Below are positions 1 through 64,000 of a stretch of 64,000 nucleotides of DNA, piece by piece. Below the pieces are notes generated by a model. The model made no database searches. It saw nothing but the letters and a program-made list of their open reading frames with translations, and was not told where the DNA came from. This stretch comes from an uncultured Spirochaetota bacterium (GTDB lineage: Bacteria; Spirochaetota; Brevinematia; Brevinematales; JAOACQ01), in assembly GCA_963835575.1 (NCBI GenBank), contig CAWIGG010000002.1, positions 1,981,548 through 2,045,547 on the forward strand, in the 5' to 3' direction. A program made the translations under genes and the position numbers. Numbering within the stretch: position 1 is the first letter of the stretch; every line of letters starts with the position of its first letter.

Positions 1-336
1 GGCATATTTCCATGAAGGTCAGAATTCACTCTCATGGAACGCGGACAGCAGCCGTAATAAACAGCTTTCATCCGGGACATATTTTATTTATTTAAAAGCC
101 AGGACCCTGAACGGTAAAGAAGGGGAAATCATCAAGAAACTTCTCTTTGTGAAGAATTAATATTCTGGGTCATCCGGTTCTTGCATACTTATTGAAGTTT
201 AATTTCTTTAAATCCATTTCTGAGTTCATTTCACCCCTCACCAGTTGGTTTGCTTCTCAGGTGGAGCCTGACAAACTGGTGAGGGGTTAATTTTATCTTT
301 TCAAATGAGGGCGCTTTAGTCGGATGAACCAATATC

Positions 337-750
337 CTAAACATCCACCACGCATTCGGCAAAAAAGATATTGTTCTTTTCATAAACTTTCAGCTGGTGA
401 TAGGTAGCCGCCTTGACTTCCGTTTTAAAAACCGCATTCTGATTTGTTTTTATTTTCCAGCCCCGCGTTAACCCTTTTAAATGAGTTTCATTCCATTCTT
501 CAATTATAAAATCAAACCAGATACAGTGATGCACCGCCGATTCATATAGAAGCTTATTGATAAATTGAACCAGCAGTTCTTCCCTGGACTTCGCGCTGCA
601 ATTAAACGGTCTTTCAATATCGCGGCGGAAAGAGGATAGTTCCGCCATAATGGAAAAAACGCACCTGGCCGCTTCAGAAAAGGCTTCCGGAAAACTCCCG
701 CCGGCGCCTCTGATGCCTATATCAGCTGTATGTTCAAAGGTTTCGTACAT
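337..750 (-). CDS. Archease (RtcB cofactor family)
   Basis: N-terminal YETFEHTADIG and C-terminal EVKAATYHQL...VVDV motifs typical of archease. Confidence 0.9.
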   Translation of the reverse strand: MYETFEHTADIGIRGAGGSFPEAFSEAARCVFSIMAELSSFRRDIERPFNCSAKSREELLVQFINKLLYESAVHHCIWFDFIIEEWNETHLKGLTRGWKIKTNQNAVFKTEVKAATYHQLKVYEKNNIFFAECVVDV

Positions 751-2057
751 TATTTTTTTCCCTTCTCAAAAATATAGAAGAATTCCTGTTTTTCCGGATC
801 CTCAATAGTGATAATAGTCATATCTTTATCCGCATTCATTTCCGCTATAATCCCATTCTCACTCATAGCCATAGGCTCATCTATTGCCTTATAACGGTAA
901 ATTTCCCTGCCTTCAGGGGAATACATAAAGAGCGTATCTATCTTTTCATATTTTCCCCGGCCGATCATATTTGTCAGTGAAAAGCCGATAAAGCCGACTT
1001 CCGGCTGGCTTCCTTTAAATTGAGGAAGGTAAATTCCCGCTGAAATATTATAGAGAGAAGCCCTTTCATTCCGGACATAATAATTCAGGCTTAAATCGTC
1101 ATTGAATATCAAACTATGCAGCGGGGTCTGCTGAAATTTCTTGTTCTCAAAATCATAGGCAAGAACGCCGTTCCGTGTTTCCAGATAAAGAAAATCATTC
1201 TTTACACGGCTTCCTATCCGGCCGCCATTAAGCCATTCCGGTTTTATTTTAAATAAAAGATTATCTTTATTAAAACTGATATCCGGACCGGCAGGCGGAA
1301 CTGAAAAATCACAATACCAGAAATTTTTGCGGTCGTTCAAGATAAGCATATCATTTTTCCAGTTTATATTTCTTGCTTCTTTTGCGAAAGCTGTCATGGC
1401 GCCGTTATCCGTTTTATAAACGCAGGCAATGTATTTTCCTTTTACGCTGAATACAACGGCAAGATAATCGGCGTCGTCCGAGAATTTCATCTCAACAAAA
1501 TCAAAAGCCTCATCATTAAAACTTCCCAGATAGACAGATTTGCCTGATGAGAAATTATAGAGCGTCATGTTATTAATATTCCCGGCATTCGTAAAGACGC
1601 CTTTTAAAAGGAATAAATCGCTCCTGGGCGACGGATAGAACTCCTGGAATTCCGCCGCATTCCGGGCGGATTCTATAGCTCTGTCTGTTATATTATATTT
1701 TACCATCAGGCCGTCTTTATGATAAAAGAGATAGTATTTTTTATCTTCTTTTACAATCTTACGCGAGAGGACATCTTTCGACTTGACGTTAGAAAAAAGA
1801 TCCGGATAAAAGTCTAAATACTCGGTCCTGATCCTTCCGGTTTTATTATTGATGCTGACCCGGCTGTAATCACCCTGCTTTTTATCAATCTCAACTACAC
1901 TTCCAGGGATAAGCGCAATCGCATTCTCTTTATTTACGGTATTATCCGGCTCAAGCACGGCATCCCAGGAATTGACAGTGGCGAGTTGTGAAAACATAAC
2001 GTTAGCATAAAAAGCTGTCATAATAAAAAAGTAAAGACTAACTTTCCATTTTTTCAT
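750..2057 (-). CDS. Secreted hypothetical protein (signal peptide, SH3-like N-terminal domain, beta-rich remainder)
   Basis: 435-aa ORF overlapping the topA stop; hydrophobic N-terminus; GSVVEI..YSRVSINNKTGRI resembles a bacterial SH3 domain. Confidence 0.6.
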   Translation of the reverse strand: MKKWKVSLYFFIMTAFYANVMFSQLATVNSWDAVLEPDNTVNKENAIALIPGSVVEIDKKQGDYSRVSINNKTGRIRTEYLDFYPDLFSNVKSKDVLSRKIVKEDKKYYLFYHKDGLMVKYNITDRAIESARNAAEFQEFYPSPRSDLFLLKGVFTNAGNINNMTLYNFSSGKSVYLGSFNDEAFDFVEMKFSDDADYLAVVFSVKGKYIACVYKTDNGAMTAFAKEARNINWKNDMLILNDRKNFWYCDFSVPPAGPDISFNKDNLLFKIKPEWLNGGRIGSRVKNDFLYLETRNGVLAYDFENKKFQQTPLHSLIFNDDLSLNYYVRNERASLYNISAGIYLPQFKGSQPEVGFIGFSLTNMIGRGKYEKIDTLFMYSPEGREIYRYKAIDEPMAMSENGIIAEMNADKDMTIITIEDPEKQEFFYIFEKGKK

Positions 2058-4179
2058 AACCGCATCCTTCTTTTAAACACAAAATTTTTAACCTGCCTTT
2101 TTCCTTCTGAGCAAAAAGAGCGCTTCCGCACTGCGGGCACGCCTGAGGTGTGTCCCCGATTTCCGCGGGCTTTAAAAAGCTCACAAAATCGCAGTTCGGA
2201 TAGTTTGTACACCCGCAAAACGCCCGTTTTCTTTTGCCTTTTTTCAAAACGGCATAACCGGCCGCGCATTTCGGGCATTTTCCCAGCGGAAGGGGTTTGG
2301 CGTTCCGGCATTCAGGCCAGCCGGAGCATGCCAGAAAAAGCCCGTACTTGCCGAGCTTCTTGATCATCTTTCTGCCGCATTTCTCGCAGACAAAATCCGT
2401 CTCTTCATCGAAGCTTCCTTTGATGCTGTCTATATGTTCATAAGCCTTATTGAGTACCGGCTGAAAAGCGTCGTAAAAATCACCGACAACGCTTTTCCAT
2501 TTCTTTTTCCCGTCTTCCACTTCATCCAGTTCCTCTTCCATTTCCGCCGTAAAATTGATGTTGATCAGCTCCGGAAAATTTTCCACCAGAAGTTTATTGA
2601 CGGATTTCCCCAGAAAAGTCGGGACAAGGCTGCGTCCGTCCTTCTTTATATAATAGCGCTTGGTCAGCGTGAATATTGTCGGCGCGTATGTCGAAGGCCG
2701 GCCTATGCCGAGTTCTTCCATCGATTTGACAAGGGAAGCTTCCGAATAACGCGCGGGAGGCTTTGTGAATTTTTGTTCTTTATGAATTTCACTGATATCA
2801 AGCCTGTCGCCGGCGGCAAGCCCCTGCGGCAGTTCTTTTTCTTTAGCGGCCTTATATATGTCATAAACCTTCAGAAAACCGTCAAAAACCAGTTTTGTGC
2901 TGCTCGCCGTCAGGAGCTTATCGCCGTTCTGCACTTCCACGGTTATCTGCTCGGACTGTGATGGCGCCATCTGCGAAGCGGCGAAGCACTTCCAGATGAG
3001 GGAATATATCTTAAACTGCTCCGGCGTCAGATAGCTTTTTATTTCCTCCGGATGATAATGCACATGGACGGGACGTACGGCTTCGTGCGCGTCCTGAGAG
3101 CTTTTTTTGTTGGAAAAATGGTTCGGGGACTGCGGCAGATAATTAAGGCCGTAGCGCTCCTCAATATATTTTCTGGCCTCTCCGATCGCAACCGGAGAAA
3201 CTCTGGTTGAATCCGTTCTCATATAGGTGATGAGGCCTGTCCTTGTTTTACCGATGTCGATGCCTTCATACAGCTGCTGGGCAATCATCATGGTCCTCAT
3301 GGATGGAAAGCCGTAAAGATTGTTGGCGGCCTGCTGAAGCGTACTGGTGATAAACGGAGGATACGAAGAGCGGCTGAGGGCTTTTTGCTTAATGTCCTTT
3401 ATGACCGATTCGTTTTCACGCAGTTCTTTTTCAATCCGGTTTGCCGATGCTTCATCCGGGACTTCGGCCTTCTTTCCGTTTATTTTTGCAAGTTCCGCGC
3501 TGAAAGTGTCTTTATCTTTTTTCAAATCCGCGGTGATATCCCAGTATTCCAGGGGAATAAAACTTTCTATCTCGCTTTCCCTTTCACAGATAAGCCTCAA
3601 CGCAATGGATTGTACCCGTCCGGCCGAAAGTTTTGATTTTACTTTTTTCCAAAGGAGCGGGCTCAGCTGATAGCCGAAAATACGGTCGATCACCCTTCTT
3701 CCCTGCTGGGCGTTCACCAGTTTTTCGTCAATATCCTCTGTATGGCGGATCTGTTCCACTATTTCCTCGCTGGTAATTTCATTAAATTTGACGCGCTTGA
3801 TCAGTATCTGCCTGTCTTTGACCTTCGGAAGCACATTTTTTTCGAAATCGTTTTTAATATGCCAGGCTATGGCTTCGCCTTCGCGGTCAGGATCGGAGGC
3901 AAGGATCACTTCGCTTGAGTTTTTGGCCGATTCCCTCAGTTCTTTGATTATTTTGTATTTATCGCGCATGATGATATAATCAGGGTCGAACGTTTCCAGG
4001 TTGACGCCCATTCTCGATTTCGGCAGGTCAATGACATGACCTACCGAAGCCTTGACTTCATAATCCTTTCCGAGGTATTTTTTTATTGTCGAAGCCTTGG
4101 AAGGGGATTCCACAATAACCAGCTTCTTTAATTTTTCTTTTTTTTCTTCTTTTTTCTTCCGAGCCGCAGCAGCACTCAC
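2038..4179 (-). CDS. topA: DNA topoisomerase I (type IA) with C-terminal zinc ribbons
   Basis: LVIVESPSKA TOPRIM, SDPDREGEAI, SAGRVQS, catalytic GLITYMRTDS, GIGRPSTYA, C4 zinc fingers. Confidence 0.97.
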   Translation of the reverse strand: MSAAAARKKKEEKKEKLKKLVIVESPSKASTIKKYLGKDYEVKASVGHVIDLPKSRMGVNLETFDPDYIIMRDKYKIIKELRESAKNSSEVILASDPDREGEAIAWHIKNDFEKNVLPKVKDRQILIKRVKFNEITSEEIVEQIRHTEDIDEKLVNAQQGRRVIDRIFGYQLSPLLWKKVKSKLSAGRVQSIALRLICERESEIESFIPLEYWDITADLKKDKDTFSAELAKINGKKAEVPDEASANRIEKELRENESVIKDIKQKALSRSSYPPFITSTLQQAANNLYGFPSMRTMMIAQQLYEGIDIGKTRTGLITYMRTDSTRVSPVAIGEARKYIEERYGLNYLPQSPNHFSNKKSSQDAHEAVRPVHVHYHPEEIKSYLTPEQFKIYSLIWKCFAASQMAPSQSEQITVEVQNGDKLLTASSTKLVFDGFLKVYDIYKAAKEKELPQGLAAGDRLDISEIHKEQKFTKPPARYSEASLVKSMEELGIGRPSTYAPTIFTLTKRYYIKKDGRSLVPTFLGKSVNKLLVENFPELININFTAEMEEELDEVEDGKKKWKSVVGDFYDAFQPVLNKAYEHIDSIKGSFDEETDFVCEKCGRKMIKKLGKYGLFLACSGWPECRNAKPLPLGKCPKCAAGYAVLKKGKRKRAFCGCTNYPNCDFVSFLKPAEIGDTPQACPQCGSALFAQKEKGRLKILCLKEGCGYEKMES

Positions 4180-4355
4180 AATTTTATCTCCCTATAGCCG
4201 TATTTACAGGCTATTATTTTAACAGAACAACAAGGAAACTCAAATAATTTAAACCTAATTTAGCGATTTTTTATCATAACTGCTTATTTTAGAGTAAAAT
4301 ATATATGCAATTTATAAATAAAGAATAAATCGCTTATTTCAGGTTAAAAGCAATA

Positions 4356-5036
4356 TCATAAACGGGGCACTAAATGCCCCAGTTTTTTTATTTCTTCCTC
4401 ATCAAAGTAATGTATTTCTTTTCCGGAAAGGCCGGCAAAATAAAACATTTTACAGTATTTTTCGAGAAGCTCAAGCAGGGAAAATGCCTCGAATAGGTTC
4501 CTTCCATAAGTAAAACTTCCATGCCTGTCGATAACCAGAACCTGAGTGCCTTTCGAATATTTCCCGGCGATGAGCGCTCCTTCTCCGGTAGAAGGCCTGG
4601 CATAAGGCGCGAAAACGGTATTTTTGAGAAATATCGCGGCTTCCGCCAGGCAGATTTTTTCAAACGGTTTCAATCCGGTCGCTGTACAGAGGAGCGTATA
4701 GAACGGATGGGCATGAATGACCGCCTCAACATCGGGATTCTGTCTGTAAATTTCAAGATGCGTTGAGGATTCGGTCGAAGGAGAATACTCTCCTTTCAAT
4801 TTTTTCCCTTTTCCATCAATTTCAACAATATCATGCGGACCGAGAAATTTCTTTATGATGCGCGAAGGGGTCATCAAAAAGAAGTTGTCGGATATTTTGA
4901 CGCTGATATTCCCCTCCAATGCCGTCACATATCCCCTGTCATAAAGAAGGCGGGCATAGCGGGCCGTCTCTTTCCTGATTCTTCCGTATTTCATCTCTAT
5001 CCTTCCGTTCTCGTAATATGAACTAATATTAAACAT
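4356..5036 (-). CDS. Class II aldolase/adducin family protein (start may be the second Met)
   Basis: EGNISVK, MTPS, PSTESSTHLEIY, AVIHAHP, HGSFTYG motifs. Confidence 0.88.
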   Translation of the reverse strand: MFNISSYYENGRIEMKYGRIRKETARYARLLYDRGYVTALEGNISVKISDNFFLMTPSRIIKKFLGPHDIVEIDGKGKKLKGEYSPSTESSTHLEIYRQNPDVEAVIHAHPFYTLLCTATGLKPFEKICLAEAAIFLKNTVFAPYARPSTGEGALIAGKYSKGTQVLVIDRHGSFTYGRNLFEAFSLLELLEKYCKMFYFAGLSGKEIHYFDEEEIKKLGHLVPRL

Positions 5037-5161
5037 GCATTGCTGAAAAATGTCAATAGAAACCGGAATAAGAATCCATGAAACAGAGTTTTTTTTACTT
5101 TTAGGGCAGGGCCCATCACCCGGAAATAAGTATTTCCGTTATGATTAAATAATAGAATTAT

Positions 5162-5364
5162 GGGCAGTTCCAAAAACTAAAAATTTATCAGATATTTCCA
5201 CAATAAGTTTTGGAACTGCCCCGGTTAAAGAATTCCTTCTAAATGCAAATGGCGCTACCGTATAGAGTTCGCTGGTCGGCTTTCTTTTCAGACAGCGAAC
5301 TCGAGCGGTAGCATGAACTCATACAATAGTGGCAGTTCTAAATATTTGAGTTTTTAGAACTGCC
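5162..5364. repeat. Cluster of three intergenic hairpins; two belong to a GGCAGTTCYAAA...TTTRGAACTGCC family
   Basis: 5162-5221 and 5331-5364 share inverted ends; central hairpin 5254-5312; a third family copy lies at 15774-15807. Confidence 0.75.
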
Positions 5365-5434
5365 CTTATATCATGCAATTAAAAATAGTCTTATTCCGTC
5401 TCATAAAACATAATATCACATAAGGAGGAATATT

Positions 5435-5833
5435 ATGAAAAAAGTAATTATCATCATTACGGCCGTCATTGTAGTGATTCTGGGGACAATGGGATTTTTT
5501 GTAGTCCGGATGAAGCAAATGGTCAAAGTCATTAACACCGAATATTCCAGGATAACTAATATTGATTTGAAAGGCGTGTCAAATGGGGTATATACCGGAA
5601 GCTTCGGCGATTTTGCCGTATCGGTCAATCTTGAGACTACGGTGAAAGACCACAAGATTACAGATATCAAGATAATCAAGCAGTCATCCGGCAAAGGATA
5701 TGAAGCGCGCGACATTGTAAAACGCATACTTAATGCGCAGACAACTCATGTCGACGCCGTCACCGGCGCCACAATGAGCAGCAAGTGCATCATGATCGCC
5801 GTTAATAAGGCCCTTCAGAGTAAGCCGGAATAG
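5435..5833 (+). CDS. Membrane-anchored FMN-binding domain protein (FMN_bind)
   Basis: N-terminal TM helix, NGVYTGS, VDAVTGATMSS flavinylation motif; RBS AGGAGG. Confidence 0.88.
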   Translation: MKKVIIIITAVIVVILGTMGFFVVRMKQMVKVINTEYSRITNIDLKGVSNGVYTGSFGDFAVSVNLETTVKDHKITDIKIIKQSSGKGYEARDIVKRILNAQTTHVDAVTGATMSSKCIMIAVNKALQSKPE

Positions 5834-6320
5834 CTTTTTAAAAAAACAGAAAAGCGGTATAGAGCATATTTATACATATTTGTGAGTTTAAAGGGTGGTT
5901 TCCCTGAAACGCTTTATTGTAACCCAATTTTTTTGCTGAAATGTTTCAGGTTATTCATTTTTTTATCTCTGCATATGCCGGCTGAGAAAAACCGGTAAAA
6001 GCATACATTAATAATTTCTCTGCGCTGATCTTCAGTCCTATACCTACCCAGGAACAGAAAATAACACTATTTCCGAAAACAATGGCTTAAAGCTTTCTGA
6101 TGTTCTATAGGGTAATAAAAATGATTTCTAAAAGCCGCATAATAAGTCAGGCGGCTGATCGCCTGAAAAGAAAATTATTTAGGGTTTACTGAAAAATTCG
6201 TAATTTATTGTTAGGAAATAAATTGGGCCAAATAATTAGATTGAAAAGTGCAAGAGTTTCAAGTAAAAACACTGAAAAACCTTGCATTTTTGTATTCGTT
6301 TTTCACACAGAGCCCACAGA

Positions 6321-8021
6321 CAGACTGTGTGAAAAAAGAGAATACATTTATAAGATCAGGCATCTAAAGGTTCCTGCTTACTTTAAAGAAGAGCCTGAAT
6401 AAAAAATTACTGATAATCATTGAAATTCAGACTATATTGCGGCTAATAACTTATCAAAACCAGCAATATTCAGAACTCTTTTAAAATTATAGATAAATGC
6501 CGTGAAATTAAACTCGCTTTTTACTTTATCAATCCCCTTCAGCAAGAAATTATTATAACCAAAATTTCCTTTTATTGTTCCAAATGGATGTTCTGCCAAC
6601 TCTTTTCTGATTGCAACAATCTTTTGCCCCAATTCACTTCGGACCTTCTCATCGAATTTATCCATATCTTCCTTTCGCACCGATAACTTTACCGTCCTGC
6701 CTTCTTTGCTTTTTGTGCATAAATGCTTCTTCTCACAATTCTCGTTCCTGCACTTGAATTCCGCTACAGTAATCCCCGTGTTTTTATCCTGATATACACT
6801 TTGATTATTTAATCGTAATCCTTGCGGACAAATCAACTGGTTCTTCTCTTTATCAATCTTGAAATCTTCTGCCAGATATCCTTTTGCCGGGATACTTTCT
6901 TTCTGCTGCTCTTTGTACCTGGACTTTTTTTCTTTTTCATCGCGCGGGCTTGGAATATAGATTTCATGACCCCCGTCTGTAAGCGGTAATATCTCACTTT
7001 CGCAATAATATCCGGCATCCAGGACATGTATGGTTTTTAATCCCGGTTCGGCTTCAAGTTCTTTCTTTATTTCTTCAACTTTATTAACCATATTTCCCGC
7101 TTGATGAACATCATTACTTTCATTGGTTACATCCACCGCGACAATCAATTTATTCTTTTCGTCCACTGCTATCTGCGCGTTGTACAAAACATCCGTTTTC
7201 CCTTTATCTTTCCCAATTCTGCCGTCGGGATCATTCCCGTAAACGATTTCAAGTTCCGGATCGGCCTCAAACATTTTTTTTATCGCTTCTACTTTTTCTT
7301 TTCTTGTCTTGAGGCTGTCCAGCTTTTTTTCAATGTTGCTGGATAAAAACTCAAACTCGTTTTCTTCCGATTTATCATTTTTATCCAATTCCAAAAGATA
7401 TTTGTCTATTTTTTCATTAATCTTTTTCTCAACTCCTTCAATGCTTTCCCGCCTATAAATATTACCCAGACTGTTTTGCCCACTTATTTTCGTTCCATCT
7501 GTCGCTGTTAATTTAAATGTCAGCAGTTCTAATTTGCGGCATACTTTCAAAAACTCTTTGAAAATGTTTTTTATGCCCTTAATATTATCCCTTCTGAAAT
7601 CCGCTATGGTCTTAAAATCAGGCGCTAAGCGGCAGGTCAGCCATATCAGTTCCGTATTCCTTTTACATTCGTTTTCTAATTTCCTCGTGGTCCTGACTTT
7701 GTTCAAATATCCGTAAATATATATTTTCAACAATACATCCGCTGTGTAGGATGGACGCCCTTTTTTCGCCTCTTTAATTTTGAATCCCAACCTCCTGATG
7801 TTTAGTCTGCTCACATATGCGTCTATAATTCTTACAGGGTTCTTCTCTTCTATCAAACCATCAATAGTTTCCGCGTAAAGTACTATCTGGTCTCTTGGCT
7901 CTCCTGTTATATGGTTCATCTTACACACCTCAAATTTGATTACATATTATACCTTATTAAAATAAATTTGAGGATTTTTCTCCGCCTTTATTGTCTTACA
8001 CCGCCTTTTTCACACAGTCTG
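6321..8021 (-). mobile_element. IS1182-family insertion sequence
   Basis: Perfect 16-bp TIR CAGACTGTGTGAAAAA / TTTTTCACACAGTCTG enclosing a transposase. Confidence 0.88.
6432..7928 (-). CDS. IS1182-family transposase (start may be the ATG at 7920)
   Basis: GRPSY..LLKIYIYGY, PDFKTIADFRR, TDGTKI, YNAQIAVD, LDAGYY, AEHPFGTIK. Confidence 0.93.
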   Translation of the reverse strand: MCKMNHITGEPRDQIVLYAETIDGLIEEKNPVRIIDAYVSRLNIRRLGFKIKEAKKGRPSYTADVLLKIYIYGYLNKVRTTRKLENECKRNTELIWLTCRLAPDFKTIADFRRDNIKGIKNIFKEFLKVCRKLELLTFKLTATDGTKISGQNSLGNIYRRESIEGVEKKINEKIDKYLLELDKNDKSEENEFEFLSSNIEKKLDSLKTRKEKVEAIKKMFEADPELEIVYGNDPDGRIGKDKGKTDVLYNAQIAVDEKNKLIVAVDVTNESNDVHQAGNMVNKVEEIKKELEAEPGLKTIHVLDAGYYCESEILPLTDGGHEIYIPSPRDEKEKKSRYKEQQKESIPAKGYLAEDFKIDKEKNQLICPQGLRLNNQSVYQDKNTGITVAEFKCRNENCEKKHLCTKSKEGRTVKLSVRKEDMDKFDEKVRSELGQKIVAIRKELAEHPFGTIKGNFGYNNFLLKGIDKVKSEFNFTAFIYNFKRVLNIAGFDKLLAAI

Positions 8022-8154
8022 TCTGTGAGCTCAGTGTGAAACTTTATTTTTTTTGAGTTTTTCAGCAAGCCCTATTTACAGATAATCATCATTCCTACCG
8101 ATTCTTAATTAGTGAAATAATATAGAGCGGTTCAAAAAGAAAAAGGATTTATTT

Positions 8155-9417
8155 ATGCCCGCTGGAAATGTGTTAATCGGCAGACAGCCGATCCTGGACG
8201 TTAATCAGAACATCATAGCGTTCGAGCTTTTGTTCCGGAGCGAAAATGAAAGCGCGGGCGAGGCTTTTGACAATCTGTCCGCCACTGCCAGCGTGCTCGT
8301 AAATGTATTGAACAATTTAGGCATCAATAAACTTCTGGGGGATAAGCTCGGCTTTATTAATGTCAATGAGGAAATCATCAAAAAAAATATCCTGAAGCCC
8401 CTGCAGAGAGAGCGTTTTGTTCTGGAGATCCTCGAATCGACAAAAATCGATCAGGAGTTTTTAAACTCTGCGGGAATCATGAAACAGGAAGGCTATACAT
8501 TCGCTCTTGATGACTTTGTTTTCGATGCCCGGACAATAAAACGTTTTGAAGCCCTTTTTAATATACTTTCCTATGTTAAAGTCGATGTCAAGCTCAATAC
8601 GCATGAAATGATCACTTCAAAGCTGAATATTTTCAAACCCTATCCCGTGGATTATCTGGCGGAAAAAATTGAGAATATGGAAGAGTTCGACTTCTATAAA
8701 AAATCCGGTTTTAAATATTTTCAGGGTTATTTCTTCTCCAAACCGGCAATAATCAAAGGGCGCGGCATTGACCCGCGTAAACTGGCCATCATGGAAATCA
8801 TCAATTTGATCTTTGAGGACTCCGATATAGAAAAACTGGAAAGCACATTTAAGAAATACCCCGAAATGACCATTAACCTGCTGGAGTTCATTAATTCAGC
8901 CTCAATAGGGAGCAGGAACCGGATTGAATCCGTCAGGCAGGCCCTGGCGCTCCTCGGACACAGACAGCTCATGAACTGGATGATACTGATGGAATACGCA
9001 TTCAAGAAAGAAAGTTTGGAAGGCAATCCTCTTCTTTTCTCGGCGATCGAGAGGGCAAAAACCATGGAAATCCTTCTCAGAACCATAAAAAAAGATATCG
9101 GCCGTACGCTTCTGGAAGAAGCCTATCTGACGGGGCTGCTTTCGCTCATGGACGCCCTTTTCCAGGCGCCTATGGAAGAGATCCTGCCCAGGCTGAATTT
9201 AAGCCCTGATATTACCGATGCCCTGCTGGGGCATAATAATCTCCTGGGGAAACTACTGCTTATCGTGAAGAATAACGAGGAGGATAATTTCAAAGTCATT
9301 ACCTCTTTGTTAAAAGAGATTGAAATGTCCATGGAAGATTATACCCGGGCATCCCTTCAGGCATACTGCTCGACACATGAAAGCGAAGCTCTCTACAGCC
9401 GGAACTCTGACTTATAA
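8155..9417 (+). CDS. EAL and HDOD domain protein (YuxH/PdeH-like)
   Basis: IGRQPI..FELLFR, VLEILE, FALDDF, LAEKIE, FQGYFFSKP, followed by an HDOD region. Confidence 0.9.
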   Translation: MPAGNVLIGRQPILDVNQNIIAFELLFRSENESAGEAFDNLSATASVLVNVLNNLGINKLLGDKLGFINVNEEIIKKNILKPLQRERFVLEILESTKIDQEFLNSAGIMKQEGYTFALDDFVFDARTIKRFEALFNILSYVKVDVKLNTHEMITSKLNIFKPYPVDYLAEKIENMEEFDFYKKSGFKYFQGYFFSKPAIIKGRGIDPRKLAIMEIINLIFEDSDIEKLESTFKKYPEMTINLLEFINSASIGSRNRIESVRQALALLGHRQLMNWMILMEYAFKKESLEGNPLLFSAIERAKTMEILLRTIKKDIGRTLLEEAYLTGLLSLMDALFQAPMEEILPRLNLSPDITDALLGHNNLLGKLLLIVKNNEEDNFKVITSLLKEIEMSMEDYTRASLQAYCSTHESEALYSRNSDL

Positions 9418-9643
9418 AAGAACTCAGGATTAACAGCCTTCATCCCTCAAATTCACATTTATCAGGATCTCGCCGGCTGGGCGGATAAAGAAAATCTTTT
9501 AATACCGGAAAATTTAATACTTCCCGGCGAGAGTTCCATTTTTTGCATATTTTTTCTGTTTTGAATAAAATATCCGGACAGCTGTCTATTAAATGAACGG
9601 TATATTCATTCTGCTTAATAACCGTTCAATGGGAAGTTTTATC

Positions 9644-10336
9644 ATGAAAAATAATTTTTTTGAGAAAATAAAAAAATCCAATTTCCTGCAAGGGATCGAA
9701 AAATTTTTATTAGGAAAGGGAATGGCATATGGATTTATTGCAGCTATCATAATAACCATTATCAGCAGCGTGAGCTCAATATTATATACTCAGAATCTTT
9801 ATAACGGCCTGAAGGTAAATGAAAATGACCAGATGGGGGCGAATTATATCCTGGACGCCAGAATTGACCTTTTAAAGATTGAACAGAACCATAAGAATTT
9901 ATTGATCTGCGATGATACAAAAGCTTCTGCGGCTTACCTGGCGCAGATTAACAGTTTAAAGTCCGGAATTCTCCTTGATTTGAACAAAGCGGACCCGACT
10001 TTCCTCCACAAAAAGGGCAGGGAATTTCTGGAAGACGCGAAAAAGCTTTCGGATAATTATATGAAAGACCTGGACCATTTGATCTCCCTGGTTAAAATGA
10101 ACAGCATAGCATCGGCGCGCCGTTTTTCCCTGACATATGTTTCTTCAAACTATACGCAGTTGGACAGCGTCCTCAATAGAATGGACAATTTCAAACAGGA
10201 CAGAAATCTCCAGTTCTATAAAACCGTAATTGTCATCTACCAGATCAATTTATCGATCATGATCATGATCTTAATCACGACATTGACGGCACGGGTCCTG
10301 CTTTTTGTCAACCGTAGAAAAAAAACGGCGGTTTAG
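9644..10336 (+). CDS. Two-TM protein with an MCP-type four-helix-bundle sensor-like domain and no cytoplasmic signalling domain
   Basis: TM - ~150-aa helical region - TM - short basic tail; start set at MKNNFF (ORF is open from 9593). Confidence 0.6.
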   Translation: MKNNFFEKIKKSNFLQGIEKFLLGKGMAYGFIAAIIITIISSVSSILYTQNLYNGLKVNENDQMGANYILDARIDLLKIEQNHKNLLICDDTKASAAYLAQINSLKSGILLDLNKADPTFLHKKGREFLEDAKKLSDNYMKDLDHLISLVKMNSIASARRFSLTYVSSNYTQLDSVLNRMDNFKQDRNLQFYKTVIVIYQINLSIMIMILITTLTARVLLFVNRRKKTAV

Positions 10337-10464
10337 TAAATCGTCATCTTCATTTTTCAGTACAATCTGTCGATTATGTTTATCATCTTCATCGCCATAC
10401 AGGCAATGAGAATCGAGCTGTTCCAAATACAATAATTTTATTAGACATTTCAGGGAGGCAATGA

Positions 10465-12162
10465 TTGAAAATTACCGTCAACCACCTCGGCTTCAGGCCG
10501 CGGGATAAAAATAAAACAGCTGTTATCAAAGGAAACCATGAATACAAGGAATTCCAGATCGTCAATCTGACAGAAATGGGTTATAACGAGGTCGGCCCGA
10601 ATACCCGGCCCAACAGCATTATTTTCAGGGGTAAATTAGAGAAAAAACATTACGAATGGGGCGATTACTCTATAGCCGATTTTTCCGGCTTTAATATTCC
10701 AGGAATTTACCTTGTTACTCTTAATAATGAATACAACTCTGTCCCCTTTCATATCAGGGAAGATCTTTACAGCCGGACTTTGCGGAAAGCCTTCGATTAC
10801 ATTCACATTCAGCGGTGCGGAGAGGCTGTGCCCGGCTATCATGGGCCATGCCATCTTGACGACGCCCGCCGCAGGGACACGGGAGAGCATATTGACACAA
10901 CCGGCGGCTGGCACGACGCCGGCGACCTCCGGAAATGGGTCGCCCATACGCTCCTGCTCGGCATCGGCATAATTCAGATCAAACGGCTGGCTGATCCCGG
11001 ATGGGACATTTTCGATAAAAAGGAAGGCGACCTTCTGAACGAGCTCCGGTGGGGCAACCGGTTTTTCCTGAAAGTGCAGGAACCGTCCGGCCTGGTCTGG
11101 CATGATGTCGCCGGCGGCGTCAACGGCGACAACAGCGACAATCACTGGACAGATAACATCATAGGAACGGATGACGACCGTTATATCAATCCGGAATATC
11201 TGCCGTTTATCCAGTGGGAATTTATATACTTTGAAGCCATGATGGCTTCGGTTTTCAAAAACGCCGATCCCGCTTACGGCAGCCGCTGCCTTAAAGCCGC
11301 TTTAAAGACTTTTGAGTTTATGAAGGATAAAGAAAATCCGAAAATAGAAGATATTACCTGGTCAATCCTGGCTTTTAAAGAACTCCAGTCTTTTAAAACC
11401 GGTGATTCTATATCCACACGGTTTAAAAAAGAAATTAACAGTCTCCTTTCACTTCAGGAAACTGATTATAGATATAATCAGAAAAAAGTGCGCGGCTACT
11501 GGTACCGAGATAAGTCTAAAAAGGATTTCTTCCTTTCCACAAGGGATTCCGGCCTTCCATTGATCGCGCTTTCGGAAGCGGCGCAGGCCCTTGAAAAAGA
11601 CCCGGAGCTTCAAAAGAAATGCGTTGAAGCGGTAAAGACGCATTGCCGCGATTATGTTCTGCCTATGTCTTTGACCAATCCTTTCGGTATCATTCCATAC
11701 GGCCTGTTTTCAGGCGAACCGACGCCGGAGAAGTACAGCCGTCTTGAAGGCGATTTGACCTACCGCATATTCGGCCAGGTTAAAGTGCCTGTGCACGCCG
11801 GCCTGACTTCGCATCTTCTTTCTTATGCCGCGGGGCTGGCAATGGCCGGGAATCTGCTAAAAGATACTGAATTGACGGAACTCGGCCGGAAGCAGGCAGA
11901 ATGGGTGATGGGCGGCAACCCGAAAAACTCCTGCCTGATGACGGGCGAAGGCGTCAATAATCCCTACCCCCATTCCCGGTTCATGGGATTGATAAACGGC
12001 GGCATCATGAACGGCATCGCCGGCGATGAGAACGACGAACCGTTCCTCGACCTCGATTATACGATGGACTGGAGGACAACGGAATACTGGAGCCCGCACA
12101 CATGCTTTTACATCTGGTTCGCCAGCCTGATGAATAAAACGGAAAACAAAAAAAATAGTTGA
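10465..12162 (+). CDS. Glycoside hydrolase family 9 protein
   Basis: VNHLGF Ig-like N-terminus; IDTTGGWHDAGD catalytic motif; WVMGGNP; no signal peptide. Confidence 0.88.
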   Translation: MKITVNHLGFRPRDKNKTAVIKGNHEYKEFQIVNLTEMGYNEVGPNTRPNSIIFRGKLEKKHYEWGDYSIADFSGFNIPGIYLVTLNNEYNSVPFHIREDLYSRTLRKAFDYIHIQRCGEAVPGYHGPCHLDDARRRDTGEHIDTTGGWHDAGDLRKWVAHTLLLGIGIIQIKRLADPGWDIFDKKEGDLLNELRWGNRFFLKVQEPSGLVWHDVAGGVNGDNSDNHWTDNIIGTDDDRYINPEYLPFIQWEFIYFEAMMASVFKNADPAYGSRCLKAALKTFEFMKDKENPKIEDITWSILAFKELQSFKTGDSISTRFKKEINSLLSLQETDYRYNQKKVRGYWYRDKSKKDFFLSTRDSGLPLIALSEAAQALEKDPELQKKCVEAVKTHCRDYVLPMSLTNPFGIIPYGLFSGEPTPEKYSRLEGDLTYRIFGQVKVPVHAGLTSHLLSYAAGLAMAGNLLKDTELTELGRKQAEWVMGGNPKNSCLMTGEGVNNPYPHSRFMGLINGGIMNGIAGDENDEPFLDLDYTMDWRTTEYWSPHTCFYIWFASLMNKTENKKNS

Positions 12163-12197
12163 GAAAATAATGAATAGTAAACATTTAATACAAGAAG

Positions 12198-12345
12198 CCG
12201 TCATTGCGAGCACCTGACTTTATACTCTGCCAATAATTTTAAAGCGAAGCAATCTGTCTGCAAATAAAGATTGTTTATTAAATTGATAGATTGCTCCGCG
12301 CGATAGTCAACGGCAAAGGAAAAAACTGGGCGCTCGCAATGACGG
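12198..12345. repeat. Palindromic repeat element (GTCATTGCGAG...GAAGCAATCT...AGATTGCT...CTCGCAATGAC type)
   Basis: 14-bp outer IR CCGTCATTGCGAGC / GCTCGCAATGACGG with inner IR AGCAATCT / AGATTGCT. Confidence 0.75.
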
Positions 12346-12362
12346 ACTTTGTGTTGAAATTC

Positions 12363-12494
12363 TTAGTTTTTCAGTAAGCTCTGTTTATTCTCACTTTTTC
12401 TTAATCCGCACTTGCCATTTAGAATTTTGCTTTTAACTTCGACATCACAGCCATGATATCCAAGGATAAGATTTGGAATATTGCTATTCCTCAT
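12363..12494 (-). pseudogene. Truncated N-terminal fragment of a GYHGC-motif protein (putative ADP-ribosyltransferase-like toxin)
   Basis: MRNSNIPNLILGYHGCDVEVKSKILNGKCGLRKSENK then runs into a MITE-type end (12365-12382) and stops; ATGA overlap with the upstream small ORF. Confidence 0.5.
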
Positions 12495-12643
12495 TTTGAT
12501 TTGAAATATTTCTTTAAATTGCCTTTTGAATCAACAATACCGGCGCCAAATAAGAATTTCTGAGAAGATTTTTTTGAGCCGGATACTTTTTTTGAAAATT
12601 CTATCATTTCTTGCATAACTTTCTTGGCTTCTTTTTCGCTCAT
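12491..12643 (-). CDS. 50-aa small basic protein, possible antitoxin (absent from the ORF track)
   Basis: MSEKEAKKVMQEMIEFSKKVSGSKKSSQKFLFGAGIVDSKGNLKKYFKSK; strong RBS GAGGAGG. Confidence 0.65.
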   Translation of the reverse strand: MSEKEAKKVMQEMIEFSKKVSGSKKSSQKFLFGAGIVDSKGNLKKYFKSK

Positions 12644-12843
12644 AATAAACCTCCTCAAAAACAATTTTATTATCCTAAATACTATATACTTAATAATAAA
12701 AAGACCAATATTTAGTCAAATATTTAAAAAACAACCCAACAAATGTAATTTTCTCGTTATTTTACCGAATATATAATATATAATCGGAAATTTTATATGA
12801 AAAATCATATTTTTAAAAGCTTTCATTTTGAAATGGATTAATT

Positions 12844-13314
12844 ATGAAAAATATTTCAATCGCTTTAATTATTATTTTATTCTTTATAAATTTATATTCT
12901 ATTGATGTCCCCATCTATCCCAAGGACTGGGCGATATTAAACAACAGCGAAAAGGTTTACGCGGCGTTTGATGATTTCTGGGTGCCGAAATACCATGACG
13001 TGCAGATCGCCTTATACGCCGTTTACAGGCATATTCAGAACCTCCGGTCGGACCAGCATCTGCCCGGGGCCGGACGGGCCGAAATTGTCCGCATTCTTGA
13101 TAACTGGAAGCTCTTCAAAGTGCAGTTCGCCGGCATCATAAAAGACGGAAAGAAAATAATCTTCTGCAATTTTTTCGACCGGAGGATGAACGCAAAGGAC
13201 TGGCAGAAGGAACAGGTCATCGCCGACGATACTTCCTATTTTTACTGGAACATCGAGTATGATCCGGCGGCAAAGACCTTCGCTCATTTTAAAAGCGGCA
13301 CTTATGAGGAATAA
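12844..13314 (+). CDS. Secreted hypothetical protein
   Basis: 156-aa ORF with a signal-peptide-like N-terminus, 11 bp upstream of a glycoside hydrolase gene. Confidence 0.65.
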   Translation: MKNISIALIIILFFINLYSIDVPIYPKDWAILNNSEKVYAAFDDFWVPKYHDVQIALYAVYRHIQNLRSDQHLPGAGRAEIVRILDNWKLFKVQFAGIIKDGKKIIFCNFFDRRMNAKDWQKEQVIADDTSYFYWNIEYDPAAKTFAHFKSGTYEE

Positions 13315-13325
13315 AGCGGGGTATT

Positions 13326-14573
13326 ATGAAATATAAATTAAACAGCGCTCCAATAAGCCCGTACCTTTTCGGCCAGAACGCCTGGATGCCCAATTTTATC
13401 GATAACGGTGAAATCGATAAATTGTGGGAAAAACTCAGGGCGGCCCGGATCCGGCTGGTCAGGATAGGCGGGATCTGTTTTGATGAAAACATTTCTTATG
13501 AGCAGTTGATCTATCTGATCGACAGGATCAAAGACATCGGCGCTGAGCCGCTCGTTCAAATCCCCCTTAAATCGACCCCTCTGGATGCCACTAATATTAT
13601 TGAGCATATTAATGGAAAGATGGATAAAAAAGTGCGGTTCTGGAGCATCGGCAACGAACCCGACTGGCACTGGAAAATCGAGGACCCGGACAAAGTCTCT
13701 TCTTATTTTAAACCTATCGCGTCCCGTCTTAAAGAGTATGATCCGTCCATTCTCATTTTCGGGCCGGACTGCGGAAGGCTGAACATGGGGCTGATGTCCC
13801 CGCTGATCGGTGGCGGGGCCGATATTACCGGCCTTGATGAAAACGGAAATTTTTACATAGATGTTGTCAATTATCATACATATAATAAGTCCGATGCCGG
13901 AGCGGTTGAGTCGGACATTAATATATTACTGGATTTGATCAGCCGCGCCAATAAAAAAAGGCCGGCGGAAAGTCTGCTCCGCTGGGCCATAACAGAATTT
14001 AATATCACGACGGACAATAACAAGGAAGCCGGCAGGAACAAAGTCTGGAGCTTCTACACAGGGCAGTATTTTGCCGAAGTCTACGACATCGCCATGAAAC
14101 ATAAAGCGTTCACCATCGCCCCATGGAGCATCCATGAATCGAAAGGCGCGCGCACCGGTCCGGACCTGGGAATGTTCGACAGCGGACCGGCCTACTATCC
14201 CCGGCCGGTTTATTACCATACGCAGCTGCTTTCACTCTGCTCTAAAGCTAATTACCTTCCCGGATATACCAATAAAGAACAGGTCAAACTATCCGCGTCG
14301 GCCGACAGCACAGGCTTTTCGGTCATGCTCATGAATGAGGACGAAAAGTCGTCTTACAATTTCACGCTCTCTTTCGACGATCAGAAGATGCTTAAACCAA
14401 ACCCGCTCGAAGTGCATCTCAATGCCGGCCTGGCCAATGAGTATACCGGGACAATTGAAGCGGAAGAGACGCAGGTCCTCGTTTTCGCCTCATCCGGCAG
14501 GCTGACAAAAAAGATCATCTATAATAAAAATCATGCGATGAACCATATCGTCCCGACAGTGAGGGATTATTAA
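13326..14573 (+). CDS. Clan GH-A glycoside hydrolase (GH39/44/51-like)
   Basis: ISPYLFGQN, WSIGNEPD acid/base motif, YHTY, AITEFN nucleophile motif. Confidence 0.75.
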   Translation: MKYKLNSAPISPYLFGQNAWMPNFIDNGEIDKLWEKLRAARIRLVRIGGICFDENISYEQLIYLIDRIKDIGAEPLVQIPLKSTPLDATNIIEHINGKMDKKVRFWSIGNEPDWHWKIEDPDKVSSYFKPIASRLKEYDPSILIFGPDCGRLNMGLMSPLIGGGADITGLDENGNFYIDVVNYHTYNKSDAGAVESDINILLDLISRANKKRPAESLLRWAITEFNITTDNNKEAGRNKVWSFYTGQYFAEVYDIAMKHKAFTIAPWSIHESKGARTGPDLGMFDSGPAYYPRPVYYHTQLLSLCSKANYLPGYTNKEQVKLSASADSTGFSVMLMNEDEKSSYNFTLSFDDQKMLKPNPLEVHLNAGLANEYTGTIEAEETQVLVFASSGRLTKKIIYNKNHAMNHIVPTVRDY

Positions 14574-14659
14574 TTAATCATTTTTTACAGGAAGTCGGGA
14601 AGACACGAAGTTTTTAATAATGCATGAATATATTGAAAAGCATCATAAATGTTAATTAT

Positions 14660-14687
14660 AAAGGCGCGGATATTAATCCGCGTCTTT
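14660..14687. terminator. Likely bidirectional rho-independent terminator
   Basis: AAAGGCGCGGAT-ATTA-ATCCGCGTCTTT hairpin between convergent genes. Confidence 0.65.
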
Positions 14688-14702
14688 TATCATTATCATG
14701 AC

Positions 14703-15572
14703 TTATTTAACCCCGGCCCATAAATTCTTATTATACTCGATCTTCACCCTGGCGAGGATTTCTTTGATGTTTTTCGGATCGGGGTTTTTTATGACCATAA
14801 TCTTCGCGTACCTGTCAAAAGCCCGGAGGCTGGTCAAGGCCAGTCTATACTCTTCATTAATATCCTCCCCGGTAATGATGAGCGACGCGTTTGTGTCATG
14901 ATAGACATTTAAAAGTCTGGATGGATCGTTGACAGTATAAACATCTTTCTCCGGATTAAAATCACCGGAAATTTCAGCCTCTACGGCATGTTCAGAAACC
15001 AGCATAGATACAAGAGTTGTAAAATTCATGAACTTCCGCGGATAGTCGGGATCTTTCGGATTCAAAATAAAAAAGATAATAATACCGCATTCGCTATAGG
15101 CATACTGTATGACAGTATTTCTATTCAATTCGGATTTGAGCTGGTTCCACCTGATATGATCTATTTTTTCGCCGTAGTGGATGATGCTGCTGTGGCCGGC
15201 GTCCGTTTTTCGATACATTTCGCTGAGGGATATGATATGCCGCTTTTTCTGCGAATTGGCGTTGGCATAGCCGATTTCCTCCATGATCCTGTCCAGCTCA
15301 ACGATATTCTTAACCCCTGAAGGCTTTTTATAAGCCGCCGGAAAACATTCGCGCAGTTTTTCTATTAAAGGCGCGGTATAAAAAACATTAATTTCGCCGA
15401 TGGACGCGTTTTTAAGGCCCTCGTAATTGTCCTGTCTGAAAAGCATTTCCGGTTTAAGTTTAATGTTATCTGTTTTAGTCTGGATATTGATTTCTTCCAG
15501 ATAATTGATCGGAAAATTATGATAATCCCTGTCCTGAGATAAAATATTCGCTTCTTCAGTTTTAATAATCAT
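14703..15572 (-). CDS. Hypothetical protein
   Basis: 289-aa ORF with AAGGA RBS; no family recognised. Confidence 0.65.
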   Translation of the reverse strand: MIIKTEEANILSQDRDYHNFPINYLEEINIQTKTDNIKLKPEMLFRQDNYEGLKNASIGEINVFYTAPLIEKLRECFPAAYKKPSGVKNIVELDRIMEEIGYANANSQKKRHIISLSEMYRKTDAGHSSIIHYGEKIDHIRWNQLKSELNRNTVIQYAYSECGIIIFFILNPKDPDYPRKFMNFTTLVSMLVSEHAVEAEISGDFNPEKDVYTVNDPSRLLNVYHDTNASLIITGEDINEEYRLALTSLRAFDRYAKIMVIKNPDPKNIKEILARVKIEYNKNLWAGVK

Positions 15573-15875
15573 ATTATATCCTTACCGTTTTCAGCTTATA
15601 AAAAATAATATAGTTTGACCAGAGCGTCAATATTTTTTTTTAAAATTGATACTTAATACGCCTCTATCAGGATAATTAATTGATTGAAAATACGGCAGGC
15701 GATTGCTCCGGATAATGAAAGGCATGAAGAAAGCCTAAATTTGCGTCTTTTTTATAATTAAAATAATATATAAGGCAGTTCTAAAAACTCTCATTTTTAG
15801 AACTGCCCTATAAAGAAATAAGTTTAATTTATTCATTGATCAAACATCTCATATTTCAAAATGGGAGTTCTTGCA

Positions 15876-16604
15876 ATGATAGAAAACCCTGAAAAAAGTA
15901 CGCAGAATAAAAACCGGAAGATCGCCGTAACGAAAAACGGCCCCTATATCGTCTCCGGCGGCCTTCCTCTTGATAAAGAAATCATTGCGGCCGGCAGTGA
16001 CGGAATACCCCTCAAATGGGAAAAAGGCGGGGCCTTTCCCTTAAAAGAGACATACTCACTCTGCCGGTGCGGCGCCTCAAAGAATATGCCCTACTGCGAC
16101 GGGGCCCATAAAAACCCAGGCTTTGACGGAACAGAGACGGCAGGCAATGTAAAATACATGGATCAGATCGATACATACGAAGGCCCCGGCCTCGTCCTGA
16201 CCGACGCCGAAAAGCTCTGCGCCGTCGCGCTATTCTGCCACAGGGACGGCGACGCCTGGGATCTTACGGGGCGCTCCGCCGATGAAAAAGCGAAAGAGAC
16301 CGCCGTACAGGAAAGTTGCGACTGCCCGTCGGGGAGGCTCGTAGCCTGGGATAAAAAGACCGGCAGGCCGATCGAACCGCCGTTCGAGCCGTCCATCAGC
16401 GTCACGGAAGACCCGGTGCACCAAGTCAGCGGGCCGCTCTGGGTTAAGGGCGGTGTTTTGATCGAGTCGTCGGATAAATCGCCTTATGAAATAAGGAACC
16501 GGGTGACGCTCTGCAGGTGCGGGCATTCGAAAAACAAACCGTTCTGCGACGGCTGTCATATAACTTCCCGCTTTTCGGACGGAGATGAATCCATAAAGAA
16601 ATAA
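15876..16604 (+). CDS. CDGSH iron-sulfur domain protein (two CDGSH domains around a divergent ferredoxin-like region)
   Basis: SLCRCGASKNMPYCDGAH, CPSGRL, TLCRCGHSKNKPFCDGCH; start could be 15861. Confidence 0.9.
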   Translation: MIENPEKSTQNKNRKIAVTKNGPYIVSGGLPLDKEIIAAGSDGIPLKWEKGGAFPLKETYSLCRCGASKNMPYCDGAHKNPGFDGTETAGNVKYMDQIDTYEGPGLVLTDAEKLCAVALFCHRDGDAWDLTGRSADEKAKETAVQESCDCPSGRLVAWDKKTGRPIEPPFEPSISVTEDPVHQVSGPLWVKGGVLIESSDKSPYEIRNRVTLCRCGHSKNKPFCDGCHITSRFSDGDESIKK

Positions 16605-16634
16605 AACAAGCTCCGGTTGTTTAGAGATAATAAT

Positions 16635-16664
16635 TTGACAGCAAGCCGGTTTAAAAGCTAAAAT
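16635..16664 (+). promoter_or_regulatory. Putative sigma70 promoter of the hpt operon
   Basis: TTGACA-18 bp-TAAAAT. Confidence 0.5.
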
Positions 16665-16693
16665 TTTAAGTAATAAGTTTCTGGAGACGGAAT

Positions 16694-17236
16694 ATGATCG
16701 ATAACATTAAAGAAATTCTGTTGACAGAAGATATGATCTTACACAGGGTCAAAGAGCTCGGCCTTGCCGTAACAGCCGATTACCGGGGCAAAAACCCCAT
16801 CCTGATCGGCGTCCTCAAAGGGGCCGTCCTTTTTATCGCCGACCTGATGAGAGCCGTCGAAATTCCCGTCCAGTATGATTTTATGGCTGTCTGCAGCTAT
16901 GGTAATTCCACAAAATCAAGCGGTACGGTCAAAATACTAAAAGACCTCGACAGCGATATTGAGGCAAAAGACATCATCATAGTTGAAGACATCATCGATA
17001 CGGGTTTAACCCTACAGTACCTTCTCAATATATTAAAATCCCGCCGCCCGAAGTCCATAAAAATCTGCGCTCTTCTGGACAAATCCAGCAAAAGGATCGT
17101 CAATATCCAGCCGGATTACAGCGGTTTTGTGATACCCGATGTGTTTGTCGTCGGATACGGCCTGGATTACGCTGAAAAATACCGCAACCTTCCTTATATT
17201 GGTGTATTAAAAGAAGAATATTATAAAGGAGGATGA
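16694..17236 (+). CDS. hpt: Hypoxanthine phosphoribosyltransferase
   Basis: GVLKGA, IIIVEDIIDTGLTL PRPP motif, FVVGYGLDYAEKYRNLPYI. Confidence 0.95.
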   Translation: MIDNIKEILLTEDMILHRVKELGLAVTADYRGKNPILIGVLKGAVLFIADLMRAVEIPVQYDFMAVCSYGNSTKSSGTVKILKDLDSDIEAKDIIIVEDIIDTGLTLQYLLNILKSRRPKSIKICALLDKSSKRIVNIQPDYSGFVIPDVFVVGYGLDYAEKYRNLPYIGVLKEEYYKGG

Positions 17237-17239
17237 AAA

Positions 17240-18544
17240 ATGTTCGAGAAAATATTCAAGCTGAAGGAAAACAACACTACATTTCCCCGCGAGATCATAG
17301 CAGGGATCGTTACTTTTATGACCATGGCTTATATTATTTTCGCAAACCCATCGATTTTATCCGGAGCAATGGGTAAAGAATATTTTCAGGCCCTCGTTTT
17401 TGCCACATGCCTCGGCGCCGGCCTTACAACGATCTGCATGGGGATATTCACAAACTATCCCCTGGCCCTGGCTTCCGGAATGGGATTGAACGCAGTTGTG
17501 GCTTTCGGACTTATTATAGGAATGAAACTCCCCTGGCAGGCGGCCATGGGCGTTATTGTCATCGAAGGCCTGCTGGTTACCATCCTTGTCCTGACAAAGG
17601 TCCGGGAGTGGATTATGGACGCCATTCCGCTTGATTTGAAACGAGCCATCGGGGTCGGTATCGGCCTCTTTATCGCGCTCATAGGGCTTGTCGAATCGAA
17701 GCTCATTATCGCCAGCCCGGCCACGCTCATCACATTCGGAAAAATAGGCCCCGAAACCCTTGTCACGTTATTCGGACTGGCATTGACGGCACTGCTTATA
17801 GCACGGAAGATCAAGGGCGCTATCCTCATCGGCATCATTTCATCCACAATCGTCGCACTGATCGCCGGTATGATCAAGGGCCCGACAGAATGGGTATCCG
17901 GGATCAAGCCGGAGTATTTTCAGACATTTTTCGCGGTAGACATACTCGGCGCTCTCAAACTGGGCCTTGTCACAACGATTTTCGCCATTATGATCAGCGA
18001 CTTTTTTGACACTATGGGAACGGTTGTAGCTGTCGGAGAGGAAGCGGGATTTGTAACAAAAGACGGAAAAGTCCCCAGGCTGAGAAATGTACTTTTGGTC
18101 GATTCACTGGCGGCTGTGACCGGCGGTCTTTTCGGCTGCAGTTCGATCACCACTTATATCGAAAGCGCTTCCGGCGTCGGAGAAGGCGGCAGGACGGGGC
18201 TTACTTCAATCGTTACGGGACTGCTCTTCCTTCTGGCCATTTTCTTTACGCCTCTCATCCAGATCGTCCCGGCTTATGCGACAGCGCCGGCCCTTATCAT
18301 CGTGGGCTTCCTGATGATGACCGTTGTCCGGTTTATCAACTGGGAGGATTACACGACAGCCATACCCGCATTCCTGACAATCATTTTGATCCCCTTTACA
18401 TACAGTATTACGAAAGGTATCGAGTATGGTTTTATCTCCTACGTTCTTATCAAGCTTTTCACCGGAAAATACAAGGAAGTGCACCCGCTGATGTACATTG
18501 TCGCGGTTGCATTCATTCTCGACTTCTTACTGGCAAGCAGATAA
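17240..18544 (+). CDS. NCS2/AzgA-family purine permease
   Basis: TFMTMAYII, GMGLNA, DFFDTMGT, TTYIESASGVGEGGRTGLTS; adjacent to hpt. Confidence 0.93.
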   Translation: MFEKIFKLKENNTTFPREIIAGIVTFMTMAYIIFANPSILSGAMGKEYFQALVFATCLGAGLTTICMGIFTNYPLALASGMGLNAVVAFGLIIGMKLPWQAAMGVIVIEGLLVTILVLTKVREWIMDAIPLDLKRAIGVGIGLFIALIGLVESKLIIASPATLITFGKIGPETLVTLFGLALTALLIARKIKGAILIGIISSTIVALIAGMIKGPTEWVSGIKPEYFQTFFAVDILGALKLGLVTTIFAIMISDFFDTMGTVVAVGEEAGFVTKDGKVPRLRNVLLVDSLAAVTGGLFGCSSITTYIESASGVGEGGRTGLTSIVTGLLFLLAIFFTPLIQIVPAYATAPALIIVGFLMMTVVRFINWEDYTTAIPAFLTIILIPFTYSITKGIEYGFISYVLIKLFTGKYKEVHPLMYIVAVAFILDFLLASR

Positions 18545-18551
18545 ATATATT

Positions 18552-18583
18552 TTCACACTCCGCCCGGCCGGGCGGAGTGTGAA
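18552..18583 (+). terminator. Terminator-like hairpin after the permease
   Basis: TTCACACTCCGCCC-GGCC-GGGCGGAGTGTGAA. Confidence 0.6.
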
Positions 18584-18636
18584 TTATTTAATCAAATTTA
18601 TTTATTTCCTTATGATTTTTTATCATTAATTAAAAT

Positions 18637-18678
18637 TTGACTGATTTATCAATAATAGTTATAATATATAACTATTAT
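18637..18678 (+). promoter_or_regulatory. Sigma70 promoter overlapped by a palindromic putative MarR operator
   Basis: TTGACT(18637)-17 bp-TATAAT(18660); palindrome ATAATAGTTATA-ATA-TATAACTATTAT at 18652-18678. Confidence 0.7.
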
Positions 18679-18692
18679 AATATGGAACAAAA

Positions 18693-19160
18693 ATGACTGA
18701 AATAGACATCGATCTTCTGGTTGAAAATCTAACCACAATTCTTCCGGTTCTGATAAAAAAACTTCACAAGCTGCAATATGAATTTACCTTTGATAAAGGA
18801 ATCTCTTTTGTACAGATCAGGATTCTCTTTGCATTGAAAAAAGAGGGGAAGATCAATATGTCCTCGCTGGGCAGAAAGCTTGAGATGCAGAAGCCTAATG
18901 TAACGGTCTTTGTGGATAAGCTCATTGCGGAGGGATTGGCGGAGCGTGTTCCCCAGGAAAATGACAGAAGAGTGATATTGATCGGCCTGACGGAAACAGG
19001 ATCCAGATTTATTCAGAAACTGACCGGGAATGTAAAGGCCCTGTTGAAGAGCAAAATACAAAATTGGGATGAAAAAGACCTGAAAATTCTGAATAATACT
19101 ATGATGCAGGCTCATTACCTGATTGACAAACTGGAAGGCCGGAGCGGGATGAATCCCTGA
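18693..19160 (+). CDS. MarR-family transcriptional regulator
   Basis: Winged HTH with VDKLIAEGLAER...DRRVILIGLTETG. Confidence 0.92.
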   Translation: MTEIDIDLLVENLTTILPVLIKKLHKLQYEFTFDKGISFVQIRILFALKKEGKINMSSLGRKLEMQKPNVTVFVDKLIAEGLAERVPQENDRRVILIGLTETGSRFIQKLTGNVKALLKSKIQNWDEKDLKILNNTMMQAHYLIDKLEGRSGMNP

Positions 19161-19248
19161 TTTTTTCGATGAACAATAATAACACATAATATTTGACGTC
19201 CTGAACAGCAATACGTATTTTTAATCTAAATATAGAAGAGGAATAATT

Positions 19249-20109
19249 ATGCCGAACACAAAAGAAACACACATTACAAATACTCCCGTTAAGGAAAAAG
19301 GCCCATGGTGGCAGACTAAAAGGGCAAAAATAGCCGGCGCGGCCGTGCTCTGCGCAGCCTTTATCATCTTCATGATCTGGTTTTTTGCTTTCCGGCCTTA
19401 TATAGCAACTGACGACGCGAGGATCAACGCGGATATAATCAACATAGCGAATACCGGCGCTAGCGGCCAGATGTTAACGGTGAATGTCAAAGAGGGGGAT
19501 ATTGTGACCAACGGCATGGTCCTTGCCGAATTGGACCACCGCATCGCAGAAGCCCAGCTTCAGCAGGCTAAAGCGAAGTTTGAGTACGCCAGCGTCTCAT
19601 TTAAAAGGGCTTTAGCTCTGTCAAGCGGATACGGTTCGAGCCGGCAACAGCTGGATATGGCCCGTTCCGATGCCGATGTCGCGGAAGCCAATATGAAGCT
19701 CGCGGAAATTGCCCTGGAGCACACCTATCTTAAAAGCCCTGTGAACGGGATCGTCATCCAGAAGGCCGCCCTGCCCGGCAATATTCTGGAAGCGAACCAG
19801 GTTGCCTTAATCATCGCTGACATTGATCATGCATGGGTATCGGCCAATATCAGCGAACAGTCCATAGCATTGGTCAAGCCCGGCCAGCTGGTCGAAATAA
19901 CAATCGACGAGGGCGGGAAGCTCATAGGCAGGATCGCCGAAGTCAGGAAAGCGGCAGCCTCGGTTTTTTCGCTTATCCCCTCGGACAACGCATCCGGCAA
20001 CTTCATCAAGGTCACCCAGAGAATCCCTGTAAAAATCTTGCTGGAAGAACATCCGGGCAGAATCCTCAGGGTCGGCGAATCTGTTGAGATCAAGATCAAA
20101 ATACAATGA
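19249..20109 (+). CDS. EmrA/HlyD-family periplasmic adaptor
   Basis: TDDARI, VKEGD, LKSPVNG, FSLIPSDNASGNFIKVTQRIPVKI. Confidence 0.92.
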   Translation: MPNTKETHITNTPVKEKGPWWQTKRAKIAGAAVLCAAFIIFMIWFFAFRPYIATDDARINADIINIANTGASGQMLTVNVKEGDIVTNGMVLAELDHRIAEAQLQQAKAKFEYASVSFKRALALSSGYGSSRQQLDMARSDADVAEANMKLAEIALEHTYLKSPVNGIVIQKAALPGNILEANQVALIIADIDHAWVSANISEQSIALVKPGQLVEITIDEGGKLIGRIAEVRKAAASVFSLIPSDNASGNFIKVTQRIPVKILLEEHPGRILRVGESVEIKIKIQ

Positions 20110-20118
20110 GGCTTAACC

Positions 20119-21720
20119 ATGGATAAAGAAAGTCAGAAAAGATCAAACCCGAATTATAAATGGAATGTCCTGATGGTCGTGATGATCGGGGCGTTTATGT
20201 CTGTCCTTGATTCAAGCATTGTCAATGTCTCTTTGCCTGCGATCATGTCGGACTTCGGTTCCAACATAACCGATATCGAATGGATCATGACGGGCTATAT
20301 GCTTTCTTTCGCGGCGCTGATGCCGCTGACGGCATGGTTCCGCGACAGGATCGGCTATAAATACCTCTACCTGTCAAGCCTTGCCGTATTCACAATCGGT
20401 TCTCTCCTCTGCGGAATGGCCTGGAACCTGCCGTCGCTCATTACAGCCAGGGTTATCCAGGCCCTGGGCGGGGGAGCCATCGGCCCGACTTCGATGGCGA
20501 TGATCACAGAGGTTTTTCCCCGCGAGGAACGCGGCCAGGCGCTCGGCTTCTGGGGCCTGGGGATCATAATGGGCCCGGCGATCGGTCCGACGCTCGGCGG
20601 CTACCTGACAAACACTCTCGGATGGCGCTCGATATTCCTGGTCAATCTTCCGGTCGGAATTGCCGGACTCCTGATCGGCTGGAGGGTCCTGACGAAAGAT
20701 GTTCCTCATCGCTCCACTCACAAACCGTTTGATCTCTGGGGATTTATATTTTTGACGGCTTTACTGGTCTCTCTCCTTCTCGGGATTTCCAAGGGTGAAG
20801 ACCAGGGCTGGACTTCGCCGTTCATTCTGGGCTGCTGGTCTGTCTCAATCCTCGGTTTTATAGGCTTTCTGCTTGTGGAAACCCATGTCCGGGACCGGAT
20901 CATCGACCTGAGTTTATTCAAGATACCTGTTTTCACCTCAACCATGATCGTGGCGGCAGCCCGGTCGATAGCGCTATTCGGCGGCACATTCCTTCTCCCT
21001 GTTTTTATCCAGCGCGTTATGGGCTATAATGAAATTACAAGCGGTTTGATTTTACTGCCCAGTTCGCTCGTCATGATGGCATTGATCCCCATTGCCGGCC
21101 GGCTGAGCGATAAAACGGCCCCCAGGATCCCGGTCTTAATCGGCCTGGTTTTCCTGGTCTTTTCCATGTTCATGTACCGCAATATTGACGTTACGACCAG
21201 CATTTTTAATCTGATACTTCCGACGCTTGTCCGGAGCCTGGGCTTTATCCTTCTAATGGCGCCTGTCATGACGGCAATGATGAATTCCGTCCCTCAGAGG
21301 AAAGCCGGTATGGCGTCTTCCATGATGAACATCATCCAGCAGGTGGGAGGCTCGATCGGAATAGCCATTTTCGCGACGCTTCAGGCCAACCGTTCCAATT
21401 ATCATCTCAGCATTGTCGCGCAGACTGTAAAAAACGCCAGCCCGGCCTTTACAGACGCGGCCGGGAATATCATGCATTTTGCCCACAGCCATGGGCTGAC
21501 TTACGCCAATTCAATGGCGGTCTCCTTCGGGATGCTGGTCCGGAAGCTCTCGCAGGCGGCTGTCGTTATGTCCTTCCAGGACGCGTTTATTTTCGGAGGA
21601 ATTTTAATGATACTCTCCATCCCGATTGCCTTCCTCCTGCCGTCTAAGCTCATTCCTCATTTGCCGCCGGCGGGCGTGAAGGATGAAAAGATGAAGGAAA
21701 TCGTGGTGCTTGAAGGGTAA
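20119..21720 (+). CDS. EmrB/QacA (DHA2) MFS efflux pump
   Basis: MSVLDSSIVNVSLP, ARVIQALGGG, GPAIGPTLGG, multiple TM segments. Confidence 0.93.
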   Translation: MDKESQKRSNPNYKWNVLMVVMIGAFMSVLDSSIVNVSLPAIMSDFGSNITDIEWIMTGYMLSFAALMPLTAWFRDRIGYKYLYLSSLAVFTIGSLLCGMAWNLPSLITARVIQALGGGAIGPTSMAMITEVFPREERGQALGFWGLGIIMGPAIGPTLGGYLTNTLGWRSIFLVNLPVGIAGLLIGWRVLTKDVPHRSTHKPFDLWGFIFLTALLVSLLLGISKGEDQGWTSPFILGCWSVSILGFIGFLLVETHVRDRIIDLSLFKIPVFTSTMIVAAARSIALFGGTFLLPVFIQRVMGYNEITSGLILLPSSLVMMALIPIAGRLSDKTAPRIPVLIGLVFLVFSMFMYRNIDVTTSIFNLILPTLVRSLGFILLMAPVMTAMMNSVPQRKAGMASSMMNIIQQVGGSIGIAIFATLQANRSNYHLSIVAQTVKNASPAFTDAAGNIMHFAHSHGLTYANSMAVSFGMLVRKLSQAAVVMSFQDAFIFGGILMILSIPIAFLLPSKLIPHLPPAGVKDEKMKEIVVLEG

Positions 21721-21858
21721 AGCAAAACCAAAAATAGAGTTTTTGGTTTTGCCCATTCATATGTCTTTAATTTTACAAAAGCCCGGAACCGCGCGGGGGT
21801 GATCTGCATACTCAGCGGTTCCAAGAATCCGCACAATTTTTTAAAAAGAGGTGAATTT

Positions 21859-23226
21859 ATGAATAGATGGATTATAAGCCTGATCATAATCGGCTTATCC
21901 GGTTTAAGCTACGGGGAAATTAGGACCCTGACGGTCAGTAATACCGTCGAGCTTGCACTGCAGAATAACCTTCAGCTTCAACAGGCTGAAAAAGATATGA
22001 AGATTGCCGAAGCGCAGTATAACGGAAGTAAATCCGATTTCTGGATGCCGGGCATCAATCTTTCGGGAAATTATACCTATATCGACCCGAATACGGTTTC
22101 CAACAGCGTGATTTCACTCCCTGTACCGCTTGCCGTGTATGTCAAACCCGGCGTTACGGTGCCGTATTACATTTCCGCGCAGACAGTTTACGGCGATAAT
22201 TATTCCTCGTCTTTATCCATTACAAAACCCTTGTTCGCAGGGTTCAGGCTCTGGAACTCAATGGAAATGAAGAGGCTTAATCTTGAAATGACAAAAGCGA
22301 AATATGATGATGCCCGAAAACAGGTTGCGGCATACATTACCACATCTTTTTATAATTTATTCCTTCTGAAAGAGAAAATCAATCTGACGGCAGACCTGAA
22401 CAGAAATTTGAAAAACAGGCTTGATTACACGACGGATAATTTTAAGGCCGGCGCCGTATCAAAGTTCGATATGATCCGCGCCGAAGTCGCCTATAAGCAT
22501 TATCAGCCGGTCCTGGAAAAGCTGACTAATGTTTACATCGCCGCAAAAATGGATTTCTGCAATTCCATCGGACAGAAAGATTATGAAAACATCGAATTTA
22601 TCGGCAGCCTTATGGACTCAACAAATATGCTGATAGATGTCACTGTAGATGAGGCCATTCCCTTGACCCTTTCAAACGACATCAGCATGATAAGCCTTGA
22701 CTTTACTATTAAGACATTGAAATTAGCCAAAGATATTGCCTCTTCGGCCGGTTATCCCGTCGTCTCCGCGTTTTTCAATGATAAATACGCCTATGGGATG
22801 GAAAATTTCATCGCCACAAACAGGTCCTGGTTTAATTCCTGGACAGCCGGGATCCAGGTTTCCATTCCGCTGGACTCGCTGCTGCCTGTGTCAAAAGCCG
22901 CTTATAACGCAGATGAGGCTGAACAGAACATTAAGAAAATGGAATTGGCAAAAGAGCAGCTTTCCGACGGGATAACACTGCAGGTCAGGAATTTATTTAT
23001 GACGATCGATCAGGCGAAAAACTCGATTGACAGCCAGTATGATACATTAAACCAGTCTAAATTGGGGCTGGAAATAGCCAACAACCGCTATAAGGAAGGC
23101 ACTTCATCACTGCTGGATGTCACCGACGCCGAGGTCAGCTATGCCCAGTCACAGGTCGATTATCTGCAGGCCATTTATGATTATTTTTCCAGCGTCATTC
23201 AATTGAAGAGATTAACGGGAAAATGA
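21859..23226 (+). CDS. TolC-family outer-membrane efflux protein
   Basis: Signal peptide from the ATG at 21859 (RBS GAGGTG); LALQNN, RYKEGTSSLLDVTDAE OEP repeats. Confidence 0.88.
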   Translation: MNRWIISLIIIGLSGLSYGEIRTLTVSNTVELALQNNLQLQQAEKDMKIAEAQYNGSKSDFWMPGINLSGNYTYIDPNTVSNSVISLPVPLAVYVKPGVTVPYYISAQTVYGDNYSSSLSITKPLFAGFRLWNSMEMKRLNLEMTKAKYDDARKQVAAYITTSFYNLFLLKEKINLTADLNRNLKNRLDYTTDNFKAGAVSKFDMIRAEVAYKHYQPVLEKLTNVYIAAKMDFCNSIGQKDYENIEFIGSLMDSTNMLIDVTVDEAIPLTLSNDISMISLDFTIKTLKLAKDIASSAGYPVVSAFFNDKYAYGMENFIATNRSWFNSWTAGIQVSIPLDSLLPVSKAAYNADEAEQNIKKMELAKEQLSDGITLQVRNLFMTIDQAKNSIDSQYDTLNQSKLGLEIANNRYKEGTSSLLDVTDAEVSYAQSQVDYLQAIYDYFSSVIQLKRLTGK

Positions 23227-23307
23227 TTTTCCCATCTTCTTATACTGGATTTCAAATCCGCCTGATTTTTTATGCATATTAATTTCTAATTCATGACATT
23301 GAATCTT

Positions 23308-23523
23308 CCGCGAAGACACGCGAAGTCACGCTAATGTTAATTTTCCTTTAAAGACCTTCGAGGTCATTCACTATTCTAAATTTATTCGCGTTAATTTGTG
23401 TTATTCGTTTTTTTCCGTTCCTACTTCGCTTTCATTAGCGTGTATTAGCGGATTACCCCCGCTGACCCTGGGTCTCTGTGAAACTTGCGGCGTGGGCTCA
23501 CCAGCCAAGCTTGCCGAATCCAT
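23308..23523. repeat. REPIN-like element with 9-10-nt subrepeats plus a GCTTGCCGAATCC REP motif
   Basis: CCGCGAAGACACGCGAAGTCACGCTAAT ... ATTAGCGTGTATTAGCGG inverted arms. Confidence 0.6.
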
Positions 23524-23651
23524 ATGCGGTTAATTTAAAACACCCCTCATGTTATTAAAACCCTTTGCCGAAAATATGGGAGTCAAATTAAATCTTGCTT
23601 GACCCGTTTAAATAGTGATGTCATAATTAAGTATTAAAAGAAAGGAATAAT

Positions 23652-25151
23652 ATGGATATAGCGACTTATACTGATTCGATCAAGCAGGCTGTGCTTAAAA
23701 ACGAGCCTGTTGAATACCGGTTTGAATATATTACCCAGGATGAATCGGAATTCATTGTCGAAGCTCTCAGCGTCATTTTACAGGAAATCAAAAAATCCCA
23801 TCTCATCGAGGAAATATCCTACTTTCTCCGCGAGTTTGTCACCAATGCCAATAAATCCAATCTTAAAAGGGTTTATTTCAAATTCCTCAGCCTCAATATT
23901 GAAAACCCGAATAACTACCAGCAGGGTATGCAGACATTCGCGAAAGACCTTCATGATAAGCTCAATCTGCTCAGCCGGGATTTTAATAAATACTCCCTTT
24001 ATACAAAGGTAAACTATCATGTAAAAAAGAATGTCCTGACGATCACCGTCAAAAACAGCAATATTCCCACTCCCCAGGAAATGGATAGAATAAAAACTAT
24101 GATCAAAGAGTCCAAACATATCCGCGATATAGCCGAGGCGTACCAGAACCTTTCCGACACTACTGAAGGCACGGGCCTGGGTTTGATATCCTCAATGCTG
24201 ATGCTCAGGAGCATGGGACTGGATGAAAGCGCCTATAAAATCTCTCTGGATGAAAATAACCGCGAGACTATTGTCTCCGTAGACATTTTAATGGATTCAG
24301 TGACGGAGATGCAGGTCAGCTTTATTTCCGACCTGATCTTTAATGAGATCGGGGTCCTGCCTGTTTTTCCCGAAAAGTTAAACCAGCTCCAGAAAATGCT
24401 TTCAGACGAGGATATCGCCTTTTCCAAAGTGGCCGCAGTCATACATGGCGATGTTTCCTTAACAGCCGAGCTTCTCCGTATCGTGAATTCGGCGCAGTAC
24501 ATGCTGCCTCAAAAAGTCAGCAACATCACAAACGCCATTTCTCTCATCGGTGTAAAGGGTTTGAAAAGCCTTCTCTATTCCTACGGCACCCAGAATATAC
24601 TCACGCAGAAATTCGGAAAAATGGACGAGATATGGGGGCATGCATACCGGGTCGCCTCCTATGCCTATCATCTGGCGAACGATATGAAACGGAAAGACCT
24701 GCAGGATGACGCCTATATCGGGGGCATTCTGCATGACATGGGCAAAATCATCGCCATTACAGCGTATCCGGGTATGATGGAAAAAATCGATACACACTGC
24801 TCTGATAAAGGGATCAACGGCAATATGATCGAAAGGCTTGCGATGGGAATCTCCCATGCCAAAATCGGCGCCGAAATAGCGCGCCACTGGAATTTTCCTG
24901 ATACCATTGTAGACGTTCTGAGCTATCACCATCAGCCGCTTCTGGCGCCGGATGAGACAAAGGACATTGTTTACCTTGTTTACCTGTCCAATATCCTGGC
25001 CCATATCCAGGACGGGAATTTCTATTTTTCGCTTATTGAAAAAGACGTCCTCAAGCAGTTCCATATCAAAACAAAGAAAGAACTCATAGCTCTTGAAAAA
25101 ACCCTGGACAGATATTACCAGGAACAGGTCAAAAAAGCCAGTACGATGTAG
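23652..25151 (+). CDS. HDOD domain protein with an N-terminal HATPase-like domain
   Basis: LREFVTNANK, GTGLGL; LRIVNSA, GILHDMGK, SHAKIGAEIARHWNFP, YHHQP. Confidence 0.85.
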   Translation: MDIATYTDSIKQAVLKNEPVEYRFEYITQDESEFIVEALSVILQEIKKSHLIEEISYFLREFVTNANKSNLKRVYFKFLSLNIENPNNYQQGMQTFAKDLHDKLNLLSRDFNKYSLYTKVNYHVKKNVLTITVKNSNIPTPQEMDRIKTMIKESKHIRDIAEAYQNLSDTTEGTGLGLISSMLMLRSMGLDESAYKISLDENNRETIVSVDILMDSVTEMQVSFISDLIFNEIGVLPVFPEKLNQLQKMLSDEDIAFSKVAAVIHGDVSLTAELLRIVNSAQYMLPQKVSNITNAISLIGVKGLKSLLYSYGTQNILTQKFGKMDEIWGHAYRVASYAYHLANDMKRKDLQDDAYIGGILHDMGKIIAITAYPGMMEKIDTHCSDKGINGNMIERLAMGISHAKIGAEIARHWNFPDTIVDVLSYHHQPLLAPDETKDIVYLVYLSNILAHIQDGNFYFSLIEKDVLKQFHIKTKKELIALEKTLDRYYQEQVKKASTM

Positions 25152-25536
25152 TTCTATCTGTCAGGGCTGCCCTGAATACCAAGACACAAGGGCACTAAGA
25201 TCACCAACTTTGGGTTTTATTTTTAATACCTCATATTTCTTTGTAGACCTTCGTAACCGGAGCCTGTTCCAATCGAAAGTGATGAATACTCTTCGTGGTT
25301 ATCTTCCATACATTTTTTTACAATTATTTTATACACTTATATTTCTTTTCAGAAGGGCAGATTTAGTTGTTTTTCGAAATAACATCTTTTTTGAAAGGAA
25401 TAATATCGAAATCATATTCTTTTTTCTAAAAACTAAGCGCCTAAGAATACTAACTTTGAATTTTATATTTATTACTGAAATTCTCTGGCGTCTTTTTTAA
25501 AAACCGCTCCCGTTCCCGGTGTTTCCGTAGATAATT

Positions 25537-25758
25537 TCAATACATTTTGCTGATTTTATTTTTTTGTTTCTTTCTTGTTATTTCATTAAAAATATCTTCA
25601 ATACTGTACCGGTCCTGCCATTTATAACGGTCTTTTGTATAATTGCCGTAACCGGAATTTAATTCCTGTATAAACCGGATCATGCCGATAGGACCGAGAC
25701 TTTTATTGAGCGCCTCAATACCCTTTTCCCTGATTTCTTCTATACTTAAAAGTTTCAT
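25537..25758 (-). CDS. Small putative antitoxin downstream of the PIN toxin
   Basis: MKLLSIEEIREKGIEALNKSLGPIGMIRFIQELNSGYGNYTKDR; ATGA overlap with the PIN gene. Confidence 0.75.
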   Translation of the reverse strand: MKLLSIEEIREKGIEALNKSLGPIGMIRFIQELNSGYGNYTKDRYKWQDRYSIEDIFNEITRKKQKNKISKMY

Positions 25759-26207
25759 AGATTTTCCTCCACCCATGTTAACGGGTTTTGTATCTTCACA
25801 TTTATCTTATTCTTAAATCTATTATAAATCATAACAATATTATCATCAGTTGTAAGAAAACTATCAATAAAGCCGTATTCGGAGGATGATATATGTAACG
25901 CGTCGAATGATTTAAATCCAAATTTTTTTAATTCCTCAGCCCGTTTTCTAATTTTATCATTTATTTTAATAATCTCCTTAAAATACCTGATATAACCTTT
26001 AAGCTGTGTTTTTCTTACAAAATTCGGCGTCTTTTGAATCTCAAATAAACTAATATCGCTTGCCAAAAGATGAATTTTATCATTTTGGGCCCACTTAACT
26101 ATAATTAAAACGGCTTCGGACTCCATTCTTATACGGTCTGAATTCTGATCATCAAAAGGCCTGTTTAAACAGCAATTATCAAGGTAGATTCTTTTTCCAT
26201 TACTCAT
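25755..26207 (-). CDS. PIN-domain (VapC-like) ribonuclease toxin
   Basis: IYLDNCCLNRPFDDQ, FDALHI, FLTTDD. Confidence 0.88.
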   Translation of the reverse strand: MSNGKRIYLDNCCLNRPFDDQNSDRIRMESEAVLIIVKWAQNDKIHLLASDISLFEIQKTPNFVRKTQLKGYIRYFKEIIKINDKIRKRAEELKKFGFKSFDALHISSSEYGFIDSFLTTDDNIVMIYNRFKNKINVKIQNPLTWVEENL

Positions 26208-26263
26208 ATAAATATGTTAAAAATCTTATATGTTTAAGTCAAATAATTACTTAAAAGTGTTTG

Positions 26264-26334
26264 CCGCAGAGGCACAAAGCGCACGGAGATTTTTCTTTTT
26301 TGTGTTTTCCTCTGTGTACTTCGTGTCTCCGCGG
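26264..26334. repeat. REPIN-like inverted element with ~9-nt subrepeats
   Basis: CCGCAGAGGCACAAAGCGCACGGAG ... CTCTGTGTACTTCGTGTCTCCGCGG. Confidence 0.7.
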
Positions 26335-26425
26335 TTATAAAATATTGATTAGAATGTTGTACGAATAAAAAGAAAAACTTATAATTAAATTGTATTTAAA
26401 AATACTACGGTATAAGAGGCTCATT

Positions 26426-27175
26426 ATGGACAATGAAAAAAAGATCATTAAACAGGGAAGGGATTTTCTGAAAACTTACTGGGACATGCTGGACGACATC
26501 AAAACCGATCAGCAAAAAGGCAAAGAAGTACCGGAACAGCAGAAGCCCTATCTTAAAGACGGCATCACCATTCCGCTTATTCCGCCTGAAAAATTCAATT
26601 TAGGAAAAATGCCGTTGATCGATGTCATTCTGAAAAGGCAAAGCCGCAGGAAATATATAAATAATCCTTTAACCCTTGAGGAATTATCTTTTCTTCTCTA
26701 TTCCACACAGGGAATAAAGAAATATACTGCCAAATACTCGTTCCGCACGGTCCCTTCAGGCGGCGCCCGACACAGCTTTGAGACATATCTTTACATTGAC
26801 AAAGTCAAAGAAATTAATAAAGGCCTTTACCGCTATCTGCCTCTGGAACACCGGCTCTATCAAATAAAAGCTTCTCAGGATATGTACAGCGTATTGAATG
26901 AAGCCCTGCAGGGCCAATACTGGAACGCGGCCGTTGTGTTCATATGGGCCACAATTCCATACAGAACTGAATGGAGATATTCTATTGTAGCCCATAAAAT
27001 CATCGCCATTGACGCGGGCCATGTCTGCGAGAACCTCTATCTTGCAGGCGAATCGATCGGCTGCAGCGTGTGCGCGATCGGCGCTTATGATCAGAAAAAG
27101 ATGGATGAATTTCTTGAGGTTGACGGCAATGATGAGTTTACGATCTACGCTGCCACAGTCGGGAAAGTCGATTAA
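26426..27175 (+). CDS. SagB/ThcOx-type nitroreductase-family protein
   Basis: RQSRRKY, LSFLL, RTVPSGGARH, DAGHVCENLYL. Confidence 0.9.
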   Translation: MDNEKKIIKQGRDFLKTYWDMLDDIKTDQQKGKEVPEQQKPYLKDGITIPLIPPEKFNLGKMPLIDVILKRQSRRKYINNPLTLEELSFLLYSTQGIKKYTAKYSFRTVPSGGARHSFETYLYIDKVKEINKGLYRYLPLEHRLYQIKASQDMYSVLNEALQGQYWNAAVVFIWATIPYRTEWRYSIVAHKIIAIDAGHVCENLYLAGESIGCSVCAIGAYDQKKMDEFLEVDGNDEFTIYAATVGKVD

Positions 27176-27189
27176 AAAGGAGGTTGTTT

Positions 27190-27717
27190 ATGAAAGAAAT
27201 TTTTCTATCTTATGCCAAATACAACAAGGCCGCTAATGAGGAAATGCTCAAGCTGATAGAACCCCTGGACCGGGAAATAATCATGCGGAAAACAAAGGCG
27301 TTCTATCCTTCCATTTTCGACACATTGTCTCATATTCTTTTTACCGATATTAACTGGATCAAGAGATTTAAAGAGGTTTTCACGGACAATCAATTACTGA
27401 ATAAAACTCATTTCGCTTCAATGGAAACAGAAAATCTCAAAAAAGAACTGGGCCTGGAATATACAAGACTGTTTCAATGCAGGAAAGAACTGGATGAAAT
27501 TATACTGCAGTTTATCGACGGGCTGGATGATGAAAAACTGGGTTCCGCAGTATCGCTCCGATTTAAAAACCCCTCGGGCGATTTTCTGAATATTGTATTA
27601 TGGAAAGCATTGATTCAGTGGTTCAATCATCAGACGCACCACCGGGGACAGGTTTCCATTCAGCTGGATATGGTTGAAGTCTATAATGATTATTCTTCAT
27701 TTTTGAAAAAAACATGA
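27190..27717 (+). CDS. DinB-family protein
   Basis: YNKAAN, SIFDTLSHI, FNHQTHHRGQ. Confidence 0.88.
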   Translation: MKEIFLSYAKYNKAANEEMLKLIEPLDREIIMRKTKAFYPSIFDTLSHILFTDINWIKRFKEVFTDNQLLNKTHFASMETENLKKELGLEYTRLFQCRKELDEIILQFIDGLDDEKLGSAVSLRFKNPSGDFLNIVLWKALIQWFNHQTHHRGQVSIQLDMVEVYNDYSSFLKKT

Positions 27718-27761
27718 TAAAACCTGAATTGAGCAATATTTTTGCTTAAGCTTATTAATAG

Positions 27762-27812
27762 CCCAGCACCACTTTGTTTGCTTAATGGTTGGCATATCAA
27801 AGTGGTGCTGGG
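27762..27812. repeat. Hairpin CCCAGCACCACTTTG...CAAAGTGGTGCTGGG (second copy at 46099-46142)
   Basis: Identical 15-bp arms at two loci with different loops. Confidence 0.75.
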
Positions 27813-27874
27813 AATTATATATGCTATAGATAAATAAAAATAATCCCGGCCAGTATTTTTTTTGGAGGTTCATT

Positions 27875-28540
27875 ATGATAAAAATCTGGAAAACCGCCTC
27901 GATCGCTCTTTTTTGTTTATCAGGCTTGTTAATTGCCTGTACATCGATTGAAAAATTTTCGGCTTCCGTTTCCTATTTTACCGGGGATGTATTGATTAAC
28001 GGAGAAGCGGTTAAAGCCGGGCAATCCTTGCCGGCTGTCTTTGTTATAAGGACCGGAACAAACTCTGTCTGCGAAATTATATTCAACGATAAAAACATAC
28101 TTCATTTCACGGAAAATTGCGATGCCACTCTGGACCTGGCCTCACCCCTGAAATCAATCTCTCTAAGAAACGGCGGTATGGGAAGCGTCCTGAAAGGCCT
28201 GAATCCATCTAAAAACGGCGACGCGCCGCTTTTTAAAATCGAGACATCCACAGCCGCCGCAGCCGTCAGGGGAACAACCTTTTTTGTACAGGTTGAGGAT
28301 GAAACCAATACCTATATCTGCGACTGCAACGGCGTACTGGACATGAGCGATGAGGCCGGGAAAAACACGATGAAAATCGAATCGGCCCATCATAAAGCCT
28401 TCCGTTTCGGCAAAAGCGAGAAAGGTTCTTATTATGAAAACGCCGGCCTCCTGTATCATGATGATCCCGGGGTAAATGACCTGGCCAAAAAAATCGGCGT
28501 GACGATCGACTGGACAAAGCCGGATAAAAAGCCTTATTAA
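27875..28540 (+). CDS. FecR-domain lipoprotein
   Basis: Lipobox LIAC; IRTGTNS, TSTAAAAVRGTTF. Confidence 0.82.
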   Translation: MIKIWKTASIALFCLSGLLIACTSIEKFSASVSYFTGDVLINGEAVKAGQSLPAVFVIRTGTNSVCEIIFNDKNILHFTENCDATLDLASPLKSISLRNGGMGSVLKGLNPSKNGDAPLFKIETSTAAAAVRGTTFFVQVEDETNTYICDCNGVLDMSDEAGKNTMKIESAHHKAFRFGKSEKGSYYENAGLLYHDDPGVNDLAKKIGVTIDWTKPDKKPY

Positions 28541-28550
28541 AGGAGTTTTT

Positions 28551-29072
28551 ATGCCTCGAAAAGTTTTCCTGTATATCGCTTCCAGCCTGGACGGCTATAT
28601 CGCCCGCACTGACGGGAGCATTGACTGGCTGGAAACAGACGAGCATCTCGGCTATGAGGAATTCTACCAGGCTGTCGATACAATAATCGTCGGAAGAAAG
28701 ACTTACGATCAGGCTCTCACTTTCGGCGAGTTTCCTTACAAAGGGAAAAAATGCTTCGTATTTTCCAGAAAAACAAAAAAAAAGGACCCGTATGCCGAAT
28801 TTATCAATGAAGATGTCAAAATATTTTCAGAGCGCTTGAAAAAAGCGGACGGGCGGGCAATCTGGCTTGTCGGCGGCGCCCGATTGATCAAGGCCTTTTA
28901 TGAAAACGACCTGATCGATGAATACATCATAACGGTTCTTCCGGTCATTCTAGGGAACGGGATACCGCTTTTTGAAAAGACGGATGCCGAAAGGAAAGTC
29001 CGCCTTGTTGATATCAAAAAGCATCGTAACGGCTTTGTCGAACTGAGATATTCAAAATTAGGAGAAAAATAA
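28551..29072 (+). CDS. Dihydrofolate reductase-like (RibD C-terminal) protein
   Basis: IASSLDGYIA, GRKTY, IWLVGGA, PVILGNGIPLF. Confidence 0.9.
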   Translation: MPRKVFLYIASSLDGYIARTDGSIDWLETDEHLGYEEFYQAVDTIIVGRKTYDQALTFGEFPYKGKKCFVFSRKTKKKDPYAEFINEDVKIFSERLKKADGRAIWLVGGARLIKAFYENDLIDEYIITVLPVILGNGIPLFEKTDAERKVRLVDIKKHRNGFVELRYSKLGEK

Positions 29073-29075
29073 ATT

Positions 29076-29267
29076 ATGGATGGAACTGTACGCTCCCGGA
29101 TCAAACCCGGATTAAAAGTCGCCATTGTCCTGAAAAAAGACCAGCCGACAGGCGCGCTCACAGAAGGCATCGTCAGGGATATTCTGACCAGTTCGCCGAC
29201 TCACCCGCATGGCATCAAGGTCCGGCTGGAGAACGGCGAAGTCGGAAGAGTGAAGCAGATTTTATAA
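29076..29267 (+). CDS. YwbE-family protein (DUF2196)
   Basis: IVLKKDQPTGALTEGIVRDILTSSPTHPHGIKVRL. Confidence 0.88.
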   Translation: MDGTVRSRIKPGLKVAIVLKKDQPTGALTEGIVRDILTSSPTHPHGIKVRLENGEVGRVKQIL

Positions 29268-29279
29268 CATCAGTGCTTA

Positions 29280-29765
29280 ATATCTCTTGCAAAGCTTGCA
29301 CTGAGCCCTGCCGAATGCGGCGCAAAACCCGCAAAGAATGTATCGACCCCAATTCCACGCGGATTTGCGCGGATGAAGCAGATTTACACAGATTAGAATA
29401 ATGTATATAAGAAAAATTCCGTATTACATTACTCACAACCTTCCAGACGGTCTTCCCCAATTTCCTTCTTTGCGCCCTCTGCGACTTTGCGTGAACATTC
29501 AATTCACGTTTTCCCCGTTATCAGCACCTCTGCGGTGAATTAAATACTTTTACTAACCAACTTTCTCGTAAAAATTATAAATCCTCATAAACTTGTGGTG
29601 AGCCTGCCGAATCCATCCGTCTCATCTGTGCTAATCCGTGTGAATAATCGGATATTATAAAAAAGAATCATTTTATAAAATCCTTAATCTTATAAAAACT
29701 TCAGTATTAAACCATTTTTATTCCCATTTTCCCAGTCCTTTGCGACCTCTGCGTCTTTACGTGAT
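29280..29765. repeat. Composite cluster of nested REP/REPIN-like elements
   Basis: Arms such as CTTTGCGCCCTCTGCGACTTTGCGTG, CTTTGCGACCTCTGCGTCTTTACGTG, CACGCGGATTTGCGCGGAT, and TGAGCC(C)TGCCGAA motifs. Confidence 0.6.
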
Positions 29766-29811
29766 TGATCCCTCAAAAGCATACAGAAAGTCATCTTCAG
29801 AATAATTTAAC

Positions 29812-30567
29812 TTATTTCTGTTTCAGCATCAGGATATTGATCAGCATCTTGAGATGGTTCAGCCTGAGGGCGGACATTTCAATACCCACATCCGTGTCGC
29901 CATGGCTCTGCATTTTTTCCATGTTCTCCTGCGCGATACTTTCTCCCGATACAAGGTATTCAAGCCCTTTCATTTTCGCCCCGGTATTCGTCCTTTCTTT
30001 TATGAAGAAGTCAATCAGATTGTCCACATTGTCCAGACGGAAATGGTCCTCTCCCGTAAAAACCTTTTTTATGACCCCGCTTTCAAAAAGCCCCTCGAAT
30101 ATTTTCTTTGTATTGAATTCCGACTCTTTCAGAGTGAATACGATCTGATCATACTGCTGAGCGACCTCGCTGTCGATCAATTCCCTGTCGGAATCGGACA
30201 GTATGCCGTTCGATTTCTGGAGCAGAAGCTCGCGTATCCTCTGCAGGATTTCAATGATATTCCCCAGGATGGCATCCTGGTATTTATAATAGGAGATCAT
30301 ATCGGACTGGTTCTCAATATCCTTTCCAAAAGCCCGGATATGCTTCTCGAGCTGTTCATAGATGGCATAATTGGCCGGGTCGTCAACCAGGAGTATTTTT
30401 CCCTGGGACAGGCGATTGATATTTTTATCATATTCATGCTCGGTACCGCTCAGGATCCGGTTCAGGAAAGTCAGCGAAGAATTTTCGGCGAAAAGGACCG
30501 ATGATGAAACAAGTAAAATTAATATCATTATAATTTTATAAATGAAATACCTGATAAAATAAATCAT
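29812..30567 (-). CDS. Flagellin-like protein with an apparent N-terminal signal peptide
   Basis: RLSQG..DDPA, ILQRIRELLLQKSNGILSDSDR, EFNTKKIF (flagellin N-terminal domain); ERTNTGAKM..LE, DTDVGIEM (C-terminal domain). Confidence 0.8.
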   Translation of the reverse strand: MIYFIRYFIYKIIMILILLVSSSVLFAENSSLTFLNRILSGTEHEYDKNINRLSQGKILLVDDPANYAIYEQLEKHIRAFGKDIENQSDMISYYKYQDAILGNIIEILQRIRELLLQKSNGILSDSDRELIDSEVAQQYDQIVFTLKESEFNTKKIFEGLFESGVIKKVFTGEDHFRLDNVDNLIDFFIKERTNTGAKMKGLEYLVSGESIAQENMEKMQSHGDTDVGIEMSALRLNHLKMLINILMLKQK

Positions 30568-30703
30568 GCTGTCTTTAATCCTCCCCTTTAATAATAATTA
30601 ATAATGAAAATGAATACAATACTTTTAAGAATTATTTTTTTTATTTTGACAAAAAGGCGAATTATTCATAAATTTATATATAGGCAAAAAAGGAGGCTGT
30701 ATT

Positions 30704-31561
30704 ATGTGGAGCGTTAAAGACAAAGTGGTTCTGATCACCGGGGCCACAAACGGCGTCGGGAGAGCGGCGGCGGAAGAACTCGCCCGCGGCGGGGCCAGGA
30801 TCATCATCCATGGCCGGGACAGGGAAAAAACGGATAAAACCATATATGAGATTATCAAGTCGACAGGAAATACCAATATCGATATGGCATTAGGCGATTT
30901 CACATCGCTCCCTGATGTAAAAAAAATGGGCGAAAATATAAAAACACGGTATAAAGGCCTGGATGTCCTCATCAATAACGCGGGCGGCGTATTTATGGAT
31001 GAAAAGGAATCGAAAGACGGTTATGATATCACATTTCAGGTCAATTATCTCTCTCATTTCCTTCTGACCGGCCTTCTTCTGCCGCTATTAAAAAAGAGCG
31101 CACCCTCCCGCATTATTCATGTGTCATCGGAAGCCCACCGCTATCTGAAAGGCATAGATTTTAACAGGCTGGCGAAGCCCGGCGGATACAGCGGTTTCCA
31201 GGCATACAGCGCGGCTAAAATAAGCGTGAATTTATTCGCCTATGAGCTGGCAGAGCGTTTAAAAAACCAGGGTATTACATCCAATGCCCTCCATCCCGGG
31301 GTTGTCAGGACCGGCTTCGGCCTGAATACGCATAATGTCCTCTTTAGGGGTCTGATGCATATTTTCGGGTTCTTCCTCATCACGCCGGATAAGGGAGCGG
31401 AAACAACAGTTTATCTGGCTTCTTCACCTGAAGTTGAAGGCGTCACCGGAAAATATTTTAACAAGTGCAAAGCAGTGCCTTCGGCAAAAAATTCCGATAA
31501 TAAGGAAGATCAGAAGAAACTCTGGGAACTCGGTGAAAAACTGGTCAAAAATTATCTTTAA
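30704..31561 (+). CDS. SDR oxidoreductase (retinol dehydrogenase-like)
   Basis: TGATNGVG, NNAG, YSAAK, HPGVV. Confidence 0.92.
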   Translation: MWSVKDKVVLITGATNGVGRAAAEELARGGARIIIHGRDREKTDKTIYEIIKSTGNTNIDMALGDFTSLPDVKKMGENIKTRYKGLDVLINNAGGVFMDEKESKDGYDITFQVNYLSHFLLTGLLLPLLKKSAPSRIIHVSSEAHRYLKGIDFNRLAKPGGYSGFQAYSAAKISVNLFAYELAERLKNQGITSNALHPGVVRTGFGLNTHNVLFRGLMHIFGFFLITPDKGAETTVYLASSPEVEGVTGKYFNKCKAVPSAKNSDNKEDQKKLWELGEKLVKNYL

Positions 31562-31583
31562 ATCACATATTCTGGAGATATGA

Positions 31584-32453
31584 TTGAATAAAAATTCAGC
31601 ATGGGAAATAAAAGATAAGGTTGTTCTGATTACGGGGGCAACCAGCGGCATCGGAAAGGCGGCAGCCATGGAACTGGCCCGGCTCGGGGCGAAAGTAATT
31701 GTTCATGGACGCGATAAAACAAGGACTGAAAATACCGTCCGGGAAATCATTAAGGCCACCGGCAACAAAAGTACCGGCATGATCCTCTGTGATTTATCAT
31801 CGCTCGCGAATGTGAAGAAAATGGCCGATGTTTTTAAATCAAAATACAATGCCCTGCATGTTCTGATCAATAACGCCGGGGCTGTCTTTCTGGACAGGGA
31901 AGTTTCCCGCGACGGCTTTGAAATGACTTTCGCCGTGAATTATCTCTCGCATTTTCTGCTGACCAACCTGCTTTTGCCGCTTTTAAAAAAGAGCGCGCCT
32001 TCCCGCATCATCCATGTATCGTCCTCCTCACATAAGATAATTCATCATATCGATCTGGAAAAAATCCCGGAAAGCGCGGGTCCTCTTCTTACAGCTTACA
32101 GCGCCTCAAAAGTTTGCGTCAATCTGTTCGCCTTTGATCTGGCCGAACGTTTAAAATCCTTCAATATAACCTCTAACGCTGTTCATCCGGGCGTTGTCCA
32201 TACCGGCTTCGGAATGAATATCAAGAATAAGTTCTTAAAGTTTATTCTATCGCTATTTATGACTTTCGTCATTTCCCCTGAAAAGGGCGCACGGACTTCC
32301 ATCCGCCTTGCGTCTTCGCCGGAATTGGAAGGCGTAACCGGAAAATATTTCGCTCACTCCAAAGAAGTACCTCCATCAAAATTATCAAATAATAAAGAAC
32401 TTCAAAAAAAGCTGCGGGAAATGAGCGTCAGGCTTGTGAAAGATTATTTGTAA
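31584..32453 (+). CDS. SDR oxidoreductase, tandem paralogue
   Basis: TGATSGIG, NNAG, YSASK, HPGVV. Confidence 0.92.
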   Translation: MNKNSAWEIKDKVVLITGATSGIGKAAAMELARLGAKVIVHGRDKTRTENTVREIIKATGNKSTGMILCDLSSLANVKKMADVFKSKYNALHVLINNAGAVFLDREVSRDGFEMTFAVNYLSHFLLTNLLLPLLKKSAPSRIIHVSSSSHKIIHHIDLEKIPESAGPLLTAYSASKVCVNLFAFDLAERLKSFNITSNAVHPGVVHTGFGMNIKNKFLKFILSLFMTFVISPEKGARTSIRLASSPELEGVTGKYFAHSKEVPPSKLSNNKELQKKLREMSVRLVKDYL

Positions 32454-32489
32454 TTATTCGGCTAATTTTATCTAATAACCTTTCTCTTT

Positions 32490-32812
32490 CAACATGAAGA
32501 CGCCAAGAAGCACTAAGACTGTTAAGTGAAGCATTTATTTTCTTATTAAAGATTTCAATCAAGTGCCTTGTATATAACATCCGATGCTTCGGCAAGCTCA
32601 GCACAAGTTTTTCACGCGGATTAACACGGATTGGGTGGATTTTATAGGATTTAGTATTACTTTAAACCGCCTGATTGTTTTATTCGATACTGAATCTAAA
32701 GTAGGACGCTTACGGAAATTTCAGTGTAGACTATGCCGAAAATATAATAAGGTTGAAATTTAAAGTTTTTCTTTATTAGCGTCTATTCGCGTGAATTCGC
32801 GGGCAATTTCTT
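32490..32812. repeat. Composite REP/REPIN-like cluster
   Basis: CTTCGGCAAGCTCAGC, CACGCGGATTAACACGGATT, TTAGCGTCTATTCGCGTGAATTCGCGG. Confidence 0.55.
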
Positions 32813-32948
32813 CGTTATCTTTTGTTCCTGTAGTCCTATTGTTGAAAATTATTAATCGACCGAATAGCAGCGATTTTTTTATATTTCCGCCCATTTCATA
32901 TATAATAAAGGCTCCTTTAATTTTAATTTGAAAAATATGGGAAAAAAT

Positions 32949-33395
32949 ATGGATTTTATTGTCAGAAGGATCGGAAAGAATGAGCTTTACAAGCTGTTGG
33001 AACTCTATAAATACCTCAATCCCGAAGATAAAAAGCCGCCTGAGGAAGAAATAAAAAAAGCCTGGGATGATATCATGAAAAATGAAGACAAATATATTTA
33101 TCTGGTCATTGAAGAAGATAATAAAATCATTTCCTCATGCAATATCTCCATCATCCCTAATTTAACACGGGGCGCGAGGCCTTATGCCGTTATCGAAAAC
33201 GTCATCACGCGCCCTGATTACAGAAGAAAAGGATTGGGAAGGAAAGTCATCCATGAAGCCGTTCATTACGCGAAAAAAGCGGGCTGTTACAAGGTCATGC
33301 TTTTGAGCAGTTCCGGAAGGCATGAAGCCCATCAATTCTATGAAAGCCTGGGCTTCAGTTCAAAGGAGAAAACCGGCTTTGTCATGAAATTATAA
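32949..33395 (+). CDS. GNAT-family N-acetyltransferase
   Basis: IPNLTRGARPYAVIENV, YRRKGLG, GCYKVML, FYESLGF; start could be 32937. Confidence 0.9.
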   Translation: MDFIVRRIGKNELYKLLELYKYLNPEDKKPPEEEIKKAWDDIMKNEDKYIYLVIEEDNKIISSCNISIIPNLTRGARPYAVIENVITRPDYRRKGLGRKVIHEAVHYAKKAGCYKVMLLSSSGRHEAHQFYESLGFSSKEKTGFVMKL

Positions 33396-33409
33396 ATTAA
33401 GAGGTAATT

Positions 33410-34183
33410 ATGCACATCAATGCCGATCTGCATGTTCATTCGCTGTTTTCCGCCGATGGAAAAGATACTATTACGGATATGTGCTTGTCAGCGGTCCGGA
33501 AAGGCTTAAAACACATATGCTTTACGGAACATCTTGATTTCAACAGGATCGACAAAGGCTGCGGCTATTTTAATTATGAAAAATACTCGAAAGCCGTTGA
33601 TAAAGCCAGGAAAAAATTCGAGGGCAGAATAAACATATTAAAGGGCGTGGAATTAAGCGAGCCCCATCTTTATCCGGCGGAACTTGAAAAGCTGCAGAAG
33701 CTGGATTTTGATATGATCCTCGCCGCCGTCCATAATATCGGGAATCATTTTGTGGGAGAAGATGACCTGGTCAGGCTTTATTCGGCGGAACAGATCTACG
33801 AAATGTATTATATTGAATTACTGAAAACAGTCGAAACGGGGGGATTTGACGTTATTGCCCATTTCGATTTCCCGAAAAGATATCTGAAAGAAAAATTCAA
33901 TCCCGGTACTATTAATGAAATACTGGACAAAATGGCCAAAAACAACATCGTTCTTGAAATAAACACTTCTTCATTACGGAGAGGTCTTATTGAGTCAACA
34001 CCCGGCGCCGGTATTTTAGACCTGTACATTTCTTCCGGCGGCAATAAAATTACCGCCGGTTCGGACTCCCATAATAAAAACGATATCGGAAGCGATTTTC
34101 AATATATTGAAGGTCTTATCCAAAATAAACCGTTCATAAAAATAGGATATTTTGAAAAGAGAAAATTCAAAACGGGATTATAG
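33410..34183 (+). CDS. PHP-family histidinol-phosphatase-like protein (HisJ/HisK family)
   Basis: DLHVHSLFSADG, FTEH, AHFD, EINTS, GSDSH. Confidence 0.85.
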   Translation: MHINADLHVHSLFSADGKDTITDMCLSAVRKGLKHICFTEHLDFNRIDKGCGYFNYEKYSKAVDKARKKFEGRINILKGVELSEPHLYPAELEKLQKLDFDMILAAVHNIGNHFVGEDDLVRLYSAEQIYEMYYIELLKTVETGGFDVIAHFDFPKRYLKEKFNPGTINEILDKMAKNNIVLEINTSSLRRGLIESTPGAGILDLYISSGGNKITAGSDSHNKNDIGSDFQYIEGLIQNKPFIKIGYFEKRKFKTGL

Positions 34184-34322
34184 AATCATCGTTTTAAATT
34201 ATTGGGCCTTTTTTACAAAAGTTGACAAATAAACATCAATCAATTTATTTTTATTTTACAGAAATCAAAATATATTGAATAATATTCATCCTGATAATTT
34301 AAGTATAAGATAGGAGAGACAA

Positions 34323-35453
34323 ATGCAATACAGGAAATTCGGGAAACTCGATTTTAAACCCTCGGCGCTGGGCTTCGGATGCATGCGCCTGCCGATGGAA
34401 AACGGGAAGATAAATGAGAAGGAAGCGGTCCGGATGATCCGGTACGCGATAGATAAAGGCGTGAATTATGTTGATACGGCTTATGTGTATCATGACGGCA
34501 AAAGTGAAATCGTGACAGGCAAAGCCCTCAAGGACGGCTACAGGGAAAAAGTGAAAGTTGCGACAAAATCCCCAATCTGGCAGGTGAATAAACCGGATGA
34601 CTTCGACCGCCTTCTGGATGAGCAGCTGAAGAAGCTTCAGACAGGCCATATTGATTTTTATCTCCTCCACTCCCTCGGTAAATGGAGCTGGGAAAAAGTG
34701 CTCAAGCTCGATGTCTTAAAGAAAGCCGAAGCCGCTAAAAAGGACGGCCGGATCTCGCATATCGGTTTTTCCTTTCATGATAATTATGATTCTTTCAAGG
34801 AGATTATTGACGGCTATGACGGCTGGGAATTCTGCCAGATACAATACAATTACATGGATACTGAAAACCAGGCGGGAATAAAAGGCCTGAAGGCCGCCGC
34901 ATCAAAAGGCCTGGCCGTAATCGTGATGGAGCCGATTCTGGGAGGAAGGCTGGCAAACCCGCCTAAGGCGGTCCGCGAGGTTTTTGACAGCTATAATAAG
35001 AAACGCACTCCCGCCGATTGGGCCCTGCAGTGGGCCTGGAACCAGCCGGAAGTCTCGCTTGTGCTGAGCGGCATGAGTGCCATGCGGCAGACGGAGGAAA
35101 ACATCGCTTCCGCTGAAAATTCCGGAGTCGATTCGCTTGACGCGGAAGACCTGGATCTGATAGGCCGAGTTCAGGTCAAATTCAGGGAAAGAATGCCGGT
35201 CCCATGCACCAAATGCAATTACTGCCTGCCCTGCCCCAGCGGGGTAAACATTCCCAGGAATTTTGAGCTTTATAATGACGGCGTCATTTATGACGAAATG
35301 GGCGGCGCGCGCTTCAGCTACAGCAATTTCATGGGTGAAAAAGAAAGGGCCGGGCAATGCACCCAATGCAGGACATGCGAGGATAAATGCCCGCAGAAGA
35401 TAGAGATCAGCGCCTTGATGCCGGAAGTCCATAAAACGCTCAGCGGTATCTGA
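34323..35453 (+). CDS. Aldo/keto reductase with C-terminal 4Fe-4S motifs
   Basis: LGFGCMRLP, VDTAYVY, IGFSFH, CTKCNYCLPCP, CTQCRTCEDKCP. Confidence 0.92.
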   Translation: MQYRKFGKLDFKPSALGFGCMRLPMENGKINEKEAVRMIRYAIDKGVNYVDTAYVYHDGKSEIVTGKALKDGYREKVKVATKSPIWQVNKPDDFDRLLDEQLKKLQTGHIDFYLLHSLGKWSWEKVLKLDVLKKAEAAKKDGRISHIGFSFHDNYDSFKEIIDGYDGWEFCQIQYNYMDTENQAGIKGLKAAASKGLAVIVMEPILGGRLANPPKAVREVFDSYNKKRTPADWALQWAWNQPEVSLVLSGMSAMRQTEENIASAENSGVDSLDAEDLDLIGRVQVKFRERMPVPCTKCNYCLPCPSGVNIPRNFELYNDGVIYDEMGGARFSYSNFMGEKERAGQCTQCRTCEDKCPQKIEISALMPEVHKTLSGI

Positions 35454-35467
35454 TATGATATCCACAG

Positions 35468-35517
35468 GCCTCACCCCCGTCCCCTCTCCAGATTTGGAGA
35501 GGGGACGGGGGTGAGGC
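35468..35517. repeat. Perfect 23-bp-stem REP-like hairpin between convergent genes
   Basis: GCCTCACCCCCGTCCCCTCTCCA-GATT-TGGAGAGGGGACGGGGGTGAGGC; related copy at 40368-40460. Confidence 0.8.
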
Positions 35518-35518
35518 G

Positions 35519-35881
35519 TTAAATCGATTCGATGATTTTTTCCATGTCCCTGATCAGGATCGGCTTATTCAGGTATCTGAACGGTTTTAAATTCTTGGCC
35601 CTTTCCATAAACTCTTCATTGGCATAGCCTGTCATAAATACAATGGGAATAATCTTCCTTGTTTGTATTATTTCTGCCGCCTCGACTCCGTCCATCGAGC
35701 CCACTAGATGAATGTCCTTAAAGATGATGTCCGGTATTTCATCCATTGCTTTTTTTACGGCGTCCTCTCCGGTCGATACCGGGGTCAATACCTCATATCC
35801 GCTTTGAGTGAGGCTCTCCTGAAGCATCATGGCCGTGTAGGCCTCATCTTCGACAATCAATATTCTTTTCTTTTTTTCCAT
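35519..35881 (-). CDS. Single-domain response regulator
   Basis: ILIVEDE, phosphoacceptor D in KDIHL, MDG, FMTG, KP. Confidence 0.9.
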   Translation of the reverse strand: MEKKKRILIVEDEAYTAMMLQESLTQSGYEVLTPVSTGEDAVKKAMDEIPDIIFKDIHLVGSMDGVEAAEIIQTRKIIPIVFMTGYANEEFMERAKNLKPFRYLNKPILIRDMEKIIESI

Positions 35882-35884
35882 TTC

Positions 35885-38665
35885 CTAAACCTTATCCTGA
35901 TCATATTCATGGAAGCGCAGGGTGCATATCACCCCGCCGCGGGACTCAAATTGAACTTCACCGCGGAGCTGATGCTCACCGATGGCGAATACGCTTTGAA
36001 TTCCCATTTTAACGCTGTTCCTGAAATCAAATCCTTCCGGCACTCCGACACCGTTGTCAGCGGCTATAAGTTCAATTACATTATCAGGTGTTTTATGCAG
36101 ACTGATCCGTATCTCACCCTGCCTTTCGCCGGGAAAAGCATGTTTGAGCGAATTGGAAACCAGCTCGCTCAAAATCAGCCCGCAGGGTATCGCCAGGTCT
36201 ATCTGGACAAGCAGTTTTTCCACATCAAGGATGAGTTTAATTTTCTCTACCTTTATACTGTAGCTGGCCAATAATAGATTCGCCAGATCGGTGATATACT
36301 CTCTGAAATCAATACTCGACAGGTTCTTCGATTGATAAAGCTTCTGGTGGACCAGCGCCATGGATTGTATCCTGTCCGCCATTTCCCGGAAAACGCTTTT
36401 CACCTGATTATCAACGGTCTTCGAGGCATGCAGCTGGAGAAGCGCGATGATCACCTGCATATTGTTTTTCGTGCGGTGGTAGAGTTCCCTCAGGAGCGCT
36501 TCTTTTTCTTTGAGGGATGATTGAATCCTTTCTTCCGTCAATTTCCGTTCTGAAATATCGCGAACGATATAAACAAAGCCGTAAGGGCTGCCGTCCGCAC
36601 CGCAGAGGACATCGCCGTTGACTTCAAAATCAATTTTAACAGCATCACTGAGAACTAATTTATATTCCCTGGGCCCGATCGATTTTTCAATCATCAGTTT
36701 GTTGTTCTCAAGGGCCTTATCTTTATCTGAAGGATCGATCAGCTCAAAAATGTTTTTCCCGAGAAATTCTCTGGTATTTAATCCGCCCCATTTATGTAAA
36801 ACAACTCCATTTGTATAAAGTATCTGACCGTTTATATCCGTTCTGACTATGATGTCCGGTATCGCCGTGACGAGGCCCCTGTAAAGCTCCTCGCTTTCTT
36901 CCAGCTCTGTCTGCGCGAGCTTCCGTTCGCTGATATCCTCGATCATCGGGAGAAAATAGAGCGGCCTTCCGGCAGCGTCTTTCAACATACTGATAGATAA
37001 ATGCCCCCAGACGGTTTTCCCGTCCTTGCGGACATAGCGCTTATCTACGATATACTGCTCGATCTCGCCGTCCAGAAGCCTTTTTATCTGCAGAGCGTCC
37101 CTGTCCAGTTCCTCCGGATGTGTGATATCCCTGAAAGTCAAATTTTTAAATTCTTCGGCTGAATATCCCAAAAAACGGCTGAGTTCATCGTTAACGCGGA
37201 TAAACCGGTAATCAAGGGTGGAAAGAGCGGCCCCGATGGGCGACTGGTCGAAAGTCAGCCTGAACCTGGCTTCGCTTTCGCGCAGGGCTTCCTCTGCCCG
37301 CTTGCGTTCTGTGATCTCAAAAGCAACAACGGCTATTCTGGATACTTTGCCGGCAGAGTCAAAAATCGGGGCAATATGGTTGATAAAATCCCGGCCGGCG
37401 TTTGAATCATCAAAATAAAGAGACCGTCCTGTTTTGATGACCTGTTCAACCTTATCTTTTCTGATTTCGGCGATTTGAGGTGGGAAAAAACCGAAGGCAT
37501 ACCTGCCGATCAGGTCCCCGCTGTTTTTCCCCAGACTTTGCATAATCGCGTGATTTATAGCGATAAAATTTAAATTTATATCTACTAAAAAAGCCCGCTC
37601 AGGTATTGCGTCAAGTAAAATCCTCAATGTCTCTTCGCTTTCCCTGACTTTATCCTCGTTTTGTTTGCGTTCGGTCATATCGCGCATTATTTTTGAAAAA
37701 CCGATGAGCCTGCCTTTTTCATCGAAAATAGCCGTTAGCATGACATTGGCCCAGAATTTCGAGCCGTCTTTCCTGACCCGCCATCCCTCGTCCTCAAAAT
37801 GCCCTTCCGTGGAAGCGGCCAGAAGATCGTTCGCGGGTCTGTTCTTCTCATTATCCTCAGCCGTAAAAAAACACGAAAAATGGCGCCCGATTATTTCCCT
37901 GCCCATGTATCCGGTGATATGCACGGCGCCTTCATTCCATGTCGTCACGCGGCCTCCGGGATCAAGCATAAATATGGCATAATCCTTGACGCCTTCCACT
38001 AGAAGCCGGAAGCGCTTCTCGCTATCAGCCAGATGAGCGATCATCGGACTGGTGACCCGGAAAAACAATATTACTCCTAAAAAAATCATTGCCAGCGCCG
38101 TCATAAGCGTTATGAAAGCCGCCAGGATAAAAGGGGCCCGAATATCCTTCATGTCAATTTTGGCCACAACTCCCATATCCAGTTCCCGCACCGGCTCATG
38201 AGCCGCCAGCACCTTCTCCCCGCTGTAGTCAAGACCGATCATTGTGCCGGATTTTCCCGTCAACGCCTGACGCATCGGTTCGGCCAGTTTTGAAGAAAAA
38301 GGAATATACAGGGACTCCTGATAATTCGTCTGGTCGAGATAGACCAGGAACACCATATTGCTTCCTTCCCTCTTCGCTATGACGAATTCGCCTATGAATT
38401 TATAATTATTATAGAAGATGTAAGCCTGGCGGACCTGGTCCAGAACGGCCTTCTCAATCCCGCCGGGATAATCCTTATCATTGACCCTGACAAAACGCGT
38501 TATCGAATCCATCTGACGGGCCTGGCTTTCGGCCATCTCGATCAGCCGCGCCCTTTCTTCCTCGAAAGCCGTCCTGTAAAGCAGGGTAATCGAAACACCG
38601 CCCACAGTCAGTACAATGACAGCCATAATGAGAATGAGAAATAAAACCCTTCTCCGTTCATTCAT
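35885..38665 (-). CDS. Membrane-bound multi-PAS sensor histidine kinase (HisKA_2 type)
   Basis: Two TMs, four PAS/PAC repeats, ELYHRTKNNMQ, ELVSNSLKHAF, DNGVG. Confidence 0.92.
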   Translation of the reverse strand: MNERRRVLFLILIMAVIVLTVGGVSITLLYRTAFEEERARLIEMAESQARQMDSITRFVRVNDKDYPGGIEKAVLDQVRQAYIFYNNYKFIGEFVIAKREGSNMVFLVYLDQTNYQESLYIPFSSKLAEPMRQALTGKSGTMIGLDYSGEKVLAAHEPVRELDMGVVAKIDMKDIRAPFILAAFITLMTALAMIFLGVILFFRVTSPMIAHLADSEKRFRLLVEGVKDYAIFMLDPGGRVTTWNEGAVHITGYMGREIIGRHFSCFFTAEDNEKNRPANDLLAASTEGHFEDEGWRVRKDGSKFWANVMLTAIFDEKGRLIGFSKIMRDMTERKQNEDKVRESEETLRILLDAIPERAFLVDINLNFIAINHAIMQSLGKNSGDLIGRYAFGFFPPQIAEIRKDKVEQVIKTGRSLYFDDSNAGRDFINHIAPIFDSAGKVSRIAVVAFEITERKRAEEALRESEARFRLTFDQSPIGAALSTLDYRFIRVNDELSRFLGYSAEEFKNLTFRDITHPEELDRDALQIKRLLDGEIEQYIVDKRYVRKDGKTVWGHLSISMLKDAAGRPLYFLPMIEDISERKLAQTELEESEELYRGLVTAIPDIIVRTDINGQILYTNGVVLHKWGGLNTREFLGKNIFELIDPSDKDKALENNKLMIEKSIGPREYKLVLSDAVKIDFEVNGDVLCGADGSPYGFVYIVRDISERKLTEERIQSSLKEKEALLRELYHRTKNNMQVIIALLQLHASKTVDNQVKSVFREMADRIQSMALVHQKLYQSKNLSSIDFREYITDLANLLLASYSIKVEKIKLILDVEKLLVQIDLAIPCGLILSELVSNSLKHAFPGERQGEIRISLHKTPDNVIELIAADNGVGVPEGFDFRNSVKMGIQSVFAIGEHQLRGEVQFESRGGVICTLRFHEYDQDKV

Positions 38666-38947
38666 TTTGTTTTCCTATTAACAATATCCATTAATTATAG
38701 CGATGAAATCGATACCCGTTGTGAAGTTTTGTTTTTCGGATATGAGCTGTTATTATACATGAAGGAATGTCTTGCTGTCTGCCGGGGTTTCAATTTTATA
38801 TCAATCCGGAAAAACACTTTCTTAAGCGAAAATAGCGGATAATTTATATAATAATCAAAATTCATTCTTTATTCAAGTATGTTAATATGGCCCTTTGAAT
38901 AACTCAAATTTTATCAAATAATAACACCTTGAAATATAAGGTATAAA

Positions 38948-40336
38948 TCATTTTAATACCGGTTTATTCCTGACATTGCCCCTGGAAAGCGACGCGAAAA
39001 TCCCGGCAAAACAGAAGAGTGTAAAAATACCGAACCCGAAATTTTCGGCTTTTAAAAACCCGGATGCGTTTTCCGGCGTTAACTGAACTTTCCCTATTAT
39101 AAGAGAAAAGATCAGGAGCGCCACGGCCATGCTGGCCATCTGCCCGACCACCCGCATCGTCCCGATCGTGGCGGATGCGACGCCCAGATATTCCTTTGTC
39201 ACAGAACTCATCACGGCGTTGGTATTCGGCGATGAAAAAAGCGCGAAACCGCCGCCCAGAAGGATCATGCAGAAAAAGATTAGAGACAACGGTGTCCTGT
39301 CTGTTAAAAAAGCAAGGATCAGCAGCCCGGCTGTGCAGAGCGCCATTCCAGCGGACGAAAGAAATCTCGGCTCGATTCTATCGGAAAGCCTGCCTGTCAG
39401 CGGCGAAAACACCGCCTGTACGAGAGGCTGGACAACCAGCACCAGTCCGGCTTCCTGCGGCGTGAGGCCTTTTATCAGCTGAAGATACAGGCTCATGAAA
39501 AAACTCACGGCGAAAGTGGCGCTGTAATTGATCAGGGCGGCCAGATTCGAAAAAGCAAACGCCCTGTTATGCATAAAAAGGGAAATGTTAATAATAGGAT
39601 ATGCCCTCTGTTTTTCAAAAAGGATGAAAATAATAAATCCCAAGCTTCCAGCAATAGTAAAGAGAACCCCGAATAATGAAGGCAGATGGGAAAAACCGTA
39701 AAGAAGGCCGGTTAAAGCCGCGGCGTAAATAAGCGAACCGGCGATATCGATTTTTTCTTCTTTACCGCTGGACCATTCGGAACGCATTTTCCAAAAGATC
39801 AGAGGGATTATGATAATACCCATCAGGATATTGATATAAAATATACTTCTCCAGCCGAACGCGTGCGTGAGGATGCCTCCCAGGAATGGCCCGGCGGAAA
39901 GGCCCGTATAAACAGACGCCGTATTGATCCCGATGACGTGCCCCCGCTTTTCAGGAGGATAAACTGAAACCAATATGGCGGACGCCGTTCCGATAATCAT
40001 CGCCCCGCCCAAACCCTGCAGTACCCGGGCAAATATGAGGAGCGGGGTCGAATTAGAAAAAACGGCGATGACCGCGGAAACGGTATAGACCGCAATGCCT
40101 ATGCTGAAAATTTTTTTTCTGCCGAACATATCGCCGGCCTTGCCCAAAGGCATAAGAAAAACAGCTGTGGCCAGTAAAAATGAGGTTACGATCCAGTTAA
40201 GCGTTACGGCGTCAGCCTTGAATTCCATCCCTATGGACGGCAGCGCGACATTAATGGAAGAGGCCGCGAAAGATGTTAAAAAAGAAGAAAGGGTGGTTAT
40301 AATAAGTACTATAAACGGGCTTGTTTTTTCCTGCAT
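38948..40336 (-). CDS. MFS transporter (DHA2-like)
   Basis: SINVALP, GDMFGRKK, RVLQGLGGA; start set at MQEK because the longer ORF runs through a REP. Confidence 0.9.
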   Translation of the reverse strand: MQEKTSPFIVLIITTLSSFLTSFAASSINVALPSIGMEFKADAVTLNWIVTSFLLATAVFLMPLGKAGDMFGRKKIFSIGIAVYTVSAVIAVFSNSTPLLIFARVLQGLGGAMIIGTASAILVSVYPPEKRGHVIGINTASVYTGLSAGPFLGGILTHAFGWRSIFYINILMGIIIIPLIFWKMRSEWSSGKEEKIDIAGSLIYAAALTGLLYGFSHLPSLFGVLFTIAGSLGFIIFILFEKQRAYPIINISLFMHNRAFAFSNLAALINYSATFAVSFFMSLYLQLIKGLTPQEAGLVLVVQPLVQAVFSPLTGRLSDRIEPRFLSSAGMALCTAGLLILAFLTDRTPLSLIFFCMILLGGGFALFSSPNTNAVMSSVTKEYLGVASATIGTMRVVGQMASMAVALLIFSLIIGKVQLTPENASGFLKAENFGFGIFTLFCFAGIFASLSRGNVRNKPVLK

Positions 40337-40367
40337 AACAAATGTTCCTTTATAACCATTCAGCCCT

Positions 40368-40460
40368 TGCCTCACCCCGCCTCGCAAGGCTCGGCACCCC
40401 TCTCCATACATCCCCTCGGCTCTGCTCGGGAACCGTTGGAGAGGGGACGGGGGTGAGGCA
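40368..40460. repeat. REP-like hairpin with nested inserts
   Basis: Right arm identical to 35495-35517; an insert in the loop is related to the 40689-40757 hairpin. Confidence 0.7.
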
Positions 40461-40688
40461 TTTGGGTCAGTAAACCCAGCCTTTGTTCAAATCATTGAGT
40501 GAATAGTTACATTCCTTTTAAAAATTCAGGCAAAATTATATTATTACGGTTTAATTTATGCAATATTCTCCTTCTCCGTCAAATATTTATTATGATTTTT
40601 TTATTAAATTGGATAAATCTTTTCTTTTTTAAAAATTATTTCACCCAAATTGAATGATTTATTTTTTTTATCTACAGCGAATAGATTT

Positions 40689-40757
40689 GCAGTTTTCCAC
40701 CCCCGCGCCGGTTCCCGAGTAACGAAGCGTATCGAGGGACGCGGGGTGGAAAACTGC
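40689..40757. repeat. REP-like hairpin
   Basis: GCAGTTTTCCACCCCGCG ... CGCGGGGTGGAAAACTGC. Confidence 0.7.
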
Positions 40758-40993
40758 CTATTATAAAGCTTTCGTTAAAAAATCGTTTTATTTAGGTTTC
40801 AAATAATCCGTCCGGCAATCTGATCAAATTTGATTTTTTCCCTTTTAAAGATTAAATTATTTCAGTTAACCAAAATTAATATTTCTTAAATTTATAAAAC
40901 CTCTCCTTTATAATTTCTATGATTTATAAGCTGTTTTATATAATATAGTAAAAACTCATTTGTTCCTTAACAAATCTTTAAGGAGAATCAGTT

Positions 40994-42727
40994 ATGTCAA
41001 AAATCTTAATTATAGGCGGCGTGGCCGGCGGTATGTCGGCGGCGGCCAGGCTCAGAAGGCTTGATGAAAAAGCCGAAATTACCGTTTTCGAACGGGGCGA
41101 CTATATATCCTACGCCAATTGCGGCCTGCCCTATTATATCGGCGGCGTCATTAACGACAGGGATAAATTATTTGTCCAGACGCCGGCCGCACTGCAGAAA
41201 AGGTTCAATATAAACGTCAGGACGCGGCATGAAGTTCAGAGTATTGACAGGAAGAATAAATCAGCACACATAAAAAACTTAAACGGCGGGAATGAATTTG
41301 ATGAGCCTTACGATAAGCTTGTCCTGTCGCCGGGAGCGGAGCCTTTCCGGCCGGATATTCCCGGCGCGGACAGCCCGTTGATCTACACCCTGCGCAATAT
41401 CAGCGATACCGATAGGATCAAGGAAGCCGCGGTCAAAAACAATCCGCGCCGGGTCATCATCGCCGGCGGAGGCTATATCGGCCTTGAAATGGCGGAAAAC
41501 TTCCGCATAAGGGGTATTTCAGTCGTGATTGCTGAAATGGCGGACCAGATCCTGACGCCTTTCGATTATGAGATGGCCGCCCTGGTGCACCAGCACCTGC
41601 GCGCGAAGGGGATCGAGTTTTACTTAAACGACGCGGCGGAGTCTTTTAAAGAATATAATAAAAAGATCTCAGTCCATCTTAAAAGCGGAAGGGAGATCTC
41701 CGCCGATATGCTGATCCTGTCGATCGGTGTAAAGCCGGACACGCGGCTGGCTAAATCGGCCGGCATTGAAACCGGTAAAACCGGCGGAATTAAAGTCAAC
41801 GCTTACATGCAGACTTCCGATCCGGATATCTACGCCGCCGGCGACGCCGTTGAAGTGTATCATCCGGTCCTGAAAGAGCATGTTCTGCTTCCGCTGGCCG
41901 GCCCCGCCAATAAACAGGGAAGGATAGCGGCGGACAACATCATAAACGGAAATAAAACAGCCTACAGGGGAAGCATCGGTACGGCGATCGCGAAAATATT
42001 CGACCTTACCGCGGCCGTTACAGGCGCTTCCGAAAAAGCTTTGAAGAAGGCAAATATACCGTGTCTATCCGTCATAGTCCACCCGCTGTCGCACGCAGGG
42101 TATTATCCCGGCGCCCTGACCTTATCGCTGAAAGTTGTTTTTTCGCCTGAGGACGGCAGAATACTCGGCGCACAGGCCGTCGGCTGCGAAGGCGTTGACA
42201 AAAGGATTGACGCAATCGCGGCGCTTATACAGAAGGATGGAACGGTTACCGATCTGCTCGAACTGGAGCATGCCTACGCGCCGCCGTATTCATCCGCGAA
42301 AGACCCGGTCAATATGGCGGGCTTCACTGCTGAAAATACCCTGACCGGTAAAATGAAGCCGGTCTACTGGAATGAGATTGACGCTCTCGATAAGAAAAAG
42401 AATTTTTTACTTGACGTACGGACACCGGAGGAATTCAAACTCGGGACAATTCCCGGGGCCGTCAACATTTCCGTGGACAGCCTGAGAGAAAAGCTGGACG
42501 AAATCCCGAAGGACAAAAATATTGCTGTTTTCTGCAGGGTCGGCTTCCGCGGCTACATCGCGGCCAGGATCCTCATGCAGAACGAATTCAAAAACGTGAC
42601 AAATTTGTCCGGAGGTTATCTGACATATTCGACTGCGAAAGAACGCCAGGACAACCCGGTCCCGGCGGGTACTTCCGGGGAAGAGCTGGAAGCCGGCATG
42701 GCTAACCATAAACCTGGAAGCATCTGA
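40994..42727 (+). CDS. CoA-disulfide/persulfide reductase with C-terminal rhodanese domain (CoADR-RHD)
   Basis: GGVAGG, SYANCGLPY, YAPPYS, LLDVR, FCRVGFRG. Confidence 0.92.
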   Translation: MSKILIIGGVAGGMSAAARLRRLDEKAEITVFERGDYISYANCGLPYYIGGVINDRDKLFVQTPAALQKRFNINVRTRHEVQSIDRKNKSAHIKNLNGGNEFDEPYDKLVLSPGAEPFRPDIPGADSPLIYTLRNISDTDRIKEAAVKNNPRRVIIAGGGYIGLEMAENFRIRGISVVIAEMADQILTPFDYEMAALVHQHLRAKGIEFYLNDAAESFKEYNKKISVHLKSGREISADMLILSIGVKPDTRLAKSAGIETGKTGGIKVNAYMQTSDPDIYAAGDAVEVYHPVLKEHVLLPLAGPANKQGRIAADNIINGNKTAYRGSIGTAIAKIFDLTAAVTGASEKALKKANIPCLSVIVHPLSHAGYYPGALTLSLKVVFSPEDGRILGAQAVGCEGVDKRIDAIAALIQKDGTVTDLLELEHAYAPPYSSAKDPVNMAGFTAENTLTGKMKPVYWNEIDALDKKKNFLLDVRTPEEFKLGTIPGAVNISVDSLREKLDEIPKDKNIAVFCRVGFRGYIAARILMQNEFKNVTNLSGGYLTYSTAKERQDNPVPAGTSGEELEAGMANHKPGSI

Positions 42728-42779
42728 AAAAGCGGATAACAATCTCTTTATTTGGTATGTCCTTTTCAACTGCCTAATA

Positions 42780-42877
42780 AACCACGGAATAAACGGAAAT
42801 CACGAAAATTGGAACGATAAAATGAACGGGATTTAGTTATTTAAAATCCTTCAGTGTATTCCGTGTGTTCCGTGGTT
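42780..42877. repeat. REPIN-like inverted element with 9-nt subrepeats
   Basis: AACCACGGAATAAACGGAAATCACGAAA ... TTCAGTGTATTCCGTGTGTTCCGTGGTT. Confidence 0.75.
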
Positions 42878-42946
42878 AAAGAAAGAAACCATACTTTTCA
42901 CTTTTTTTACTTTTAACTTTATACTATTCCGAGAGGTCTGAAAATT

Positions 42947-44008
42947 ATGCTGGAATTTTTTAAAAAGCAGAAACAACGGATCGAATCTTATATTAAAGGT
43001 TTTATCAAGGGTAAAGAGAAAGATTTTAAACAGGTCAATGAATGGGGAATGGACGCCGCTGAACGGCTGATCGAATTCACGTCCGGCGGTAAAATGCTCC
43101 GTGGAGGCCTGACGCTTCTGACGCATAATCTCTACGGCGGAAAACACCGGAAAGACGCTCTGAAAACAGCCGCCGCGATGGAGCTTTTCCAGTCCGGTTT
43201 TCTCATCCATGACGACATCATGGACAGGGACGCGCTCAGGCGCGGAAAACCCAGCCTGTTTTATCAATATAAAACTGTCGGCGAAAAGGCAAAATTCAAT
43301 GATCCCTGCCATTTCGGCGAGTCGCTCGGCCTCTGCGCCGGGGATATCGCCTTTTTCCTGGCCTTTGAAATTCTATCAGAGCTTGAATGCGGCCCCTCGC
43401 TGGTCAAGGATATCATCAATCTTTATTCCAGGGAAATTTCTTTAGTCGGCATTGCCCAGATGCAGGATATTTATTTCGGGAATATGAAGGAAACGCCGGA
43501 TGAGAAAGAAATACTGAACCTCTATCTCTATAAAACAGGCCGCTACACTTTTTCACTTCCCATGTCTGCCGGCGCTCTTCTCGCCGGCAGAGATAGAAAT
43601 CATCTGAAAAAGCTCGGTAAAATCGGCGAATGCCTCGGCCTGATATTCCAGATCAAGGACGACGAGCTCGGGCTTTTGGGGGATGAAAAAGAGATCGGCA
43701 AGCCGGTCGGCTCCGATATCAAGGAAAATAAAAAGAGCCTGTACCGCTATTATCTCTTTCAGAAAGCGGACACCGGGACCAGGAATAAGCTTTTAAAGCT
43801 TTTCGGTTCAAAGCGGGTGACTGTCCGGGATCTGGATTATATCAGAAACCTGATCGGTAAATATCAGATCCGGGAACTGATCAATGCAAAAACCGGTAAG
43901 CTGTATAAAGAAGCCGAAAGCCTCATCAACTCTTTGAAAGATGCGGATGAAAATTATCTAAAGACTTTGAGGGAGCTGCTGCAATACAGCGTTGAAAGGA
44001 AGAAATAG
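42947..44008 (+). CDS. Polyprenyl (GGPP-type) diphosphate synthase
   Basis: GGKMLR, LIHDDIMD..RRG, KTGRYT, FQIKDD, SDIKENK. Confidence 0.92.
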   Translation: MLEFFKKQKQRIESYIKGFIKGKEKDFKQVNEWGMDAAERLIEFTSGGKMLRGGLTLLTHNLYGGKHRKDALKTAAAMELFQSGFLIHDDIMDRDALRRGKPSLFYQYKTVGEKAKFNDPCHFGESLGLCAGDIAFFLAFEILSELECGPSLVKDIINLYSREISLVGIAQMQDIYFGNMKETPDEKEILNLYLYKTGRYTFSLPMSAGALLAGRDRNHLKKLGKIGECLGLIFQIKDDELGLLGDEKEIGKPVGSDIKENKKSLYRYYLFQKADTGTRNKLLKLFGSKRVTVRDLDYIRNLIGKYQIRELINAKTGKLYKEAESLINSLKDADENYLKTLRELLQYSVERKK

Positions 44009-44276
44009 GTTTGTTCACTTTCTTTTGTCCGGCGGCAACATTGCTGGGGACAGAATCTTTTCTTTTAATGAAATTTAATTGGGGATTTTTATTCCGACTG
44101 GCAATCGGGGGAATTACGATATTTCTTTCTTTTCAAAAAGAAAGAAATATCGCGCTAAAGAAAGAAAACAGGTCGAGACCATTTTCATACGAAGCTGTCT
44201 GATTGGTTGGAGGTGTGTCATCCAGCTTTTTATTAAAGATTCTTTTATTTAATAGCCGCCTTATTACGCCGTCCCT

Positions 44277-46092
44277 GATACCGCTGAAAAATGGCACCTT
44301 TACAAAAACCGATTTCCTTAGATAACTTCAAGATTTAAAAAATTGAACACTTGAAGACACAAAAACAAAAATGACGCCAAATCCAAATAAAAGTAGATGA
44401 TTCTACTTCATAATTCCCTTAATTCATCTCTAAAACTAACTTTTTGACAAATCTCTTTAAATTTAAAGCACAGGCTGCCATGTAATATTGCTGAGAACGG
44501 CCTGATTCTCCTTTATATTTCATCATTCTTAAACCATGAAATCGAACCAGTGCGCTTATCGTCGATTCAACTTGTGCCCGAACTTTCATTTCTTCTTTAA
44601 ATTTATCGGTCTTTTGTTCTTCTCTCCGCTTGCACAAAGTTGTGTATTCTTTTGTGATACATAATTTTCGCCCCCCGCACTTTTTACTTGTTCTTCTGAC
44701 ACATAACCCATAATTTATACAATTTCCGCATGTTTCATGTGAAAGGACACTTGATACGAATTACTTTTCTCACTAAAATTCCAGGAATCATTCGTCTTTC
44801 CTGCCGGACAGACAGCTTTCCGGTTTTGAATATCTATTGAAAATTTATCCAATCTGAATTCTGCCGGAACTTCGTTTGAAGTTTTTTGTATATATCCCAT
44901 CAGTACCTGGTCTTTATCTTCATATTCTTTAATCGCGCTGCTGCTGATATAATTGCTATCCGCAAAGATTTTCTTCGGATTTAATTTTGAATTTTCATTC
45001 CTTCTATCCAATTCCGGTAATATTTTATTGTCATTTTCCTTGTTTGATTGTGGTATCATATCAACTATGAAATTCACCTCGCCTTTGTTTGCTGTTTCAA
45101 CGATATGGCATTTCTCGCCTGACCAGCTTGTTTTTCCTTTCTTTCCTAATTGAATGGTTGTATCCCGCGGGTCAATTACGCTCTGCATCGGCTTTTCTAT
45201 TTCATCCACTTCTATAAACACTTTTTCACCTACTTCTTTTTCTCGAATGATCACATTTTCCTGAAATACGGTTTTCATTATTTTTAGCTGTTTCAAGACT
45301 TCTTCATTTTCTATCTTAGAACCCTCAATCATCCGCGTTATTCGATAGCCATCTTCCACAATCTCCGCCTGCTTGTCCGATCTCTTCCCCTTTGACATCC
45401 CGAATGAACTGAATTTCTTTGAGTAGCGTTCAATCAAATCCGCTGGAATATTTTCTTCATACCACACGGGATTATTTCTTTCTAATACTTCCAGTAATAC
45501 TCGCACAGTTCTGAAGAGTAGTTCTGTCGTTGATATCCGGTTTAAATGTTTTACAATATGAGTCGCGTCAATACGCTGGTGTGAATTACTTTTAATCAAA
45601 CCTTTTTCCCGGCAAAACTCCACCATTTTCTTAAAGGCGTTATTTTCTTCTCCATTATTCCGAAAACGCTTTCTGAAATTACAGAGTGTGCTAGAGTCAA
45701 AAATGAAAACTTTCTCGATCGGCAAATGTAATGCGTATTTCCAATCCAGCCGCAAATACACAGCTTCCGCTGCTTCTGAGTCTGACAGAGAATCAAAATA
45801 TTGCAGAATGGTAACCATTGATAGAAATGCCGGTGATATTCCATTGCGTCCTTTCCTGGAGTATAAATGTTTAAAATCCCCATCATGAAATATGGGATAT
45901 ATTTCCCTGGAAAATATCTTTAATGGGTTTGTTTCTTCAAGTAAATCCGACATCAAATTAGTTACCGAATATAGTTCATCCTGGCTATGTCTTTTTAAAC
46001 TCATTTTATTACCCTGCAATTAATTATGTTAAATATTATGACACATTAATATAATTACAGCAATGTATGTTAATGCATTTTTCAGCGGTATC
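44277..46092 (-). mobile_element. IS1182-family insertion sequence with a frameshifted transposase
   Basis: Perfect 17-bp TIR GATACCGCTGAAAAATG / CATTTTTCAGCGGTATC; no clear target-site duplication. Confidence 0.85.
44419..46019 (-). pseudogene. IS1182-family transposase split by a 1-nt frameshift near 44742
   Basis: LDWKYAL, DSSTLCNFRKR, IDATH, ADSNY; adding one base restores ...HETCGNC...LCKRREEQ...RAQVESTIS; could be a sequencing error. Confidence 0.8.
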
Positions 46093-46669
46093 GTCCGTGC
46101 CCAGCACCACTTTGAGGACAGGCAATCAAAGTGGTGCTGGGCGTCGGTTTTGACATCCGTGTCAAAAGTATGTGCTTCCTCTCTTCTATTATATAGCGGA
46201 TGACACAACTTGATATTGAGATATTTAATCTGCCGATTATGGTTAAGAGGAAAATGGCCTCGGGAACGGATAATTTGTTTAACATCTTTTTTGATTGTTA
46301 TTCATTTCTTTATGATAAAATATTCTTTATAATGACCTTTATTATTGCCGGTTTTATCCGGTATAATAGACATTCCTGTCAGTTAATCTTTTCAATTATT
46401 GCCCGGTAGTCTAATTAATCCTTACAGGTAGTCCCACACCGTTGCACAATGCGCGGCGGTTATTATTAAGTACTTTTTTATATTGATGTAATGATCAAAA
46501 ATTAAAAATCAATTCCGGACTCAGAAGGGGTCGACCACCGGCGGACTGAAATGGAGAAAAAATAATAATAAAAAACAACGGTACCGGGGGAGTGCTATAA
46601 TTTTATCCGCGCGCTCAGGCCGTCCGGTATAAGGCGGAAGACGTTATGAAAATAATTGTTAAAAAAGCA

Positions 46670-46699
46670 TGGATTTTTATTCGGTAAAGGGTGTATAAT
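46670..46699 (+). promoter_or_regulatory. Candidate Pc-like promoter upstream of attI
   Basis: TGGATT-18 bp-TATAAT facing the array. Confidence 0.35.
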
Positions 46700-46715
46700 T
46701 TAGGGAATAAAAGAA

Positions 46716-46812
46716 GTATTTCGCATAAATATCCGCTTTTGGATAATATACGCAATTCGTCTTATACCTAAAAAAGGATGAAATAACGTATTTCGTTTAT
46801 ATAGAGTTGGGC
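46716..46812 (+). other. Putative attI site (R box GTTGGGC at 46806-46812)
   Basis: Cassette 1 starts here (its 5' end is complementary to its 3' end at 47181-47200) with no attC upstream; degenerate direct repeats start at 46716, 46752 and 46788. Confidence 0.65.
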
Positions 46813-47363
46813 GAAAGCGGCCAATGCTGTATAATAAACATTCAAAAATGCCCGGGAAGGACGGATATTTCTCTGCGTAGTTCAGGTTGTAAGAGATAAT
46901 TTAGATATTTGGCTTATAAATTAGTTATAATAGAAATAAAATTATTTTTATGTTGTTTTTTTTACTTGAAAATATTATTTTTTAAGAATTCTTATTTGAA
47001 AAAATAAAGGCTGTTTGATAAAATTATTATGGGCATTTTTGATTATAATGAATAAAGAGAAGGGTTATGGTCGCAGGCATATGTAAGAAAATAAGTGCCG
47101 TTGTCAAGTAATGATATTTATAGAAAGACTGAGAAATTCAGCGAAATAATTGCCTGCGGAAAATCTTATTCATTCAGAGAATTGGCCGCCATCGCCCAAC
47201 AGCGGACAAACGCTGCGGTGCTCGGCGTTGCGACGCCTGCGCTCCTCGGGTTCACCTTTTGTTGGGTAGGACGGAGGAGAAAGACAAAAGGTTCACCACA
47301 TTTGCAAGCCTAAGAGCGGCAAGCCTGGCTCTAAGGCTTGCAAACGTCGTTTGTCCGCCACCG
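46807..47363 (+). other. Cassette 1, ORF-less and structured (557 bp)
   Basis: No credible ORF; internal long-range inverted repeats; TTGGGC-17-TATAAT at the 5' end. Confidence 0.7.
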
Positions 47364-47369
47364 TTGTAC
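47194..47369 (+). repeat. attC 1 (176 bp, class A)
   Basis: R'' GCCCAAC, GCGGACAAACG / CGTTTGTCCGC arms, R' GTTGTAC. Confidence 0.85.
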
Positions 47370-47470
47370 GAAATTTTCCGGGCCGAAGCTGGTTGTAAAA
47401 GGCGCCAGCCGTCCTTGGCTGGCTTAAAACTTATTTTAAATATATTCTTTCAATATATACGGAGGAGAAA

Positions 47471-47878
47471 ATGATTGTTGCAGTTATAGATGGAATGGGC
47501 GGAGGAATGGGAGAGCAGATAGTAACTCAAATCAGGAAAAATATTTCTGAAGAACTGGTTATAATTGCTTTAGGAACTAACGCTATCGCCACAGACCGAA
47601 TGATTAGAGCAAAGGCTTCATGTGGTGCTTCTGGTGAAAATGCTATTAAAGTCAATATAAATAGGGCAGATTTTATTGTTGGCCCTGTTGGTATTGTCCT
47701 TCCAAATTCAATGATGGGTGAGATAACACCTTTAATCGCTGAAACTGTAATGAACGCTCGAGGAAGAAAACTATTAATTCCGCTTTCACAAAATCATATT
47801 GAAATTATGGGTCTTCAAGAAAGACCAATTACCGAATCCATTTCACAGGCGATTAAAATTTTAAAAGACAATATTTGA
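47471..47878 (+). CDS. DUF3842-family protein (cassette 2)
   Basis: IAVIDGMGGGMG-type start, LGTNAIAT, GENAI, NSMMGEITP. Confidence 0.8.
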   Translation: MIVAVIDGMGGGMGEQIVTQIRKNISEELVIIALGTNAIATDRMIRAKASCGASGENAIKVNINRADFIVGPVGIVLPNSMMGEITPLIAETVMNARGRKLLIPLSQNHIEIMGLQERPITESISQAIKILKDNI

Positions 47879-47903
47879 CAAACTCATTATAATTCTTTAA
47901 AAT
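47875..47903 (+). promoter_or_regulatory. Internal sigma70 promoter in cassette 2
   Basis: TTGACA-17 bp-TAAAAT. Confidence 0.7.
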
Positions 47904-47909
47904 ATCTAT

Positions 47910-48063
47910 GTTCAGCTTGAAGCTGTTCCGCAGTAAGAATCTGCTATTCTAACGGCCAGAAGGCCATCAATTGAAGTCATTACAATTCAAGTTATCCGAT
48001 CTAAGCTTTGAAAGCTTTTTCAATGGGGTTGAAACTCCTGAAATAATTTTTAAGGAGTTTTGC
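47910..48063 (+). promoter_or_regulatory. Candidate structured 5' leader (riboswitch-like)
   Basis: Series of hairpins; AAACTCCT (48032-48039) can pair with the RBS AGGAGTTT (48053-48060). Confidence 0.45.
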
Positions 48064-48786
48064 ATGAAACGTCTCTTATTATTTTCAGCGACCTTGTTTA
48101 TTTTCATGGCCGCTTTCAGCACCAGTGTTTATTCCTATTCGTTAAATGCTTACAACGGCATGACAGGTAAAGGAATAATATCTTTAGCACCTATGATGTC
48201 TTTCCCGGTTTCACCTGAATTTGCAAGTTCAATTGATCTTATTGGTTCTTATGGTTTTACTCCAAATTTTGATATGTTTGTGAATATTGCAGATTTCAAT
48301 TTAGCACCAACAGCTGAATATGCCTATTCATGGATTATGCCGAGGTTTGAATTCTTACCAAACAATATTTTAGCTTTACAGTTACAATTGAACAATTCTG
48401 AACCTTTGAGTTACAGCATTACACCTCAATATCATTTGTTTTATGAAAATGACAATTTTGCTTTTGAGTTTAACGCTTCTGCCTTGTTTCCAATTAATGA
48501 CTCACAAACATCTACAAGCATTAGCGGGATTATTGCGCCTGTTTGGAAAGCAATAAAAGGAATTCTTTATCCATTTGTCGAGTTTGATCCTTCCTATGTT
48601 TTTGGCGACACAGGCGGTTTTCATCTGAATGTCATTCCAGGAGTTTGGTTGGGAATACCAGACACTCCACACCAGTTTTGTCTAGCACTTACACTTTCAG
48701 ATATAACATCCGGGGCTTTAGGTTATAGTGTTAATTTCTGGTATTCCGTATCGTTTTCAATGATAACGGATTCAGAAATGAAATAA
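48064..48786 (+). CDS. Secreted, probably outer-membrane beta-barrel protein (cassette 2)
   Basis: Signal peptide MKRLLLFSATLFIFMAAFSTSVYS; aromatic-rich alternating strands; RBS AAGGAG. Confidence 0.6.
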   Translation: MKRLLLFSATLFIFMAAFSTSVYSYSLNAYNGMTGKGIISLAPMMSFPVSPEFASSIDLIGSYGFTPNFDMFVNIADFNLAPTAEYAYSWIMPRFEFLPNNILALQLQLNNSEPLSYSITPQYHLFYENDNFAFEFNASALFPINDSQTSTSISGIIAPVWKAIKGILYPFVEFDPSYVFGDTGGFHLNVIPGVWLGIPDTPHQFCLALTLSDITSGALGYSVNFWYSVSFSMITDSEMK

Positions 48787-48814
48787 AAATATTAAAATTT
48801 AAGGAGGAATTTTT

Positions 48815-49216
48815 ATGGCATGTTTTACGGTACCTGCAGGAGTGGCAATTGTAACGACTATTGTACAAAAAGTTGTTGAAAAGAGAGAGAAGAAAGCCGG
48901 TGTGGAAAAAGCCAATAAAGTTGGCCTGTCTTGGGGGCAGAGATTAGGATGGCTCAATAAAATGCTGTGGGGAGGCTCAATACTTCTGGCTTTTGAACAT
49001 CTTTGGCATGGAGAAATTGTGCCCTGGCCGCCATTCTTAACCGCTATGAAAAATCCAGCTGATATAGCACCTATGCTTCACGAAATAGCCACTGTTGGTA
49101 CGGCCATGGCTGTTACTGTAACTGTTGTTTGGATTGTAATGGTTCTTATTGTTGAACTTAAAATACGAACAACTGGAAGTGTAAAAACAGTATCTATATT
49201 AGAAGGAGGTAAATAA
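48815..49216 (+). CDS. Small membrane protein (MACF...LWGGS...EHLWHGE type; cassette 2)
   Basis: About three hydrophobic segments; RBS AGGAGG. Confidence 0.75.
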   Translation: MACFTVPAGVAIVTTIVQKVVEKREKKAGVEKANKVGLSWGQRLGWLNKMLWGGSILLAFEHLWHGEIVPWPPFLTAMKNPADIAPMLHEIATVGTAMAVTVTVVWIVMVLIVELKIRTTGSVKTVSILEGGK

Positions 49217-49512
49217 TGTGGCTTATTTTGACAGCTCTAGCAGCGATAATCACTACTGTGATTTGGTATGTCAATGCTCCAGAAGATAAATATAAAATTG
49301 GTTTATTGAGTCTCGCTTTTTGGGGAGCAACGATAATGTGGCTTGTTGACCATATTATGGCATATATTACAGAGGGCGGAGAATTTTTTGAAGTGAATCA
49401 GAATGCAACAATGCTTGGTGTCTCAGTGATTATTTTTGCTCTAATGGTATGGTTAATCATTCTATTAATCAAAGACCCTAAAGGAATAATCAAGAGAATG
49501 ATTCAAAGATAG
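49216..49512 (+). CDS. Small membrane protein translationally coupled to the previous gene (cassette 2)
   Basis: Three TM segments; FWGATIMWLVDH parallels LWGGSILLAFEH in its partner; TAATG overlap. Confidence 0.75.
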   Translation: MWLILTALAAIITTVIWYVNAPEDKYKIGLLSLAFWGATIMWLVDHIMAYITEGGEFFEVNQNATMLGVSVIIFALMVWLIILLIKDPKGIIKRMIQR

Positions 49513-49655
49513 AACTTCTACAATCTACCGCTAAAGAAAAAGAATTACTCTATAATTAAGCATTCTTTATTTGTTACCGAAATATTATTATGCTTTAAAA
49601 GCCGTAGCCGTCCTGGCTACGGCTTTTTAGTAAAACATTCGGCCCGGAAAACTTC

Positions 49656-49806
49656 GTACAACAGCGGGTTAGCGTTCCGCTCCGTGCTCGCAAGCTGCGC
49701 GCGGTGCTCAGGCTTCGCCACATTTTGCTTTGTCACGGTTTTTGAGGCGTCAAAAACCGCGCCAACCCTACGGGACGCAAAACGTCGCCAACCCGCACCG
49801 TTAAGC
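49656..49806 (+). repeat. attC 2 (151 bp, class B)
   Basis: R'' GTACAAC ... R' GTTAAGC. Confidence 0.85.
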
Positions 49807-50384
49807 GAAAGCCGGCAGATTTTAATGCGATTAAAGCTTGTTTTAAAATACTCCCTGGATACAACCGAATCCGCACGGCCTTTTGTTTTTAAAAATTTTG
49901 TAATGTTGGGTTGTTTGAATAAAAGCGAAGTTTTATAGTATAAGTCAAAAGCGGATTATAGGAGAATATTTCTTTGATTCCCGGGGTTCTACCGACACTC
50001 TTTTTGATTAATCCTGATGAAATATTCAATTAAGGTTTTAAATCTACAAAAGTTTATTATACCGATATTGATTATTTGTTATTATAAGTGTAATACCGCT
50101 TTTGTTAATTCCGACTTTATTATAAGCTTTCTAATAATCTTAAAGAATCTTGTTATAGAATTCCTTTTTTGTTAAAATATCGTGCGGATTAAATTGGTTT
50201 GTAACAGAATGCCGGCCATCGCTTAACAGCGGCTAAAACGCTGCGGTACTCGCCGTTGCGACGGCTCCGTTCCTCGGGCTCGCCCTGCCGTGGGTAGGAC
50301 GGTGAAGAAGGACGCAGGGCTCACCAAACCGCTTCGCCTACAGCGGAGCTGTACGGCTCAGCGGCTTCGTTTAGCCGCAAAACG
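49801..50384 (+). other. Cassette 3, ORF-less 584-bp unit, copy 1
   Basis: Repeated at 50385-50968 and 52133-52716. Confidence 0.85.
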
Positions 50385-50390
50385 TTAAGC
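50221..50390 (+). repeat. attC 3 (170 bp, class A)
   Basis: R'' GCTTAAC, L'' GCTAAAAC / L' GTTTAGC, R' GTTAAGC. Confidence 0.88.
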
Positions 50391-50968
50391 GAAAGCCGGC
50401 AGATTTAAAAGCGATTAAAGCTTATGCTAAAATACTCCTTGGATACAACCGAATCCGCACGGCCTTTTGTTTTTAAAAATTTTGTAATGTTGGGTTGTTT
50501 GAATAAAAGCGAAGTTTTAAAGTATAAGTCAAAAGCGGGTTATAGGAGAATATTTCTTTGATTTCCGGGGTTCTACCGACACTCTTTTTGATTAATCCTG
50601 ATGAAATATTCAATTAAGGTTTTAAATCTACAAAAGTTTATTATACCGATATTGATTATTTGTTATTATAAGTGTAATACCGCTCCTGTTAATTCCGACT
50701 TTATTATAAGCTTTCTGATAATCTTAAAGAATCTTGTTATAGATTTCCTTTTTTGTTAAAATATCGTGCGGATTAAAATGGTTTGTAACAGAATGCCGGC
50801 CATCGCTTAACAGCGGCTAAAACGCTGCGGTACTCGCCGTTGCGACGGCTCCGTTCCTCGGGTTCGCCCTGCCGTGGGTAGGACGGTGAAGAAGGACGCA
50901 GGGCTCACCAAACCGCTTCGCCTACAGCGGAGCTGTACGGCTCAGCGGCTTCGTTTAGCCGCGAAACG
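50385..50968 (+). other. Cassette 4, ORF-less 584-bp unit, copy 2 (diverged)
   Basis: Same length as copy 1 with scattered substitutions. Confidence 0.85.
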
Positions 50969-50974
50969 TTAAAC
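50805..50974 (+). repeat. attC 4 (170 bp, class A)
   Basis: R'' GCTTAAC ... R' GTTAAAC. Confidence 0.88.
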
Positions 50975-51000
50975 GCAATTTCACCAGCAGGAGTTATGAT

Positions 51001-51897
51001 ATGAATAGAATATTAATACTTTTTATTATTATTATTTTCACAAGTTGTTCTACAAAAATTGTTCGATTTTATCCTGATCAAATATGCAAAGTAACAGCTT
51101 CTTCATCATTCGTAAGAGAAAAACCTAATATAAAGTCCAAAATACTTTTACAATTAAATCATGGAAGCTTGTTAACTGATTTGTTTTTAACTAATATTAT
51201 TTCTAAAATTGAAAATCACCAAAACTATTGGTATAAGATTACTCTTGATGATAGTTCCACTGGTTATATTTTCGGTGGATTTTTAGAACCAGTTCAATTT
51301 AATTCTAATTTTATTAATAATAGAGAGATAATTTTAAAATCAATTATATCAAAATATGATAATGGTTATGAGGCAGCAAAAGCTATTGAAAAATATCAAT
51401 TATCAAACCAATCAGATTTTTTTAATCGAAATAATAATGGGTTAGCTATCAATTTAATTAATGAAAAGAAGCTTTATTATCCAAATAATGATGATGAAAA
51501 AGGAGATCACTATTGTTATTATGATTTTCTTAATGATATAGGCTATTATCTAGTAGAAGATATTTATTATGAAGGTGGTGATTTTTTGTTAATTAATTTT
51601 AGAAATGGATTTTCAAAGAAGATTAATAACATACCATTATTTTCTCCAAATACTAATAGATTTTTAATTGCTTCTTATGGTGTATATTCAATAAATCATA
51701 CTGAAATTTGGAAAATTAACAAAACCAATTTTGAAAAAGAATGTGAATTATTACAAGACTCAAGAGATGATTCTGAAATAAGAGAAGTAAAATGGATTAA
51801 TAATGAAAAGATTATCATTACTAAATTATCGAGTGAAACTAAAAGTCCGATTAACTATACAATTATATTTTCGAATAACAATTGGCTAGTTCTATAA
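51001..51897 (+). CDS. Lipoprotein with an SH3-like domain (cassette 5)
   Basis: Lipobox FTSC; VREKPN, WYKITLDDSSTGYIFGGFL. Confidence 0.75.
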   Translation: MNRILILFIIIIFTSCSTKIVRFYPDQICKVTASSSFVREKPNIKSKILLQLNHGSLLTDLFLTNIISKIENHQNYWYKITLDDSSTGYIFGGFLEPVQFNSNFINNREIILKSIISKYDNGYEAAKAIEKYQLSNQSDFFNRNNNGLAINLINEKKLYYPNNDDEKGDHYCYYDFLNDIGYYLVEDIYYEGGDFLLINFRNGFSKKINNIPLFSPNTNRFLIASYGVYSINHTEIWKINKTNFEKECELLQDSRDDSEIREVKWINNEKIIITKLSSETKSPINYTIIFSNNNWLVL

Positions 51898-51915
51898 AAC
51901 TGCTGGCGAAACTGC

Positions 51916-52138
51916 GTTTAACACGGCATACACGTTCCGCTCCGTGCTCGTAAACTGCGCGCGGTGCTCAGGCTTCGCCACATTTCGCTTTGGCACGGAT
52001 TTTTGCCTGTAATTTCTTTAAAGAGGGAATCTTATGTTCAAAAATGATAGTATTTATAGTAAAGCTTTACAGCAAGATGGCAAAAACACGTGCCAACCCT
52101 GACGGGCCGCGAAACGTCGTGTATGCCTGCCGTTAAGC
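51916..52138 (+). repeat. attC 5 (223 bp, class B with a ~70-bp insert)
   Basis: R'' GTTTAAC ... R' GTTAAGC; AT-rich insert at about 52007-52078. Confidence 0.8.
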
Positions 52139-52716
52139 GAAAGCCGGCAGATTTTAATGCGATTAAAGCTTGTTTTAAAATACTCCCTGGATACAACCGA
52201 ATCCGCACGGCCTTTTGTTTTTAAAAATTTTGTAATGTTGGGTTGTTTGAATAAAAGCGAAGTTTTATAGTATAAGTCAAAAGCGGATTATAGGAGAATA
52301 TTTCTTTGATTCCCGGGGTTCTACCGACACTCTTTTTGATTAATCCTGATGAAATATTCAATTAAGGTTTTAAATCTACAAAAGTTTATTATACCGATAT
52401 TGATTATTTGTTATTATAAGTGTAATACCGCTTTTGTTAATTCCGACTTTATTATAAGCTTTCTAATAATCTTAAAGAATCTTGTTATAGAATTCCTTTT
52501 TTGTTAAAATATCGTGCGGATTAAATTGGTTTGTAACAGAATGCCGGCCATCGCTTAACAGCGGCTAAAACGCTGCGGTACTCGCCGTTGCGACGGCTCC
52601 GTTCCTCGGGCTCGCCCTGCCGTGGGTAGGACGGTGAAGAAGGACGCAGGGCTCACCAAACCGCTTCGCCTACAGCGGAGCTGTACGGCTCAGCGGCTTC
52701 GTTTAGCCGCAAAACG
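52133..52716 (+). other. Cassette 6, ORF-less 584-bp unit, copy 3
   Basis: Appears identical to copy 1 by eye. Confidence 0.85.
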
Positions 52717-52722
52717 TTGTAC
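52553..52722 (+). repeat. attC 6 (170 bp, class A)
   Basis: R'' GCTTAAC ... R' GTTGTAC. Confidence 0.88.
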
Positions 52723-52765
52723 GAAATTGTGGTGCAGCTAATTATTAAATAATAAGGAAATATTA

Positions 52766-53269
52766 ATGAATCTGGTTAAGATTAGACCTCAAAGAACCAC
52801 TGACGCAAAAAGATTTTTTGAAATTCTTAATAATAATAATATGATTTATTTCGGAGTTAGACCTTCTTCTTTTGAAGATGAAAAGGAATTTTTATTATTA
52901 AATTCAAATAAAAGGAAAAATAATTTTGAACATAATTATACTATTTTATATGATAGTATAATTGTTGGTGCAATTAGTATTGTAATAAACCAGCATTTAA
53001 AATACATAGGTGAAATAGGCTATTTTATTGATGAAATATATTGGAATAAGGGTATAGCAACTGAAGCCGTAAAATTGATCGAAAATATTGGATTCAATGA
53101 TTTAAATCTTGAACGTATTGAAATAGTTACGATTCCAGAAAATATTGGAAGTTTAAAGGTAGCAGAAAAATGTAATTATCAAAAGGAAGGATTATTAAGA
53201 AAAAGATTAAATCTATTTGGTAAATATTACAATGCATATCTTTATGCTAAAATAAAAGATGATTTATAA
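52766..53269 (+). CDS. RimJ/RimL-type GNAT acetyltransferase (cassette 7)
   Basis: GEIGYFIDEIYWNKGIATEAV, ENIGSLKVAEK, EGLLR. Confidence 0.88.
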   Translation: MNLVKIRPQRTTDAKRFFEILNNNNMIYFGVRPSSFEDEKEFLLLNSNKRKNNFEHNYTILYDSIIVGAISIVINQHLKYIGEIGYFIDEIYWNKGIATEAVKLIENIGFNDLNLERIEIVTIPENIGSLKVAEKCNYQKEGLLRKRLNLFGKYYNAYLYAKIKDDL

Positions 53270-53287
53270 TATATGCACCACAAATTC

Positions 53288-53467
53288 GTACAACAGCGGC
53301 TCAAACGCTGCGCTCCTCGGCCTCCGCTCAGTCGCTGCGGCCTGCGGTGCTCGGGTTCGCCCTGCCGCAGGTAGGACAGAGAAGAAAAACGCAGGGCTCA
53401 CCAAACCGCTTCGCCTACAGCGGAGCTGTACGGCTCAACGGCTTCGTTTAGCCGCGAAACGTTGTGC
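53288..53467 (+). repeat. attC 7 (180 bp, class A)
   Basis: R'' GTACAAC ... R' GTTGTGC. Confidence 0.87.
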
Positions 53468-54816
53468 GAAAGGCTTGGCAATTTTATAATTGAAATTAGT
53501 TCGGCGTCCTGCCGAACTTTAAGTAATATGAGGAGGAATTTTAAAAATGAAGAGAAGTATCGGAATAATCTTTTTACTTATCATTATCAGTATGCCATTA
53601 CAAATGTCTGGATCTATTTACACAGATTATAATGCTTTCGGTTTAACGGAAGCTTTTCGAAATGATGATACTAATTATGTCATGGGTTATATTCAAAATA
53701 TTGGCCTTTATAGCGTAGATATACAGGGCATGACAAATTCTCTTCTTTGTGAAGCTTCACAATATGATTGTACTAATTCCATTAAAGAAATAATCAAAGC
53801 AAAAGCTAATTTGAATGAGAAAAATATTTGGGGCTATGCACCGATAGATTATACCGTTTTAAGAAATAAAACTGAAAATTTAAAGATTTTAATAGATTAT
53901 AAGGCAGATATAAATATTAAAGATATTTATGGAAATACACCTTTAATGGAAGCAGTTATAGATGGAAATTTGAAAATAATAAAACTTTTGCTTGATTCAG
54001 GAGCTGATGTCAATATAAAAGATAAAGATAATAAAACAGTGTTATATTATGCAAAATCTGATGAAGTTAAGAATCTTCTAAAGAATTATTCAAAATCTAA
54101 AGATACAATAAATTTTTCTAAAAATAATGAAATATTATCAGAGAACAACCCTACAAACAAAATATTAAATCAATTATTCACACAAGTTAAAGAAGCCGAA
54201 GTAAATAATGAGTTAAAAAAAGCGAGTTTTTGTCAAATGTTGTGTATGACATACCCTCTCATTTTTTTATGCTGCCTTTTTTACAAGCTCTCCGTTCTCA
54301 AAAACAGCGCCTTCCAATACAAGGCAAATCTTTTCATAACCTCTTAATTTTCTCCATCGCCTGGATGCCTTATCCAGTAATTTATAGACCATTATTAGAA
54401 TCGTTTCCCTGGTTCCGCAGCCTCTCATCTTTTTAGTTCTTAATCGAACTGTAGAGAAGGTAGATTCTATTACGTTTGTCGTACGGATATGTACCCAATG
54501 TTCCGCCGGACAGTTATAAAATTCGATCATAAGCTCCCAATCCTTTTCTAAACATTCGACAGCTGCTGGATATTTAGGATTAAAAACCGCCTGGAATAAT
54601 TCAAAAGCTTTGATAGCATTATCCTTATCAGGAGTGGAAAATCCGGACGAAACATGCCGGGGTTCCGGGTGAAACATGCCACCCAATCCGTGTGAAACAT
54701 GCCGGGTAATCCGGATGAAATGTTACCACCTACCATAAGAAAAAGCGAATCAAACACGAAGAATTCCTCCGAGAATGTTAAGCTAATCCTTCTTGAAAAA
54801 ATAAGAAGGAGTTGGT

Positions 54817-56373
54817 ATGCCGAACAGGAGGAAGCCTATGAAGAAAATCCGGGAAGTGATCCGGATGATCAAAGAAAACGGCCTGAGCTGCCGTGTGACA
54901 TCAAAGGCCCTGGATATTTCCAGGCCAACCGTGCAAAGATATATATCCAGGTTTGAAAAAAGCGGCCTAACCATCGCGGAAATTTATGAAATGAGCGATT
55001 CTGCTTTAATTGAAATTTTCGAATCGATGGCAGAAGGTGACAGTCAGGAAGAAACCGAAAAGGATAATCTGTACAATGAATTCCCCGAATACAGTAAGGA
55101 ACTACTGCGTACAGGCGTCAATCTGAGATTGCTTTGGGAAGAATACCTGAGAAAATATCCAGGAGGCTATCGCTATTCTCAATTCTGCTATCACTACGGC
55201 ATCTGGAAAGGTTCTCTTGAAATATCCATGCACCAGGAATACAAGGCCGGAGACAAGCTTTTTGTTGATTTTACCGGCGCGAAATTTCCGATTGTAGACC
55301 GTTCCACAGGAGAAGTTATAGAGAAAGAGGTATTCGTAGCCATTCTTGGAGCAAGCCAGTATACATATGTGGAAGCGACGGATAGCCAGAAGAAAGAAGA
55401 CTTAATCAGGGCTATCGAGAACGCGTTGTATTACTTCGGAGGATCACCAAGAGCCATAATACCCGATTGTTTAAAAAGCGCTGTAACGTTGGGCAATAAA
55501 TATGAACCTGCAATTAATTCTGAATTTCAGAATTTTTGCAGACATTATTCTATGTGTCCCCTCCCTGCAAGACCATATAAACCGCGAGATAAAGCACACG
55601 TTGAAAACGCCGTAAAAATCACCTACAGCTGGATATTTGCCGTTCTCAGGAATAGAGTTTTTTATACTCTGGGAGAATTGAATATTGCTATACGGGAACA
55701 ATTGGGAATCTATAATTCAAAGAAGATGCAGAAGCTCAAAGTCAGCAGGCGGGAATTTTTCGAGGAAACAGAACGGAAAGAGTTAAAACCGCTTCCGAAG
55801 GAAAGATACAGTTTTAAAAGCTTCTCAAAAGCTAAGATCCAATTCAACTATCATGTCTGTCTCAAAGAAGATTCTCATTACTACAGCGTTCCATATCGAT
55901 ATAGAGGCAAAATGGCAGATATTGTTACTTCCGATCGGACAGTGGAAATATTTGTTGATAATATCCGCATTGCAGCCTATCCACGGGACCGTAGAAAGCA
56001 AGTTTATACAACCACACATGAACATATGCCGCCCCATCACAGGTGGGTCGGAGACTGGAATCCGGAGAAGTTAACACATTGGGGTAAGTCGCTTGGTCCG
56101 GATGTTGAAGAAATGATAAAGAGAGTCCTGCAAAGCAGGGATTATCCAGAACAGGCATATAAGGTCTGTCTGGGCATCTTAAGCCTGGCCAAAAAACTCG
56201 GAAAAGAAAGGCTCGATAAAGCCTGTAAACGGGCGCTTGATTTTCAGTATTATTCATATCAGGGAATAAAGCGGATTCTGGAGAAAGGCCTGGATAATTT
56301 TGAGGAAGAATCGGTACTGTTTCCGGCCGTTAAGATGCATGAAAATATCCGCGGAAGAGAATATTTTGAATAG
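54817..56373 (+). CDS. istA: IS21 transposase IstA
   Basis: N-terminal HTH, LFVDFTG, IIPDCLKSAV, PRDKAHVE, YYSVPY. Confidence 0.93.
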   Translation: MPNRRKPMKKIREVIRMIKENGLSCRVTSKALDISRPTVQRYISRFEKSGLTIAEIYEMSDSALIEIFESMAEGDSQEETEKDNLYNEFPEYSKELLRTGVNLRLLWEEYLRKYPGGYRYSQFCYHYGIWKGSLEISMHQEYKAGDKLFVDFTGAKFPIVDRSTGEVIEKEVFVAILGASQYTYVEATDSQKKEDLIRAIENALYYFGGSPRAIIPDCLKSAVTLGNKYEPAINSEFQNFCRHYSMCPLPARPYKPRDKAHVENAVKITYSWIFAVLRNRVFYTLGELNIAIREQLGIYNSKKMQKLKVSRREFFEETERKELKPLPKERYSFKSFSKAKIQFNYHVCLKEDSHYYSVPYRYRGKMADIVTSDRTVEIFVDNIRIAAYPRDRRKQVYTTTHEHMPPHHRWVGDWNPEKLTHWGKSLGPDVEEMIKRVLQSRDYPEQAYKVCLGILSLAKKLGKERLDKACKRALDFQYYSYQGIKRILEKGLDNFEEESVLFPAVKMHENIRGREYFE

Positions 56374-56385
56374 GAGGAACTGAAT

Positions 56386-57129
56386 ATGACCAATGAAGCA
56401 ACTATTGAAAAAATGCAGAAGATGAAACTGCATGGGATGTCCAGGGCGTTTGAGGATATCATTGCCGGTAAAACGCCTGACGGCCTGACTGCCGATGAAA
56501 CAATTGCGCATCTTGTGGATTCGGAATGGGACGAAAGGTATAATCGGAAACTGTCATCTTTAATCAAAAGAGGGCGTTTCAGATATCAGGCTGGTCTGGA
56601 GAATCTTTCTTACCGTGCGGATAGAGAACTGGATAAAAATCTGATATTGAGGCTTTCGAATTGTGATTGGATACGAAAGAAAGAAAATATGATTATTACA
56701 GGCGCTACCGGCAGCGGGAAAAGCTATCTTGCATCAGCTTTCGGTAATCAGGCTTGCCGGCAGGGCTACAGGACCCTTTATTTCAACTGTTTGAAGATTT
56801 TTACCCGGTTAAAATTCGCAAAAGCGGAAGGTAGTTACTCAAAAGAAATGAATTTTATCCAGAAGCAGGATTTATTGATACTGGATGATTTTGGTCTTGA
56901 AATTCTTGATACACCCTCAAGATTGTCTCTTCTGGAAATGCTTGAGGACCGGCATGGTAAAAACTCTACTTTGATAACTTCTCAGCTGCCGGTAAAAGAT
57001 TGGTTTGAAAAAATCGGTGATCCTACGATAGCTGACGCAATCTGTGACAGGATAAATCATTCTGCTATTAAAATCGAATTGAAGGGGGTTGATTCTATGC
57101 GTAAAATTTATGCTAAAGATTCTGGATGA
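56386..57129 (+). CDS. istB: IS21 ATP-binding helper IstB
   Basis: Walker A GATGSGKS, Walker B LLILDDFG, ADAICDR. Confidence 0.93.
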   Translation: MTNEATIEKMQKMKLHGMSRAFEDIIAGKTPDGLTADETIAHLVDSEWDERYNRKLSSLIKRGRFRYQAGLENLSYRADRELDKNLILRLSNCDWIRKKENMIITGATGSGKSYLASAFGNQACRQGYRTLYFNCLKIFTRLKFAKAEGSYSKEMNFIQKQDLLILDDFGLEILDTPSRLSLLEMLEDRHGKNSTLITSQLPVKDWFEKIGDPTIADAICDRINHSAIKIELKGVDSMRKIYAKDSG

Positions 57130-58701
57130 AACATGCCACCTGCCTTAAAATGTTTTGGGAATTTTAGTGTTTTGAAAAGTGGTAACATTTCGCCCGGAAC
57201 CCCGGCACATTTCACCGGAATACGCAAGGAGCATTGCATATCTCATGAAGCATCTCTTTTGCCTTTGACTGTAATACTTTGGGCAGCTTGTTTAGAATGT
57301 TCTTTATCTTATGAACCCAGCATCTCTGCCATCTGGATTCAGGATATACTTCTTTGGCTGCTTTCCAGAATCCAAGGCTTCCGTCTCCGATAAAAAGAAT
57401 AGGACCTTTCAAACCTTTTTCTTTTAGGTTTCTTAATATCCCTAACCAAGTCTCGGAATTCTCTCTGTAACCTTCTTCAACAAGAATAATCTCCTTTTCA
57501 CCATTCTCATTGGCTCCGATCATTACAAGAGTGCATAAACGGTCTTCGCTGCCCTGTACATTGAAGTAAATGCCGTCAACCCATATATAGCAATACTTTT
57601 TATCGCTTAAATCGGATGTCCGCCACTCATCATATTCTTTACCCCATCCTTGTTTCATTCTGCTTATACTTGAGGCTGATAATCCTTTCGCTTCTTCACC
57701 AAGCAATCCTCTCAAGGCATTCTCCATATCCATCTCTGAGACTCCATAGAGATACAACAATGGAATGGCTTCCTCAATTCTCAGGCTTTTTCTCATATAC
57801 GGCGGTACTATTAGGCTTTGAAAATTGTCGCCTCCGAGTCGGTTCCTTGTTCTCGGAATACATACATCAATAGCCCCTCCACCAATGAGAATCTGACGGG
57901 CTTTATGATACCCATTTCTTACTATTGCCTTTCTCCCGTCTTCGATAGTTAAATGCTCTCTCTCCTGAAGAAACCCATTAATTTCATCTTCCAGAGCCTT
58001 CTTGATTATTTCCCTGGCCCCGATCCTTGCCAATTCTTCAAGACATAAAAATTCTACTGTTTCATCTTGATTAAAAGCCTGTAAGAGCTTAAAATCTTCG
58101 TTGTGCTTCGGCATATGGCGTATTCCTCCTTTTGTTTATTGTCGTAAATAAATTATAGAGGGTACGCCATCTTTTTTATAATATTTATTCCTATACACAA
58201 CTTTCTATTATAACTCAAAAAAGCATACCCATTATATATAGAAATTGCCAGGATATACTATAAAAATAATGCTTTTACAAATTCTTTAAAATACTATAAA
58301 AAAGGAAATTGGGAAATAGATAAAATTGATTCTTTAATTAATGATTATATTGCTGGAGATATAGATAAATATGAATTCAATGACTCCCTTCCAAAAAAGG
58401 AACCAAAAAAATATTTTGAAGGGTTAAGAGCTTTAAGGAAAGCTGTTGTAGTGATCATTAAAGAAAATGAAGAACAAATAAACATTAGCCTTTCTAAAAA
58501 AGACTCAACACTTGATGAAAGTTTAAATAAAAGATTAAATAACACTCATGACTCAATAATCCAAATATGTACTAAAAATATTGAGGTTTTAAATAAGAAA
58601 GTTACCGTCATTGATACTCTTTTAGATAAATACGCAAGCAAATGACGAACTTTTCAAACGGCATCCGTGCCGTTTTTATACCGACGATTGCCAAGCCCAT
58701 C

Positions 58702-58855
58702 GCACAACAAGGCATAGCTGCTCCGCTCCGTGCTCGCAAGCTGCGCGCGGTGCTCGGCCTGCGGCACATTTGCCTTTGTCACGTTTTTTGAGGCGTCAAA
58801 AAACGCGCCAATCGCTGACGCGACCGGCAAACGTCAGCTATGCCGACCGTTATAT
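58702..58855 (+). repeat. attC 8 (154 bp, class B)
   Basis: R'' GCACAAC ... R' GTTATAT. Confidence 0.85.
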
Positions 58856-58868
58856 GCAATTGCACGAG

Positions 58869-60180
58869 TGTGAAATCAGGACATAGGTAACACTTTCCAG
58901 GTATAATTAGGTCAGATCTCATTAAGGAGGCTGACAATGCCCTGGAAGGAGGTTAATATCATGAAGCTGAAATTAGCTTTTATTGAAAAGTCATTCCAAA
59001 AAGGTGTGAACTTTACCGAGCTTTGTACTGAATATGGGATCAGCACAAAAACCGGTTATAAGTGGAAAGAAAGGTTTTATGAAGAAGGGTTGTCCGGTCT
59101 TCAAGAAAAATCTAGGAAACCGCTTTCAAGCCCTAATCAACTTTCTGAAGAAATAATCTGCGAGATCATCCGTATCAAGCAAACGAAGCAGAATTGGGGA
59201 CCTAAGAAAATCAGGTCGGTTTATGTCAGGAACCACCCGGATAATAAAATTCCTTCATTAAGCACTGTCGAAAGGATATTGAAAAAGGCCGGATTTGTAG
59301 AATTAAGGAAAAGAAGACGACACATACATCCGGAAAGAATACAGAACAGGGTAGCACCGAAAAAACCAAATGATATCTGGACAGTGGATTTCAAAGGCTG
59401 GTGGTATACCTCCGAGCAGGAAAGATGCGAACCACTTACAGTACGTGATGATTATTCCAAATATATTTTATCCATAGCCATACTGCAAAAAGGTGATATT
59501 AGTTCCGTCAAATTTGAATTTGACAGACTCTTCAAGCAATATGGATTACCGAGTATGATAAAATCCGATAATGGGCCGCCGTTTGCCAGTACACAGGGTT
59601 TACTTGGTTTAACCAGACTATCAGCATGGTGGTTGTCTCTGGGCATAAAGCTGGACAGAATTGATCCCGGCTCTCCCTATCAGAACGGAGCACATGAAAG
59701 GATGCACCTGGATATGAAAAAGGAACTGGAAAACAAAATCAGCGGTAGCCTGAAGCTGCACCAGGCAGTATTCAACGAATGGAGAAAAGAGTTCAACGAG
59801 GAAAGACCGCATGAAAGCCTTGGAATGAAAACACCAGCAATGGTCTATATAAAATCGGTTAGGAGTTATGATGGGATAGCCGATTGGGTTGTATATCCCA
59901 AGGGATACATCAGCAGAAAGGTTAATAACAGAGGTTACATTTATTATAAAGGTCGGCGTGTATTTATTACAAATGCGTTGGATGGTTATCATATTGGTTT
60001 AAAAAGTAAAAGCAAAGCTTTTATGGATGTGTGGTTTGAAAATAATCTGATAGGTAGTATGGACTTGAATACTTTTATATTTAGGTCTATACTGAAATAG
60101 TAATTCAAGGGCATTTTGTACTCAAAAAGGGTTACCGATGTCCTGAAGCTAAAGTGTAACCTATGTCTTGAAGTCGGACC
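58869..60180 (+). mobile_element. IS481-family element (right end at 60180 or 60186)
   Basis: Left end TGTGAAATCAGGACATAGGTAACACTTT; right end has two inverted copies (GTTACCGATGTCCTGA, GTGTAACCTATGTCTTGA); no TSD. Confidence 0.8.
58937..60100 (+). CDS. IS481-family transposase
   Basis: MPWKE, GISTKTGYKW, WTVDFKG, SDNGPPF, QNGAHERMH, ERPHESL. Confidence 0.9.
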   Translation: MPWKEVNIMKLKLAFIEKSFQKGVNFTELCTEYGISTKTGYKWKERFYEEGLSGLQEKSRKPLSSPNQLSEEIICEIIRIKQTKQNWGPKKIRSVYVRNHPDNKIPSLSTVERILKKAGFVELRKRRRHIHPERIQNRVAPKKPNDIWTVDFKGWWYTSEQERCEPLTVRDDYSKYILSIAILQKGDISSVKFEFDRLFKQYGLPSMIKSDNGPPFASTQGLLGLTRLSAWWLSLGIKLDRIDPGSPYQNGAHERMHLDMKKELENKISGSLKLHQAVFNEWRKEFNEERPHESLGMKTPAMVYIKSVRSYDGIADWVVYPKGYISRKVNNRGYIYYKGRRVFITNALDGYHIGLKSKSKAFMDVWFENNLIGSMDLNTFIFRSILK

Positions 60181-60243
60181 GGCACAGTCTTTGAAATTAA
60201 AACTGTTTTTCATAAGTTAAAATAATATTAAAAGGAGATTTTC

Positions 60244-60630
60244 TTGATTGCTAATAAAATATTGTATGAAGATATTATTAAAAAGATAATATTTATACCA
60301 CGTAAGTTTCATGAACTAAAAAACATATCGACATTTGATTTACTGAAAGATTCTGGTTATTTTCAAAATTTTAAAAATATTTCTAAAAAAAGTATTTATG
60401 ATGTTCTTAAAATAAACTCAGATTGTCTTAATGAATGGATTCTATATTCTGAAGATAAGCGAACAACATCAGGTTATTATTTTTTAAAAGGTTGGCTTTT
60501 TTATATCGTTGGTTATTATGATCCAACTAAGAAAAATAATTATAAAAAATTATTTATAAACAAAATAAAAGCGTGTGCTGATTTTATTAAAGAAGAAATC
60601 GAAGAAACGAGAATTATATTTAAATTTTAA
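60244..60630 (+). CDS. Hypothetical protein (cassette 9)
   Basis: 128-aa AT-rich ORF, TTG start with RBS AAGGAG, ends just before an R'' box. Confidence 0.7.
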   Translation: MIANKILYEDIIKKIIFIPRKFHELKNISTFDLLKDSGYFQNFKNISKKSIYDVLKINSDCLNEWILYSEDKRTTSGYYFLKGWLFYIVGYYDPTKKNNYKKLFINKIKACADFIKEEIEETRIIFKF

Positions 60631-60673
60631 GTTTGCATTTTCTTATAACAATGTGCCCGTAACGGCGTACAAC

Positions 60674-62395
60674 GACCCTGTCGAAAAAGCCAAAAACGAG
60701 AATAAAAACTGTCTTCTGAAAGCCGGATAGAGTATCATTTTTCATTTCTCTATCCGGATTTTCCATTTTTCCAATTTCAAGCCGGTATTATGGCTATGAA
60801 CACCCCCTTAAATCTTACCAAATATCTGGATTTTACCAATATTATGCACTATACAGAACAAAAGCCACTGGATATTAACCTTACTCTTACCCCTGAGCGT
60901 AAAACGGTCCATACCTTTACAAGAACGGATGTTACCGAATACCGGCTCAATTATTCCCATCCTCCGGCTGTACAAATCCCTGATTTCCGGCAGATCAATT
61001 TTATTTACCATTTCTTTTGAATAGTTTTTATCCCCTCTTTTGTCCACCAGATATAATGTTCTTTGCCTTGTCTTATCGGGATGTTTTAAGCATTGTCCCC
61101 TTTTCCCGCATTTTGAACAATCCGCCTGCCTGGCCTGATATTTATGGCCGAAATTACTCAATTGCCTCTGGTATCCCTTATAGCTTAATATTTTTCCATT
61201 CGGGCATATATAAGTATTATCAGCTTCATTTTTTTCAAAATCGTGTTCCCGGTATTTCATCGGTTTCGGCTTGAACCTTCCCCGATCGGTAAACCGTTCA
61301 TCCCTCCCTCGAAATTGATTGTCCGGTATCACAGCTTCCATCTTCTTTTCTTCCGCCAGATATTTTAGATTTTCTTCGCTGAAATAATTCGTGTCCCCCA
61401 GTATTGTTTTTCCTTCCAGCGGATTTGTTTCTCCTTTTATCACGCTTAAATTTTCCTCCGTTATTTCAACCATCGGCTTCAATACTTCCCCTTCCTGGCC
61501 TAAACCAAAAGCTTCCGCCGCGGTAATCACCTGATGCTTTGAATCCACTACCGCAAGTCCATTATAACCTTGTATCACACCGTGGGAACTCTTGATTTTC
61601 GCGCTTTCGTTATCGGTAATATTCGATTGGTTTTCACGTCCCCGCTTGCCGTATTTGGGATTCTGGGATTTGAGAAAGGCATCGATTTTCTCCGCTTTCT
61701 TCCGTATTTTTTCCGATCTTTTTTGAAGCGCTTTAGACTTTTCATTTTCGCCGGAGCAGTCAGCTTGCGCGTGTTTTTCCAGTAGAAATGCCGCCAGCTT
61801 TTCAAACTTTTCCTGTTTCTTTTTCAGGTCTTTGAATGTACCGCTCCATTCTTTAGAAGCGTTTGAAGGCAATTTACAGCCGTCAACGGCGAACATGTCC
61901 CCGCCGATCAATCCCGCAGAAGAACAGACCATCAGCACAAACTGAAATACTATTTTAATCCGGTCTTTCATACCGGTAACAAAAGCGGCTATAGTGGAAT
62001 GGTCTGGAACGGTATTCCCGGACAGGGCTTTGAAGATGACATTCACCCGGCAAGCTTCCTCAATCCTGCGTGATGTAGTAATACCTTTCGAATAGGCAAA
62101 AAGGATTATTTTCAGAAGAATTGCCGGAGAAATCGCTTTCGAGCCTGTTTTATCATTTTTATAATTTATATCAAAACAGGAAAGGTCAGCCTTTTCCTCG
62201 ATTAGGAAATTGAGTGTGTGTTCATATGTTCCTTCGATCAGCTGATCTGAAAAATTGAGCGGTATCATTTCCATCTGCTCATAATTAACTGTCTTGTATC
62301 TTGCCATATAACCTTCCGCTATTGATTTATTTCATTCATTATTTTAAGCTATATCGATAATAATTTACATTAAATATCACTTTTTCGACAGACTC
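60674..62395 (-). mobile_element. IS1182-family element inserted in the R'' box of attC 9
   Basis: TIR GACCCTGTCGAAAAAG / CTTTTTCGACAGACTC (14/16); AAC duplicated at 60671-60673 and 62396-62398. Confidence 0.9.
60808..62307 (-). CDS. IS1182-family transposase (intact)
   Basis: LLKIILFAY, PDHSTIAAF, AVDGCK, NITDNES, QGYNG, RRMGIIEPVFGNI, RFTLRG. Confidence 0.93.
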   Translation of the reverse strand: MARYKTVNYEQMEMIPLNFSDQLIEGTYEHTLNFLIEEKADLSCFDINYKNDKTGSKAISPAILLKIILFAYSKGITTSRRIEEACRVNVIFKALSGNTVPDHSTIAAFVTGMKDRIKIVFQFVLMVCSSAGLIGGDMFAVDGCKLPSNASKEWSGTFKDLKKKQEKFEKLAAFLLEKHAQADCSGENEKSKALQKRSEKIRKKAEKIDAFLKSQNPKYGKRGRENQSNITDNESAKIKSSHGVIQGYNGLAVVDSKHQVITAAEAFGLGQEGEVLKPMVEITEENLSVIKGETNPLEGKTILGDTNYFSEENLKYLAEEKKMEAVIPDNQFRGRDERFTDRGRFKPKPMKYREHDFEKNEADNTYICPNGKILSYKGYQRQLSNFGHKYQARQADCSKCGKRGQCLKHPDKTRQRTLYLVDKRGDKNYSKEMVNKIDLPEIRDLYSRRMGIIEPVFGNIRSCKGMDRFTLRGKSKVNIQWLLFCIVHNIGKIQIFGKI

Positions 62396-62537
62396 AACAG
62401 CGGCTAAAACGCTGCGGTGCTCGGGTTCGCCTTGCCGGAAGTAGGACGGAGAAGCAAAACGCAAGGCTCACCAAACCCGTTCGCCTACAGCGGAGCTGTA
62501 CGGCTCACGGGCTTCGCATAGCCGCGAAACGTTGTAC
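62392..62537 (+). repeat. attC 9 (146 bp, class A); original R'' GTACAAC displaced to 60667-60673
   Basis: ACTCAAC-AGCG-GCTAAAAC ... GTTGTAC. Confidence 0.85.
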
Positions 62538-62603
62538 GAAAGCCAGGGCGGCGGCTTTATTTGAATGATATATATATGATCAAATTACTAAGGAGGTAAT
62601 AAA

Positions 62604-63530
62604 ATGAGATTAATTTCTTTAGTGATTTTCGCCGTGGTGCAGATTATTTTTATTCCCCTATTTATTATTGGTGGAATTCTATTATCCATCAACCAATTGC
62701 TTGTCAGTAAAAAGTTGGGAGTCTCCGGCACAGCCATTTCCGCAATCGGCGCAAGGTGGGTTTTAAATTTTTATGGAATGAGAAAAGATCCATCAGCTGA
62801 AAAACTATATCGCTCACTTCCGAATGGTTCTGAAATAGGCTTATGGATGCTTTATTTTCCTAGATATCTTCGGTACAAAATATATCCTAAATTAGAAGAG
62901 GAAGGTAAGGAAAGTATCATTAATGTTCCTGTTGCTAGAACATTTTATTTCGATAAACTTATCAATAAATCAAAGAATAAAGTCGAGCAATTTATTGTCA
63001 TGGGCGCAGGTTATGATACCAGATGCTACGGTGATCTCAAAAGTAATAGTTTAAGGTTTTTTGAACTGGATCAAGCAGCGACTCAGAAACTAAAAATAGA
63101 ATGCTTAAAAAGGGCTGGTATTGATGCATCTCATGTTACTTTTGTTGATGTGGATTTTGCTACAGAAAAGTGGTATGAGAAACTTGAAAAAGCGGGTTAT
63201 AATCCAAGTAAAAAATCTATTTTTTTATGGGAAGGAGTAACTATCTATCTTTCTGAAAATGACATTCGAAAGACAATAAAAGAAATACAAGGACATGCTG
63301 CATCAAACAGTATATTATTAGCCGATTTTTATTCAAAAAGGTTGACTGCACTACAAGGTGTAAAATCTACCAATGAAAATTTTGGATTTGGTTTGGATTT
63401 TTCAGTAAACCAAGAAAATGTTTTAAAAACATTCATAGAGAGTGAAAATGTAAGTTTGGGTGATTTCTATTTTATTGGACACAAAACAAAAAAAGGTGCC
63501 TTTGGGGTCGTAGCTGAAATTATTTTATAG
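62604..63530 (+). CDS. SAM-dependent methyltransferase, leucine carboxyl methyltransferase-like (cassette 10)
   Basis: ARTFYFD, MGAGYDTR, FFELDQ, FLWEGVTIYL. Confidence 0.88.
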   Translation: MRLISLVIFAVVQIIFIPLFIIGGILLSINQLLVSKKLGVSGTAISAIGARWVLNFYGMRKDPSAEKLYRSLPNGSEIGLWMLYFPRYLRYKIYPKLEEEGKESIINVPVARTFYFDKLINKSKNKVEQFIVMGAGYDTRCYGDLKSNSLRFFELDQAATQKLKIECLKRAGIDASHVTFVDVDFATEKWYEKLEKAGYNPSKKSIFLWEGVTIYLSENDIRKTIKEIQGHAASNSILLADFYSKRLTALQGVKSTNENFGFGLDFSVNQENVLKTFIESENVSLGDFYFIGHKTKKGAFGVVAEIIL

Positions 63531-63556
63531 ATTTTATTCGATACGCCCTGGCCTTC

Positions 63557-63826
63557 GTACAACGAGACTGTAGAAAAAGTGATATTTTGAGAAAATACCA
63601 AAATATAACTTATTGCAAAATATAGAATTATAATTTCACAAATTTGTGAAAAAGGACTTTTTCTACAGATTCAACAGCGCGTAGACGCTACGCTCCGTGC
63701 TCGCAAGCTGCGCGCGGTCCTCGGCCCTTCGGGCAAATTTGCCTTTGGCACACGTTTTTGCTGCGGCAAAAAGATGTGCCAATCGCTGGCGCGACCGGCA
63801 AACTTCGTCTACGCGCACCGTTGTAT
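63557..63826 (+). repeat. attC 10 (158 bp without the MITE, class B)
   Basis: R'' GTACAAC, MITE, AAC-AGCGCGTAGAC ... GTCTACGCGC-ACC-GTTGTAT. Confidence 0.85.
63564..63672. mobile_element. 109-bp MITE inserted in the R'' box of attC 10
   Basis: TIR GAGACTGTAGAAAAAG / CTTTTTCTACAGATTC; AAC duplicated; 22/24 identity to one end of the IS at 60674-62395. Confidence 0.85.
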
Positions 63827-63846
63827 GAGATTTTGGAGGCAGGACA

Positions 63847-64000
63847 TTGTTACTAATAAGTGAATTTACAAAAATTCAAAATATACATGACTTAATATCG
63901 AAATTGTGTACTTCAAATATTGAAATTGGGATGATTGAATTTAATAATAAAGATGAAATCAATCCATTACCAGATTATTTCTTAAAAGTTGGTAATTTTG
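63847..64000 (+). CDS. Partial hypothetical ORF of cassette 11 (cut by the window end)
   Basis: RBS GGAGG, TTG start, open to the end (MLLISEFTKIQNIHDLISKL...). Confidence 0.55.
   Translation, partial: MLLISEFTKIQNIHDLISKLCTSNIEIGMIEFNNKDEINPLPDYFLKVGNF

Follow-up and report, generated by a model that had tools for sequence, protein, structure and literature searches.

Gene-less cassettes are familiar from the superintegrons of Vibrio, where they are AT-rich, typically paralogous within arrays, have homologues that are either very close or absent and are not pseudogenes; a selfish role and a regulatory one, as promoters or RNAs, have both been posed for them (Boucher 2006, PMC1382264; Blanco 2024, PMC11014356; both cited from the portions of text available). 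In the 'reverse' integron of Treponema, the ORF-less promoter cassettes consist of a gene-less body plus an attC site, the recombinase gene is co-oriented with the array, one cassette copy comes first and sigma70-like sites lie on both strands (Tansirichaiya 2019, PMC6557892, available portions). Promoter activity on either strand is described as common in such cassettes in the accessible parts of PMC6557892 and PMC11014356, and the excerpted review PMC8876359 gives further precedent for a promoter function. The same two sources PMC6557892 and PMC8876359, as far as available, cite sRNA-Xcc1 of Xanthomonas campestris, a precedent in which a gene-less cassette codes for an RNA, and for class 1 integrons copy-and-paste duplication with replicative excision has been shown (PMC8024014, in part). 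Folding of the bodies is a different matter: the term 'secondary structure' is absent from the available text of PMC6557892, that of PMC11014356 contains neither this term nor 'inverted' or 'palindrom' and leaves nested internal stems undiscussed, and a literature search that covered few subscription papers returned nothing on folded gene-less cassette bodies. Here we describe a 584-bp repeat from an uncultured Spirochaetota bacterium that is a further example of the known gene-less integron-type cassettes, akin to those of Vibrio and Treponema.

The window, i.e. the whole stretch of 64,000 nucleotides that was analysed, lies on contig C2 of the assembly. An earlier note on this DNA had reported an ORF-less cassette in three copies starting at 49801, 50385 and 52133, and the coordinates proved correct, each copy being 584 bp long on the plus strand: copy 1 occupies 49801..50384, copy 2 follows directly behind it in tandem (50385..50968), and copy 3 (52133..52716) has a cassette with an SH3 domain on one side and a GNAT cassette on the other. 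Copies 1 and 3 are identical, as had been noticed (allele v1), and the substitutions ascribed to copy 2 (allele v2) are real as well, with 16 positions differing from copies 1 and 3, 14 of them in the body and two in the attC-like site. Each unit is made of a gene-less body of 428 bp, delimited in copy 1 by the GTT at 49800 and the AAC ending at 50227, and an attC-like site that is GC-rich and about 156 bp long; the body is AT-rich, as are the genes of the adjoining cassettes.

The genome contains eight full-length copies in three arrays, located on the window's contig and on contigs C6 and C7. An upstream element is common to C1, C6 and C7, and these contigs may be strain variants within one assembly, in which case each cell would carry fewer copies. 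When a GTTRRRY core and a RYYYAAC inverse core are taken as cassette bounds, with the joint at G/TT, all eight copies begin with TTAAGC after a G and finish at the G preceding the next TT. Every copy is exactly v1 or exactly v2 (four of each), and the attC bases are allele-specific, each body keeping its own attC variant at every copy. The array neighbours of the copies are not the same across the three arrays, and the positions that the unit takes within them vary and include one adjoining an attI-like junction, where a v2 copy is placed first, directly behind the C7 recombinase. Each array holds one mixed-allele tandem pair, whose order is v1-v2 for the window's array and v2-v1 for those of C6 and C7; both orders would also result from independent insertions, besides the circle route considered below. 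The 584-bp unit is also the commonest cassette start following an attC, accounting for six of 42 starts as compared to three for the runner-up. We conclude that the unit belongs to the gene-less integron-type cassettes and has moved intact between and within the three arrays.

The recombinase encoded on C7 is a tyrosine recombinase of 351 aa whose gene is co-oriented with its array. It scores 212 bits against TIGR02249, below the cut-off of 265, in a two-part match that omits model positions 180-237, and a search of the genome with NF040815 matched ordinary Xer proteins. Because the recombinase lacks the IntI-specific segment and scores below the cut-off, we regard the platform as integron-like rather than as a canonical integron, and the chemistry of class 1 integrons is for the same reason applied here by analogy. 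The absence of this segment separates the platform from that of Treponema (PMC6557892, as excerpted), with which the likeness is one of description, and promoter activity is only predicted here. The Vibrio platforms, as described in the accessible text of PMC1382264 and PMC11014356, differ in that the attC family here is 150-220 bp long and branched, and in that the recombinase is non-canonical. An attC HMM built from such sites gave 57 matches genome-wide.

What the earlier note saw as a terminal repeat enclosing the body exists, but it turned out to belong to the recombination site, as its outer arm. Its 5' arm (49800..49817, plus strand), composed of the GTT core and an extension, pairs at 16 of 18 positions with a 3' arm at 50210..50227 (plus strand) whose last bases are the inverse core AAC, and such a repeat is generic, being present in 8/8 cleanly delimited gene cassettes. 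These eight remained from a survey of 26 intervals, from which seven had been set aside as this cassette, one as another gene-less cassette and ten as mis-delimited or IS-interrupted. A second gene-less body in the window (46806..47200, plus strand), unrelated in sequence, carries the same end signature and is first in the window's array, behind an attI-like junction. In the excised circle the terminal repeat is predicted merely to lengthen the attC hairpin.

In predicted bottom-strand folds of the attC the R box is paired in copies 1 and 2 and at the circle junction, and unpaired in copy 3 when this is folded by itself; the fold is branched and shows no clear extrahelical-base pattern of L boxes. 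The attC-like site at the junction of copies 1 and 2 (50221..50390, plus-strand coordinates) is predicted to form, on the bottom strand, a branched hairpin that the R-box pair closes, with a folding energy of -43.1 kcal/mol versus -38.7 kcal/mol for copy 3. We also modelled cassettes together with both flanking attC as single-stranded DNA (650-970 nt) at equilibrium, from which kinetics in the cell may differ. In these array-context folds the predicted probability of an end-to-end clamp was 0.96 for copy 3, 0.78-0.99 for two gene cassettes and 0.97-0.98 for an additional gene-less cassette. The equilibrium clamp is no stronger than in the two gene cassettes, so the inner stems confer no visible advantage, a prediction that would count against the simple form of the idea that the body is a scaffold favouring its own mobilisation. 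In the tandem pair, the clamp is predicted to open (0.00-0.06 on the bottom and 0.17-0.24 on the top strand), and the R box at the junction to pair on the bottom strand with a probability of 0.93-0.98, compared to 0.00-0.01 for both attC flanking copy 3, for those of the two gene cassettes and for those of the additional gene-less one. The junction attC is predicted to fold because the start of the second copy provides the same complementary arm as the excised circle.

Within the terminal repeat, three concentric inverted repeats had been proposed to fold into nested stems, and these lie exactly where they had been placed (body positions 69-391, 147-305 and 165-228). On the plus strand, the outer, 10-bp stem joins 49868..49877 to 50181..50190, the middle stem joins 49946..49954 to 50096-50104 and the innermost joins 49964..49972 to 50019-50027. 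The end-trimmed body contains no other exact inverted repeats of at least 9 bp, and an equal number (three) of direct repeats of this length. Nesting as in v1 was matched by 3/1000 local shuffles (12-nt window, p=0.003), and v2 retains two nested repeats (p=0.055). The repeats are present, then, yet their joint formation in top-strand RNA is not predicted: pairing probabilities there are 0.97-0.99 for the outer stem, 0.06 for the middle stem in v1 and v2 alike, and 0.02 or 0.52 for the innermost, which is weakly predicted. For the middle stem the values rise to 0.78-0.94 when the bottom strand or v1 DNA is folded. Only the 10-bp stem, predicted at 0.95-0.99 for either strand, whether RNA or DNA, in both alleles, and the 5-bp helix that flanks it (49860-49864/50199-50203) are robust. 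The suggestion that the v2 substitutions CCGCTCCTG weaken the middle stem is true only of Watson-Crick pairs in the top strand; in bottom-strand RNA the stem is predicted to survive, two G-U pairs retaining it in v2 (p=0.92). The CCGCTCCTG change moreover offers v2 an alternative partner, AGGAG at body positions 161-165, with which pairing is perfect. That the body might be an inverted duplication of itself was considered and rejected (p=0.17).

Comparison with shuffled sequences, the check that had been suggested for these stems, showed that the whole body folds better than shuffles as top-strand RNA (z about -5.5 to -5.6, 0/100 shuffles as low; bottom strand -2.6), most of this signal coming from the generic terminal repeat. 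After removal of 22 nt at both ends (30 shuffles), z came for v1 to -2.6 in top-strand RNA, -0.1 in bottom-strand RNA and -0.4 and +0.1 in DNA, and for v2 to -0.4, -1.5, and 0.0 and +0.4, respectively; local shuffles concur, with a top-strand interior z of -2.5 for v1 and of -0.4 to -0.7 for v2. Fold z-scores computed on entire cassette bodies should be read with caution, as the generic terminal repeat inflates them. A consensus fold of the two alleles has 4 one-sided and 0/134 compensatory pairs, the alleles being 97% identical and homologues few. The v2 body folds worse than 60/60 random v1 mutants with the same substitutions, the conservation index of the alleles (0.904) is not higher than the null (0.917-0.927), and none of the 14 allele differences falls in the 62 outer-stem positions (p about 0.11). 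The model folds indicate that the 10-bp inner stem is real, though it probably extends the end-to-end pairing weakly rather than being a conserved RNA fold.

Homologues of the body are scarce. One independent relative was recovered, a soil contig fragment (run X2) of 150 nt with five differences; three of these are listed, and none of the three lies in the 10-bp arm at 50181..50190. The covariation check proposed earlier therefore had this fragment and the two close alleles to draw on. Among eight sequencing runs X2 alone gave a convincing piece of the body, and a 35-nt piece with five differences from run X6 was set aside; no RNA run was among those listed as containing the sequence. BLASTN of the body against 100 relatives returned short chance matches only (best E=4.9e-4), non-copy matches within the genome all had E >=0.12, and plasmids gave no match. 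Pattern searches were likewise unproductive, with 0 matches to the exact 3'-end pattern in JGI metagenomes and to the 5'-end pattern in viral contigs, 39 viral loci for the relaxed end pattern (0 homologous) and 31 for the inner-stem pattern (0 similar). The terminal-pair pattern occurs at no fewer than 118 loci in GTDB contigs, with an AT-rich interior in none among the matches listed; the sole locus with GTT/AAC flanks among those listed is GC-rich and looks like chance. Of 400 other genomes of the phylum, the end pattern matched in three and the attC in two. A short start pattern was also run across the order, and outside the genome itself (G000) its reversed control matched too. A sequence look-up yielded no look-alikes of the 584-bp cassette, and 24 tests for distant homology to 12 other bodies gave nothing significant after correction, the lowest p being 0.005 (locus L153; weaker for its sibling L157).

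The cassette ends, by contrast with the body, led to further gene-less cassettes. The cassette-end pattern was found at 44 metagenome loci, in 13 of which both ends could be located; 12 of the 13 lack an ORF of >=80 aa and fall into five sequence groups, 0 of them homologous to the 584-bp cassette. Two further loci (L159 and L177) are genuine cassette ends, each behind a gene, five more are partial copies of those groups, and the remaining ones inspected look like chance. Since the start search was biased to short bodies and a common source lies behind many of the loci, this evidence for a class is only a hint. Of eight other gene-less bodies, six fold on both strands (z -2.2 to -10.3), unlike the remaining two; for gene cassettes (n=5) z ranges from +0.4 to -2.3. 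These unrelated gene-less cassettes with the same end signature mostly fold more strongly than the 584-bp cassette. One of the loci, L153, is a tandem repeat of a gene-less cassette, the second copy of which is interrupted by an insertion. A 677-bp gene-less family of five sequences (88-98% identical), for which homology to the 584-bp cassette was tested and found absent, varies in 1/160 stem columns versus 97/476 elsewhere, in an invariance test that is partly circular; compensatory changes affect only 2/175 of its pairs, and the conservation index is slightly in favour of the top strand (0.92 versus 0.87).

The body has no credible coding capacity, in agreement with the earlier note. Its longest frame, of 52 codons (50017..50175, plus strand), is probably due to chance (p=0.17, 500 shuffles) and slightly exceeds Boucher's 150-bp limit for a gene-less cassette. 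Neither the body nor this frame has a protein homologue in the databases searched, no exact database copy of the frame was found, and a Pfam search of the body in eight frames gave nothing at the cut-off (one weak match, E=0.044); similarity to a decayed protein gene, the outcome that had been named as speaking against a non-coding element, did not emerge from these searches. An Rfam scan of 44000-64000 gave nothing on the cassettes and a single chance match elsewhere (E=0.17). Two putative sigma70-like sites stand out, TTAACA-16-TATAAT on the minus strand (50081..50108, 11/12), which is kept in both alleles and points up the array, and a weaker plus-strand site with an extended -10 TG (50150..50178, 9/12) that points to the downstream cassettes. 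Four sigma70-like sites were observed versus 1.2 +/- 1.1 in shuffles, where a match of >=11/12 occurred in 2/100 for v1 and 0/100 for v2. A terminator-like site was sought in the cassette and not found, and the antisense RNA, itself putative, shows no sign of structure (z +0.84). Given the AT-rich body, these sites and the behaviour of similar cassettes, the cassette would likely be transcribed to some extent and probably has some promoter activity, which need not explain its spread.

These observations bear on several explanations for the multiplication of the cassette. It is possible, if unlikely, that it spreads as a mobile promoter under selection, driving downstream cassettes or antisense transcription up the array. 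The two putative sites would fit, and measured activity in gene-less cassettes of Treponema and Vibrio is a precedent (PMC6557892 and PMC11014356, available portions); such a function would be compatible with the cassette being a passenger. However, 11/12 matches are frequent in genome windows of equal length and G+C (138/1063) and also occur in one 769-bp gene cassette, the best site faces away from downstream genes, and tandem pairs would bring little gain. More doubtful still is that the body acts through its fold, as a structured top-strand RNA or as a DNA strand with a selected fold, in a class of self-pairing gene-less cassettes. This view draws its main support from the folding of most sister bodies with the same ends, aided by the stems of the 677-bp family, the top-strand z of the full body (-5.6) and of the v1 interior, the 10-bp stem that recurs in every predicted fold and is unchanged among the listed soil differences, and the cassette-encoded sRNA-Xcc1 (cited in PMC6557892 and PMC8876359, as excerpted). 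The precedent differs in that the RNA is hypothetical here and comes with neither an Rfam match in the region's cassettes nor a terminator-like site, and the near absence of folding in the v2 interior, the ranking of v2 below all random mutants, the lack of compensatory pairs and a conservation index not above the null leave the earlier proposal of a structured ncRNA unsupported for the 584-bp family. The 677-bp family is non-homologous, with few compensatory pairs and a partly circular invariance test, and not all other gene-less bodies fold. We see only a slim chance, if a slightly better one, that arrays with an insertion-less recombinase harbour a distinct class of gene-less cassettes, unrelated in sequence, with a shared end signature and conserved GC-rich long-range stems, in which the folded single strand, RNA or DNA, is the functional product. 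Members of such a class would be either structured RNAs or selfish mini-elements tuning their own excision and copying, the 584-bp cassette being a weakly folded one.

The remaining explanations are all improbable. In E. coli, the ldr/rdl and ibs/sib type I toxin-antitoxin repeats are tandem, non-coding-looking units of about 500 bp with long-range pairing, and a cassette of this kind would combine a hydrophobic peptide, a sequestered ribosome-binding site and an antisense RNA. An AGGAG followed by a TTG-started frame of 19 codons (49974-50033; whole feature 49960..50033, plus strand), the predicted pairing of AGGAG in both alleles, its perfect complement in v2 and a convergent antisense promoter-like site that would transcribe across the frame are reminiscent of these repeats. 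A comparable frame, however, arises in 5% of shuffles and is probably chance, its peptide has two prolines, acidic residues and non-synonymous allele differences, the overlapping 52-aa frame is without homologue or Pfam match, and the antisense strand is unstructured and lacks a terminator; neither a small hydrophobic ORF with homologues nor an antisense RNA with structure, the hallmarks of type I systems, was found, and recombination sites delimit the unit here. Such a role is very improbable. The same low probability attaches to a decayed protein gene or to copies made by assembly error. The body is AT-rich like the neighbouring cassette genes, the start of contig C5 is repeated at the end of C2, and C1, C6 and C7 have sequence in common. 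Against this stand the lack of a Pfam or protein match, and the different neighbours and two fixed alleles, which argue that the copies are not a mis-assembly of one locus. Least probable is a template or empty vector from which new cassettes form, an idea raised earlier for which we found no support: pairing does join the cassette ends, and gene-less families of unrelated sequence have the same end signature, but no part of the body occurs in any gene cassette of the genome, and the gene cassettes have different terminal repeats of their own.

The reading that we favour, at a probability of roughly 0.45, is that of a passenger cassette whose own attC-like site, which is well formed, has served to multiply it by copy-and-paste recombination. 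It is the most likely one because the outer hairpin is common to gene cassettes and the inner fold is predicted to be weak and unconserved between the alleles. Where one copy directly follows another, its start would complete the attC hairpin of the copy before it, as it would in the excised circle, and full folding of the tandem junction site on the bottom strand could then occur. If excision involved replication, the original copy would stay in place while a new copy re-inserts, and both the v1-v2 and the v2-v1 order could arise from a circle of two cassettes, depending on the site at which it was opened. The selfish cassette among the possibilities named in the earlier note is thereby the best-fitting one, with the difference that we attribute its spread to the recombination site and not to the inner stems, since most of the folding signal stems from the terminal repeat shared with gene cassettes. 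The rare nesting in v1, the spared outer stems and the near-invariant stems of the 677-bp family give a hint of selection on the body beyond the need of a pure passenger.

What makes gene-less cassettes the most repeated members of their arrays has been a question since the work on Vibrio (PMC1382264, available portions). The 584-bp cassette offers a test case for it, with two natural alleles, a tandem-junction attC that is predicted to be fully paired where those of single copies are not, and a sister family whose stems are near-invariant.

An attI-like junction (about 46720-46806 of the window) heads the window's array; there is no recombinase gene upstream of it, and it has short motifs in common with the attI region of C6 and C7, two further contigs of the source genome G000. 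The array's first position is taken by a second gene-less cassette (46806-47363), which carries the same end signature as the 584-bp cassette and encloses a GC-containing inner inverted repeat of 12 bp. This second cassette also lies at the start of C2, the contig that bears the window's array, where it again comes first, here behind the other recombinase (G000:C2:46587-46191). The array recombinases, encoded at G000:C7:4725-5780 (minus strand), on C6 and C1, and at about 46690-47750 of C2 (minus strand), all lack the IntI-specific segment. Upstream of the recombinase on C1, C6 and C7 we observed apparent relaxase, replication, HTH and type I methylase genes (identities read from translations), which suggest a mobile element.

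Several gene cassettes possess small GC-rich hairpins with CATCC or CGTCC loops immediately inside both ends (47401-47422, 49602-49624, 53500-53518 and 58659-58672; also at the metagenome or viral loci L235 and L237). A multi-gene cassette of 2.4 kb (47364-49800) encodes DUF3842 and three unannotated ORFs, and cassette ends resembling its own are found at three further places close to where C2 begins. At about 220 bp, the attC site of the SH3-domain cassette (51913-52132) is longer than usual; its middle part is AT-rich, and the same site is present on C6. Towards the end of the window, a DDE transposase gene (60808-62392) directly abuts the AAC of an attC site, as does a related end sequence (63560-63665); IS21, Mutator-family and rve-type transposases also break the array.

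A third gene-less cassette, 295 bp long (G000:C6:423430-423724 and C7:1683-1977), contains a perfect 12-bp inner inverted repeat and folds with a z-score of -5.0 on the bottom strand. Among the metagenome loci retrieved with the cassette-end pattern, 340-bp gene-less cassettes (L175 and L194) hold two direct copies of a double-hairpin motif of ~33 nt and reach folding z-scores of -8 to -10. A 677-bp gene-less family (L161, L162, L170, L181 and L185; partial in L165 and L166) adopts a multi-branched predicted fold whose GC-rich stems are nearly invariant, and makes a stronger candidate for an ncRNA or a folded DNA than does the 584-bp cassette studied here.

Follow-up and report, generated by a model that had tools for sequence, protein, structure and literature searches.

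Two mobile elements interrupt integron attC sites in the window, which is a 64,000-nucleotide stretch of a spirochaete genome (G000). Both lie directly behind the AAC of an R'' box and are followed by a second copy of that triplet (Table 1). The larger, IS-A, has ends (GACCCTGTCGAAAAAG and CTTTTTCGACAGACTC) that match at 14 of 16 positions, and its proximal end together with the duplicated AAC reads ACTCAAC. The coordinates and sequences of both elements, the intact transposase and the AAC duplications are as the first-pass annotation gives them. The smaller element is a MITE. An end motif, CTGTMGAAAAAG, occurs four times in the window, against 0.87 occurrences expected, and these are precisely the four ends of IS-A and the MITE. 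The start and end of the cassette that carries the 308-aa ORF are complementary beyond the R boxes.

Table 1. Features of the two interrupted attC sites (positions in the window)
Feature	Position	Strand	Remark
R'' box GTACAAC of class-A attC	60667..60673	+	AAC at 60671-60673 is the left member of the target duplication
IS-A, IS1182-family insertion sequence	60674..62395	-	1722 bp
Terminal inverted repeat, transposase-start-distal end	60674..60689	+	GACCCTGTCGAAAAAG
Terminal inverted repeat, transposase-start-proximal end	62380..62395	-	GAGTCTGTCGAAAAAG on the minus strand
Transposase ORF	60808..62307	-	Intact, 499 aa, antisense to the cassettes
Duplicated AAC and remaining class-A attC	62396..62537	+	AAC 62396-62398; R' core GTTGTAC 62531-62537
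Cassette ORF	62604..63530	+	308 aa, leucine carboxyl methyltransferase family
R'' box GTACAAC of class-B attC	63557..63563	+	
MITE	63564..63672	+	109 bp, non-coding; ends GAGACTGTAGAAAAAG and CTTTTTCTACAGATTC
Duplicated AAC and remaining class-B attC	63673..63826	+	AAC 63673-63675; R' GTTGTAT 63820-63826

IS-A shares domain architecture, length and inverted repeats with the IS1182 family in general. Its transposase matches the Pfam families DDE_Tnp_1_6 (5.7e-23), DUF772 (1.8e-14) and DDE_Tnp_1 (2.6e-11), and, as is typical of the family, this single protein combines DUF772 at its N terminus with a catalytic region of the DDE_Tnp_1 / DDE_Tnp_1_6 type. NCBI gives the name "IS1182 family transposase" to homologues that share 47-64% identity with it; these names and the Pfam domains bear out an earlier assignment to a DDE IS1182 lineage. 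IS1182-family insertion sequences listed in ISfinder have terminal inverted repeats and a length of ~1.3-1.95 kb, a range that includes the 1722 bp of IS-A. Residues D142, D305 and E454 are invariant in an alignment of 35 homologues and probably constitute the DDE triad, and four cysteines between D305 and E454 (C368, C397, C400 and C406) are invariant in the same alignment. Of the six full copies of IS-A in the genome, five have 100% identity and the sixth has 99.9%; fragments lie at contig ends as well.

The sites that host the two elements differ in sequence (AGCGGCTAAAACGCTGCGG versus AGCGCGTAGACGCTACGCTCC), in agreement with the proposal that they are attC sites of different classes. Both consist of the imperfect inverted repeats R'' (..AAC)/R' (GTT..) and L''/L', and both fold into a hairpin. 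When the element and one AAC are removed, the reconstructed empty sites are long hairpins that end in GTTGTAC or GTTGTAT; class A (146 nt) folds with -33.9 kcal/mol and class B (158 nt) with -49.4 kcal/mol, each with paired ends. Uninterrupted attC copies of the same class, which read ...GCTTAAC-AGCGGCTAAAACGC, hold a single AAC, and the second AAC is therefore a true duplication. A scan of the window for attC by energy density was dropped, as it gave only 9 candidates, some of them overlapping.

The polarity of the array is evident from 8 copies of one cassette that occur in different contexts. These copies start at (G)TTAAGCG and diverge right after a distal ...AAAC-GTT, so the crossover is at the distal R', and the IS consequently lies inside the cassette, at its non-crossover end. 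A profile search of this genome found no TIGR02249 match above the 265-bit cut-off. The best integrase-like genes match TIGR02249 in two pieces (2-172 and 235-313) that skip the IntI-specific middle, and an array headed by an integrase with the IntI-specific insertion was not found in G000.

The MITE is short and non-coding, has inverted repeats like those of the resident insertion sequences, and shares their AAC target duplication. Its attC-side end (...CTACAGATTC, followed by AAC) is identical at 16 of 16 positions to the same end of two further insertion sequence variants, IS-B and IS-C. On recomputation, the right end of IS-A and the left end of the MITE match at 22 of 24 positions, as previously noted. 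The opposite orientation attributed to these shared ends holds for one end of the MITE and not for the other, because both of its ends resemble the transposase-proximal ends of the insertion sequence variants in this genome. The MITE is present at one locus in G000, a second BLAST match being the overlapping end of another contig. A homologous copy of 108 bp in a sister genus (G006) also resides in an attC, in the same orientation relative to it.

Ten independent insertions were counted in G000: seven of IS-A, and one each of IS-B, IS-C and the MITE, with two contig-end halves counted once. Every copy has ...YAAC on its left and AAC on its right, always as AAC in the orientation of the insertion sequence. 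In eight of these ten insertions the target is the AAC of an attC R'' box, and the orientation is the same in all; the occupied boxes belong to at least three sequence classes, in attCs of 59 to ~215 nt. Genome-wide there are 120,727 AAC and 41,449 YAAC sites. BLAST with queries from two classes found only 43 attC-like places, and the number of R'' sites is put at ~40-60. Mapping of all genomic copies and tabulation of their flanks thus place the majority in attC rather than at unrelated AAC triplets, far above chance and as the first-pass annotation had supposed. The remaining two insertions are outside attC: the first lies between genes next to a terminator-like hairpin, and the second interrupts a frame of 343 codons. 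R' is free of insertions in this genome even though it reads GTTR as well.

Sister genomes exhibit the same arrangement. The transposases of G006 and G009 are 54-57% identical to that of IS-A, and all eight distinct right junctions in G006 (7 IS, 1 MITE) consist of AAC and then attC-like sequence, as does one right junction in G009. All six distinct left junctions in the sister genomes end in ACAAC or ATAAC. Across the three genomes, R' was hit in 0 of 17 attC events.

To our knowledge, mobile elements of only two kinds have been reported to home to the recombination sites of integrons, and classical DDE transposons are not among them. Elements of one kind, IS1111-attC (IS110/IS1111 family), use a DEDD transposase, have no terminal inverted repeats of the classical sort, and do not duplicate their target in this way. 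Those found in attC (ISPa21, ISKpn4, ISUnCu1 and relatives) were reportedly described by Tetu & Holmes in 2008 and by Post & Hall in 2009. The IS1111-attC group is cited as the known attC-inserting case in passages of PMC11089894 and PMC3971601. It resembles the present elements, in that insertion sequences occupy one fixed position and orientation in the attCs of different cassettes, with the integron as a harmless landing place. Members of the IS110/IS1111 family choose their targets by guide RNA, according to PMC11187229. IS-A, in contrast, encodes a DDE enzyme of the IS1182 family and has 16-bp inverted repeats and a 3-bp duplication; only DDE_Tnp_1-type domains were found in its transposase, which sets it apart from the IS1111-attC group. 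Elements of the other kind, group IIC-attC introns such as S.ma.I2, target the stem-loops of attC and insert in a single orientation, according to PMC3001079 and PMC7923331. They differ in being retroelements, with a ribozyme and a reverse transcriptase. No Rfam family, intron or other, matches the window, so Rfam provided no attC model for it either. The only long ORF of the element is the DDE transposase, and the features of such an intron are thus not seen.

Hairpin targeting has been published within the IS1182 family itself. The staphylococcal IS1272 / TnSha1 targets hairpins such as terminators, and not a primary sequence, according to PMC4923244 and PMC5678879; the former quotes Siguier et al. 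2015 to the effect that some IS1182 members target palindromes. Insertion of IS1272 duplicates no target, deletes part of the hairpin, and occurs in both orientations without a sequence consensus. The attC-associated clade, by contrast, duplicates exactly GTT/AAC, preserves the whole hairpin, inserts with one polarity, and is linked to the attC sites of integrons. A literature search, with ISfinder and TnPedia outside its scope, found no description of attC specificity for the IS1182 family.

More distant relatives, at 41-56% protein identity, were sampled at 80 loci from many phyla. GTT/AAC is duplicated at 50 of the 58 unique complete sites in this sample, and uninterrupted paralogous attCs in the same arrays have a single GTT. 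The target logo is T(-13)..GGC-GTT^A-[G/T], with C at position -4, where the spirochaete subclade has T. In canonical integrons the insertion sequence resides at the R' (crossover) end and is co-oriented with the cassettes. On each flank, ORFs have the orientation of the transposase at 25 sites, versus 10, and the median gap between the upstream stop codon and the insertion sequence is ~95 nt. One lineage departs from attC: in a Nitrospirota genome with 7 copies, which has no IntI match at E<=1e-40, the GTT targets are in the loops of small hairpins and not at attC feet. The pattern of attC targeting needs to be widened accordingly, to the R' end in canonical integrons and to non-attC hairpin loops in one lineage.

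IntI was scored by the TIGR02249 cut-off in 15 wider-clade genomes picked for their long contigs, and was above it in 11. In 6 of the 15 the integrase gene is 0.7-12 kb from a copy of the insertion sequence, on the contig of the same number, and in 9 it is absent, fragmentary or on a different contig. None of five comparison genomes (four with other target duplications and one reading AAC) has IntI over the cut-off. In a quick tree, wherever the duplication was resolved within one clade (SH-aLRT of 100), it is GTT, or AAC in a few rows, and relatives with GCT, CCA, GCA or TGC duplications fall outside it. Proteins <430 aa and exact duplicates were left out of this tree, and row G006b, a wrong 381-aa frame that forms a long branch, was disregarded. 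In a plasmid collection searched at E<=1e-60, relatives are in only 2 records, both of them Pseudoalteromonas chromids that carry no annotation, and no link to clinical plasmid integrons was found. One of these chromids has the junction GGCGTT, insertion sequence, GTTA upstream of a run of short co-oriented ORFs.

Two generic attC detectors were applied to the wider-clade sites. In a low-power test, a rule requiring an R box and a contiguous L box picked 7/47 real and 83/1071 control GTTR sites at L>=5, and 2/47 real and 26/1071 control sites at L>=6. The other, likewise of low power, compared constrained-fold energy with 40 dinucleotide shuffles and gave p<=0.05 at 9/47 sites. Both were discarded as support, since they have little power and a textbook-looking 55-nt attC (L076) scored p=0.32 in the fold-energy test. 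Given the weakness of these detectors, most wider-clade sites are not individually proven attC.

The position, duplication and polarity of these insertions, their recurrence (in three IS variants, the MITE and many genomes) and the proximity of IntI are direct observations. The explanation that very probably accounts for them is that a DDE clade of the IS1182 family, together with the MITEs it mobilises, chooses the GTT/AAC triplet of integron attC as its target. The transposase would make cuts staggered by 3 nt around this triplet, which would thereby be duplicated. Polarity would be fixed, such that the transposase-coding strand reads 5'-(attC stem)-GTT^R-3' and the body of the attC is upstream of the transposase-proximal end. 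In the integron-like arrays of this spirochaete, this rule would put the insertion sequence at the cassette-proximal R'', antisense to the cassettes and inside a cassette, with the crossover end R' untouched. In the canonical integrons of other phyla, the same rule would lead it to the R' core site, where it points in the same direction as the cassettes. The transposase may read a short sequence (about GGC/GYT-GTT-R) and also the neighbouring stem or its secondary structure, as has been reported for IS1272.

A preference for short sequence alone (YGTT^R, or a motif of 8-10 nt) is an unlikely alternative, in which the elements appear specific for attC because genic insertions are lost and attC is among the few harmless sites with the motif. 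The compact wider-clade logo (GGC-GTT-A) and the two G000 copies at YAAC sites outside attC are in keeping with it, and the difference at position -4 (T in the spirochaete subclade, C in the wider clade) fits a sequence read-out that chooses R'' over R'. The local 10-mer GC[CG]G[CT]TGTT[AG] occurs 154 times in G000 and only 16 times in the 43 attC-like places, and most of its non-attC sites are in coding sequence, as this explanation would have it; the four insertions that carry the 10-mer are all in attC. However, eight of ten insertions hit some 40-60 R'' sites among all the YAAC sites of the genome, and the targeted attC classes have little in common apart from the triplet and a GC-rich stem. 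The avoidance of R' in all 17 attC events also argues against a short motif alone, as does the placement of all seven Nitrospirota copies in one kind of hairpin loop. Moreover, the 100% identity of five of the six full IS-A copies implies that there has been little time for slow purging. Selective loss of harmful insertions must nevertheless contribute to the pattern, and is inseparable from targeting in these data.

It is highly improbable that AAC/GTT is instead a crossover core, where the insertion sequence would enter as a circle through the action of the integron integrase, like a cassette and with no duplication by a transposase: the duplicated triplet is indeed the integrase's own conserved triplet, insertion sequences in canonical arrays have G^TT at either boundary, exactly as an inserted cassette does, and integrase genes are nearby in 6/15 genomes, but the G000 and G006 insertions are at R'' and not at the mapped crossover site, the same 3-bp duplication is found at non-attC sites and in a genome without an IntI match, the elements bear terminal inverted repeats of the classical type and encode an intact DDE transposase, and sister lineages duplicate other 3-bp sequences (GCT, CCA, GCA).

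In G000 the end of the element plus AAC reads RYYYAAC, and in the wider clade GTT plus the end of the element gives GTTRRR in 52/53 distinct ends and the full GTTRRRY in 18/53. The earlier claim that insertion rebuilds the R box is thus upheld for G000 and for the purine run, and fails for the complete box in most of the wider clade. The terminal GAG is ancestral and not evidently an adaptation, since relatives whose target duplications differ have it too. A purine-rich end (GAG/GAA) after the retained triplet presumably keeps a sequence resembling an R box, and the attC may remain usable by the integrase, in which case the insertion sequence could ride with a cassette. Among the flanks in G000 and G006, all differ, and no cassette was found with the same insertion sequence in two contexts. 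More tentatively, a pan-phylum "IS1182-attC" clade might have evolved to mimic the cassette boundary, with GTT duplicated and a purine-rich end after it, so that the attC is left working, the insertion sequence becomes part of a cassette, and the integrase shuffles and spreads a DDE transposon. In canonical integrons the element would then serve as 5' leader to the cassette that follows, and in the spirochaete arrays it would make up the 3' part of the cassette that it occupies.

Repeated insertion into the hairpin sites of integrons has previously been reported only for mobile elements of very different kinds. A widespread DDE clade with nucleotide-exact and oriented insertion at the attC triplet would, if true, link integrons and transposons in a third way. 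The attC-targeting IS1182 clade would also be a tractable system for studying how structured DNA is read as a target by a DDE transposase, a matter left open by the work on IS1272 and hairpins. Its insertions would be a natural probe of which parts of attC are truly needed by the integrase, and the elements could point to integron-like arrays in phyla in which detection by way of the integrase fails. If the elements do mimic cassette boundaries, their strict polarity would be a sequence-independent marker of the attC strand, useful for non-canonical integrons like that of G000.

A cassette array occupies the last 17 kb of the window, and it contains IS-A, an IS1182-family element, and a shorter, non-autonomous relative (MITE). 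Each interrupts an attC, the hairpin recombination site of integron cassettes, which has a cassette-proximal R'' box (..AAC) and a distal R' box (GTT.., the same triplet on the opposite strand). IS-A, whose minus strand carries an intact ORF of 499 aa, has GTACAAC directly 5' and a second AAC directly after it. When either element is removed with one AAC, the remaining sequence folds into a long hairpin ending in GTTGTAC or GTTGTAT. Uninterrupted sites of the same class carry one AAC, confirming the first-pass annotation that both elements lie directly after GTACAAC and duplicate AAC; the reported 22/24 match between an IS end and a MITE end was also correct on re-comparison. The shared end motif has four matches in the window, where 0.87 are expected, and all are these four element ends. 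Complementarity between the start (62531-62550) and end (63545-63563) of the methyltransferase cassette continues for ~19 nt past the R boxes (GTTGTACGAAAGCCAGGGC versus GCCCTGGCCTTCGTACAAC), which would lengthen the attC stem of the circular form.

Mobile elements of the array and of the surrounding genome (positions without a contig are window positions; C2, C3, C5 and C6 are contigs, with the window in C2)
Feature	Position	Strand	Description
IS-A	60674-62395	transposase ORF on minus	1722 bp; 16-bp ends match 14/16
MITE	63564-63672		109 bp; ends of the same type as those of IS-A; between GTACAAC and AAC
IS-B	C3:1652-3368		1717 bp; second variant, transposase 57% identical
IS-C	C5:421957-423679		1723 bp; third variant, 81% identical
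IS481-family element	about 58872-60187	ORF 58937-60100 (+)	rve and LZ_Tnp_IS481 domains
Other IS481-family copies	C2:2270-3578, C2:1246728-1248033, C6:414406-415716, C6:167501-168806
IS256/Mutator-family transposase fragment	57212-58114	-	300 aa; same array, adjoins the IS481-family element

BLAST detected six full copies of IS-A in this genome, five of them 100% identical, plus contig-end fragments. One of these, at the start of C5, and the end of the window are a single locus: C5:1-about 1765 repeats the last 1.8 kb of the window, at the end of C2 (IS end, cassette and MITE, at identical spacing), and therefore the array runs on into C5. Every copy is flanked as ...YAAC / element / AAC, with AAC always read in the orientation of the element. 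If the halves at the two contig ends are taken as a single event, the genome has ten independent insertions. The R'' box of an attC is the site of eight; these attCs span at least three sequence classes and range in length from 59 to about 215 nt. Of the remaining two, one breaks a 343-codon frame and the other lies between genes, next to a terminator-like hairpin. None of the ten is at R', although R' reads GTTR too. The proposed preference for attC thus held when the flanks were tabulated, in that the other copies are not mostly at AAC triplets unrelated to attC. The genome has 41,449 YAAC sites and 43 attC-like places (BLAST with two class queries), and by rough arithmetic the chance of eight of ten insertions falling in attC is <1e-15, even on the assumption that insertions are tolerated in just a tenth of the genome. 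A local 10-mer common to targets in class A, one of the attC sequence classes, occurs 154 times in the genome, only 16 of them in the 43 attC-like places.

One 584-bp cassette is present eight times in the genome, in differing contexts. Its copies are identical from (G)TTAAGCG... via the ORF and hairpin to ...AAAC-GTT and diverge right after. These break points indicate that cassettes are built integron-style, from an ORF and an attC, with crossover in the distal R' GTT. The insertions are therefore at the cassette-proximal R'' AAC, inside the cassette, with the transposase gene antisense to the cassette genes. Since the integrase-like genes of this genome score below the cut-off of TIGR02249, the model for the integron integrase (IntI), and their matches skip its middle, "attC" here denotes the attC of an integron-like system.

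Relatives at E<=1e-60 were found in two of 40 related genomes (the present one excluded), both from another genus of the same family. In the first, AAC runs into attC-like sequence at all eight distinct right junctions (seven IS, one MITE), for example AGCGGCTATA..., AGCGCGTAGACGC... or AACAGCT..., and all six distinct left junctions end in ACAAC or ATAAC. Its MITE is homologous to that of the window end to end, in the same orientation relative to its attC. The sole right junction in the second genome likewise reads AAC, then attC-like sequence.

In a profile-guided scan that used a single genome for each species, 582 of the 609 matching stretches were confirmed relatives. The best 80 of these loci come from many phyla (41-56% identity), and their element ends read GAGNCTGT[AC]GAAAAA. 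Among these 80, GTT is duplicated at 50 of 58 unique complete sites; the other eight duplications are GCT (3), CCA (2), TGC (1), GCA (1) and AAC (1). In a quick tree, one clade (SH-aLRT support 100) has GTT as its resolved duplication, with AAC in a few rows, and includes the spirochaete elements as a subclade; the GCT, CCA, GCA and TGC rows fall outside. On the transposase strand the target logo is T(-13)...G-G-C(-4, 88%)-GTT / A(88%)-[G/T], which resembles the right-hand simple site and core, GTTRRRY, of the published attC consensus. Uninterrupted paralogous attCs in the same arrays have one GTT where the interrupted attC has GTT/IS/GTT. On either side, the flanking gene points the same way as the transposase at 25 sites and the opposite way at 10, and at 18 of 38 both flanking genes share the transposase's direction. 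With a median distance of about 95 nt between the upstream stop codon and the IS, this places the IS at the R' end in canonical arrays. A frameshifted relative (40% identity) on the Pseudoalteromonas piscicida chromid NZ_CP074588.1 (760.7-762.6 kb) has the junction ...ACAACGGCGTT/IS/GTTATAT; downstream are seven or more short co-oriented ORFs, about 100 nt apart, a run that looks like an unannotated cassette array.

IntI scores above the curated cut-off in 11 of 15 wider-clade genomes picked for long contigs, and in none of five comparison genomes (four with other duplications, one reading AAC). In six of the 15, a distance of 0.7-12 kb separates IntI from an IS copy on the contig of the same number, with the IS on the cassette side of IntI in all copies but one. 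In the other nine IntI is absent, fragmentary or on another contig, which counts against exclusive attC specificity, as do two generic attC tests that gave weak results for the wider clade. Moreover, a Nitrospirota MAG with no IntI match carries seven copies (L032-L037, L045), all of them at the loop GTT of small hairpins (GG..GG-ACGTTA-CC..CC) with compensatory changes in the stem. These hairpins lie in a short (roughly 120-nt) element, at locus position about 1300-1480 with the IS removed, whose ends resemble the inverted repeats of the IS family. In the five copies where this is visible, the short element is at the centre of a long palindrome whose arms, about 25-37 bp in length, vary between copies; it resembles a MITE that targets hairpin apices. 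Selection against harmful insertions must also contribute to the observed pattern.

IS-A encodes a DDE transposase in which D142, D305 and E454 do not vary across the aligned homologues; judging from an IS4/IS5-type motif, these three probably form the catalytic triad. A 3-nt staggered cut around GTT would duplicate the triplet. Strict polarity and the use of one attC end only (R'' in spirochaetes, with T at position -4; R' elsewhere, with C at -4) point to an asymmetric read-out reaching beyond the triplet. A published account describes IS1272, a member of the IS1182 family, as hairpin-targeting, and the present targets have in common a stem beside the triplet but little sequence; combined recognition is therefore favoured, in which the enzyme would read a short motif together with the adjacent stem. 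The idea that insertion rebuilds the box stood in part: of 53 distinct ends, 52 give GTTRRR from the kept triplet and the purine-rich IS end, and only 18 give the full GTTRRRY. Given these counts and the terminal GAG of the IS, which is ancestral, rebuilding is real as sequence but not evidently an adaptation.

IS-A belongs to neither of the known kinds of attC-homing element, the IS1111-attC group and group IIC-attC introns. Full-text literature searches yielded no description of attC targeting by the IS1182 family. According to a recent survey, cassette amplicons contain many transposases of IS5, IS3 and IS110 type; in the sections concerned, targeting is discussed only for IS1111 (PMC11089894). 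Each of the five IS481-family copies in the present genome begins about 16-21 nt past an attC R' GTT, in the 5' leader of a different cassette, and all five share one orientation. The IS481 family is thus the second in this genome to occupy a fixed position relative to attC.
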